Shown here one piece after another: positions 1 through 32,000 of a DNA stretch of 32,000 bases (the first letter of the stretch is position 1; the number at the start of each line of letters is the position of its first letter). Origin of the DNA: Cylindrospermopsis raciborskii Cr2010 (GTDB lineage: Bacteria > Cyanobacteriota > Cyanobacteriia > Cyanobacteriales > Nostocaceae); contig NZ_CP065936.1 in NCBI RefSeq assembly GCF_003367075.2, forward strand, positions 3,570,001 to 3,602,000. The letters run 5' to 3'. Both the position numbers and the translations under genes were made by a program. The notes under the pieces are model-generated. The model made no database searches and had not been told where the DNA came from. It saw only the letters and a program-made list of their open reading frames with translations.

Positions 1-1
1 T

Positions 2-547
2 CCAAAATTATCTATAATAGGCACTATTATTTATACACCTGCTGGAAAAATTTGGTTTGCTGGTGGCATTTTTACACCTGCAACTGGTGCGATTTTAGAG
101 GTAAATGTATTGACAAATGATGCCATAGACTATGTCAATTGCGATTGGGTTTCTGGATGCAGTTTAATAATTAATTTGCGTAACTTCTCTGAATGTCCTT
201 TATTTGATGATGCCTACTTCTTATATTATGAGGATTTTGATTTTTGTATGCGCTATGCTGATCAGGGACATTTAATAGCAATAACTAAACAATTAAGTGT
301 CATACATCAACCATCATCAGTTACTAACAGAAATGTATTTAGAAAGATTAGATATAGTACCTATAGTTACTTATTAACGATAGATAAATACACAGATAAG
401 TTAATATTTTACATTAGATTATTTCAACAAATAATTAAGGCAATCATGGGGCTACTTATAAGACCAAAAGCGGCTTTGGGCAAAATTTGTGGCATACTGG
501 ATTATGTTTCGAATCATTATCAAAGAAAATCCTTATACAGGGAATGA
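2..547 (+). CDS. Glycosyltransferase family 2 (rhamnosyltransferase/WbbL-like), C-terminal part; 5' end lies outside the window
   Basis: Frame 2 is open from nt 2, so track ORF 110..547 is only the part after an alternative TTG. The translation DWVSGCSLIINLRNF...AYFLYYEDFDFCMRYADQGH matches the conserved C-terminal core of GT2 enzymes. Stop TGA 545-547 overlaps ATG 544-546 of the next frame. Confidence 0.7.
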   Translation, partial: PKLSIIGTIIYTPAGKIWFAGGIFTPATGAILEVNVLTNDAIDYVNCDWVSGCSLIINLRNFSECPLFDDAYFLYYEDFDFCMRYADQGHLIAITKQLSVIHQPSSVTNRNVFRKIRYSTYSYLLTIDKYTDKLIFYIRLFQQIIKAIMGLLIRPKAALGKICGILDYVSNHYQRKSLYRE

Positions 548-777
548 AAACACCTCCAAATTCGTCATCTCAGCAATTACTGATCAACCTATCGGTTATT
601 CTCCCAACTGGTATTAGTAACTATGCTCTAAACCTCATTCCCTATTTAAAAACACTCCAACCGACCCTACTAACACCCAAAAACTACCCCAATTTTAACT
701 GTTACCCCGTCCCCCCTAATCTCACCCCTGCACAGGGAATAAAACCCACATTCCGCACCCTAAGCTGTGACAGATAA
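544..777 (+). pseudogene. Truncated duplicate of the N-terminus of the GT4 glycosyltransferase gene at 3032..4120
   Basis: nt 544-744 are near-identical to 3032-3232 (MKTPPNSSSQQLLINLSVILP..TGISNYALNLIPYLKTLQPTLLTPKNYPNFNCYPVPPNLTPAQGIK), with one 6-bp indel. Similarity stops abruptly at 744 and the frame ends 11 codons later. Confidence 0.7.
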
Positions 778-832
778 AACAGGATCCTAATGTAGTACAT
801 AATAACTAAAATCAATTCAAAAATTAGGGAGC

Positions 833-1204
833 TTAATGAGAATCAATAGCATTAATAGGGACATGGTGTGACAAAGTAAAGTTTAGTAACAAAAAAGAGA
901 ATTGATAACCCTTTTTTCGCAGGTTCTGTGAAACGCCGACATATGCGACTATAATGCCATATATAATAGAGCTGTTGGGATACATTTTTTCTAGTATGGA
1001 TTCAATGAATGTGGTTAATATTATGCTTTGTAGGTGTTCTCGGAAGTTCTTCACAAAGTTGTCATCATAATCGGGTAATTGAGCATGATCTGGTAGGTTG
1101 GGGGGTTCCCCCCTGGAAAACCAACTTGTCATGTTGACTAGATCAATGTTATGGTAATAGGAATGGTAAGCATGGGGTCGCAACTTTAAACGGATGGGGA
1201 ACAA
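833..1204 (-). pseudogene. Uma2-family endonuclease N-terminal fragment (frameshifted and truncated)
   Basis: EPPNLPDHAQLPDYDDNFVKNFREHLQSIILTTFIESILEKMYPN parallels the N-terminus of the intact Uma2 gene 4608..5561 (EPFNLPDHTQLPDSDDDFVKNFQEHPQSIILTTSIEPLLKKIHPN). DNA similarity continues (about 915-960 vs 5325-5365) but out of frame, and the nuclease core is missing. Confidence 0.55.
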
Positions 1205-1317
1205 CCGTAAAACTGCTTCGGTAGCAAGTTATGCCGACTGTACAGGTTCTGTTTTCAATCTTCCATATAATCAAGATACCCATTCTTAGATCAACAACCA
1301 TTGAGGAATAATTCATA

Positions 1318-2715
1318 ATGCAAAGTCTAAAATTTTGTCTTGGTAAAACCGAAAATCCTATTTTTTGCCCAATATGTGGATTCCCTAATGATGAAACTTT
1401 TTTAGAAGTTAAAACTTTTGATGCAGTTGTTAATAAAAATTATATTGATAATAGAGGTATAAAATGTTCTAATTGTCATTCTTTATTATGGGAGAAAAGC
1501 AAATTAATTGGTTACTTAACAGATGATGAAGATGCCAATGAGTTTTTTACAAACCATTATGTACTAGTAGGTTGCGGTATTGATTACGGAATAAACCTAC
1601 TATCGCGTCTCAAAGATAAAAACGGAAGCTTGCTTGAAGTAGGTTGCGGATTCGGATTTAATGTAGATTATTGGTCACGTAGGAATTATGGTAGTGCTTT
1701 GGGCTTAGAAGCTGCAAAATATGGAGACATTGGAAGACAATTGCTCGGTGCTAACATTATAAATAAATATTTAGACGTAAGTGATAATCCAATTGGATGT
1801 TTTGATATTGTCATTTCATCTGAAGTAATTGAGCATGTGGATGATCCAAAAAACTTTCTTGTTGCAATAAGAAAAAACATGAAAGATAACGGAATACTTA
1901 TTTTAACGACTCCATCTGCTGAATTTATCCAAGAGAACGAACCACTTAGTCTTATGTTAGCAGCTCTATCCCCTGGTTTTCATAACTTTATATTGTCAAT
2001 TCCTGCAATCAAAGATATTCTTGAATCCGCAGGTTTCAAGAATAATATAATCGAAAAACATAATGAGCGCCTAGTAGTTTATGCCAGTCCTAAAGCAGAT
2101 ATAAATTCTTTAGTCAGGAAAACTTCTGATCCTTCAGAATATATGAATTATCTTGATTATTTGTCTGACTCTGGAAAAGGAGTTGTTAAAGAAGGTGCAC
2201 AATGGAGGCTATTTAAAGAGTATGTTAATCTTGCAATGGACGAAAAAGCCGAAATTGAAAGGGAGAAAATTGAGAAGACTATTAGTGAAAAATATAACAT
2301 AACAATCTCCGAACTAATAACGAGAAATATAGAGGAGATTAGTCTAGGTTCAACATCTAAATACCTATATAATATACCTCCTTACTTAGGTATATATTTA
2401 TATTATTTTGGAATTCTACTAAGTAGAAAAAGCTCAGATATTATGAACAAAGTAATAATTTTTGGTATGTCCTATCGAATGCTGGCTGCAATTTACAAAT
2501 CAGGTCCATCATTTTCACAAGAAACAGAATCATTAATTAAAACAGCTGGTATTCATTTTTATAACTCTTTAATAGATAATTCAAAATACTTGTCACCATA
2601 TAGCTGTGGTCATTCTTCTGGACTAGCTGATGAATTTCAAGAAAAAAAGAAACCTGGAACAGGAGTACTGTCCTATTTTCTAAAATTGTTAAAAAAAATC
2701 AGAAGCATGATATGA
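1318..2715 (+). CDS. Class I SAM-dependent methyltransferase with N-terminal Cys4 zinc-ribbon and a long C-terminal extension of unknown function
   Basis: 465-aa ORF. It has CPICG...CSNCH near the N-terminus, SAM-binding motif I LLEVGCGFGFN, and post-I/II motifs FDIVISSEVIEHVDDPKNFL...NGILILTTP typical of Methyltransf_11/23-type enzymes. Confidence 0.75.
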   Translation: MQSLKFCLGKTENPIFCPICGFPNDETFLEVKTFDAVVNKNYIDNRGIKCSNCHSLLWEKSKLIGYLTDDEDANEFFTNHYVLVGCGIDYGINLLSRLKDKNGSLLEVGCGFGFNVDYWSRRNYGSALGLEAAKYGDIGRQLLGANIINKYLDVSDNPIGCFDIVISSEVIEHVDDPKNFLVAIRKNMKDNGILILTTPSAEFIQENEPLSLMLAALSPGFHNFILSIPAIKDILESAGFKNNIIEKHNERLVVYASPKADINSLVRKTSDPSEYMNYLDYLSDSGKGVVKEGAQWRLFKEYVNLAMDEKAEIEREKIEKTISEKYNITISELITRNIEEISLGSTSKYLYNIPPYLGIYLYYFGILLSRKSSDIMNKVIIFGMSYRMLAAIYKSGPSFSQETESLIKTAGIHFYNSLIDNSKYLSPYSCGHSSGLADEFQEKKKPGTGVLSYFLKLLKKIRSMI

Positions 2716-2801
2716 ACCCTCTCCTTGCATATTTGTAGAGGGATAGGGAGAATTTCACATTTTATCGGGGTCAATACCAAGAGAGCAATCATATACCTGT
2801 A

Positions 2802-2912
2802 ATGCACCCTTGGGAGCTACTAAGAGTAGAACCTACTGACTGGGATGTTACGCGGGTTGAGGAATATATACCTAACTTACCTGTTAGTGATTTTTTAGTG
2901 ATTTTGAGTTAG
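2802..2912 (+). other. Short ORF or gene fragment paralogous to the C-terminal half of ORF 4294..4560
   Basis: MHPWELLRVEPTDWDVTRVEEYIPNLPVSDFLVILS* versus ...CRTGDWEVTRVEEYIPDLPVSEQLQ in 4294..4560. The DNA blocks 2838-2890 and 4457-4509 are near-identical. Confidence 0.35.
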
Positions 2913-3031
2913 TGTTTATATCCCACATTCCGCACCCCCCAGTTTCACAATCAGTAATTTCGGATTTTTGAATAATTTTGATGATAATATCGGTACATGC
3001 TTAGTATTTTACACAGGTGATCAATTCCAGA

Positions 3032-4120
3032 ATGAACACACGTCCAAATTCATCCCAATTACTGATCAACCTATCGGTTATTCTCCCCCAGCCAACTGGT
3101 ATTAGTAACTATGCTCTAAACCTCATTCCCTATTTAAAAACACTCCAACCGACCCTACTAACACCCAAAAACTACCCCAATTTTAACTGTTACCCCGTCC
3201 CCCCTAATCTCACCCCTGCACAGGGAATAAAAGGACATTTAAACCGTCTAATTTGGACCCAATTGCAACTGCCAAAAATCTATCACCAGCTGAAATCGCA
3301 ACTTCTCTTCTCTCCCATTCCTGAAGCACCTATCTATACTAAATGTCACTCCATTGTCATGGGACATGACATGATACCCCTACGTTTTCCTCAACCCTTT
3401 TCTCCCCTGACTCTCTATCACCGTTACTATACTCCCCAGGTTTTTAAGCAAGCTCAACATATTATTTGTAATTCTCAAGCTACTGCTGATGATATCATGG
3501 AATTTCATCAAGTACCCGGTAGCAAAATAACACCTATTCCTTTAGCTTGTGACTCTTCCCACTTCCAGTTTCTTAACCTCCCAACTCGTAACTATTTTTT
3601 ATATATTGGTCGTCAGCATCCATATAAAAATCTTCGGCGTCTAATCGTTGCATTCTCCACCATACCCCATAGAAATGATTATGAACTCTGGTTAGTTGGC
3701 CCTACAGATAAACGTTACACTCCCTTGTTACAAACCCAAATTCAAACATTGGGAATAGATCATTTAGTTAAATTTCTTAATTACTTACCATATAAAGAAT
3801 TACCAATTATTATTAATCAAGCCCTGGCTTTAGTCTTTCCCAGTTTATGGGAAGGTTTTGGGTTACCCGTATTGGAAGCCATGGCCTGTGGTACTCCTGT
3901 TATTACTTCTAATATTTCTTCTCTCCCAGAAGTAACAGGAGATGCGGCTATTCTAATTAATCCCTATGATCCACAGGAAATAGCCACAGCAATGACAACT
4001 ATTATTTATGATTCTGATTGTAGAAAACAGCTTTCAAAATTGGGGATTAAGCGAGCAAGTGAATTTAGTTGGCAAAAAACTGGAATGGCAACGGTGGAAG
4101 TTTTTAAAAACTATATTTAG
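3032..4120 (+). CDS. Glycosyltransferase family 4 (GT-B fold, Glycos_transf_1 type)
   Basis: C-terminal motif block LALVFPSLWEGFGLPVLEAMACGTPVITSNISSLPEVTGDAAILINP is the canonical EX7E region of retaining GT4 enzymes. ATG 3032 is preferred over the track's GTG 3017 by comparison with the duplicated copy at 544. Confidence 0.85.
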   Translation: MNTRPNSSQLLINLSVILPQPTGISNYALNLIPYLKTLQPTLLTPKNYPNFNCYPVPPNLTPAQGIKGHLNRLIWTQLQLPKIYHQLKSQLLFSPIPEAPIYTKCHSIVMGHDMIPLRFPQPFSPLTLYHRYYTPQVFKQAQHIICNSQATADDIMEFHQVPGSKITPIPLACDSSHFQFLNLPTRNYFLYIGRQHPYKNLRRLIVAFSTIPHRNDYELWLVGPTDKRYTPLLQTQIQTLGIDHLVKFLNYLPYKELPIIINQALALVFPSLWEGFGLPVLEAMACGTPVITSNISSLPEVTGDAAILINPYDPQEIATAMTTIIYDSDCRKQLSKLGIKRASEFSWQKTGMATVEVFKNYI

Positions 4121-4293
4121 GGTTTTTTAGTTATGTGACATCTTACCCATAATTGTTATATCATGTCCATTAAGTCTTTTGCTAAAGGTTAATTAGACTC
4201 ACTCTAGTTTATTGAGATGTTGCCCGATTTTGTCGTTCCCAAACTGTTGCAGTTTTAAAGCTGAGAAAGGACAACTAGAAAACTGGAGAGAAG

Positions 4294-4560
4294 ATGCTAT
4301 TAGCTCACAGTGGAGCTTGTACTAACATTCTCGCTGAACATTATGACGGCTCTAAAAAATCAATTCCCAATCCTGGTTACAGACTAAAAGAGTTTCATAG
4401 AACTGAGGAATGTATAGATCCTCAATTTTCAGGTGCAAGTACACATTGTAGAACTGGTGACTGGGAGGTTACGCGGGTTGAGGAGTATATACCTGACTTA
4501 CCTGTAAGTGAACAACTTCAGTTAAGTTACCCAGTCTTTCAGGCGATCGCTCGTTTTTAA
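4294..4560 (+). CDS. Hypothetical protein (88 aa) with a conserved DWEVTRVEEYIPDLPVSE block
   Basis: ATG is preceded by GGAGAG. A paralogous fragment at 2802..2912 suggests a real, conserved coding sequence. No family recognised. Confidence 0.4.
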   Translation: MLLAHSGACTNILAEHYDGSKKSIPNPGYRLKEFHRTEECIDPQFSGASTHCRTGDWEVTRVEEYIPDLPVSEQLQLSYPVFQAIARF

Positions 4561-4607
4561 GAGAGGGCGATCGCATCAATCGAACATTATATTTTATTTA
4601 TATTGTT

Positions 4608-5561
4608 TTATATTTTCTCCGGGTCAATGCCAAGGGAGCGTAGATAAGCAGCTAGTTTTTCTTTTTGTTGGCGTTCCTGTTCTTTAGCGAGACGCTCTTG
4701 ATATGCGATAGTTTCTGCTCGCTCTTTAGCGAGACGCTCTTGATATGCGATAGTTTCTGCTTGCTCTCTAGCCAGACGCTCTTGAGACGCGATAGTTTCT
4801 GCTTGCTCTTTAGCCAGACGCTCACGAATAGCGATAACTTCCGCTTGTTCCGCAAGCTCATTTCCTGTCAATAAGAGATTCCCCTTATTATCCCACCATC
4901 TTAACCACGGTGTGGGTGGTTTCTGGTTGTCATACAGTATTCCCAATTCTATACCCATCTCCGGTATGGCATAGTGTCCTCGCCTATTCGCCTTTATTTC
5001 TTTGTATCTTTTTCTCTCTAAATGATATACCTCTAGTGTACCCTTAAAACCATTAAATATGGCATAATATGGTATCTTTACCGCTTGTTCGTACACCCAA
5101 AACTTCCCCGCTTTTTTTGGTTTCCCGGTTTCTGGATCTATTTCATCCCCTTCTGGTGGAGGGGAACTGTCTTTTTCCTCCTTTCCATTTTTAGACGCGA
5201 ATTCTATCACTATGAAGGGAGGTACTTTTTCCTTCCATAGCACGTATGACCTTCTCAATTGCCCATTTAATCTGGATGGCACTCCGGGAACATAGAACCA
5301 GTCTGGTGCTTCTACCCCTTTTTCTGGAGGTTCTGTGAATCGCCAATATATGCCACTATCCTGTCCTATACAATAGTCTCCGTTGGGATGGATTTTTTTC
5401 AGTAATGGTTCAATTGATGTGGTTAATATTATGCTTTGCGGGTGTTCTTGGAAATTTTTCACAAAATCGTCATCGGAGTCCGGTAACTGGGTATGGTCTG
5501 GTAGGTTGAAAGGTTCCCTAGGGGGGGTTACATTTTGGGTGGTAGTTGAAGGTTGGGACAC
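4608..5561 (-). CDS. Uma2-family endonuclease (DUF820, PD-(D/E)XK-like) with a repetitive C-terminal coiled-coil tail
   Basis: The N-terminus LPDHTQLPDSDDDFVKNFQEHPQSIILT and core APDWFYVPGV...FIVIEFAS...KFWVYEQAVKIPYYAIF...LRWWDNKGNLL are typical of cyanobacterial Uma2 proteins. The tail ends ...LAAYLRSLGIDPEKI. Confidence 0.8.
   Translation of the reverse strand: MSQPSTTTQNVTPPREPFNLPDHTQLPDSDDDFVKNFQEHPQSIILTTSIEPLLKKIHPNGDYCIGQDSGIYWRFTEPPEKGVEAPDWFYVPGVPSRLNGQLRRSYVLWKEKVPPFIVIEFASKNGKEEKDSSPPPEGDEIDPETGKPKKAGKFWVYEQAVKIPYYAIFNGFKGTLEVYHLERKRYKEIKANRRGHYAIPEMGIELGILYDNQKPPTPWLRWWDNKGNLLLTGNELAEQAEVIAIRERLAKEQAETIASQERLAREQAETIAYQERLAKERAETIAYQERLAKEQERQQKEKLAAYLRSLGIDPEKI
4689..4856. 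repeat. Four tandem 42-bp repeats inside the Uma2 gene (14-aa units QERLAKEQAETIAY)
   Basis: Units start at 4689, 4731, 4773 and 4815 (gagacgctcttgatatgcgatagtttctgc[tc/tt]gctct[tt/ct]agc). They are in frame and encode an ERLAKEQAETIA heptad-like coiled coil. Confidence 0.85.
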
Positions 5562-5765
5562 GGTTGGTAAGAGGGGGTTTTCCCCTCAGCTCAGGGGGAT
5601 TTAACCTAATTTTAGCAACTTTTTTTGGTTTCGTAATCAGGCGATCTCATTGATCTTCGGGGGTTGGATTATTGGAACTGTTGGTCTAGGGGGAGGTCAT
5701 CTACCTCAAAGAAAAGATTAGAGAAATTGGTGCAGTGTCCCTTGCCAATCCCACCTTGAGGATGG

Positions 5766-6155
5766 TTGGGCAAGAAGAATGACGAGCCTCCAGAGCTACC
5801 ACAAAATAAGGAAATTACCTTAGCAGAAAAGCAAACCATATCTACTGTAGCTAAAGACCTGGGTTTTATCCTCCCCCAGGATGAACTAAAGGCGATCGCG
5901 AGTAGTTTAAGGGAGGACAGTGAAATAACAAGCATTACAGCGATAAAAGAGGCCATACTGAAGTTCATTGCCAAAAAAGGGGAAAGAACCAGAAGGGAGG
6001 TAGATACAGCGCTATCAGAAATAGCTACCGCTTATGCAGCAGAGCAATTAATAAGTTCCCGTCTATTTGCCAGCTCTTTGACTAATTTAAGCAAGGAGGT
6101 GAAAGGCGATCGCTTTTTGTCCAAATCTCAGTGCAATACTTTATGTAAGAGGTGA
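5766..6155 (+). CDS. Hypothetical protein (129 aa), weak call
   Basis: The ORF has only a TTG start and no recognisable domain. The 3' end runs into the dispersed-repeat cluster. Confidence 0.25.
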   Translation: MGKKNDEPPELPQNKEITLAEKQTISTVAKDLGFILPQDELKAIASSLREDSEITSITAIKEAILKFIAKKGERTRREVDTALSEIATAYAAEQLISSRLFASSLTNLSKEVKGDRFLSKSQCNTLCKR

Positions 6156-6303
6156 GATCGCATTGTACTTTTTATAGGCGATCGCGAAGCACTCCCCACG
6201 GGATCTCGCATTCAGGAATCCCCCCGGTTCCTTCTCAAGGGAAAAATCTGAATGTGTTGAGGGGAGATTGCATTACACCCCCGACGGGCGATCGCAAGGC
6301 ACG

Positions 6304-6406
6304 CTCTCCTCTAGGCACGTTTCATGTTCCGTTCCCGGTTGGTAAAAGATTGACGGAAAACGTTTACCGTCAAAGGATGAATCAGTTATTTCAAGGGGGT
6401 AGGGAT
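6304..6406. repeat. MITE-like element A, copy 1 (~103 bp)
   Basis: ctctcctctaggcacgtttcatgttccgttcccggttggtaaaagattgacggaaaacgtttaccgtcaaaggatgaatcagttatttcaagggggtagggat. Near-identical copies lie at 15176..15257 (truncated) and 20855..20957. It contains the palindrome tgacgg(a/t)aaacgttt(a/t)ccgtca. Confidence 0.75.
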
Positions 6407-6460
6407 ACTTGGAGGGGGATTGCGCAGCACTCCCTTTGGGAGATCGCGAAGGACTCGCAA

Positions 6461-6554
6461 CCTGGAGACTGTCTGTGGGGGAGACCGGGAATCAATTCCC
6501 GGTCTCAAAGCGCAAGTCGGTTGAAAACCGACTGGTTTTGTCGATTGGGTTGAG
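6461..6554. repeat. MITE-like element B, copy 1 (~94 bp) with two strong hairpins
   Basis: cctggagactgtc.gtgggggagaccgggaatcaattcccggtctcaaagcg.aagtcggttgaaaaccgactggttttgtcg.ttgggttgag. A second copy lies at 14110..14203. It has a perfect 12-bp palindrome arm GAGACCGGGAAT/ATTCCCGGTCTC and an 8-bp stem AGTCGGTT/AACCGACT. Confidence 0.75.
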
Positions 6555-6624
6555 AAAACGGGATATAAATGTGATTGCAAAGCACTCCCTTTGGGAGATC
6601 GCATTTAATAATTCCCCGCAACTT

Positions 6625-6681
6625 CATTAATATCACCCTACTTGTCTGCTTGATTATTATCCCTTATTTTTCAACAACTCT
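6625..6681 (-). mobile_element. Orphan inverted copy of the left end (including the start codon) of the IS5-like element at 8670..9397
   Basis: The reverse complement of 6625-6681 matches 8670-8726 with 4 mismatches in 57 nt (agagttgttg.aaaataagg.ataata.tcaagcagacaagtagggtgata.taatg). Similarity ends right after the ATG. Confidence 0.6.
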
Positions 6682-6750
6682 CTTGTATCTGTTCCTAATG
6701 AATGGGATGACAAAATGTTAGATAAGTTCCGCCTACATTTACATAGCCAA
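6682..6750 (+). pseudogene. Remnant of an IS4-family transposase C-terminus
   Basis: cttgtatctgttcctaatgaatgggatgacaaaatgttagataagttccgcc parallels 28538-28590 (cttgtatccgttcccaatgaatggggtgaaaaaatgttagataagttccgc) of the degenerate IS4 element. Confidence 0.45.
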
Positions 6751-6751
6751 T

Positions 6752-7510
6752 TTACTTGGCATGATTAGGTAAACTATTAGGGTCAACTCCTTGCGATCGC
6801 AAGTAAGCTATTAACCTTTCTTTTTCCTGACGTTCCTGTTCTGCTCGTTGGCGTTCCTGTTCAATCAGTTCTAAAGCCCAAGGTAACAAATTACCTGTTT
6901 TATCCCACCATCGCAACCAATAGCCAGTACGTCCTTCTTTTGTACCTTGCCAAGTTCCTAAAAATAGTCCCATTGACTTAATCCAATGACGACCATTTTC
7001 GTCTGGTTGCTTTAATTCATAACGTTCATCTTCCAGTTGATAATATTCTAATAATCTTCCATCTGGATCAAAAATTATATAAATAGGAACTTGCAAAATC
7101 TGTTCATAAAAAAACCATTTTCCTGGCGGATAGGTACGTTTAAATGAGTATTCTCCGCCTTCTTTATCTGACAAAAATTCCATAACCAAAGCCGGTATAT
7201 CCCCTTCTAAATGGGGTGTATAGCTTTTGCGTCCTGGCAATATTTCTTTAACTGAAGGTATATATAGCCAATCTGGTGCTTTAGCGATAAATTGAGCATT
7301 TAATGTGGCACATAAAGCAAAATTAGCAGCAATTAACATCTGTGGTTGAATAAAACCACTGATTTCTAAACTTTCACATAAAGCACCTGCTAAAAGTGGT
7401 TGTCCTATATTGTCCACTGGTTCATCCTCTAGTTGAAAATCATCGGGTAACGCTTCCCATGAGATAACCAGTCCCGTCTGTGATTTACTTTCACTGAGTA
7501 GGGTTGCCAT
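6752..7510 (-). CDS. Uma2-family endonuclease
   Basis: From MATLLSESKSQTGLVISWEALPDDFQLEDEPVDNIGQPLL...APDWLYIPSV...PALVMEFLS...KWFFYEQILQVPIYIIFDP...LRWWDKTGNLLPW...ERLIAYLRSQGVDPNSL. Start set at ATG 7510, because the 33 upstream codons of track ORF 6752..7609 are translated dispersed repeats. Confidence 0.8.
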   Translation of the reverse strand: MATLLSESKSQTGLVISWEALPDDFQLEDEPVDNIGQPLLAGALCESLEISGFIQPQMLIAANFALCATLNAQFIAKAPDWLYIPSVKEILPGRKSYTPHLEGDIPALVMEFLSDKEGGEYSFKRTYPPGKWFFYEQILQVPIYIIFDPDGRLLEYYQLEDERYELKQPDENGRHWIKSMGLFLGTWQGTKEGRTGYWLRWWDKTGNLLPWALELIEQERQRAEQERQEKERLIAYLRSQGVDPNSLPNHAK

Positions 7511-7573
7511 AAAAGTTACCTTTGCTCGATTTATTTTTATTCTATCAAAGCTTGTGGGAATGGAAGTGGGAAT

Positions 7574-7700
7574 GGGCGATTGCGAAGCACTCCCTACGGG
7601 AGATCGCATTACACTCCCTACGGGAGATCGTGAAGCAATTTCTATGGGAGATACCCAGGGGATTAACCATAATTGTTGAAATTAACCCCTACCTGGGGAC
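7574..7700. repeat. Dispersed-repeat cluster (GCGAAGCACTCCCTACGGGAGATCGC family plus the ...gcaatttctatgggagat.cccaggggattaaccataattgtt.aaattaacccctacctgg module)
   Basis: The same two-part arrangement recurs at 14017-14115. Confidence 0.75.
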
Positions 7701-8040
7701 TGGCGCTGATACCAATTCTTTTAGAAGCAGTGCGAACTGGAAGTACACTTTCATCTCTAAGAAAAGTAAAGAAGGATTTTATTATATTGGTGTAAGTGTT
7801 AATAGTATTAATAGTTTTACCAGATTGATAGAGATATTCCTGGTAATCTCTAAAATGAGCAGCTGTAGAATTAGCTATATGAATATCACCTAAATAAGAT
7901 ATGTAACTACGAATAACTCTAGTATAATTTCTTTTAGAGCGATTAGATTTACCATATAACCATTGATTTATAGCATTAGTGATAGCATCTTCTTTAGTAG
8001 ATGTAGTAGAAGGATTAGACAAAACAGTGATAGTAGACAA
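7663..8040 (-). pseudogene. Tyrosine recombinase/phage integrase, N-terminal SAM-like domain only (truncated)
   Basis: INQWLYGKSNRSKRNYTRVIRSYISYLGDIHIANSTAAHFRDYQEYLYQSGKTINTINTYTNIIKSFFTFLRDE is the core-binding (SAM-like) domain pattern. The catalytic domain is absent and the ORF runs into the repeat cluster at about 7700. Confidence 0.55.
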
Positions 8041-8669
8041 TAAAAAAACCTCCCAAATGAATAACTGATAATTGATGTTATTTTACATTCAGTCCCTCTT
8101 ATCCTCTATCCGTACTTTTTCTGTATTTTTTATTCTCTCTATCTATCTCCTCCTTCACTACTTTCCTATAAATACATTTACTTTATTAAAAACTTATAGA
8201 TTTACTATTTTCCCATGAAAAGACATAACTAACTGCCTGTATGGCAATATAATTACATACAAAAAACTTCTTCATTTATTTACTTTTATAAAAAATAGTA
8301 GGCATTTAAATACAAATCTCATTACTTGTTACCAAATATAGATTCAACAATATTCCTCTCAGAAAATGCTGAACTGCCATCGCACGCCAATTAATAAAAA
8401 CAGATTCAACTGTTTTTCCTTGAGAAGTGCGATCGCGCCTACCATTGAGAATAAACTAAAGTGCGATCGCCTGAGAATCCCATAAAAGGAGATAAGAATG
8501 TGGGACGTGTTAGGAGTCCTGCTACTATGTAACAAATGGACACAGATAACTTTTAGGAAAACAGGTTCCTCCAGAGTGATTATAGTAAGAGAATAGAAGA
8601 CTTGATAAAAAAACAAGTTTTTGAATCAGCATTACCCGCGTGCTGCTTAAAATTATGCTCTATATAAAT

Positions 8670-9397
8670 AGAGTTGTTGGAAAATAAGGTATAATAGTCA
8701 AGCAGACAAGTAGGGTGATATCAATGTTGGACTTAGACCGCATCCTGAATCAAGAGCGACTGCTACGAGCAATGACTAGACTCAACCGTCAAGCATTCAA
8801 CGAGCTGTTATCTCAGTTTGCTGATACATATTAACGCACCGTGTTCAACTCCTTAGCAAACCGTAAACGTGCGCCCGGGGGCGGACGCAAGCCCACATTG
8901 AGAACTGGAGAAACTATTTTATATCTTACTGTACTGCAAATGTTATCCGACGTTTGACTTGCTGAGTGTGTTGTTCAACTTTGACCGCTCCTGTGCTCAC
9001 GATTGGGTGCATCGACTGCTGTGGGTGCTAGAAACCACTTTAGGAGAAAAGCAAGTTTTGCCAGCACGCAAACTCAGGAGCATGGCAGAATTCACAAAAA
9101 CGGTTTCCAGGTGTGAAAGAGGTGATTGTGGATGGTACGGAACGTCCAGTGCAACGTCCTCAAAACCGAGAACGCCAAAAGGAGTATTACTCTGGCAAGA
9201 AAAAGCGGCATACGTGCAAGCAGATTACAGTCAGCACAAGGGAGAAACGAGTGATTATTCTGACGAAAACCAGAGCAGGTAAAGTGCATGACAAAAGGTT
9301 ACTCGAGGAATCAGAGATCGTGCAATACATTCCTGATGAAGTGGTAATAGAGGGAGATTTGGGTTTTCAGGGGTTGCAGAAAGAATTTGTCAATTGA
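8670..9397 (+). mobile_element. IS5-family-like (DDE_Tnp_4/Harbinger-type) insertion sequence, multiply frameshifted and 3'-truncated
   Basis: The transposase is split over three frames: MLDLDRILNQERLLRAMTRLNRQAFNELL (from ATG 8724), RKRAPGGGRKPTL, DRSCAHDWVHRLL...GEKQVLPARK, then VDGTERPVQRPQNRERQKEYYSGKKKRHTCKQ...GDLGFQGLQKE. It ends before the last catalytic residues. Confidence 0.65.
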
Positions 9398-9512
9398 GGA
9401 GTTGGGTATTTAAAATCGGTAATCGGTTTAATGTGATAATGTAACTAATTTTAATTTTAGTTGCAAAAAATCGTTGAGGACAGATAATGGAAGTAAGCAG
9501 TCGGGAGTTCTC

Positions 9513-9767
9513 ATGACCCGCAGGGAGAAATTAATTAAGCGGTTTCTTAGCATTCCCAAGGATTTCACCTGGGAGGAGTTACTCAGCTTGCTTTCGGGGT
9601 TTGGGTTTGAGGAAGTCAGCACAGGTAAAACGGGAGGTTCTCGGCGGCGTTTTCTCAATGATGCGGGAGTGATTATTACGTTACACAAACCCCATCCTCA
9701 AAATATTCTCAAACGATATCAGATTGAACAGATTATCGAGATTCTCCAAGAGGAAGAATTGCTATGA
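9513..9767 (+). CDS. hicA: Type II toxin-antitoxin system toxin, HicA family
   Basis: MTRREKLIKRFLSIPKDFTWEELLSLLSGFGFEEVSTGKTGGSRRRFLNDAGVIITLHKPHPQNILKRYQIEQIIEIL is the YcfA/HicA pattern (GS.R.F...H.PHP). Its stop overlaps the downstream gene start (ATGA at 9764). Confidence 0.8.
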   Translation: MTRREKLIKRFLSIPKDFTWEELLSLLSGFGFEEVSTGKTGGSRRRFLNDAGVIITLHKPHPQNILKRYQIEQIIEILQEEELL

Positions 9768-10117
9768 ATAACATGATGCAATACAAGGATTATTTCGGGT
9801 CTATTCACTATAGTGATGATGATAAAATCTTCTACGGACAGGTGGAATATATCCGCAGTTTAATTAGTTTTGAAGGGGAAGATGTGGCTAGTCTCAGGGC
9901 TAGTTTTGAGGAAGCAATTGATGATTATTTGGCTCTTTGTGAAGAAAAAGGTATTGAGCCTGAGAAGCCATTTAAGGGCAGTTTTAATGTGCGTGTAGGT
10001 AGCCAACTTCATCGTCAAGCGGCGTTATTTGCTCAACAACGGGGGGTAAATCTTAATAACTTGGTGACGGATGCACTGGAACGTTATTTGAAAGGGGAAT
10101 CGTTAGAAAATGCTTGA
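9764..10117 (+). CDS. hicB: Type II toxin-antitoxin system antitoxin, HicB family
   Basis: YKDYFGSIHYSDDDKIFYGQVEYIRSLISFEGEDVASLRASFEEAIDDYLALCEEKGIEPEKPFKGSFNVRVGSQLHRQAAL...NLNNLVTDALERYL shows a HicB N-domain plus a RHH-like C-terminus. The gene is translationally coupled to hicA. Confidence 0.8.
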   Translation: MNNMMQYKDYFGSIHYSDDDKIFYGQVEYIRSLISFEGEDVASLRASFEEAIDDYLALCEEKGIEPEKPFKGSFNVRVGSQLHRQAALFAQQRGVNLNNLVTDALERYLKGESLENA

Positions 10118-10129
10118 GGAATTAGGGAT

Positions 10130-10228
10130 ATGAAAAAGAATGAAATATCAACACTTAATGATGTTTGTGAATTAATTGTTGATTGCTTACATAACACAGC
10201 ACCAATTAGTAGTTTTATGCGACTTTAA
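10130..10228 (+). pseudogene. Possible N-terminal fragment of a type I restriction specificity subunit (HsdS-like)
   Basis: MKKNEISTLNDVCELIVDCLHNTAPISS resembles the HsdS N-terminal ...LGDV.....DCEHKTAP motif. The fragment is only 32 codons. Confidence 0.3.
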
Positions 10229-10328
10229 AGATGCCCATAGTAAAGGAGGAATAATTAAAGTGCGTTGTTTGTTACCTTTACCAGTAATATGAACATAAGC
10301 AGTAGAACCATTATCTTTAACGTAGGTT
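10186..10328 (-). pseudogene. Fragment of a tyrosine recombinase catalytic domain
   Basis: The minus-strand translation NSTYVKDNGSTAYVHITGKGNKQRTLIIPPLLWASLKSH fits the conserved (I/V)xGKGxKxRx(V/L)P(L/I) beta-hairpin region of integrases. No start codon and no other catalytic boxes are present. Confidence 0.4.
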
Positions 10329-10475
10329 GAATTGAACTATGAAACCCAACACCACTGTTCTCGTTACTCGACCCATCCTACAAATTTAATTATGCATCCC
10401 TACTTAGTTGCTCTTTTGTGGATAAGAAAAGTCATGTATAATTTACCTCGATAATTTGGTTACGGATTTAAGACA

Positions 10476-10937
10476 ATGAAAAAATTTCTCACATTAGCGC
10501 TGATACTGATTTTGTTTCTTGTTTCCTCTTTTAGCCTTGGCACTAGTCCTAGTTATGCTTATAGCGAGTTTGATTTGGACAGACTTTTAAAAACTGATAT
10601 GTGTCTAGGATGTGACCTCTCTAGTGCTAACCTCGAAGATGCTATCCTCATTAATGCTAACCTCCAAGGTGCTAACCTCTCTGGTGCTAACCTCAAAGAT
10701 GCTTTCCTCATTGATGCTAACCTCTCTGATGCTAACCTCCAAGGTGCTAACCTCGAAGGTACTAACCTCAAATATGCTGACCTCGAAGATGCTTTCCTCA
10801 TTGATGCTAACCTCTCTGATGCTAACCTCTCTGATGCTAACCTCTCTGATGCTAACCTCCAAGGTGCTAACCTCCAAGGTGCTAACCTCGAAGGTGCTAA
10901 CCTCGAAGGTGCTAGCCTCAGTGGTGCCATCCGGTAA
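10476..10937 (+). CDS. Secreted pentapeptide-repeat protein
   Basis: N-terminal signal peptide MKKFLTLALILILFLVSSFSLGTSPSYA followed by about 24 A(N/D)L(x)(x) pentapeptides (ANLEDAILINANLQGANLSGANLKDA...). Confidence 0.8.
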   Translation: MKKFLTLALILILFLVSSFSLGTSPSYAYSEFDLDRLLKTDMCLGCDLSSANLEDAILINANLQGANLSGANLKDAFLIDANLSDANLQGANLEGTNLKYADLEDAFLIDANLSDANLSDANLSDANLQGANLQGANLEGANLEGASLSGAIR

Positions 10938-11176
10938 TCACATTCTCTGAGTTACATATTTACGGGATGAAAATATCTGAAAACATTGAAAAATTTTTGG
11001 TAAATCATCCCGAAAAACCACCCCTAGGTCACCCCCTTCAACTCGTCAATGTTGAACCAACTAGGCCAAGTGCGTTCCTCATCCTCCAAAGGATTCCCCT
11101 TGCTATCGGTCAATCCCCACCTAATCATCACCCTGGGTAATGGCGTTTCATTATTAGCAGAAAACTTCTCCAATAA

Positions 11177-11656
11177 TATAAGGGTTCTGGATATGATAGA
11201 GGACATTTAGTTCCATCTGCGGATAGAACAAAAAGCATTAAAGACAATTCCTCCACCTTCTTGATGACGAATATCATTCCACAAACACCAGATAATAATA
11301 GAAATACCTGGGGGAATCTAGAAGATTACAGTAGAGAATTAGTAGAGCAAGGGAAAACCCTGTATATTATTGCTGGTACTTGGGGAAGCAAGGGGAAAAT
11401 CAACAATCTAGTTAATATCCCTAAATATACCTGGAAAATCATTGTTATCTTGGATCGTCCCTCTCAGATTTTAGATATTACTTCTCGCACCCCGGTGATT
11501 GCTGTTAATATTCCCAACGATCAAGAATTAGAGGATGACTGGAAAAAGTTTTTGACAACTGTTGACCAAATTGAGAAACTCACTGAATATGATTTTCTCT
11601 CTAATGTTCCTACTCCCATTCAAAATATTCTTGAAGGTAATATAGCTAAACTGTAA
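11177..11656 (+). pseudogene. DNA/RNA non-specific endonuclease (NucA/Endonuclease_NS family), N-terminally truncated
   Basis: The frame is open from 11177 and reads YKGSGYDRGHLVPSADRTKSIKDNSSTFLMTNIIPQTPDNNRNTWGNLEDYSRELV. This is the DRGH active-site and N..PQ...N motif block of the beta-beta-alpha-Me nuclease family. A TAA lies just upstream and no start or N-terminal half is present. Confidence 0.65.
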
Positions 11657-11667
11657 GTTACTAATAA

Positions 11668-11747
11668 GGCGATTGCGCAGCACTCCCTGCGGGAGATCGC
11701 ACAGCACTCCCTACGGGAGATCGCGAAGCACTCCTTATGAGTAATCG
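11668..11747. repeat. Dispersed-repeat cluster (three tandem units of the GCGxAGCACTCCCTxCGGGAGATCGC family)
   Basis: ggcgattgcgcagcactccctgcgggagatcgcacagcactccctacgggagatcgcgaagcactccttatgagtaatcg. Confidence 0.8.
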
Positions 11748-11767
11748 TACTATTATATAGAATATAA

Positions 11768-11998
11768 CTACAGTTGTGTATTTGTCAAGTTAGCGTCTAA
11801 TGTGTGAGTATTTTCTATATTAGCACTTCTTGTGTAAGCACCTTTGAGGTCAGCACGTTCAAGGTTAGCATCTTCAAGGTTAGCACCTTCGAGGTCAGCA
11901 CCTTCAAGGTTGGAGGGGCATTTTCTAAATGCATGCCCCTCAAAATCTTCAGAATTTTCCCTGAGGAAAACTAGCGCTCTTCTTTTTAATCTAAACAC
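11768..11998 (-). CDS. Small pentapeptide-repeat protein or fragment (76 aa, GTG start)
   Basis: NLEGADLEGANLEDANLERADLKGA pentapeptide repeats. There is only a GTG start, and the position between repeats suggests it may be a remnant. Confidence 0.35.
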   Translation of the reverse strand: MFRLKRRALVFLRENSEDFEGHAFRKCPSNLEGADLEGANLEDANLERADLKGAYTRSANIENTHTLDANLTNTQL

Positions 11999-12014
11999 CG
12001 GAAGATAAACGTAG

Positions 12015-12039
12015 GTTGGGTTGAAGCATGAAACCCAAC
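12015..12039 (+). repeat. REP-like hairpin (GTTGGGTT-N9-AACCCAAC) abutting the RAYT remnant
   Basis: acgtaggttgggttgaagcatgaaacccaacaccc. Related copies lie at 10319-10355 (degenerate: acgtaggttgaattgaactatgaaacccaacacc) and 14191-14217 (cggttgggttgagggatcccaacaccc). Confidence 0.45.
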
Positions 12040-12044
12040 ACCCC

Positions 12045-12614
12045 CATTATTTAATAGAACCATTACAGCCCTCAGATTTGCCTAAAATTATGCACTGGTT
12101 AAATTGGTATACAGCACTGTGCTTTAATCAGATGCTGAATAGAACAGGGCATTTTTGGGAAAAAAGGTATCACAGCACGGGGTTTGCCATGTCAGATAAG
12201 AAAAGGGCATTAAACACGCTGAGATATATACACGGCAATCCTAAAGCAGCAGGAATACAACAGGGAATGTTTTATGATTTTAGTAACTATGGAGTACATG
12301 AGAGATTAGGTAGTGATGGGGTAACAACATGGCATCCAGCCTTTTTAGCGTTAGGGAAAACTTTAGATGAGTGTGCAAACATTTATAAAGGATTTTGTCA
12401 AAAATATCGTCCTCAACCGAAAAAGGTAGAAAAAAACCGCTGGGGGAGTAAACTTTTAGCCGGGATGAAACCAAATCAAAAAAAGAAGGGAACATCACCA
12501 GGACAGCTAAAGCTTTTTTGGGATGAGTTAGACATAACTAGTGAGGAAATAGTAAAGGCAGCAACAATATTTGTCAAGGCAAATTGTTATACACCTAATC
12601 CTAAAAATAAATAG
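12045..12614 (+). pseudogene. REP-associated tyrosine transposase (RAYT, IS200-like Y1 transposase), N-terminally truncated
   Basis: HPHYLIEP (HUH-type motif), LNWYTALCFNQMLNRTGHFWEKRYHS and LRYIHGNPKAAG (catalytic-Tyr helix) fit RAYTs. About 60 N-terminal residues are missing, and the track's TTG start at 12021 lies inside the REP hairpin. Confidence 0.65.
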
Positions 12615-12703
12615 TACCAGGTATCCGAAACCCTGGAACTAGCAAGGTTTCGTTAATTTCTTGTTATTTACAAAAGTTAACAATACTATCAAACCTTTAT
12701 GGG

Positions 12704-13768
12704 TTACACTCTACATGTCTTGACAGGAGGGAACCGCCTGCCTGTCGGGAGTTGACCCGTTGGTGCGGATAATGAAAAGTTTAAATCTTGGTAATAGAGC
12801 CATGAACCTTGTTTTCTCCATCCCACCCTGTCTCCGAAGGATCTCCATACATTCTCATCATATTGTTTTGTTCCTCCCAGGTTTTTGTATATTTCTTGTT
12901 GGACAGATATACCAAATTTACCCTGACTATATTTTAACCACAGATTGTCAATGGTGCGCAATTCCTTACAGGGAAAATTTTCTGCATCTTCTATTCTCAA
13001 CCAACCTTGTCTGTTAGCTACTGCTAACATTACTCTGTCTGTTTCTAAATCTGCTTCTCTAAAGTCTTGAGCTTTCAACAAGGTTTCTAATCTTGTGTAC
13101 CTGCTCGGTGTGGGGGGTGGTGCATTTAAAAAGGTCTGAAGTGGAATTCCATATTCTTCCGGTGTACCGCGTCCATCTCCTAGGCTTTGACTGTGGGTTA
13201 GCCCATGAATACCTACTAATTTACCATTCTCATCTAGGATGGGACCTCCACTCATTCCTTTTAATGCTCCTATTCTATATACCAAGCTATATCCCCCGTC
13301 TCTTGGTTTTTTTAAAATCCGGGAGATTCCATCAAATCTAAAGGTAAAGTCTTGTTTAGAAGGAAACCCACTAATATAAACTACCTGCCCTATGGTTACA
13401 GTATTAGAGTCACCCAATGCCACTACTTGATATTCTTGGTCACTGTTAAATTGAAGGGTGGCTAAATCAAGATTAGGTATTTCTGTTACGTTATTTGATT
13501 GGTATTTTCTCCCATCGTAGGTGATAATTTCAAATGCGCCTTTATACTGAAAAACATGGGAATTGGTTAATACTGTGTAAGTGTTACCATTTTTATTGAT
13601 AATTACACCTGAACCTTGGTCGGGACCGCTAAGGCGAACAGTCACCCTTTCAGCGATCGCGCCGATTTCTTTGGTAGTTAGGGCAATAGTAATAAATGGA
13701 TAGAATATCGTAATAAAGGTGACAAGAATTGCAATAGTGATTAGTTGGGTAAGTTTTTTGCGGTTCAT
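12704..13768 (-). CDS. Membrane-anchored trypsin-like serine protease fused to a C-terminal GUN4-like domain (module copy 1)
   Basis: An N-terminal TM/signal anchor LTQLITIAILVTFITIFYPFITIAL is followed by an S1-type triad context: TNSHV (His), LDLATLQF (Asp), GMSGGPILDENGKLVGIHG (Ser). The C-terminal FPCKELRTIDNLWLKYSQGKFGISVQQEIYKNLGG...VGWRKQGSWLYYQDLNFSLSAPTGQLP matches the GUN4 domain signature. Confidence 0.85.
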   Translation of the reverse strand: MNRKKLTQLITIAILVTFITIFYPFITIALTTKEIGAIAERVTVRLSGPDQGSGVIINKNGNTYTVLTNSHVFQYKGAFEIITYDGRKYQSNNVTEIPNLDLATLQFNSDQEYQVVALGDSNTVTIGQVVYISGFPSKQDFTFRFDGISRILKKPRDGGYSLVYRIGALKGMSGGPILDENGKLVGIHGLTHSQSLGDGRGTPEEYGIPLQTFLNAPPPTPSRYTRLETLLKAQDFREADLETDRVMLAVANRQGWLRIEDAENFPCKELRTIDNLWLKYSQGKFGISVQQEIYKNLGGTKQYDENVWRSFGDRVGWRKQGSWLYYQDLNFSLSAPTGQLPTGRRFPPVKTCRV

Positions 13769-13865
13769 CTCATGGGATGGGTGAGTTTTTTATCAGTATA
13801 GCTATTGTCTCCCAAACCAAGAAACTAGGGTGAATGTATAATAGGGGTATGCCAAAGGAGTGACT

Positions 13866-13894
13866 ATGCCACGTAAACAGCAAGTACCAAAGAA
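13866..13894 (+). pseudogene. Remnant (first about 10 codons) of the Pro/Lys-rich zinc-ribbon gene of the repeated module
   Basis: atgccacgtaaacagcaagtaccaaagaa is identical to 16276-16304 and 22509-22537. Identity ends at 13895. Confidence 0.6.
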
Positions 13895-13895
13895 T

Positions 13896-14010
13896 AGCTT
13901 CCTCCGTACTAATTCTCTCCCCCATGGGTGGTAATCCGGGACAAGGAGTCTAATAGGATTTGAGGGTTGAGTGTGCCATCAGGATTTAACCAGTTGGGCT
14001 CCACCGAAGT
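13896..14010 (-). pseudogene. Remnant of an AAA-ATPase/PD-(D/E)XK paralog (C-terminal pieces, frameshifted)
   Basis: Minus-strand pieces SVEPNWLNPDGTLNPQILLDS and GLPPMGERISTEE parallel IEPRWLNEQGELLPDELLEA and GLPPMGERISTEE of 25989..27533. A further 33-nt piece recurs at 18305-18337. Confidence 0.4.
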
Positions 14011-14016
14011 TAAAGA

Positions 14017-14288
14017 GGCGATTGCGAAGCACTCCCTACGGGAGCTCGCGAAGCAATTTCTATGGGAGATCCCCAGGGGATTAACCATAATTGTTTAAAT
14101 TAACCCCTACCTGGAGACTGTCCGTGGGGGAGACCGGGAATCAATTCCCGGTCTCAAAGCGAAAGTCGGTTGAAAACCGACTGGTTTTGTCGGTTGGGTT
14201 GAGGGATCCCAACACCCCTATGGGATATAAATGCGATTGGGAAGCATTCCCTAGGGGCGATCGCGCAGCACTCCCTTTGGGAGATCGC
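14017..14288. repeat. Dispersed-repeat cluster with nested MITE-like element B copy 2 (14110..14203) and a REP-like hairpin (14191..14217)
   Basis: ggcgattgcgaagcactccctacgggagctcgcgaagcaatttctatgggagatccccaggggattaaccataattgtttaaattaacccctacctggagactg..., ending in ...gcgcagcactccctttgggagatcgc. Confidence 0.8.
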
Positions 14289-14323
14289 AATTGCAAGATA
14301 GCATTTATGGTGACTGCACTACA

Positions 14324-14749
14324 TCATAAAAATTCCTGAAAGAGGTTATCAAATGGTTCTGTATTTTTCCAGCGATAGGTGTTAAAATCTCGATAATCAA
14401 CTGACAAAATTCGCCCATGACCTAGTTGTTCTGCCAGAATAACGAGAGAAGCATCGGCCAAATCCATCGGCAAATCTTGATATTTTTCTATCAGTTCTTC
14501 AATACGCTGGCAATGATTTTGTTTCAGATCAAAGATTTGTAGTTTTCCTGTGGAAATTTTATTAATAAAGATTTTTGGAGCATCCACTCCTACTCTTTTT
14601 TGTAATAAATAGCAAGTCTCCGTAACGACGCACCAGGTTGTAATAAATTGCTGATTAGCTAAATCTTGAAATCTTTTTTTGGCGGCTATATGAACTGCAT
14701 CTTGTTTATTAGCAAGAGCTAACCAAAAGCCTGTATCAACTATGATCAT
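14324..14749 (-). CDS. vapC: Type II toxin-antitoxin system toxin, VapC family (PIN domain)
   Basis: MIIVDTGFWLALANKQD... carries the first acidic PIN residue. ...TTWCVVTETCYLL... and ...PMDLADASLVILAEQLG...ILSVDYRDF are typical PIN motifs. The gene overlaps the upstream small gene by 14 nt. Confidence 0.85.
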   Translation of the reverse strand: MIIVDTGFWLALANKQDAVHIAAKKRFQDLANQQFITTWCVVTETCYLLQKRVGVDAPKIFINKISTGKLQIFDLKQNHCQRIEELIEKYQDLPMDLADASLVILAEQLGHGRILSVDYRDFNTYRWKNTEPFDNLFQEFL

Positions 14750-14975
14750 ATTTTTGATTAAGTTCAGTATCTAAATAGTTTTTATAGTTTTTTGAGAGGT
14801 CTGTTTCAGCTTCTATACAACCGATAAAGTCTGACCAGTCTTGCAAGGAATTTTCTGAAGTTCGTTGTTGATTAAGAGGATAGCGTTTTTTCAGAACTTC
14901 TACAAGTTCGATTATGATTTGTTGTGCATAGGGAGGAAGAGACGCAATATCTTGTTTAATTGTATCTAAGTTCAT
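14736..14975 (-). CDS. Putative VapB-type antitoxin (79 aa, family not recognised)
   Basis: A small acidic ORF immediately upstream of vapC and overlapping it, the classic TA operon geometry. There is no recognisable DNA-binding motif by eye. Confidence 0.55.
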   Translation of the reverse strand: MNLDTIKQDIASLPPYAQQIIIELVEVLKKRYPLNQQRTSENSLQDWSDFIGCIEAETDLSKNYKNYLDTELNQKYDHS

Positions 14976-15119
14976 AATCTGATTTTGCTGTTTCTTTGAT
15001 TATACTTTAGGGAGAATCAGATAAGGTGAGTTAATGAAATGTAACGCAGTTTATCGATAATTCACTTAGTTCACCTTCAGGTCGCACTTTAAGCTCTTAC
15101 TTCATCTGGATTGTAAACT

Positions 15120-15257
15120 GGCGATCGCATCACACTCCCTATGGGCGATTGCGCAGCACTCCCTTTGGGAGATCGCTCTCCTCTAGGGACGTTTCATGTT
15201 CGGTTCCCGTTTGATAAAAGATTGACGGTAAACGTTTTCCGTCAAAGGATGAATCAG
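15120..15257. repeat. Dispersed repeats (15120-15175) followed by MITE-like element A copy 2 (15176-15257, truncated)
   Basis: ggcgatcgcatcacactccctatgggcgattgcgcagcactccctttgggagatcg + ctctcctctagggacgtttcatgttcggttcccgtttgataaaagattgacggtaaacgttttccgtcaaaggatgaatcag. Confidence 0.8.
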
Positions 15258-15487
15258 TAGTGATGGGGTAACAACATGGCATCCAGCCTTTTTAGCGCTA
15301 GGAAAAACTTTAGATGAGTGTGCAAGCATTTATAAAGGATTTTGTCAAAAATATCGTCCTCAACCGAAAAAGGTAGAAAAAAACCGCTGGGGGAGTAAAC
15401 TTTTAGCCGGGATGAAACCAAATCAAAAAAAGAAGGAAACATCACCGGGACAACTAAAGCTCTTTTGGGATGAGTTAGACATAACTA
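15258..15487 (+). pseudogene. RAYT internal fragment (module copy 2)
   Basis: Near-identical to 12308-12543 (…SDGVTTWHPAFLALGKTLDECA.IYKGFCQKYRPQPKKVEKNRWGSKLLAGMKPNQKKK...LFWDELDITN). It lacks both ends. Confidence 0.7.
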
Positions 15488-16178
15488 ATAAGGTTTCTAA
15501 TCTTGTGTACCTGCTCGGGGTGGGGGGTGGTGCATTTAAAAAGGTCTGAAGTGGAATTCCATATTCTTCCGGTGTACCGCGTCCATCTCCTAGGCTTTGA
15601 CTGTGGGTTAGCCCATGAATACCTACTAATTTACCATTCTCATCTAGGATGGGACCTCCACTCATTCCTTTTAATGCTCCTATTCTATATACCAAGCTAT
15701 ATCCCCCGTCTCTTGGTTTTTTTAAAATCCGGGAGATTCCATCAAATCTAAAGGTAAAGTCTTGTTTAGAAGGAAATCCACTAATATAAACTACCTGCCC
15801 TATGGTTACAGTATTAGAGTCACCCAATGCCACTACTTGATATTCTTGGTCACTGTTAAATTGAAGGGTGGCTAAATCAAGATTAGGTATTTCTGTTACG
15901 TTATTTGATTGGTATTTTCTCCCATCGTAGGTGATAATTTCAAATGCGCCTTTATACTGAAAAACATGGGAATTGGTTAATACTGTGTAAGTGTTACCAT
16001 TTTTATTGATAATTACACCTGAACCTTGGTCGGGACCGCTAAGGCGAACAGTCACCCTTTCAGCGATCGCGCCGATTTCTTTGGTAGTTAGGGCAATAGT
16101 AATAAATGGATAGAATATGGTAATAAAGGTGACAAGAATTGCAATAGTGATTAGTTGGGTAAGTTTTTTGCGGTTCAT
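15488..16178 (-). pseudogene. Trypsin-like protease of the module, GUN4 domain deleted (module copy 2)
   Basis: Identical in protein to residues 1-230 of copies 1 and 3 (through ...RYTRLETLL). The reading frame then continues into antisense RAYT sequence (VMSNSSQKSFSCPGDVSFFF, track ORF 15423..16178). Confidence 0.75.
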
Positions 16179-16275
16179 CTCATGGGATGGGTGAGTTTTT
16201 TATCAGTATAGCTATTGTCTCCCAAACCAAGAAACTAGGGTTAATGTATAATAGGGGTATGCCAAAGGAGTGACT

Positions 16276-16935
16276 ATGCCACGTAAACAGCAAGTACCAA
16301 AGAAAGAAGAGCCAAAGCAGGAAACAAAACTGCAAATAATATCTGTGGTTAGGAAAACTGCTGCTCCCCCTCCAGTGGAATCTAATCCTGATGAGATTAT
16401 TCCACCTGCTGAGGAAAATAAAAAGGCTACCCCCCAAAAAGCTGCAAGAAAAAAATCTCAAAAAGCATCACCTGTGGTTCTAGCTCCACCACCTCCTCGG
16501 GATGTTACACCCCCAGTTGAAATACCCCCAGTGGTTATGACTCCCCCAAAAGACAGGGAGGTAGCATTACCTATTGAAATGGTTCCATCAACTCAACCAG
16601 ATGTTACACAACCGGTCGAAACTACTCTGCTAAAAGACCAGGAGGTAGGAGAACCAAATGTAGAATCATTGCCTGATGAAAAGACACAATACAAAAAGAA
16701 AGAGAAATTCTATATCTTTAAACGCCCCTACAAATTTACTCTAAAGGGCGATATAAATTTAATTGAGTGGGAATGCTCTTGTGGATATGAAGACGAAGTG
16801 TCTGTGCTTGTAGGAATGGAAAATTTACTTGTATTTTGTTCCCAGTGCGGGAAACCCAATAAGTTCAGAGGAACTCTATTAAGTCAAAAAGGCGCAACAG
16901 TTGGGGATGAAACTATCCCTGATGTCTCCCCATAA
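16276..16935 (+). CDS. Lys/Pro-rich, apparently disordered protein with C-terminal CxC-x18-CxxC zinc ribbon (module copy 2)
   Basis: GGAG at 16267-16270 lies 5 nt upstream of ATG 16276. The 219-aa product has internal imperfect repeats (DVTPPVE.../DVTQPVE...; PPKDREVALP/LLKDQEVGEP). The C-terminus reads IEWECSCGYEDEVSVLVGMENLLVFCSQCGKPNKF. Only one amino acid (R/K) differs from copy 3. No family recognised. Confidence 0.7.
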   Translation: MPRKQQVPKKEEPKQETKLQIISVVRKTAAPPPVESNPDEIIPPAEENKKATPQKAARKKSQKASPVVLAPPPPRDVTPPVEIPPVVMTPPKDREVALPIEMVPSTQPDVTQPVETTLLKDQEVGEPNVESLPDEKTQYKKKEKFYIFKRPYKFTLKGDINLIEWECSCGYEDEVSVLVGMENLLVFCSQCGKPNKFRGTLLSQKGATVGDETIPDVSP

Positions 16936-16965
16936 AAAAAGCCCCTCACCAGGTGAGGAGCTTTT
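16934..16965. terminator. Bidirectional intrinsic terminator (A-run, GC hairpin, T-run)
   Basis: aaaaaaaGCCCCTCACcagGTGAGGAGCtttt, located between convergent genes. Identical to 23167-23198. Confidence 0.7.
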
Positions 16966-16984
16966 CATTTACCAGTATTTGTTA

Positions 16985-17005
16985 TTAACCGTTGATTGCG
17001 GGAGC
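16985..17005 (-). pseudogene. 21-nt remnant of a psbA 3' end (stop codon plus 6 codons)
   Basis: ttaaccgttgattgcgggagc equals 23218-23238, the 3' end of psbA copy 2. Identity ends at 17006, where the NTase/wHTH cassette begins. Confidence 0.7.
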
Positions 17006-17010
17006 ATTAA

Positions 17011-17685
17011 TTATTGTGCTAACCTTTGAATTAGATTCAAAATTAATTGGTCACGACCAGCATTTTTTGATGCAAATGAAAGTTGACTAGGAGCTATTTC
17101 TAAAAGGTTTTCAAATTCAGTTTTAATCCATGTTTTTATAAACTTCTTGACTTTTATATCTCCCTGTTCTATTTCTTGTTCTAAATTAGGACAGCCATCC
17201 AGGAGTAAAACAATATCCTCTAAATCATGACTAGTATAGAAATTGCGATTTCCTCGACTATTAAATGCCTCAATTTTTGAAGCTAAAAGATAAGTTACCG
17301 GGAAAATATTTATTTTTTGACTACTTGGAAAAGTATAAATAATTGATTTTTTTATTCCTGGCTTGTACCAAGAATTGCTAAAACCAAGGATAGAAGTATC
17401 GTCTGGCATTATATCTAATATTAATTCCTGATACCGCCAACGACATATAACTTTACCTTTATCCTGTTCAAGTCCAATTTGACGTAGCTCTTCTTCAAAA
17501 AGATAGTATTTATTACGAGGAGTAATATTGATAACGCAATCTACATCATTCGTAGGACGGGCATCAATAGCAGAAATTTCGTCAAGATATAGTGATATTG
17601 TTGCCCCACCTATAAAAACTATTTTTTTATTTAATGCGGCAAGTAATTTTGCCGCCTTTTCAAGCATTTGTACTTGTTCATTCAT
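17011..17685 (-). CDS. Nucleotidyltransferase-fold protein, AbiEii/AbiGii-toxin-like
   Basis: The NTase signature is IVFIGGATISLYL...PTNDVDCVI (GG...hDhD). The C-terminal helix ASKIEAFNSRGNRNFYTSHDLEDIVLLLD resembles the AbiEii/DUF1814-type KLxAxxxRxxxRDxxDL region. A 4-nt overlap (ATGA) joins it to the upstream gene. Confidence 0.55.
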   Translation of the reverse strand: MNEQVQMLEKAAKLLAALNKKIVFIGGATISLYLDEISAIDARPTNDVDCVINITPRNKYYLFEEELRQIGLEQDKGKVICRWRYQELILDIMPDDTSILGFSNSWYKPGIKKSIIYTFPSSQKINIFPVTYLLASKIEAFNSRGNRNFYTSHDLEDIVLLLDGCPNLEQEIEQGDIKVKKFIKTWIKTEFENLLEIAPSQLSFASKNAGRDQLILNLIQRLAQ

Positions 17686-18254
17686 CTGATTGTCAGTTTC
17701 TTTTCTAGCTCTTGACTAGCGAGATTTTGTTCTCGCGCACGACCAACCCGAATTGCATCCACCAAACTCAACAACTCATAGAGTTCTGGGTCATTTTTTA
17801 CTGCAGCAGGAACAGATTTATATAATGGGGTAATACTTTGTCCTCTCACAGTTCCCTGTGGATCACTCCATACGTAGATATCGGTAGAATTGACATTCAG
17901 TAAATTTTTTAATGGTTCTGCTGAATGCGCAGTAGCAATTCCCCTCGTTAAAGGACCAGGTTTTTCAGGAAATACGTATTTCAGTCCGTGAATGAGGAAT
18001 TCAAGCAAAGAATGGTTTTTCACTTTTCTAGTAGACCAATCATACAACCCACTGGACTGACATCTTTTGAGACCAGCATAAACTTCCGAAGGACTAATGT
18101 GTAATGCAGTGCCAAGCTGGTTATAAGTCCATTCTGAGTTTTTTAAGTTGTGTACTTTCAGCAAGACAACGATATCTTGAGGTTTTAGCATGACGAGATT
18201 TTCGATGAATCTACATTTTATTCTATATTCGCAAATCGCAAATTTATTTGCCAT
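17682..18254 (-). CDS. Winged-helix DNA-binding protein, AbiEi-antitoxin-like partner of the NTase (alternative start ATG 18191)
   Basis: LKPQDIVVLLKVHNLKNSEWTYNQLGTALHISPSEVYAGLKRCQSSGLY is a wHTH pattern. A C-terminal domain of about 110 aa is of unknown function. The gene is translationally coupled to the NTase gene. Confidence 0.5.
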   Translation of the reverse strand: MANKFAICEYRIKCRFIENLVMLKPQDIVVLLKVHNLKNSEWTYNQLGTALHISPSEVYAGLKRCQSSGLYDWSTRKVKNHSLLEFLIHGLKYVFPEKPGPLTRGIATAHSAEPLKNLLNVNSTDIYVWSDPQGTVRGQSITPLYKSVPAAVKNDPELYELLSLVDAIRVGRAREQNLASQELEKKLTIR

Positions 18255-18360
18255 AATTGCCAGTTATGAAAAAAGTCTCCCACTACGTGAGGAGCTAATT
18301 GGAATATTAACCAGTTGGGACCCACCGAAGTTAAAGAGGCGATCGCGAAGCACTCCCCAT

Positions 18361-18392
18361 AAAAAAAGCCCCACACTAGGTGTGGAGCTTTT
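18361..18392. terminator. Variant copy of the bidirectional terminator downstream of psbA copy 1
   Basis: aaaaaaaGCCCCACACtagGTGTGGAGCtttt. Relative to 16941-16961, the stem carries a compensatory T:A to A:T change. Confidence 0.7.
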
Positions 18393-18411
18393 CATTTACC
18401 AGGACTGATTA

Positions 18412-19494
18412 TTAACCGTTGATTGCGGGGGCGGTTAATGCTACAGGTGCTACTTCACCAGCAGCTAGGTCTAAGGGGAAGTTGTGGGCGTTACGCTCGT
18501 GCATTACTTCCATACCTAGGTTAGCGCGGTTGATTACGTCAGCCCATGTACCGATTACGCGTCCTTGAGAATCAATGATGGATTGGTTGAAGTTGAATCC
18601 ATTCAGGTTGAATGCCATGGTGCTTACACCCAGTGCTGTAAACCAGATTCCTACTACTGGCCATGCTGCCAAGAAGAAGTGTAGTGAACGGCTGTTGTTG
18701 AATGAAGCATATTGGAATATCAAGCGTCCGAAGTAACCGTGTGCTGCTACGATGTTGTAGGTTTCTTCCTCTTGTCCGAACTTGTAACCATAGTTCTGAG
18801 ACTCGGTTTCGGTTGTTTCTCTTACTAAGGAAGATGTTACTAAGGAACCGTGCATAGCGCTGAACAAGCTACCACCGAATACACCTGCTACTCCTAACAT
18901 GTGGAAGGGGTGCATGAGGATGTTATGCTCTGCTTGGAACACAATCATGAAGTTGAAGGTTCCAGAGATACCTAAGGGCATACCATCAGAGAATGAACCT
19001 TGTCCGATGGGGTAGATTAAGAATACTGCGGTAGCTGCTGCCAAAGGAGCGGAGAATGCTACGCAAATCCAAGGGCGCATGCCTAAACGGAAGGATAGTT
19101 CCCATTCACGACCTAGGTAGCAGGCTACACCAATCAAGAAGTGGAAAATTACTAGTTGGTAAGGACCACCGTTGTATAACCATTCATCTAAGGATGCAGC
19201 TTCCCAAATTGGGTAGAAGTGCAAGCCAATAGCGTTGGAGGAAGGAACTACAGCACCGGAGATGATGTTGTTACCGTACATTAGGGAACCAGCTACGGGT
19301 TCGCGAATACCGTCGATGTCCACGGGGGGAGCAGCAATAAAAGCAATGATGAAGCAAGTAGTAGCTGCGAGAAGGGTGGGGATCATTAACACGCCAAACC
19401 AGCCAATATAAAGGCGGTTGTTGGTGCTGGTGATAAATTCACAGAAGCGATCCCATACGTTGGCGCTTTGGCGCTGTTGAATGGCAGTGGTCAT
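18412..19494 (-). CDS. psbA: Photosystem II reaction-centre protein D1 (E130, D1:2-type), copy 1
   Basis: The 360-aa product is unmistakably D1 (…[26 protein letters not shown]…[30 protein letters not shown]…[23 protein letters not shown] + C-terminal extension). By direct count, residue 130 is Glu. Confidence 0.97.
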
Positions 19495-19522
19495 GGTTGG
19501 CGTTGCATATTTGCGGGATGAA

Positions 19523-19969
19523 TCAACTAAACGCGGGTATTACTTCATACTTTAAATAGTGAAGTAATAATTTAATTGAATACCTAAGCATATCTACAGA
19601 TTTTGAATAGCATAGCGTTTTTCTATGTAGTCGCGCTAAGTAGTGACGTAAACGTGTATTTTCACCCTCTACCCTAGTCATATATGTTTTGCTCACAATA
19701 TGATCCTCTGGCTGAATAAAACTCGGATAAACCCTCCACCCATCAGTAACATAAAAAAAGCATTGCCAGAGTTTAACGATGTCCCACAAAGGTTGAAATG
19801 CTTGTGAGCTGTGGTCTCCCACAACCCAAGCCAGGATATTTTTACGGAAGTGATTTACTGCTGTCCACAACCATATTTTGTTTTTTTTTGATCCCACAAA
19901 GGTCTCCAACTCATCAAGCTCACCTACCAAGGGTGTTTCCTGGTGGAGCATCTGGAAGTATGGAACCAA
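19523..19969 (-). CDS. IS1 transposase C-terminal ORF (InsB-like DDE domain), probably expressed by frameshift fusion with InsA
   Basis: [22 protein letters not shown]...[13 protein letters not shown]...[36 protein letters not shown]. It overlaps the InsA frame by 50 nt. Confidence 0.8.
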
Positions 19970-20210
19970 TTTGTTTTAGCCAGTAAATAATAGTTGTATG
20001 ATGAACGCCTTTATCGCGTTCAATTGCTCTAAATCCCATACCGTTAACATAAGAGCGCAGGCAACTTTGTTTAACTTCTTCTGAATAGCCTTTAGGTGGA
20101 CTATAGACATCGATAAATTGACGACCACAATCAACACAAATGTGATTTTGTTTACCTCGACGTTTGCCATTCTTTCTGATTTTGGAAGACCCGCAGTTTG
20201 GACAATGCAC
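19920..20210 (-). CDS. IS1 transposase N-terminal ORF (InsA-like, zinc finger plus HTH)
   Basis: MHCPNCGSSKIRKNGKRRGKQNHICVDCGRQF...GMGFRAIERDKGVHHTTIIYWLKQ. Confidence 0.8.
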   Translation of the reverse strand: MHCPNCGSSKIRKNGKRRGKQNHICVDCGRQFIDVYSPPKGYSEEVKQSCLRSYVNGMGFRAIERDKGVHHTTIIYWLKQIGSILPDAPPGNTLGR

Positions 20211-20249
20211 AGTAGATTACCTCAATTCATACCTCTATTATGCAACGCC

Positions 20250-20470
20250 GAATCAGTCGGTGCAAAAGTTAAGTTTTTACCCCCCTATTCTCCAGACTTA
20301 TCTCCGATAGAATTGTGTTGGTCAAAATTAAAGCAATTTCTCCGTAGTCGGGAGGCACGAACATTAGAAGCCCTAAATGAGGCCATGACAAGTGCAGTAA
20401 ATTATATTACAGCAGAGGATGCGCTTAATTGGTTCAATCATTGTGGTTTATTTACATGAAAACCGCTGTA
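20250..20470 (+). mobile_element. 3' fragment of an IS630-family element, truncated by the IS1
   Basis: It encodes ESVGAKVKFLPPYSPDLSPIELCWSKLKQFLRSREARTLEALNEAMTSAVNYITAEDALNWFNHCGLFT, identical to the C-terminus of 24873..25376. It ends with the IS630 terminal sequence acatgaaaaccgctgta. Confidence 0.85.
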
Positions 20471-20503
20471 ATATAGCTTGAGTTAAGGGGTGAGGAATGA
20501 AAA

Positions 20504-20539
20504 GGGCGATTGCGCAGCACTCCCTGCGGGATCTCGCAC
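20504..20539. repeat. Single unit of the dispersed-repeat family
   Basis: gggcgattgcgcagcactccctgcgggatctcgcac. Confidence 0.7.
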
Positions 20540-20661
20540 TGTATAACATCCTTTGATAATTTCTTAGGGCTAGGTCTTTTTTCTAGATGCGATCGCTTAC
20601 CCATTTCCTCTCAAAGGAAAAATGGTGAACCTTTCCTTGAAGACAGTTAATGGCAATGACG

Positions 20662-20957
20662 GACGATTCCGAAGCACTTCCTACAGGCGGGGCGATCGCA
20701 ATATATGATATACACCGACAGTAGTTCGGTGAAATTTCCCTTGAGAATCTCCTGGGGTTACTCTTTCTTCTGCAGGCGATCGCATTGCACTCCCTACAGG
20801 CGATCGCATCACACTCCCAATGTGGGATTGCGCAGCACTCCCTACAGGAGATCGCTCTCCCCTAGGCACGTTTCATGTTCGGTTCCCGTTTGATAAAACA
20901 TTGACGGTAAACGTTTTCCGTCAAAGGATGAATCAGTTATTTCAAGGGGGTAGGGAT
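20662..20957. repeat. Dispersed-repeat cluster (20662-20854) followed by MITE-like element A copy 3 (20855-20957)
   Basis: ...ggcgatcgcattgcactccctacaggcgatcgcatcacactcccaatgtgggattgcgcagcactccctacaggagatcg + ctctcccctaggcacgtttcatgttcggttcccgtttgataaaacattgacggtaaacgttttccgtcaaaggatgaatcagttatttcaagggggtagggat. Confidence 0.8.
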
Positions 20958-20974
20958 CACCCCCTGTGGGAGAT

Positions 20975-21248
20975 ACTGTGTTTTAATCAGATGCTGAAAG
21001 GATTTTGTCAAAAATATCGTCCTCAACCGAAAAAGGTGGAAAAAAACCGGTGGGGGAGTAAACTTTTGGCGGGGATGAAACCAAATCAAAAAAAGAAGGG
21101 AACATCACCAGGACAGCTAAAGCTTTTTTGGGATGAGTTAGACATAACTAATAAGGAAATAGTAAAGGCAGCAACAATATTTGTCAAGGCAAATTGTTAT
21201 ACACCTAATCCTAAAAATAAATTATATGAACTAGCAAGGTTTCGTTAA
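20975..21248 (+). pseudogene. RAYT remnant with internal deletion (module copy 3)
   Basis: ...(A)LCFNQML joins directly to KGFCQKYRPQPKKVEKNRWGSKLLAGMKPNQKKKGTSPGQLKLFWDELDITNKEIVKAATIFVKANCYTPNPKNK. Relative to copy 1, 12132-12389 is deleted. The N-terminal part of track ORF 20820..21248 is translated repeat sequence. Confidence 0.7.
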
Positions 21249-21295
21249 TTTCTTGTTATTTACAAAAGTTAACAATACTATCAAACCTTTATGGG

Positions 21296-22411
21296 TTACA
21301 CTCTACATGTCTTGACAGGAGGGAAGTACCTCCTCCTCAGTTGCAGTGCCACCGACCGCAGCGCCCAAATCATCCGCAAGTTTGGGAGTTGACCCGTTGG
21401 TGCGGATAATGAAAAGTTTAAATCTTTGTAATCGAGCCATGAACCTTGTTTTCTCCATCCCACCCTGTCTCCCAAGGATCTCCATACATTCACATCAAAT
21501 TGTTTTGTTCCTCCCAGGTTTTTGTATATTTCTTGTTGGACAGATATACCAAATTTACCCTGACTATATTTTAACCACAGATTGTCAATGGTGCGTAATT
21601 CTTGACAGGGAAAATTTTCTGCATCTTCTACTCTCAACCAAATCTCGCTTTGTCTGTTAGCTACTGCTAACATTACTCTGTCTGTTTCTAAATCTGCTTC
21701 TCTAAAGTCTTGAGCTTTCAACAAGGTTTCTAATCTTGTGTACCTGCTCGGGGTGGGGGGTGGTGCATTTAAAAAGGTCTGAAGTGGAATTCCATATTCT
21801 TCCGGTGTACCGCGTCCATCTCCTAGGCTTTGACTGTGGGTTAGCCCATGAATACCTACTAATTTACCATTCTCATCTAGGATGGGACCTCCACTCATTC
21901 CTTTTAATGCTCCTATTCTATATACCAAGCTATATCCCCCGTCTCTTGGTTTTTTTAAAATCCGGGAGATTCCATCAAATCTAAAGGTAAAGTCTTGTTT
22001 AGAAGGAAACCCACTAATATAAACTACCTGCCCTATGGTTACAGTATTAGAGTCACCCAATGCCACTACTTGATATTCTTGGTCACTGTTAAATTGAAGG
22101 GTGGCTAAATCAAGATTAGGTATTTCTGTTACGTTATTTGATTGGTATTTTCTCCCATCGTAGGTGATAATTTCAAATGCGCCTTTATACTGAAAAACAT
22201 GGGAATTGGTTAATACTGTGTAAGTGTTACCATTTTTATTGATAATTACACCTGAACCTTGGTCGGGACCGCTAAGGCGAACAGTCACCCTTTCAGCGAT
22301 CGCGCCGATTTCTTTGGTAGTTAGGGCAATAGTAATAAATGGATAGAATATGGTAATAAAGGTGACAAGAATTGCAATAGTGATTAGTTGGGTAAGTTTT
22401 TTGCGGTTCAT
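21296..22411 (-). CDS. Membrane-anchored trypsin-like serine protease fused to a GUN4-like domain (module copy 3, 371 aa)
   Basis: Residues 1-256 are identical to copy 1. The GUN4 domain is diverged (SEIWLRVEDAENFPCQELRT..., QFDVNVWRSLGDRV, LDYKDLNF) and the C-terminal tail is longer (…GQLPNLRMIWALRSVALQLRRRYFPPVKTCRV). Confidence 0.85.
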   Translation of the reverse strand: MNRKKLTQLITIAILVTFITIFYPFITIALTTKEIGAIAERVTVRLSGPDQGSGVIINKNGNTYTVLTNSHVFQYKGAFEIITYDGRKYQSNNVTEIPNLDLATLQFNSDQEYQVVALGDSNTVTIGQVVYISGFPSKQDFTFRFDGISRILKKPRDGGYSLVYRIGALKGMSGGPILDENGKLVGIHGLTHSQSLGDGRGTPEEYGIPLQTFLNAPPPTPSRYTRLETLLKAQDFREADLETDRVMLAVANRQSEIWLRVEDAENFPCQELRTIDNLWLKYSQGKFGISVQQEIYKNLGGTKQFDVNVWRSLGDRVGWRKQGSWLDYKDLNFSLSAPTGQLPNLRMIWALRSVALQLRRRYFPPVKTCRV

Positions 22412-22508
22412 CTCATGGGATGGGTGAGTTTTTTATCAGTATAGCTATTGTCTCCCAAACCAAGAAACTAGGGCTAATGTATAATAGGGGTATGCCAAAG
22501 GAGTGACT

Positions 22509-23168
22509 ATGCCACGTAAACAGCAAGTACCAAAGAAAGAAGAGCCAAAGCAGGAAACAAAACTGCAAATAATATCTGTGGTTAAGAAAACTGCTGCTCC
22601 CCCTCCAGTGGAATCTAATCCTGATGAGATTATTCCACCTGCTGAGGAAAATAAAAAGGCTACCCCCCAAAAAGCTGCAAGAAAAAAATCTCAAAAAGCA
22701 TCACCTGTGGTTCTAGCTCCACCACCTCCTCGGGATGTTACACCCCCAGTTGAAATACCCCCAGTGGTTATGACTCCCCCAAAAGACAGGGAGGTAGCAT
22801 TACCTATTGAAATGGTTCCATCAACTCAACCAGATGTTACACAACCGGTCGAAACTACTCTGCTAAAAGACCAGGAGGTAGGAGAACCAAATGTAGAATC
22901 ATTGCCTGATGAAAAGACACAATACAAAAAGAAAGAGAAATTCTATATCTTTAAACGCCCCTACAAATTTACTCTAAAGGGCGATATAAATTTGATTGAG
23001 TGGGAATGCTCTTGTGGATATGAAGACGAAGTGTCTGTGCTTGTAGGAATGGAAAATTTACTTGTATTTTGTTCCCAGTGCGGGAAACCCAATAAGTTCA
23101 GAGGAACTCTATTAAGTCAAAAAGGCGCAACAGTTGGGGATGAAACTATCCCTGATGTCTCCCCATAA
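22509..23168 (+). CDS. Lys/Pro-rich protein with C-terminal zinc ribbon (module copy 3)
   Basis: Same as 16276..16935 with one substitution (K for R). It lies 97 bp from the divergent protease start. Confidence 0.7.
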   Translation: MPRKQQVPKKEEPKQETKLQIISVVKKTAAPPPVESNPDEIIPPAEENKKATPQKAARKKSQKASPVVLAPPPPRDVTPPVEIPPVVMTPPKDREVALPIEMVPSTQPDVTQPVETTLLKDQEVGEPNVESLPDEKTQYKKKEKFYIFKRPYKFTLKGDINLIEWECSCGYEDEVSVLVGMENLLVFCSQCGKPNKFRGTLLSQKGATVGDETIPDVSP

Positions 23169-23198
23169 AAAAAGCCCCTCACCAGGTGAGGAGCTTTT
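23167..23198. terminator. Bidirectional intrinsic terminator shared by the zinc-ribbon gene and psbA
   Basis: aaaaaaaGCCCCTCACcagGTGAGGAGCtttt, located between stop codons 23166-23168 (+) and 23218-23220 (-). Confidence 0.7.
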
Positions 23199-23217
23199 CA
23201 TTTACCAGTATTGATTA

Positions 23218-24300
23218 TTAACCGTTGATTGCGGGAGCGGTTAATGCTACAGGTGCTACTTCACCAGCAGCTAGGTCTAAGGGGAAGTTGTGGGCGTTAC
23301 GCTCGTGCATTACTTCCATACCTAGGTTAGCGCGGTTGATTACGTCAGCCCATGTACCGATTACGCGTCCTTGAGAATCAATGATGGATTGGTTGAAGTT
23401 GAATCCATTCAGGTTGAATGCCATGGTGCTTACACCCAGTGCTGTAAACCAGATTCCTACTACTGGCCATGCTGCCAAGAAGAAGTGTAGTGAACGGCTG
23501 TTGTTGAATGAAGCATATTGGAATATCAAGCGTCCGAAGTAACCGTGTGCTGCTACGATGTTGTAGGTTTCTTCCTCTTGTCCGAACTTGTAACCATAGT
23601 TCTGAGACTCGGTTTCGGTTGTTTCTCTTACTAAGGAAGATGTTACTAAGGAACCGTGCATAGCGCTGAACAAGCTACCACCGAATACACCTGCTACTCC
23701 TAACATGTGGAAGGGGTGCATGAGAATGTTATGCTCTGCTTGGAACACAATCATGAAGTTGAAGGTTCCAGAGATACCTAAGGGCATACCATCAGAGAAT
23801 GAACCTTGTCCGATGGGGTAGATTAAGAATACTGCGGTAGCAGCTGCCAAAGGAGCGGAGAATGCTACGCAAATCCAAGGGCGCATGCCTAACCGGAAGG
23901 ATAGTTCCCATTCACGACCTAGGTAGCAGGCTACACCAATCAAGAAGTGGAAAATTACTAGTTGGTAAGGACCACCGTTGTATAACCATTCATCTAAGGA
24001 TGCAGCTTCCCAAATGGGGTAGAAGTGCAAGCCAATGGCATTGGAGGAGGGAACCACAGCACCGGAGATGATGTTGTTACCGTACATTAGGGAACCAGCT
24101 ACGGGTTCGCGAATACCGTCGATGTCCACGGGGGGAGCAGCAATAAAAGCAATGATGAAGCAAGTGGTAGCTGCGAGAAGGGTGGGGATCATTAACACCC
24201 CGAACCAGCCAATATAGAGGCGGTTGTTGGTGCTGGTGATAAATTCACAGAAGCGATCCCATACGTTGGCGCTTTGGCGCTGTTGAATGGCAGTGGTCAT
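23218..24300 (-). CDS. psbA: Photosystem II reaction-centre protein D1 (E130, D1:2-type), copy 2
   Basis: The protein is identical to 18412..19494. The DNA differs at about a dozen positions, all synonymous. Confidence 0.97.
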
Positions 24301-24368
24301 GGTTTTATAATTGCGGTTTTACGAGAGATTTATGTATGTTCTGGTAGGTGTTTCTACCTTATGAACTT

Positions 24369-24397
24369 ATATTAAGACAAATATTTAGTTTTGTAAA
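24369..24397 (-). promoter_or_regulatory. Candidate sigma70-type psbA promoter (-35 TTTACA, 17-nt spacer, -10 TAATAT)
   Basis: The minus strand reads cctcTTTACAaaactaaatatttgtctTAATATaagttca, about 70 nt upstream of the psbA ATG. This consensus-like spacing is typical of strong psbA promoters. Confidence 0.5.
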
Positions 24398-24667
24398 GAG
24401 GTTTTTACAAAATTTTTAATAATTTTGCCAATTAGGGATTTTCCTATATGTGGTAGGGGTTTCCGATTATTAAGTTACTAGTTTTGACGCTCAGTTTCAC
24501 TTGTAATGATTATTTTATGTTAACTCCTATATAATTTAATTTGATTAAGTTAGTTTTTATTTATATCCTGTTATAGGAATTGTGATAGGAAGTGCAATCT
24601 GGAGAGTGCTACTGCTTCGCAATCTTATGGACTTTTGATATACTGAGGTAAAATACTTACAAGTAAG

Positions 24668-24862
24668 ATGAATAAAATCCTCTGCGTAAAACCAGACTGT
24701 TTGCACCAGAATCCAAACGACTGTAAATTCTGCCAAAAATGTGGCAACAAATTAATTTTGCGAGAGCGGTTCATCCCCCGGGAAATTTTGGGGGAGGGAG
24801 GATTTGGACGTACCTTTTTAGCAACAGATACGGGTAAACCATCTCAACCTACCTGTGTGATT
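24668..24862 (+). pseudogene. N-terminal fragment of a Ser/Thr protein kinase with Cys4 zinc-ribbon prefix, interrupted by IS630
   Basis: CVKPDCLHQNPNDCKFCQKCGNKL is followed by the kinase glycine loop ILGEGGFGRTFLA. The IS630 terminus lies at 24862. Joining across the IS gives only about 22 more codons before a stop, so most of the kinase is missing. Confidence 0.6.
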
Positions 24863-25913
24863 ACAGCGGTTTTCATGTAAATAAACCACAATGATTGAAC
24901 CAATTAAGCGCATCCTCTGCTGTAATATAATTTACTGCACTTGTCATGGCCTCATTTAGGGCTTCTAATGTTCGTGCCTCCCGACTACGGAGAAATTGCT
25001 TTAATTTTGACCAACACAATTCTATCGGAGATAAGTCTGGAGAATAGGGGGGTAAAAACTTAACTTTTGCACCGACTGATTCAATTGACAATCTCACGCG
25101 CTCGGCATAATGAACCTTTAAATTATCCATAACAACAATAGCCCCTTTCCATAATTGAGGTACTAAAACCTGATTTACATAAGTGAGAAATACTTCTGTA
25201 TTTGTGCTTCCCTCTACAGTCATTGCTGCCAGAATTCCATCCATATTTAAAGCCCCAATCAGAGAAATATTTTTGCCCTTGTTTCCTGGTACGCTACCAA
25301 TTGCTCTTTGTCCATCTTGGCTTCTGGCAAACAACCTTGACATCCCTAAATTTATCCCCGATTCATCTAAAAACACTAAATTTCTAATATCAACTGTATC
25401 TACCCAACGACGATAATCATGCCTTAATTCTTGAACACGTGGAGTCTCCTGTTCACTGGCATTTAGACTTTTTTTTTATGACGTAGACCCAACTTTTCTA
25501 AGGCTCGATGCATGGTTGTGATACTAAAACTAGTGCCCGTCGTTTCTCTCAGGCGATCGCATAATTCTGAAAGCAGTAAATCATTTTTCTCATCCAGCCA
25601 AGACTTGATCATGTTTAAATATTCGCCTGCAATTATAGGCTTTTCATATCCTCCACATTGCTTTGGCTCAACTTGCCCAGTTTCACGATAACGACGTACT
25701 AAATTTCTCACAAATGATAAGCTGACCTTGAATCTTTCTGCCAACTGGCGTTGAGATCCCTCTCGAGCAACCCATGCTACAATCACGCGATTACGCAAAT
25801 CTATTGAATAAGGTTTTGGTATATAATTTGACAGCATTTCTACCCTATTTTAGTTTATTACCCTTATTATAGCTTATCTTATTTTGGAGTTTAACTACAT
25901 GAAAATTGCTGTA
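24862..25913 (-). mobile_element. IS630-family (Tc1/mariner-like) insertion sequence, about 1.05 kb, apparently complete
   Basis: Terminal inverted repeats are tacagcggttttcatgt (24862-24878) and acatgaaaattgctgta (25897-25913), with TA dinucleotides at both junctions. Confidence 0.8.
24873..25837 (-). CDS. IS630 transposase (HTH ORF 25463..25837 plus DDE ORF 24873..25376; joined by a -1 shift on an A9 run)
   Basis: ORF1 ends ...RHKKKV*. Slipping -1 on cataaaaaaaaagtc gives ...KKKSLNASEQETPRVQELRHDYRRWVDTVDIRNLVFLDESGINLG..., which continues into the DDE domain (…VMDNLKVHY…PPYSPDLSPIELCWSKLK). Confidence 0.75.
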
Positions 25914-25988
25914 AAATAGATTTTTATGGAATAAAATCATTAAAGGGGTTTACCACAAACCCGCGCCCTTGATAGCTCAGACTTCACC

Positions 25989-27533
25989 ATGCCCAAACAC
26001 TTTAACACTGCTGGTCCTTGCCAATCTGATATCCACTACATGCTCTCCCCAACAGTTCGCCTACCGGACTTGAAAGCACTAATCGATGGACGCAATTACT
26101 TTATCATTCATGCACCGCGACAAGTAGGCAAAACCACTGCTATGATAGCCCTAGCCCAAGAATTGACTGATAGTGGGGAATATATCGCCGTGATGCTTTC
26201 TTTAGAAGTAGGGGCACCCTTCTCCAGGGATCCGGGTATGGCTGAACGTGCAATTTTGGATGAATGGCAAGAATCCGCTTGTGTTTACCTATCAACTAAT
26301 CTCCACCCACCCCGTTGGCCAGCATCTCAACCAGGACGGCAAATTGGAGCCGCGTTAGCCAGTTGGGCTAAAGTTGCTACTCGTCCCCTAGTGGTTTTCC
26401 TGGATGAAATTGATGCTTTAGCAGATGAAACACTGATTTCTGTTCTTAGACAACTACGCTCAGGTTACAATCGCCGTCCCCATAGCTTTCCCCATTCGGT
26501 AGGGTTGATTGGTATGCGGGATGTGCGGGACTATAAGGTTAAATCTGGTGGAAGTGAACGACTTAATACGTCAAGTCCTTTCAATATCAAGGCTGAGTCT
26601 TTAACTCTCAATAATTTTACCTTACCAGAAGTAGAAGAACTTTACTTACAACATACACAAGCGACGGGACAGGTTTTTACCCCCGAAGCCATCTACCGTG
26701 CATTTTATTTAACCGATGGACAACCGTGGTTAGTCAACGCCCTAGCTCGTCAAGCTACCCAGGTTTTGGTGAAAGATATCACCCAACCCATTACTACTCA
26801 AGTGATTAACCAGGCTAAGGAAATTCTTATTCAGCGCCAGGATACTCATTTAGACAGCTTAGCAGAAAGATTACGGGAAGATAGAGTCAAAACCATTATT
26901 GAACCAATTTTAGCGGGTGAAGATTTACCTGATGTACCCCAGGATGATATTCGTTACGTCCTGGATTTAGGACTGTGTCGAGACCGAGGACAGGGTTTGG
27001 AAATTGCCAATCCAATTTATCGGGAAGTTCTACCCTTGGTGTTAAGTTACACAACCAGGGCTTCCATTGGAGTTATTGAACCTCGTTGGTTAAATGAACA
27101 AGGGGAGCTATTACCCGATGAATTATTGGAAGCATTTCTGGAATTTTGGCGACAACATGGGGAACCACTGCTTAAAAGTGCGCCCTACCATGAGATTGCT
27201 CCCCATTTGGTATTAATGTCATTTTTACATCGAGTAGTAAACGGTGGTGGTACGCTAGAACGGGAATATGCCATTGGTTCTGGAAGAATGGATATTTGTT
27301 TACGCTATGGCAAGGTAGTGATGGGCATAGAATTAAAGGTGCGGAGGGAAAAGTTGGATCCCTTAACCAAGGGTTTAACACAATTGGATAAATACCTGGA
27401 TGGGTTAGGATTGGATAGAGGGTGGTTAGTGATTTTTGATCGCCGTGCGGGATTACCACCCATGGGAGAGAGAATTAGTACGGAAGAGGTCATTAGTCCA
27501 GGGGGACGAACCATTACCGTCATTCGTAGTTAG
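25989..27533 (+). CDS. AAA-type ATPase fused to a C-terminal PD-(D/E)XK nuclease domain
   Basis: Walker A is IIHAPRQVGKTT and Walker B is LVVFLDEIDAL. The C-terminal EYAIGSGRMDICLRYGKVVMGIELKV is a classic D-x(n)-ExK nuclease motif, the architecture of the AAA-ATPase_like + PDDEXK_9-type families. Confidence 0.75.
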   Translation: MPKHFNTAGPCQSDIHYMLSPTVRLPDLKALIDGRNYFIIHAPRQVGKTTAMIALAQELTDSGEYIAVMLSLEVGAPFSRDPGMAERAILDEWQESACVYLSTNLHPPRWPASQPGRQIGAALASWAKVATRPLVVFLDEIDALADETLISVLRQLRSGYNRRPHSFPHSVGLIGMRDVRDYKVKSGGSERLNTSSPFNIKAESLTLNNFTLPEVEELYLQHTQATGQVFTPEAIYRAFYLTDGQPWLVNALARQATQVLVKDITQPITTQVINQAKEILIQRQDTHLDSLAERLREDRVKTIIEPILAGEDLPDVPQDDIRYVLDLGLCRDRGQGLEIANPIYREVLPLVLSYTTRASIGVIEPRWLNEQGELLPDELLEAFLEFWRQHGEPLLKSAPYHEIAPHLVLMSFLHRVVNGGGTLEREYAIGSGRMDICLRYGKVVMGIELKVRREKLDPLTKGLTQLDKYLDGLGLDRGWLVIFDRRAGLPPMGERISTEEVISPGGRTITVIRS

Positions 27534-27605
27534 GGAGATTACCTATAGTATCACACTCTTATTCCCCCTTATAAACATAATATAGTCTAATGTTCATACC
27601 TCACC

Positions 27606-27839
27606 ATGCCCAAACACTTTAACACTGCTGGACCATGTAAAGCTAACATCCACTATATGCTCTCCCCCACCGCTCGCTTACCGGAGTTGAAAGCGCTAAT
27701 TGATGGAGAAAACTACTTTATCATTCATGCGATGAAATTGACGCTTTAGCAGATGAAACACTGATTTCTGTTCTTAGACAACTACGCTCAGGTTACAATC
27801 GCCGTCCCCATAGCTTTCCCCATTCGGTAGGGTTGATTG
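27606..27839 (+). pseudogene. Decayed paralog of the AAA-ATPase/PD-(D/E)XK gene (internal deletion, then cut by IS4)
   Basis: MPKHFNTAGPCKANIHYMLSPTARLPELKALIDGENYFIIHA joins directly to (D)EIDALADETLISVLRQLRSGYNRRPHSFPHSVGLI. nt 27733-27838 are near-identical to 26404-26509, whereas the first 125 nt are clearly diverged. Confidence 0.75.
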
Positions 27840-28723
27840 CAGAAGTGTTGAATGTTAAGAAAGTTGTGATAAAAATTGCCCAAAATATATTAAAATTTGG
27901 GCAACCCATATCAAAATATTAATTTGATAATGATCAAAAATTCATTCCCCAAGATTGTCAAGGACATCCTCAGACCGTTACCAAAAAATGATTATCCAGT
28001 TTTGAACAGCCGTCTTTATGTTGAGTGTTGGTTGGCTTATGCCTTGGATAATAGTTTAACAAGTATGCGGGACTTATTTACAAGATTAAACCATACAGGT
28101 ATTGATGTAAGAATTTCGACATTTTCCAAAGCTAACAAACACAGGAATCAAGAGATATTCCAAAATATTTATCATCAATTGAATAAATTGGTACAAAAAA
28201 AGCTTATAAAAAGCTACATGATAAATACGCAATTTGTCCAATCGATTCAACAATAATTACTTTAACAAGTAAGTTGTTATGGGTTTTAGGTTATCATCAA
28301 GTAAAATTGTTTAGCTCCCTGAATCTTTCTACGGGAAGTCCAGAAGATAATTTGATAAATTTTGGACCATGATTACAAATTTGGCTCATCAATGATGTCT
28401 AATTTACCTCAAGATGCAGTTGGGGTAATGGATAGAGGTTTTGCAGGACTAAATTTTATACGGGAGTTAGTACAAAAAGACAAATACTTTGTGGTACGAA
28501 TTATGCCAGTCTCATCGCTTATCTAATTTTACAACTTGTATCCGTTCCCAATGAATGGGGTGAAAAAATGTTAGATAAGTTCCGCTATCTTCAAGCTTGT
28601 ATGTGTCAACAAATCAGTTATGTTCATTGGATGGAAGATATTATGAGATGTTGACATTTTCACCTTTGATAGGAGTACTATATCTAACTATGTAAAGTTT
28701 TGTAACGACATTCAACATTTCTG
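27840..28723 (+). mobile_element. Degenerate, internally deleted IS4-family element (884 bp)
   Basis: Inverted termini are cagaagtgttgaatgt (27840-27855) and acattcaacatttctg (28708-28723), matching 15 of 16 positions. Transposase pieces are MIKNSFPKIVKDILRPLP...STFSKANKHRNQEIF (27897..28256), then frameshifted fragments ending ...NEWGEKMLDKFRYLQACMCQQISYVHWMEDIMRC*. Confidence 0.7.
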
Positions 28724-28789
28724 ACATTTACCCTCTAAAATTAGATGATTGATGACACCAGTGTAAGATTTGGATGATAAGGAAATAAT

Positions 28790-29209
28790 ATGAAAAAACC
28801 ATTTATATATATAATTATGATTGTTACCGGTATGCTGGGGAGTTCTGCTCTACTAGTCGAACCACAGTTAACAGCTATTGCCCAATCACCCAATTGTGGT
28901 AACCGGATTACTCAGTATGATATGAATTTATGTGCGTCCCTTGATGCTAAGGTTGCAGATGGAAAGTTAAATCAGATTTATAAACAAGTTCGAGTCAGGT
29001 ATAATGCAAATCCGGAAGCAAAACTTCTTATAGATGCACAAAAAGCCTGGATTAAATATCGAGATGCTAGTTGCGCATTTTCTAGGGGTAGATTTCAGGG
29101 AGGATCTATTGTACCAATGGTATATCACGGTTGTTTAGAACGATTGACTAAAGAACGAACGAAGGAACTTGAAAGTTACTTACAAGAAGGAAGTTTTTCT
29201 AAGCGCTAG
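28790..29209 (+). CDS. Secreted DUF1311 / LprI-like (lysozyme-inhibitor-type) protein
   Basis: A signal peptide is followed by TQYDMNLCASLDAKVADGKLNQIYKQV...LIDAQKAWIKYRDASCAF...GGSIVPMVYHGCLERLTKERTKELESYL, the DUF1311 pattern with conserved Cys pairs. Confidence 0.7.
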   Translation: MKKPFIYIIMIVTGMLGSSALLVEPQLTAIAQSPNCGNRITQYDMNLCASLDAKVADGKLNQIYKQVRVRYNANPEAKLLIDAQKAWIKYRDASCAFSRGRFQGGSIVPMVYHGCLERLTKERTKELESYLQEGSFSKR

Positions 29210-29338
29210 CGGAGATACTAAGGAACCCGAATCTGAACCATGCAATCGCATTGATCTTCGAGTTTTGGGTTTTCTTAACCTCACCGAGGAAAAGTGATCG
29301 CCTGTTTTTGTGGGTAATCATGGGATTTTAAAGTAAAG

Positions 29339-29367
29339 TTGACTTTCACACAAGTTTCGTGTACTAT
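29339..29367 (+). promoter_or_regulatory. Candidate promoter of the methyltransferase gene (-35 TTGACT, 17 nt, -10 TACTAT)
   Basis: TTGACTttcacacaagtttcgtgTACTAT, 29 nt upstream of ATG 29396. Confidence 0.3.
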
Positions 29368-29395
29368 TAGATATTTATATGCCTCAATATAACCC

Positions 29396-32000
29396 ATGAC
29401 TTTCACAAGGGCACAGTTTCAAGTTGTAATCAAAGATAAAAATGACAGCAGTCGCGTTGCAGCTTTACAACAACTGTTAGGATACCCTGTGGGAGAAAAG
29501 GATCCGGGAGGTTCACGATTCTGGTATTTGCGCCCAGGGGTGGATGGGGAACAAGCTACTGACACATGTCCTATTGCAGTGGGTTTTTATGAAGAACTGG
29601 TGTCTTTAAGTGAATTAGAGGCTAAAAGATTTTTCACTGAGGAAGCACAACAAAGAGATATTTACGGACATTATATCAGTCGAGTAGCTGAAGAACAACC
29701 GGTCATGTATGTACTTTTACCCCATGGGTCATCTGGTAGGGTTTCTTTAATCCTTCCTGGGGAAGGTAAATTGCGTCAGCAACAAATTCAAACTTTTAGT
29801 TGTGATGATGAGCAGTTACTGTCACGACTAAAAAGAATTACACAAGATGAAATATTTATTGCTACTAAAGCACTGATGTCTGTTCCTTTGGTGGAATGGG
29901 TGTTTTATGAACCAATCAAGACTGCTAAGGAATTGGCTCTAAAATTAGCACAAGCAGCACGTCAGATTGAGCAGGTAATACCTATCGCTTACAAGCAAGA
30001 ACGGGAAGATGGATATTTACATACATTACTTAAAAGTTTTCAGCGGGAATTATTACCTTCTCTTAAACTTAGTGCAGATAATGAAAAAGATTACAGTTTT
30101 GCTGATATTTATGCCCAAACTATTGCTTATGCTTTGTTTACAGCTCGGGTATTCGGTTATGTGAGAGATAAAAGAGCAGGAAGGACACAAGAAACCTTAT
30201 TTGATAGAGAATCAGCTTGGCAACAATTACCCGAAACTAATCCGTTTCTACGTAAGCTGTTTCAGGATGTTTCTGAACGCAGTGCTGAGAAATTGGGTGA
30301 TGATTTGATAGGGGCGATCGCGGATATTTTTGTCATCCTTCGTACTACTAAGATGGATGCGATTTTATCGGATTTTGAGATGAAAATGAACCGGGAGGAT
30401 ATTGTAATTCGGTTCTATGAAGATTTCTTAGCAGCATATAAACCCCAAATGCGGGAACGACGGGGGGTTTATTACACACCTGAACCTGTGGTTTCTTACA
30501 TGGTGCGTTCTGTGGATATTTTGGTGCGGGAAAAGTTTAATAAACCCTTGGGTTTGGCAGATCCAACAGTGACGATTCTTGACCCTGCTTGTGGTACTGG
30601 TACATTTTTATTGTATATTTTTCAACTTATCTATCAACGCTTTCAAGAGTCCCCAGCAACACTTACAGAAGGCTTAGCTGATAGGTCTTGGTCTGGGTAT
30701 GTTGAGGAGCGGTTGCTACCTAGAATATTTGGTTTTGAGCTGTTAATGTCCCCCTATGCGATCGCCCATCTGAAAATAGGTTTGTTTTTGCAAGAAACCG
30801 GGTATAGGTTTGATGGTGCTAAGCGATTGGGAGTTTATTTAATTAATACTTTGGAGGATATTACGTTAAGGGAAGAAACCCAGCAGTTAAGTTTAAATAT
30901 TCCCCAAATGGAGGAATTAATAGCTGAGGAAGCGAAAGCAGGGGCTAGGGTTAAGAAGGAGGAACCGATTATGGTGGTAATTGGTAATCCTCCCTATTCG
31001 GGACATTCAGAAAATAATAACCCTTGGATTAAGGAGTTAGTTAATGATTATTATTTTGTAGATGGCAAACCATTGGGTGAGAAAAATCCTAAATGGTTAC
31101 AAGATGATTATGTTAAATTTATCCGTTTTGCTCAGTGGCGAATTGATAAATCAGGTCAGGGAGTTTTAGCTTTTATTAGTAATCATGGATTTTTAGATAA
31201 TCCCACCTTTCGGGGAATGCGTCAGCATTTGATTGATAGTTTTAATGGCATTTATATTTATGATTTACATGGCAATAGTAAGAAGAAGGAAACTGATATG
31301 GATGGAGGGAAAGATGAAAATGTCTTTGATATTCAGCAAGGTGTAAGTATTACTTTAGCTCTTAAAGTAGAGAATGAATGTATTAATAATCATGCTCATT
31401 TATATGGATTGAGAGATTACAAATATAATACTTTGACTGAAAATACAGTTAATACTACTAGGTTTTCTGAGGTTAAACCAAAGTCTGAGTTCTATTTATT
31501 AATTCCTCAAGATACGGATTTATTTACAGAATATGAGCATTATTTTAAAATAACTGATGTTATGCCTGTGAATTCTGTAGGTATTGTGACAGCTAGGGAT
31601 AAATTAACTATTCAAGACAGTCCTGAAGAGGTTTGGAATATTGTTACTGATTTTGTAAATTTAGGTATTGAAGAAGCAAGAGAGAAGTATAGTTTAGGTG
31701 AAGATACTAGGGATTGGAAAGTTAATCTAGCCCAAGAAGATATTAGAAACAGTAATCTTGATAAAGATAATATATCACCGATTTTATACAGACCATTTGA
31801 CCAGAAGTTCACTTATTACACTGGGAAGAGTAGAGGTTTTATTTGTATGCCTCGTCCCGAAGTTATGTCTCACTTAATTAAGTTTATTAATCTTTGTTTA
31901 GTTGTTAGTAGGCAACAATCACAACAAGGTAACTGGCAACTAGTGGGAGTAACCAATGTTCTAACGGAATCTTGTTCAATTTCTAATAAAACTAAAGAAA
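29396..32000 (+). CDS. Large N6-adenine DNA methyltransferase, type IIG / type ISP-like (3' end beyond the window; more than 868 aa)
   Basis: This ORF is missing from the supplied track because it has no stop in the window. My own translation from ATG 29396 stays open to 32000. Motifs include GVYYTPEPVVSYMV, motif I ILDPACGTGTFL (about 30578-30612), motif IV GNPPYSG (NPPY at 30986-30997), and HGFLDNPTFRGMRQHL. LYRPFDQKFTYYTG (31784-31825) is characteristic of the type ISP-like C-terminal specificity region. Confidence 0.8.
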   Translation, partial: MTFTRAQFQVVIKDKNDSSRVAALQQLLGYPVGEKDPGGSRFWYLRPGVDGEQATDTCPIAVGFYEELVSLSELEAKRFFTEEAQQRDIYGHYISRVAEEQPVMYVLLPHGSSGRVSLILPGEGKLRQQQIQTFSCDDEQLLSRLKRITQDEIFIATKALMSVPLVEWVFYEPIKTAKELALKLAQAARQIEQVIPIAYKQEREDGYLHTLLKSFQRELLPSLKLSADNEKDYSFADIYAQTIAYALFTARVFGYVRDKRAGRTQETLFDRESAWQQLPETNPFLRKLFQDVSERSAEKLGDDLIGAIADIFVILRTTKMDAILSDFEMKMNREDIVIRFYEDFLAAYKPQMRERRGVYYTPEPVVSYMVRSVDILVREKFNKPLGLADPTVTILDPACGTGTFLLYIFQLIYQRFQESPATLTEGLADRSWSGYVEERLLPRIFGFELLMSPYAIAHLKIGLFLQETGYRFDGAKRLGVYLINTLEDITLREETQQLSLNIPQMEELIAEEAKAGARVKKEEPIMVVIGNPPYSGHSENNNPWIKELVNDYYFVDGKPLGEKNPKWLQDDYVKFIRFAQWRIDKSGQGVLAFISNHGFLDNPTFRGMRQHLIDSFNGIYIYDLHGNSKKKETDMDGGKDENVFDIQQGVSITLALKVENECINNHAHLYGLRDYKYNTLTENTVNTTRFSEVKPKSEFYLLIPQDTDLFTEYEHYFKITDVMPVNSVGIVTARDKLTIQDSPEEVWNIVTDFVNLGIEEAREKYSLGEDTRDWKVNLAQEDIRNSNLDKDNISPILYRPFDQKFTYYTGKSRGFICMPRPEVMSHLIKFINLCLVVSRQQSQQGNWQLVGVTNVLTESCSISNKTKE

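Follow-up and report, generated by a model that had tools for sequence, protein, structure and literature searches.

Three gene blocks on a contig of Cylindrospermopsis raciborskii Cr2010 place the photosystem gene psbA next to non-photosynthetic neighbours, and the question they raise is how, and how recently, such copies arose. The window analysed is a 32,000-nucleotide stretch of NZ_CP065936.1 (positions 3,570,001 to 3,602,000). A preliminary description recognized in it a module composed of a RAYT (REP-associated tyrosine transposase) remnant, a protease-GUN4 gene, a zinc-ribbon gene (ZnR) and psbA, and interpreted the three copies as a recent segmental amplification.

Three collinear copies of the module

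Comparison of the window against itself by BLAST showed three copies (c1, c2 and c3), all in direct orientation with E-values of 0 and almost exactly at the positions first proposed; Pfam and NCBIfam profile searches, by which gene content was assigned, agreed with the original gene calls. Every match was collinear, a lack of collinearity having been named beforehand as a refuting outcome. Regions 12387-13894 of c1 and 20997-22537 of c3 are 94.0% identical when gaps are included (24 mismatches and 69 gap positions), 13077-13894 of c1 and 15487-16304 of c2 99.4%, 12310-12546 of c1 and 15257-15493 of c2 96.2%, 15487-17005 of c2 and 21720-23238 of c3 99.5% (7 mismatches in 1519), and 18353-19498 of c2 and 23159-24304 of c3 98.4%. 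An identity of mostly over 99% therefore holds for the protease-ZnR part, but not for the rest of the copies, and region 12045-12309, initially counted as repeated, was found in c1 alone, except for one 24-nt patch. The view of these blocks as homologous segmental copies, each decayed to a different state, was supported, as was the presence of a common short-repeat block and MITE-like element ahead of both c2 and c3. The three blocks are real, but nothing out of the ordinary for a genomic island rich in repeats.

Gene content of the copies

The first gene of c1 is an N-terminally truncated RAYT remnant of 197 aa (12021-12614, forward strand), which matched Pfam Y1_Tnp (E=2.6e-7, profile positions 46-119 of 121) and, under the curated cut-off, NCBIfam REP_Tyr_transpos (E=2e-5). 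This 197-aa ORF was also called in loci L002, L010 (JBPFSD01), L016 (CP195152) and L019 (CP091284). The protease-GUN4 gene (354 aa; 12704-13768, reverse strand; Pfam Trypsin_2 1.2e-24, GUN4 9.8e-40) lacks 6 nt, in frame, when aligned to c3, and its hypervariable C-terminal tail is of a short type. Only the initial 29 nt of ZnR are present (13866-13894, forward), the alignment to c2 and c3 confirming the reported break at 13894, and psbA is absent. A 51-nt relic (13986-14036, forward), with a 94% match to the cassette right end at 18307-18357, suggests that c1 may once have contained more of the unit. A PIN-domain toxin of 141 aa with a 79-aa partner (14324-14975, reverse; Pfam PIN 1.6e-7) separates c1 from c2.

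The left border of c2 (15117-15256, forward) contains 24-nt HIP1-containing repeats followed by a right-truncated MITE-like element A. The RAYT-remnant piece (15257-15493, forward), counterpart of c1 12310-12546, is fused to the protease gene at 15486/15487 by a 530-bp deletion with 3-4 bp of microhomology. The truncated protease (251 aa; 15423-16178, reverse) retained Pfam Trypsin_2 alone, which together with the deletion bears out the loss of the GUN4 half from c2. This deletion was absent from JBPFSD01, CP195152, CP091284 and CP060822 (locus L013), and no record of the exact 251-aa protein was found elsewhere. The translated c2 ZnR gene (16276-16935, forward) encodes 219 aa.

Within the window, c3 alone has all its genes intact. 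It is preceded by a flank (20506-20795, forward) common to plasmid CP060823 and to the psbA-0 locus of CP195152 and JBPFSD01, and its left border (20773-20973, forward) is composed of 24-nt HIP1-containing repeats (20773-20855) and a complete element A (20856-20973), with imperfect terminal inverted repeats and a central palindrome. In the RAYT remnant (20975-21250, forward) the counterpart of c1 12116-12139 is joined directly to that of 12387-12614, at a point that is not the join of c2. The full-length protease-GUN4 (371 aa; 21296-22411, reverse) has an N-terminal membrane helix, a trypsin-like domain and GUN4, with a 59-nt hypervariable tail at 21325-21383, and the 219-aa ZnR (22509-23168, forward) differs by one amino acid from that of c2.

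The cassette and the 80-bp repeats

The interruption described in c2 at 17006-18357 is present, but its right end lies at 18352. It is bracketed by an 80-bp direct repeat (90% identical): c2L (16926-17005), a relic with a bidirectional terminator and the last 21 nt of psbA, and c2R (18353-18432), the native psbA2 3' flank, a diverged version in which the hairpin carries a compensatory change. The sole 80-bp terminator and psbA 3' end of c3 (23159-23238) has a c2L-type hairpin, the remainder being of the native psbA type.

The 1,347-bp cassette (17006-18352, reverse) contains two genes, encoding an AbiEii-like nucleotidyltransferase of 224 aa (17011-17685, reverse; Pfam AbiEii 27.8 bits, cut-off 22.5) and a 190-aa partner (17682-18254, reverse), which correspond to the PADLOC PDC-M21 pair (PDC-M21B 6.7e-54, PDC-M21A 4.1e-52) and make it a candidate AbiE-like two-gene defence system. 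As in AbiE (AbiEi/AbiEii) type IV toxin-antitoxin or abortive infection systems, it is a two-gene operon, with the AbiEii nucleotidyltransferase fold signature (GG...DVD) in the downstream gene. It differs in that the upstream 190-aa protein has no AbiEi Pfam match and in being linked to ZnR at every locus, and its defence or toxin role is putative.

The cassette is 99.8-100% identical across 11 loci in at least nine genomes. Its ZnR-side junction is the same in all of them, always against the c2L relic, so c2 did not gain the cassette here, contrary to the first proposal, and a single old insertion is indicated instead. On the psbA side, where c2R is next, the junction is identical wherever no IS630 has truncated that end, and the cassette-ZnR unit was also found without psbA in loci L017 and L012. 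In AP018317 an older layout is seen, with degraded ZnR relics directly adjoining psbA and no cassette between them. This one ancient insertion left the 80-bp relic beside ZnR, and c3, which has no cassette, may have kept the older layout or may result from recombination between the two 80-bp repeats. The direct repeats of the psbA end recall the duplication of tRNA-gene 3' ends at island integration sites, with the difference that no integrase was found within or beside the cassette; since all 11 loci have one junction, nothing points to site-specific insertion having happened repeatedly.

psbA copies and mobile elements

The psbA2 gene (18412-19494, reverse) is an intact D1 ORF without its native 5' UTR or promoter. 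The translation of psbA3 (23218-24300, reverse), positional ortholog of CP195152 psbA-0, is the NCBIfam psbA equivalog, and the psbA2 protein is identical to it; the 13 nucleotide differences between the genes are all synonymous, while psbA2 has 0 differences from the CP091284 psbA. The IS1 reported at the psbA2 5' end was found there, accompanied by a deletion that had not been described: 252 bp are lost, ending 4 nt ahead of the start codon, and are still present in GCA_006523545.1. This IS1-family element (751 bp; 19499-20249, reverse) has 25-nt inverted repeats and a transposase split by a 5-bp deletion. Beside it is a 223-bp IS630 3' fragment (20250-20472, forward), a 100% identical inverted copy of 24860-25082; a full IS630-family element is located upstream of psbA3 (24860-25915, reverse). 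The native psbA upstream region (24301-24859, reverse) is 98-99% identical to those of other strains and contains a promoter-like site at 24397-24369, a consensus match only.

Window positions 23159-31576 are collinear with the psbA-0 locus of CP195152 (99.1%, gapless), beginning exactly at the 80 bp, and psbA3 occupies the place of this second psbA in other strains. Across the psbA copies every difference is synonymous and mosaic and the D1 protein is identical throughout; the psbA3 of the window and of strain B differ at 16 sites despite ~99-100% identical flanks. Several copies with the same D1, synonymous mosaic differences and a conserved 3' flank are likewise features of the Nostocales psbA multigene family, for which concerted evolution is published (PMC6053082). 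In contrast to that family, the duplicated segment runs here up to ~2.4 kb past psbA, into non-photosynthetic genes, and a psbA 3'-end relic persists apart from any psbA gene.

Changes found in the window alone are the 530-bp GUN4 deletion of c2, the IS1-adjacent deletion of the psbA2 promoter and the 5-bp IS1 frameshift; the window-specific junctions 15486/15487 and 19498/19499 had no match in any other assembly. Junction sites coincide with the 80-bp psbA 3'-end relic, the 24-nt HIP1-containing repeats, the MITE-like element, IS1 and IS630, and short repeats were found at all junctions (18 matches, with none expected by chance). Strain-specific deletions fall between direct repeats of 818 bp, 109 bp and possibly 80 bp. 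Such deletions, and one flush with an IS1 end, as is that of 252 bp, are known from IS- and repeat-mediated island rearrangement; nothing here is unusual, the sole addition being the 24-nt repeat at junctions.

Copies in other strains

The c1-PIN-c2 tandem recurs, its c1 and c2 junctions unchanged, in at least three further assemblies of the Cylindrospermopsis group (CP091284, CP195152 and JBPFSD01), and CP060822 shares the c2 junction. Window positions 9344-14049 are collinear with the three tandem-bearing strains through the c1 ZnR break, which recurs in each, and the PIN pair always stands between c1 and c2. The c3-type left junction is present in the sister strain GCA_006523545.1, the only assembly with the 142-aa ORF specific to c3, and in plasmid CP060823 (146 kb, C. 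curvispora), which has the c3 flank, element A and RAYT junction and matched 99% of the c3 query at 97.3%. This recurrence of the tandem and of the c2 and c3 junctions speaks against a recent amplification. In GCA_006523545.1 c1 and c2 appear merged into a single copy, which may be an assembly collapse and carries little weight because of the many 1-nt indels.

Near-identity is likewise not a sign of youth, since c2 and c3 (99.5%) are not closer than c3 is to copies of other strains (99.4-99.8%); the ~99.5% identity is limited to the protease-ZnR part and is the same as that between strains. Over all copies and strains, identity in the protease half is 98.4-99.8%, and the window c1 has 4-5 differences to its paralogs against 13 to its ortholog in CP091284, a nearly identical strain. 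The GUN4/RAYT part clusters by copy position, and synonymous sites have diverged by 0.007-0.03 in the protease half and by 0.03-0.1 in the GUN4 core. The pattern of identity points to gene conversion rather than recency; conversion between copies would keep the protease-ZnR part and psbA near-identical.

Origin of the copies

The best explanation, and a probable one, is an old family of segmental duplicates, common to strains, differently worn in each and homogenised by recombination, whose copies are probably related as (c1,(c2,c3)) and older than the divergence of the sampled strains; this history was pieced together from ~10 assemblies of one narrow clade, in which gene conversion erases rooting signal. 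The ancestral unit would have been a RAYT gene followed by protease-GUN4 and ZnR, convergent with psbA, and the family would have been built up in two or more steps, all before the split of the sampled Cylindrospermopsis strains. A MITE-like element within the RAYT gene is common to c2 and c3 and is not found in c1. New junctions could have formed where psbA copies and 80-bp relics recombined homologously, and others through deletions at the short homologies of the 24-nt repeats and through the action of IS1 and IS630.

Amplification in this genome in recent times, with c3 as master, c2 later gaining cassette and IS1 and c1 truncated afterwards, would fit the c2-c3 identity across 1.5 kb, the intactness of c3 and the 21-nt psbA relic in c2L, which shows that a cassette-free layout came first. 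It is nevertheless very unlikely, given the c1 truncation and the c2 left and cassette junctions identical in several other genomes, the different RAYT joins of c2 and c3 and the equal closeness of c3 to other strains' copies; for c1, c2 and the cassette the evidence already contradicts it. An assembly artefact, with repeats expanded or mis-joined, is extremely improbable: repeats of 0.8-1.5 kb and >99% identity are badly handled by short-read assemblers, and c1 and c2 are merged in one assembly, but all major junctions except the two window-specific ones occur in at least one independent assembly, complete genomes included, and each copy has its own diagnostic substitutions and flanks.

Horizontal transfer of c3 is a tentative possibility. 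A plasmid-borne unit like that of p-r.curvispora1 would have recombined into the resident psbA-0 locus, with the left crossover in the 290-bp flank and the right one in the 80-bp relic or psbA, leaving the cassette behind. The plasmid holds flank, element A, c3-type RAYT junction, protease-GUN4, ZnR, cassette and psbA; in CP195152 and JBPFSD01 the flank directly abuts psbA-0, resembling an empty site, and psbA2 and psbA3 have their 13 synonymous differences next to a protease-ZnR stretch with 7 in 1519. However, the flank-module adjacency could equally be ancestral and the module deleted in CP195152, psbA is too mosaic to assign a donor, and c3 and the plasmid are just 91.6% identical over flank and left border. 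Compatible with the old-family explanation, though rather unlikely, is selection for several identical E130-type psbA genes as the driver of duplication, with neighbours hitchhiking. It is common for stress-type D1 to be encoded by several near-identical genes, AP018317 carries at least six psbA copies of the identical-D1 type, and the one D1 encoded throughout also agrees with selection on dosage; psbA2 without promoter and 5' UTR, c1 without psbA and the psbA-free units of L017 and L012 argue against it.

Possible role of the unit

The ZnR protein has a proline-, lysine- and glutamate-rich N-terminal part and a C-terminal CxC-x19-CxxC motif; its family comprises three clusters only and had no match in any family library searched. 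Cyanobacterial conflict systems include GUN4-domain fusions to proteases, kinases, caspases and TIR (Kaur, Burroughs, Iyer and Aravind 2020, PMC7159879), and the trypsin-like protease with C-terminal GUN4 has the same architecture, although VMAP, vWA-MoxR or an NTPase partner is not directly adjacent in the window. Judged from its context, the unit resembles cargo for conflict or defence that is placed next to a multi-copy photosystem gene, rather than a photosynthesis operon. As in those systems, its island contains toxin-antitoxin pairs and a restriction-modification system, and the islands of related strains also carry VWA, Trypsin-TPR and TRADD-type genes.

Three copies of the module

Comparison of the window with itself by BLAST recovered three direct-orientation, collinear copies of a module made up of a RAYT remnant, a protease-GUN4 gene, the gene for a 219-aa Cys-motif protein (ZnR) and psbA, with 94-99.5% identity and an E-value of 0. 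Copy 1 (c1) aligned with copy 3 (c3) over 12387-13894 and 20997-22537, at 94.0% identity with gaps counted (24 mismatches, 69 gap positions), and with copy 2 (c2) over two blocks, 13077-13894 against 15487-16304 (99.4%) and 12310-12546 against 15257-15493 (96.2%). Two further blocks connect c2 and c3, 15487-17005 with 21720-23238 (99.5%) and 18353-19498 with 23159-24304 (98.4%). Having at least two collinear multi-gene copies beyond chance, the module constitutes a segmental (low-copy) duplication family. The three collinear blocks of the preliminary description were thus recovered, with coordinates and a gene list that were essentially right once gene calls had been checked against Pfam, NCBIfam and PADLOC. 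Its three states of decay hold for the module copies, and the end of c1 at 29 nt into ZnR was exact in the alignment.

Gene content of the module

Pfam, NCBIfam and PADLOC searches identified Trypsin_2 and GUN4 proteins on the minus strand, of 371 aa in c3, 354 aa in c1 and, without the GUN4 domain, 251 aa in c2. Trypsin-like and GUN4 domains (Pfam E-values of 1.5e-24 for Trypsin_2 and 9.8e-41 for GUN4) are contained in one polypeptide, the order being an N-terminal membrane helix, the trypsin-like domain and the GUN4 domain. In cyanobacterial conflict systems, GUN4 is fused to trypsin, kinase, caspase and TIR domains (PMC7159879). The window protein has the trypsin-like plus GUN4 architecture of the GUN4-fused proteases of these systems, but their conflict-operon setting (NTPase/vWA type) is absent: its neighbours are ZnR and the RAYT remnant, and VWA, Trypsin-TPR and TRADD-type genes were found only in related strains, several kb from protease-GUN4. 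The GUN4 half (21296-21750) matches positions 309-427 of 450 of the PADLOC PD-T4-6 model (E=3e-36), implying that the model itself would include a GUN4-like domain; a literature search turned up nothing specific on PD-T4-6 combined with GUN4.

The loss of GUN4 from c2 is a 530-bp deletion at 3-4 bp of microhomology. Since c2 in the related genomes CP091284, CP195152 and JBPFSD01 keeps a 376-377-aa protease-GUN4, this deletion is specific to the window. Its junction was not found in a metagenome scan, and by exact-sequence look-up the 371-, 354- and 251-aa proteases and the ZnR of c3 had no identical recorded protein.

Every GUN4-domain gene carries a stretch of 14-104 nt that resists alignment and whose coding strand is G/T-rich (21325-21383 in c3 and 12733-12746 in c1, and also in the related loci L010, L013, L015, L016, L019, L003, L007 and L014). 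Conserved sequence borders it on both sides, ...LSAPTGQLP before it and FPPVKTCRV* at the end. It differs even among orthologous copies from nearly identical strains, and in 5 of 12 copies its length shifts the terminal motif out of the reading frame. A diversity-generating retroelement was ruled out as the source of this tail, as the window lacks a reverse transcriptase and the variation extends beyond adenines to length.

The RAYT (REP-associated tyrosine transposase) gene was correctly described as a remnant: its Y1 (HUH) domain is incomplete, covering only profile positions 46-119 of 121 (Pfam), and NCBIfam gives it 24.5 against a cut-off of 80. ZnR, on the plus strand, has a CxC-x19-CxxC motif, a candidate zinc ribbon, that is invariant in four homologs. 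It matches no family in the Pfam, NCBIfam and PADLOC libraries, and its AlphaFold2 model (mean pLDDT 37.7) was unusable and was set aside. The protein is restricted to the Cylindrospermopsis-group clade, with one homolog labelled Cylindrospermopsis raciborskii, and a scan of representative-genome contigs returned no relatives. ZnR and psbA are convergent and separated by a bidirectional terminator, and therefore have no operon link.

Age of the copies and probable gene conversion

The closest relative of the window is CP091284, with 3 mismatches in 4012 bp from c2 to psbA2 (the psbA of c2), and CP195152 and JBPFSD01 are also close. All three share the layout of window positions 9344-19498, namely HicAB, an endonuclease, a 197-aa RAYT remnant, c1, a PIN toxin-antitoxin pair, c2, ZnR, the cassette described below and psbA, and in all three c1 breaks off in ZnR at the same position. 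By this shared layout, c1 and c2 are old. In the RAYT/GUN4 part, identity between copy types is 90-96%, and the copies cluster according to position rather than genome. The recent segmental amplification proposed in the preliminary description is not sustained, because other assemblies share the junctions and because of this clustering of the GUN4/RAYT half.

The protease-ZnR part, in turn, is 98.4-99.8% identical among all copies of all strains compared; c1 of the window has 4-5 differences from the window's c2 and c3, against 13 from its ortholog in CP091284. For the protease half, synonymous divergence was 0.007-0.03 and pN/pS 0.28; for the GUN4 core the values were 0.03-0.1 and 0.71. We infer that the high identity of the protease-ZnR part and of psbA among copies bears the signature of gene conversion between them. 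This corrects a tempting misreading, as paralog identity would here reflect gene conversion and not youth.

Two psbA genes are present in the window (D1 equivalog TIGR01151, 803 bits against a cut-off of 596). psbA2 and psbA3 (the psbA of c3) encode an identical E130-type D1 with 0 amino-acid differences, and 12 of their 13 synonymous differences are in the first 576 nt. Variants are mosaic across strains, for which reason psbA sequence was dropped as an orthology marker between loci; psbA3 differs from that of GCA_006523545.1 at 16 sites, though the flanks are about 99-100% identical. These patterns place psbA among families under concerted evolution. Gene conversion of psbA has been documented in Nostocales (PMC6053082); nothing specific on Cylindrospermopsis psbA rearrangements was found in the literature. 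Plasmid-borne psbA genes, 77-84% identical to that of the window, are found in Nostoc, Calothrix, Leptolyngbya and Pseudanabaena, so psbA is not strictly chromosomal in cyanobacteria.

The AbiE-like cassette and the 80-bp repeats

Copy 2 is interrupted at 17006-18352 by a 1,347-bp cassette with 80-bp direct repeats at both ends, c2L on the ZnR side (16926-17005) and c2R on the psbA side (18353-18432). The two repeats have 8 differences, among them a compensatory hairpin pair, and variants are distributed mosaically among the 80-bp sequences. The cassette encodes an AbiEii-family nucleotidyltransferase, whose AbiEii Pfam score exceeds the gathering cut-off, and an upstream 190-aa partner, in ORFs overlapping by 4 nt. 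The two proteins match the PADLOC candidate pair PDC-M21B and PDC-M21A, respectively (E about 1e-52 to 1e-54). By gene content this is an AbiE/PDC-M21 two-gene system, with a candidate toxin-antitoxin or anti-phage function. Exact D1 and exact AbiEii-like protein sequences recur in several Cylindrospermopsis-group assemblies.

The cassette is 99.8-100% identical across 11 loci of at least nine genomes. It adjoins c2L, which consists of the terminator and the last 21 nt of psbA, in all 11, and is followed by c2R in the nine where no IS630 insertion cuts off that end; the exact c2L/cassette junction was absent from representative-genome contigs. The c2L relic proves that ZnR once stood directly against a psbA gene, and the cassette-less ZnR relics of AP018317 point in the same direction, and the layout without the cassette therefore came first. 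The cassette went in once, long ago, and was not, as had been proposed, gained by copy 2, given that all 11 loci have one and the same ZnR-side junction. A mobile element targeting psbA was likewise ruled out, since all 11 loci share one junction and keep ZnR, which argues for a single insertion. The lack of a cassette in c3 means either that the old layout was kept or that the cassette was lost by recombination between the 80-bp repeats.

ZnR accompanies the cassette also in loci that lack psbA or the protease (L017, L018 and L020). AP018317, which is from another species, has two psbA copies followed immediately downstream by decayed remains of the ZnR coding sequence, without a cassette (L005, 11288-11488; L006, 11061-11251), and ZnR and psbA seem to have been duplicated together there too. 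The cassette-less ZnR-psbA junction was not found in the metagenome scan.

Short repeats, insertion sequences and rearrangements

A 24-nt HIP1-containing repeat, GCGATYGCRNWGCACTCCC with a CTCCC-TAC-GGGAG hairpin, is matched 18 times within the window against 0 expected by chance, each time on the plus strand and often in tandem. Sites include 6178, 7576, 11669-11717 and 14233-14257, and the repeat is found at every module border (14018, 15121-15145, 18339, 20506 and 20776-20824). It may be a REP-like partner of the decayed RAYT.

The element at 19499-20249 is an IS1-family insertion sequence by its transposase (NCBIfam transpos_IS1, 153 bits against a cut-off of 100), 25-nt inverted repeats and length (751 bp, about 0.75 kb), although a 5-bp deletion frameshifts and splits its 232-aa transposase. 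In GCA_006523545.1 this IS1 lies 252 bp upstream of psbA2, while in the window the same 252 bp are gone and IS1 is at position -4. The missing segment takes in a promoter-like site (equivalent to 24397-24369), and its loss looks as an IS1-adjacent deletion should. After IS1 comes a 223-bp piece of IS630, identical in inverted orientation to the end of the IS630 element that lies upstream of psbA3. GCA_006523545.1 lacks window positions 13077-15486 and 26512-27730, each between direct repeats (of 109 bp in the latter case), and these gaps could be assembly collapse, given the many 1-nt indels in that assembly. Further IS1-linked rearrangements of the island are indicated, including a large deletion in CP073250. 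The order of the glycosyltransferase, IS1, HicAB and Uma2 genes and the module varies by strain (window 1-9400 against L010, L016 and L024), and IS1 abuts the equivalent of window position 9344 in L010 and L024.

Origin of copy 3 and a possible role of psbA

The left border of c3 has the same 24-nt repeats and element A as c2. Element A is a MITE-like sequence of 118 bp with 11-nt terminal arms that are 82% complementary; it has three copies in the window, one complete at 20856-20973, and many in CP060822. It lies in the RAYT gene of c2 and c3 but not of c1, from which the relationship (c1,(c2,c3)) follows, with independent deletions later; its join with the RAYT remnant is at another point in c3 than in c2.

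Copy 3 is either an inherited third unit, lost by some strains, or an import from a plasmid by recombination in the 290-bp flank at 20506-20795 and in the 80 bp or psbA. The c3-type junction with this flank is present in GCA_006523545.1 and in plasmid CP060823, which also carries the cassette (one related record is plasmid p-r.curvispora1 of C. curvispora GIHE-G1). Window positions 23159-31576 are collinear, at 99.1% and without gaps, with the psbA-0 locus of CP195152 (the second psbA locus of that genome), starting exactly at the 80 bp, and at that locus the flank directly abuts psbA-0. The only psbA of CP091284 lies between c2 and the upstream region of the window's psbA3, an arrangement that fits a deletion between two psbA copies.

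The simplest reading is that the module is conflict/defence cargo beside a recombination-prone multi-copy gene. The mechanisms are ordinary and none is new: gene conversion between paralogs, repeat-mediated deletion and IS activity. A further reading, tentative and with a probability of about 0.3, is that the psbA paralogs and the detached 80-bp 3'-end relic act as portable homology for the copying, loss and exchange of the conflict/defence module (protease-GUN4, ZnR and the PDC-M21 pair) among chromosomal psbA loci and the plasmid, psbA being, in this clade, the recombination anchor of a defence island. If this were true, the AAA_35/NucS-like, GUN4, trypsin and Uma2 genes recurring next to psbA in relatives would be a consequence of anchoring. 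The locus illustrates how a photosystem gene present in several copies, together with its 3' flank, shapes a variable island of bloom-forming Cylindrospermopsis, and psbA2, whose promoter has only just been lost, provides a natural experiment on whether the number of psbA copies is important.

Other features of the island

No RNA genes were detected in the whole window by Rfam or tRNA scan. Positions 25989-27533 encode a 514-aa AAA_35 protein whose C-terminal region is NucS_C-like, and partial repeats occur at 27594-27839. The protein belongs to a multi-copy family with 78-88% DNA identity (loci L003, L006-L009, L014, L019 and L022-L026), whose members are repeatedly found beside psbA copies in related genomes, with several psbA-AAA_35 units in AP018317. 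Next to an AAA_35 gene in L014 (GCA_001676585.1), positions 18295-20237 hold eleven tandem 175-bp units, each with a psbA terminator hairpin. A pentapeptide-repeat ORF at 10476-10937 consists of 15/30-nt tandem repeats (about 20 units), with inverted partial copies at 11820-11911 (also delimited as 11837-11910) and overlapping long antisense ORFs. Inside a Uma2-family gene, a 42-nt tandem repeat (3.4 copies, 94% matches) occupies 4681-4847.

Follow-up and report, generated by a model that had tools for sequence, protein, structure and literature searches.

NTases (nucleotidyltransferases) of the DUF1814 family are characterized by four sequence motifs. Motifs I and II take the form hG[G/S]x(n)DhD with an arginine inside motif II, motif III is a lysine in a hydrophobic context that reads KLxAaxxR in COG4849, and motif IV is +DxxD (PMC3985639). 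[quoted passage not shown] 2014 (PMC3985639). MenT1 has been assigned to COG4849 (bioRxiv 10.64898/2026.01.19.700257). MenT toxins act by extending tRNA 3' ends, and their control is exerted through auto-phosphorylation that the antitoxin induces (PMC11375011; bioRxiv 10.64898/2026.01.19.700257). AbiE from Streptococcus agalactiae gave no protection against 32 coliphages (bioRxiv 10.64898/2026.01.19.700257). The PDC-x systems in PADLOC-DB v2 are unvalidated, unpublished candidates (PMC11811056).

The window, a stretch of 32,000 nucleotides, harbors two minus-strand genes enclosed by two copies of a psbA 3' end. With a probability of about 0.6, positions 17011-18243 are read here as a self-contained DUF1814 toxin–antitoxin module that fits the COG4861–COG4849 branch and arrived by psbA-anchored illegitimate recombination. 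By analogy with described systems, the cassette is most likely an autoregulated NTase toxin–antitoxin module of this type, and it probably arrived by such recombination and not by transposition.

The 224-aa protein encoded at 17011..17685 (minus strand) is an AbiEii/DUF1814-family nucleotidyltransferase of MenT1/COG4849-like appearance with all four catalytic motifs intact. It matches Pfam PF08843 (AbiEii/DUF1814) over residues 16-170 with 27.8 bits (E 3e-6; gathering cut-off 22.5 bits), and many of its homologs carry a precomputed PF08843 assignment. No NCBIfam model matches the protein, and no sequence-level match was found in the PDB. Motifs I and II (F-I-G26-G27, R43, D47-V-D49) are invariant in 33 sequences. 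Motif III, K137-I-E-A-F-N-S-R144, shows the COG4849 form (K-I-x-A-F-x-x-R) with K137, A140, F141, and R144 invariant, and motif IV is D154-L-E-D157, which is preceded by H, K, T, or S and in which both aspartates are invariant. The best PDB matches of the AF2 model (pLDDT 92.6) in Foldseek are the MenT1 structures 8an5/8an4 (E 3e-6 to 9e-5; prob 1.00 and TM 0.52/0.62 for the top match), followed by 5uvd, ANT(2'')-Ia, LnuA, and MenT3/TglT (E 2e-3). The structural similarity to MenT1 is moderate, with a TM of 0.5-0.6 at ~15% identity.

The partner gene (17682..18191, minus strand) lies upstream of the NTase gene and encodes a putative antitoxin and autorepressor that consists of an N-terminal wHTH and a conserved C-terminal domain. 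The annotated version starts at 18254 and comprises 190 aa. Since all 30/30 aligned homologs begin with MLKPQD, the conserved start is placed at M22 (18191), which yields a protein of 169 aa. HTH_24 is matched by 24 of the 30 homologs, and Foldseek with the AF2 model (pLDDT 93.5) returns wHTH regulators only, over about 70 N-terminal residues. The C-terminal domain contains residues that are invariant across the 30 homologs and has no detectable PDB relative. An identity as AbiEi was rejected, as the AbiEi Pfam families are matched by 0/30 homologs and the AbiEi structure 6Y8Q is absent among the 50 PDB matches listed for the partner.

The two genes overlap by 4 nt (ATGA, 17682-17685), partner first, and match both PDC-M21 models nearly end to end. 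The partner covers profile positions 49-202 of 205 in PDC-M21A (E 4.1e-52), and the NTase covers positions 7-229 of 234 in PDC-M21B (E 6.7e-54). A PADLOC scan had been proposed for the pair, and it turns out to be a PADLOC defence candidate already; no mention of PDC-M21 was found in the literature searched. The PADLOC AbiEii models match the NTase weakly (E 0.003-0.004 over about 35-50 residues). AbiE proper (COG5340 plus COG2253) was therefore rejected: the partner is not AbiEi, and the AbiEii models match weakly compared with PDC-M21B. For the same two reasons, the pair fits a sister branch, in which a MenT1/COG4849-like NTase is joined by a different wHTH partner. An earlier note on this DNA had reported the reading frames 17011..17685 and 17682..18254 (both minus strand) with their ATGA overlap and had expected an AbiEii/DUF1814 NTase fold for the former, all of which agrees with the present results. 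Its wHTH partner also stands as a wHTH protein, but not with the start at 18254 given there, and not as AbiEi. Of the proposed AbiEi-AbiEii resemblance, the NTase family is retained and AbiE proper is not; the accompanying hedge, that the pair might represent a distinct NTase-based module, was well placed.

Strict pairing is seen in other genomes, as had been anticipated: the partner is located directly upstream of the NTase in 81/81 testable loci, with overlapping or closely spaced reading frames. Elsewhere, mobile and defence contexts are seen, with a type I restriction-modification system plus an integrase in one case and PIF1 helicase, HNH, and integrase genes in others. The 144 neighboring proteins of homologs include integrases and some defence genes and are only partly defence-related. 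Homology between the cassette and other cyanobacterial loci sets in precisely at 18243, and in other genera it is confined to 18243..17008, that is, to the promoter-to-stop sequence between unrelated flanks. For the loci L001-L005, it ends at 17006-17010. Within the Cylindrospermopsis/Raphidiopsis lineage, at least 6 independent assemblies carry the filled site, among them complete genomes and a plasmid. The location downstream of psbA, for which a search of other genomes had been suggested, recurs within the lineage but not outside it, where none of the related loci has psbA nearby. Within the lineage, the cassette differs at 0-1 positions in 1233 nt; since its flanks diverge by no more than about 0.3%, this conservation carries no information.

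The promoter, operator, and 5'UTR of the cassette occupy 18192..18243 (minus strand), where ATTTGCGATTTGCGAATA repeats (18243-18226) abut the -10 box TAGAAT (18225-18220). The ATTYGC repeats and a ATTCGCGAAT palindrome over the -10 box are kept upstream of the partner gene across loci at 50-83% protein identity, and they constitute a conserved putative operator. The ancestral -35 (TTGCTA) is absent from the cassette of this lineage and is replaced by other sequence. Because of this loss, the cassette may be poorly expressed here. Upstream of the operon, the minus strand yielded no promoter-like site.

The cassette is flanked by an 80-nt direct repeat (16926-17005 versus 18353-18432, 72/80 identical), each copy of which contains the last 21 nt of psbA, a spacer, and a terminator. 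The proximal module (18353..18432, minus strand; hairpin 18363-18393) provides the final 21 nt, 3'UTR, and terminator of the intact psbA copy B (18412..19494, minus strand; D1, 360 aa) upstream of the cassette. Just 4 nt upstream of the ATG of copy B, an IS1-family element begins. The distal module (16926..17005, minus strand; hairpin 16936-16966) is composed of a 21-nt psbA stub (16985-17005), the 3'UTR, and a bidirectional terminator that also ends the convergent ORF221 (16270..16935, plus strand), for which no Pfam match was found. The stub is the reverse complement of GCTCCCGCAATCAACGGTTAA, encodes APAING*, and is identical to the 3' end of the cassette-free psbA copy. Both hairpins show the GC-rich stem and U-run of an intrinsic (rho-independent) terminator, with 14-bp stems, U7 on the psbA strand, and folding energies of -19.8 (distal) and -19.6 kcal/mol (proximal) at z of about -5 to -5.6. 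They are regarded as bidirectional because an A-run and a U-run are found on both sides. The terminator pattern matched three times versus 0.00 expected by chance, the third match, at 23165-23195, being located behind the second psbA.

The two hairpins differ by a compensatory pair (T->A at 18373 and A->T at 18383) and by one loop change at 18377. The proximal module carries a variant haplotype (CACAC/GTGTG with the spacer GTCC) that, among 29 module instances, is complete only in the proximal modules of filled sites, whereas L008, L010, and L021 hold partial mosaics. The 80-nt block is the standard 3' module of every psbA paralog in the Cylindrospermopsis/Raphidiopsis lineage (at least 6 per genome); it is common to all of them, and their sequences part ways after TTTTTTTATGG.

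The window also contains a paralogous empty site (22503..24300). Here, a duplicate of ORF221 (22503..23168, plus strand) converges on psbA copy C (23218..24300, minus strand), whose protein is identical to that of copy B, across a single 3' module without the cassette. The psbA copy C locus is thus the empty site for the cassette. Its module at 23159-23238 is identical to the distal module at 78/80 positions, and the surrounding segments match at 99.4% (15487-17011 with 21720-23245) and 98.4% (18353-19498 with 23159-24304). The psbA–ORF221–trypsin/GUN4 unit is repeated in tandem and in the same orientation within the window.

Between the promoter and the proximal module lies a patchwork spacer (18244..18352, minus strand). 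It comprises a terminator-like hairpin (18266-18296, 25/31 identical, -8.1 kcal/mol, z -1.9), 37 nt of an AAA_35-family gene (18307-18343), and a single 24-nt unit of the HIP1 repeat (18338-18357). Intact AAA_35 genes of L014 and L017 contain a 22-mer of the AAA_35 fragment, which also recurs in a further fragment at 14001-14022, and AAA_35 genes are located downstream of psbA in L019 and L020. At the distal junction (17006..17010, minus strand), the cassette end …CAATAATTA meets the psbA stub. This junction is placed 3-5 nt after the NTase stop, where the sequence may share an ATTA(A) microhomology with psbA …GCATTAACCGCTCCC; the match is imperfect, the window having T at a point at which psbA reads CC. 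Homology is present on one side of the insert only. The insert consists of the two ORFs only, and its boundaries show neither a transposase nor terminal inverted repeats nor a short target duplication. A transposon, IS, integron cassette, or integrative element was rejected, since such machinery and ends, or an attC, are absent and the flanking repeat is the resident psbA 3' module.

The duplicated block around two genes had been recognized in the earlier note, if slightly too short, and its compensatory difference and its third, degraded terminator-like copy (the weak hairpin in the spacer) are confirmed. That both hairpins are maintained is a weaker claim than was made there: both fold stably, but other strains have unpaired combinations (U.U in L008, A.G in L021). 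The second psbA with its empty site, the generic multigene-family nature of the block, and the patchwork DNA had been overlooked. The statement that the cassette did not arrive by transposition is in line with the missing signatures, and an exchange between two psbA loci is plausible but unproven: psbA 3' ends clearly do exchange sequence, and homology is confined to one side.

By analogy with MenT1, MenT3, and AbiEii, the NTase would add nucleotides to tRNA 3'-CCA ends, which would stop translation. The wHTH of the partner would repress the operon at the ATTYGC operator, and its C-terminal domain would neutralize the toxin by binding and/or by induced auto-phosphorylation, for which the invariant T29 next to G26-G27 is a candidate acceptor. 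Upon a collapse of host expression, for example during phage infection, the partner would be lost and the freed toxin could cause abortive infection. Toxicity, tRNA targeting, phosphorylation control, and phage defence are attributed to this subfamily by analogy. The route of arrival is likewise a reconstruction. Its starting point is the 3'UTR and terminator module common to all psbA paralogs of the lineage. A segment with a psbA 3' end, the variant module, psbA–AAA_35-type junk, and the cassette would then have replaced the end of the ORF221-adjacent psbA. One crossover would have been homologous, inside psbA, and the other join illegitimate, just after the NTase stop and ~21-28 nt before the recipient psbA stop. 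This would rebuild a complete psbA and leave the last 21 nt and the terminator of the recipient as a displaced stub. The unit would subsequently have been copied by segmental duplication, also onto a plasmid, with the modules still being shuffled by short-tract gene conversion. Alternatively, a secondary deletion might have produced the empty copy. A donor locus with the variant module was not found among the module instances compared.

The scar could also stem from a cassette that once lay between two complete psbA genes in the same orientation, with a later deletion between the NTase stop and a point 21-28 nt short of the second psbA stop having removed the body of that psbA and left the stub. 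The tandem psbA–ORF221–trypsin/GUN4 units, the possible junction microhomology, and other psbA 3' stubs in the lineage (e.g., L009 16513-16678) speak for this deletion. However, psbA–cassette–full psbA occurs in none of the genomes examined, and the deletion by itself leaves the distinct haplotype of the proximal module and the AAA_35 junk unexplained, which makes it unlikely. Campbell-type or site-specific integration of a circular cassette with one psbA 3' module, where a single crossover into the resident module would duplicate 80 nt like attL/attR, agrees with the direct repeats that exactly flank the insert and with the single copy at the empty site. It is very unlikely, as the cassette neither contains nor adjoins an integrase or recombinase, its relatives from other genera lack the psbA module, and the crossover would be forced into the first 2 nt of the repeat (the proximal copy is all variant, the distal all resident).

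The cassette could be a silent passenger in this lineage, cut off from its -35, shielded by two terminators, and carried along by segmental duplication of the psbA unit. The replaced TTGCTA and the lack of a promoter-like minus-strand site upstream fit this picture, and the intact ORFs are no evidence of selection because strain divergence is low. Against it, all assemblies examined, one strain with two copies among them, show both ORFs, the -10 box, and the operator intact, and many cyanobacterial promoters function without a consensus -35; on balance it appears rather improbable. An NTase that is no toxin but acts on small molecules (antibiotics or metabolites), as enzymes of the ANT(2'')/Lnu type do, under a dedicated wHTH regulator, would account for the Foldseek matches to ANT(2'')-Ia and LnuA (E 2e-4 to 2e-3). 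MenT1 toxins nevertheless match best, the score against Pfam AbiEii is above the cut-off, motifs III and IV are those specific to DUF1814, and an overlapping regulator-then-enzyme operon with strict pairing and mobile contexts is typical of toxin–antitoxin modules, so that this function is highly improbable.

Among known systems, PDC-M21, itself an unpublished candidate, equals this pair. The COG4861–COG4849 pair has the same architecture and motif, with COG membership here suggested by motif III, the nearest structure, and the wHTH partner. MenAT1 from Mycobacterium tuberculosis (Rv0078B–Rv0078A; MenT1 PDB 8AN4/8AN5/8RR5) provides the structure closest to the NTase. MenT1 is also a short DUF1814 NTase with the same four motifs, and tRNA 3'-end nucleotide addition and control by an upstream-encoded antitoxin are expected by analogy. 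The sequences share only ~15% identity, however, and MenA1 is small and has no wHTH, in contrast to the 169-aa wHTH protein with its large conserved C-terminal domain. AbiE (AbiEi–AbiEii, COG5340–COG2253; Lactococcus lactis, Streptococcus agalactiae) is likewise bicistronic with a wHTH regulator/antitoxin upstream of an NTase toxin of family PF08843, overlapping ORFs, and promoter repeats, which in the present pair would serve autoregulation. It differs in that the partner here matches no AbiEi family and shows no 6Y8Q-like fold among the listed matches, while the NTase is ~70-90 aa shorter than typical AbiEii, has a motif III of the COG4849 type, and spaces motifs I and II by 19 residues instead of 15.

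For the proposed arrival, homology-facilitated illegitimate recombination has been described for natural transformation in Acinetobacter. In both cases, one end is anchored in homology (here psbA), the other lies at or near a short microhomology, and mobile-element machinery is absent. Here, however, the event is read from its scar only, the donor DNA seems not to be foreign but to come from another psbA locus within the lineage, and the outcome duplicates 80 nt of the recipient. The pair is a fairly ordinary member of a known family, set in an instructive recombination scar.

The window holds psbA copy B (18412..19494, minus strand), which is followed by the two-gene cassette (17011-18243, minus strand), and a second psbA, copy C (23218..24300, minus strand), which is followed by the psbA 3′ block (23159-23238) and a second ORF221 (22503..23168), the gene convergent to psbA. 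The segment 15487-17011 is 99.4% identical to 21720-23245, and 18353-19498 is 98.4% identical to 23159-24304. Unit C therefore represents the empty site and unit B the same locus with 1,427 additional nt, which comprise the cassette and one additional block. The distal block of the filled site (16926-17005) matches the empty-site block at 78 of 80 positions, and the proximal block (18353-18432) differs from it at six. The D1 proteins encoded by copies B and C are identical.

The earlier note had described a duplicated block around the gene pair, two hairpins that differ by a compensatory pair, and a third, degraded terminator copy. All three features are present, and the block extends to a direct repeat of 80 nt (72/80 identical). 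On the minus strand, each block is composed of the last 21 nt of psbA (…APAING-stop), a 22-nt spacer, a 14-bp hairpin, and U7. The hairpins (−19.8 and −19.6 kcal/mol, z ~ −5) are both called by a terminator scan, and a degenerate terminator pattern has three matches in the window versus 0.00 expected by chance. Two compensatory changes distinguish them, T→A (18373) and A→T (18383), along with one change in the loop. The third copy (18266-18296) is a weak hairpin of −8.1 kcal/mol and is 25/31 identical. An Rfam search of 15000-25000 returned no known RNA family. The same 3′UTR and terminator occur at 10/10 psbA loci examined in the lineage, six of them from genome AP018317, and these loci split in sequence only past TTTTTTTATGG. 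The block is thus a generic 3′ module of the psbA multigene family, with at least six copies per genome that are near-identical across strains and replicons.

The proposal that both hairpins are maintained stands only in part. The compensatory pair exists, but the argument for selective maintenance is weakened by the range of the variable stem pair across strains, which takes the forms U-A, U·G, A-U, U·U (homologous locus L008), and A·G (L021). The U·U and A·G forms look like recombinants, generated by gene conversion, between the resident haplotype of the distal module and the variant haplotype of the proximal module (CACAC/GTGTG, spacer GTCC). Mosaic modules among strains reveal ongoing short-tract gene conversion.

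The limits of the cassette emerge from comparison with Anabaena sp. UHCC 0187, a Calothrix MAG, Nostoc sp. MG11, and metagenome contigs. Nucleotide homology starts at 18243 wherever a locus contains the promoter, and it ends at 17006-17010 in every locus that extends as far as the NTase stop codon; what is conserved reaches from the operator/−10 box to 1-5 nt beyond that stop. The flanks are unrelated, and no psbA was found near the cassette relatives in these genera. The ancestral −35 box (TTGCTA) is absent from the window. A 109-nt patchwork separates the cassette from the proximal module and consists of a weak hairpin, a 37-nt AAA_35-family coding fragment, and one 24-nt HIP1 repeat unit (two in other strains). 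The source gene of the fragment is intact in L014 and L017, another fragment lies at 14001-14022, and AAA_35 genes are located directly downstream of psbA in L019 and L020. Two candidate readings were dropped: 18307-18343 is AAA_35 coding sequence rather than a dispersed MITE-like repeat, and 'CAACTGGTTAA' belongs to the AAA_35 coding sequence and not to a third psbA stub.

The wider region is rich in repeats. The 24-nt HIP1-containing repeat (GGCGATYGCGAAGCACTCCCTACG) forms dispersed tandem arrays at at least 16 sites in the window (e.g., 7575-7646, 11668-11739, 14017-14088, 15120-15191, and 20775-20870). A long array of 15-nt tandem repeats (10565-10980, with an inverted partial copy at 11834-11911) agrees with the annotation of pentapeptide-repeat coding sequence in related loci. 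An IS1-family element (19499-20249, 25-nt terminal inverted repeats at 19499-19523 and 20225-20249, InsB matching PF03400) precedes psbA copy B, with 4 nt between the element and the ATG. Homology between B and C ends at 19498, so copy B is without promoter and 5′UTR in this strain; the same loss is seen in assembly locus L006. A perfect 223-nt inverted repeat (20250-20472 and 24860-25082), belonging to IS630-family (DDE_3) transposase fragments, is a substrate for inversion: each of the two psbA copies has one arm upstream, and the arm at copy B directly adjoins the IS1 element. ORF221 (16270-16935 and 22503-23168) encodes a Pro-rich protein whose C-terminal segment (CxC…CxxC) is zinc-ribbon-like and for which neither a Pfam match nor a database record of the exact protein was found; its stop codon falls within the A-run of the shared bidirectional terminator.

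Judged from the sequence, the anatomy of the locus is most likely accounted for by one psbA-anchored event. The donor DNA would have comprised a psbA 3′ part, the variant module, the patchwork, and the cassette; given that the patchwork is built of lineage-specific sequences, its source would be a different psbA locus within this lineage. The donor segment would have replaced the end of the psbA adjoining ORF221, with a homologous first crossover within psbA and an illegitimate second join just past the NTase stop, close to a microhomology (ATTA(A), imperfect) 21-28 nt ahead of the recipient psbA stop. The predicted product is a complete psbA followed by the variant module, the patchwork, the cassette, and finally the 21-nt stub and the module of the recipient. 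The variant haplotype, as the mark of a donor, was found at none of the psbA loci among L012-L021.

An exchange between psbA 3′ ends, rather than transposition, had been suggested before. The search at the cassette for a transposase, an integrase, terminal inverted repeats, and a short target duplication found none of them, which speaks against transposition, as suggested; the exchange route itself is plausible but reconstructed. Campbell-type integration, in which the cassette would have entered as a circle, appears very improbable. Three tandem same-orientation units (trypsin/GUN4 protease gene, ORF221, psbA) are found at 12310-13894, 15257-19498, and 20997-24304 with 97-99% identity. Only the third of these units is intact: the first is incomplete, and in the second the protease gene is truncated and the cassette is present. 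Loss by deletion of a second, tandem psbA downstream, with the stub as its remnant, is rather unlikely next to the single psbA-anchored event. Copy C, taken as the empty site on its two flanking matches, could instead owe its state to secondary loss of the cassette. A further psbA 3′ stub in L009 (16513-16678, ~135 nt coding sequence plus 13 nt spacer), fused to pentapeptide-like repeat sequence and adjoining an AAA_35 gene, shows that breaks at psbA 3′ ends have recurred in this lineage. Recombination in an IS-rich, repeat-rich genome produced the psbA scar, which is neat but specific to the lineage.

The exact NTase protein is encoded by many assemblies (3.3-4.1 Mb), e.g., Raphidiopsis curvispora GIHE-G1 (CP060822/CP060823), and the partner protein cluster is named 'MULTISPECIES … [Cylindrospermopsis]'. 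The order psbA, gene pair, ORF219/221, trypsin/GUN4 recurs in at least five of these assemblies, including a 146-kb plasmid. An assembly artefact is rejected, since at least six assemblies, complete genomes and a plasmid among them, contain the filled site. A scan of genome contigs yielded three loci, none from the source species. Inside the lineage, the cassette diverges by 0-1 nt in 1,233; this conservation was rejected as a sign of selection, as the flanks also differ by only ~0.3% between strains. Comparison of the psbA coding sequence with five other assemblies gave differences at 12-22 of 1,083 nt in four, which reflects conversion between paralogs, and at 1 nt in the closely related L006.

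Filled and empty paralogous sites side by side illustrate cassette capture and gene conversion via the 3′ end of a multicopy photosynthesis gene, a capture that would proceed without mobile-element enzymes. The locus does not overturn current understanding. psbA is among the most strongly transcribed and phage-targeted host genes, and a more ambitious reading would make its 3′ module a portable recombination anchor that captures defence/toxin-antitoxin cassettes and spreads them among psbA paralogs, plasmids, and strains. Cassette expression would then be tied partly to psbA read-through, because its own −35 box is lost, and a collapse of psbA transcription under cyanophage infection would deplete the antitoxin and thereby activate the NTase. 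This combination is quite improbable.

The first-noted assignment of the NTase (224 aa, 17011..17685) to the AbiEii superfamily is confirmed by Pfam (AbiEii/PF08843, 27.8 bits, cut-off 22.5). PADLOC PDC-M21B matches with E 7e-54, and the PADLOC AbiEii models reach only E 0.003. Residues G26-G27, R43, D47xD49, K137-I-E-A-F-x-x-R144, and D154xxD157 are invariant in 33 homologs and correspond to DUF1814 motifs I-IV of Dy et al.; motif III takes the form KLxAaxxR that these authors ascribe to COG4849 (PMC3985639). The AF2 model (pLDDT 92.6) has MenT1 as its best Foldseek match (8an5/8an4, E 3e-6), with 5uvd, ANT(2″)-Ia, LnuA, and MenT3/TglT ranked lower.

The two ORFs and their ATGA overlap were correctly described, but the partner starts at 18191 and not at 18254. 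MLKPQD opens the protein in 30/30 aligned homologs and corresponds to M22 of the 190-aa ORF, so the gene is 17682..18191 (169 aa). The partner matches PADLOC PDC-M21A (E 4e-52) and no Pfam family; its wHTH is borne out by HTH_24 matches in 24/30 homologs and by the AF2 model (pLDDT 93.5), which matches only wHTH regulators, across ~70 N-terminal residues. The C-terminal ~95 residues are strongly conserved across the 30 homologs (PTAHSAEPL, YVW, GQxIxPLY, DAxRVGRxRE). Membership in AbiE proper fails: the AbiEi Pfam families match 0/30 partner homologs, the AbiEi fold (6Y8Q) is absent from the 50 matches listed for the partner model, and the NTase hits the AbiEii models weakly. For both proteins, NCBIfam gave no match, and PDB sequence and profile searches were marginal only (5uvd, E 0.064; 2d1h, E 0.34).

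The pair co-occurs widely. Of 83 loci from metagenomes and viruses that carry an NTase relative (31-98% identity), the partner is upstream of the NTase in 81, immediately adjacent in 79 and 160 and 1,717 nt away in L024 and L025; the remaining two have too little upstream sequence for the comparison. Only the Cylindrospermopsis-like L022 has psbA nearby. Upstream of the partner, tandem ATTYGC half-sites or the palindrome ATTCGCGAAT adjoin a TAGAAT −10 box in loci across 50-83% protein identity, a predicted operator and signature of an autoregulated operon. Elsewhere the pair accompanies a type I restriction-modification system with an integrase, or PIF1/HNH/integrase regions; the 144 neighbouring proteins include five integrases and some defence proteins, with housekeeping genes mixed in. 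In L002 (4634-5917) and L025 (3533-4849), an RRXRR + HNH protein gene (427-439 aa, IscB-like architecture) parts the normally overlapping pair by ~1.6-1.7 kb. In a distant clade (~40% NTase identity; L061, L067, L071, L085, L091, L094, and L099, ~3600-4417), a calcineurin-like phosphoesterase gene (Metallophos, ~220 aa) directly precedes the wHTH gene. It may encode a third component, which is intriguing because reversible phosphorylation controls AbiEii and MenT toxins.

With its observed NTase family, fold, and motifs, its wHTH partner, the pairing, and the predicted operator, the module belongs to the DUF1814 toxin-antitoxin superfamily, and PADLOC already lists it as PDC-M21. The PDC-x systems of PADLOC have candidate status and are unpublished (PMC11811056), and no mention of PDC-M21 was found in the literature searched. 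AbiEii, MenT3, and MenT4 belong to COG2253 with COG5340 antitoxins, and MenT1 belongs to COG4849, which usually has a wHTH protein of COG4861 next to it (bioRxiv 10.64898/2026.01.19.700257; PMC3985639). By motif, fold, and wHTH partner, the pair fits the COG4849-COG4861 branch as a candidate placement. By analogy with MenT1, MenT3, and AbiEii, the NTase would add nucleotides to tRNA 3′-CCA ends and block aminoacylation, and the partner wHTH would repress the operon. The partner's C-terminal domain may neutralise the toxin by complex formation and/or induced auto-phosphorylation, with the invariant T29 as candidate acceptor, and loss of the partner would free the toxin. The module may plausibly act in phage defence; to our knowledge, phage defence in this bloom-forming, toxin-producing genus is poorly known. 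For the branch of the AbiEii/MenT toxin superfamily that has a wHTH partner, the module is a clear-cut cyanobacterial representative, with candidate catalytic residues D47, D49, K137, and D154, the putative acceptor, and the predicted operator. Antitoxin-induced auto-phosphorylation has recently been shown for MenT1, MenT3, and AbiEii (PMC11375011; bioRxiv 10.64898/2026.01.19.700257), and the module is a test case for its extension to a third, unrelated antitoxin type.
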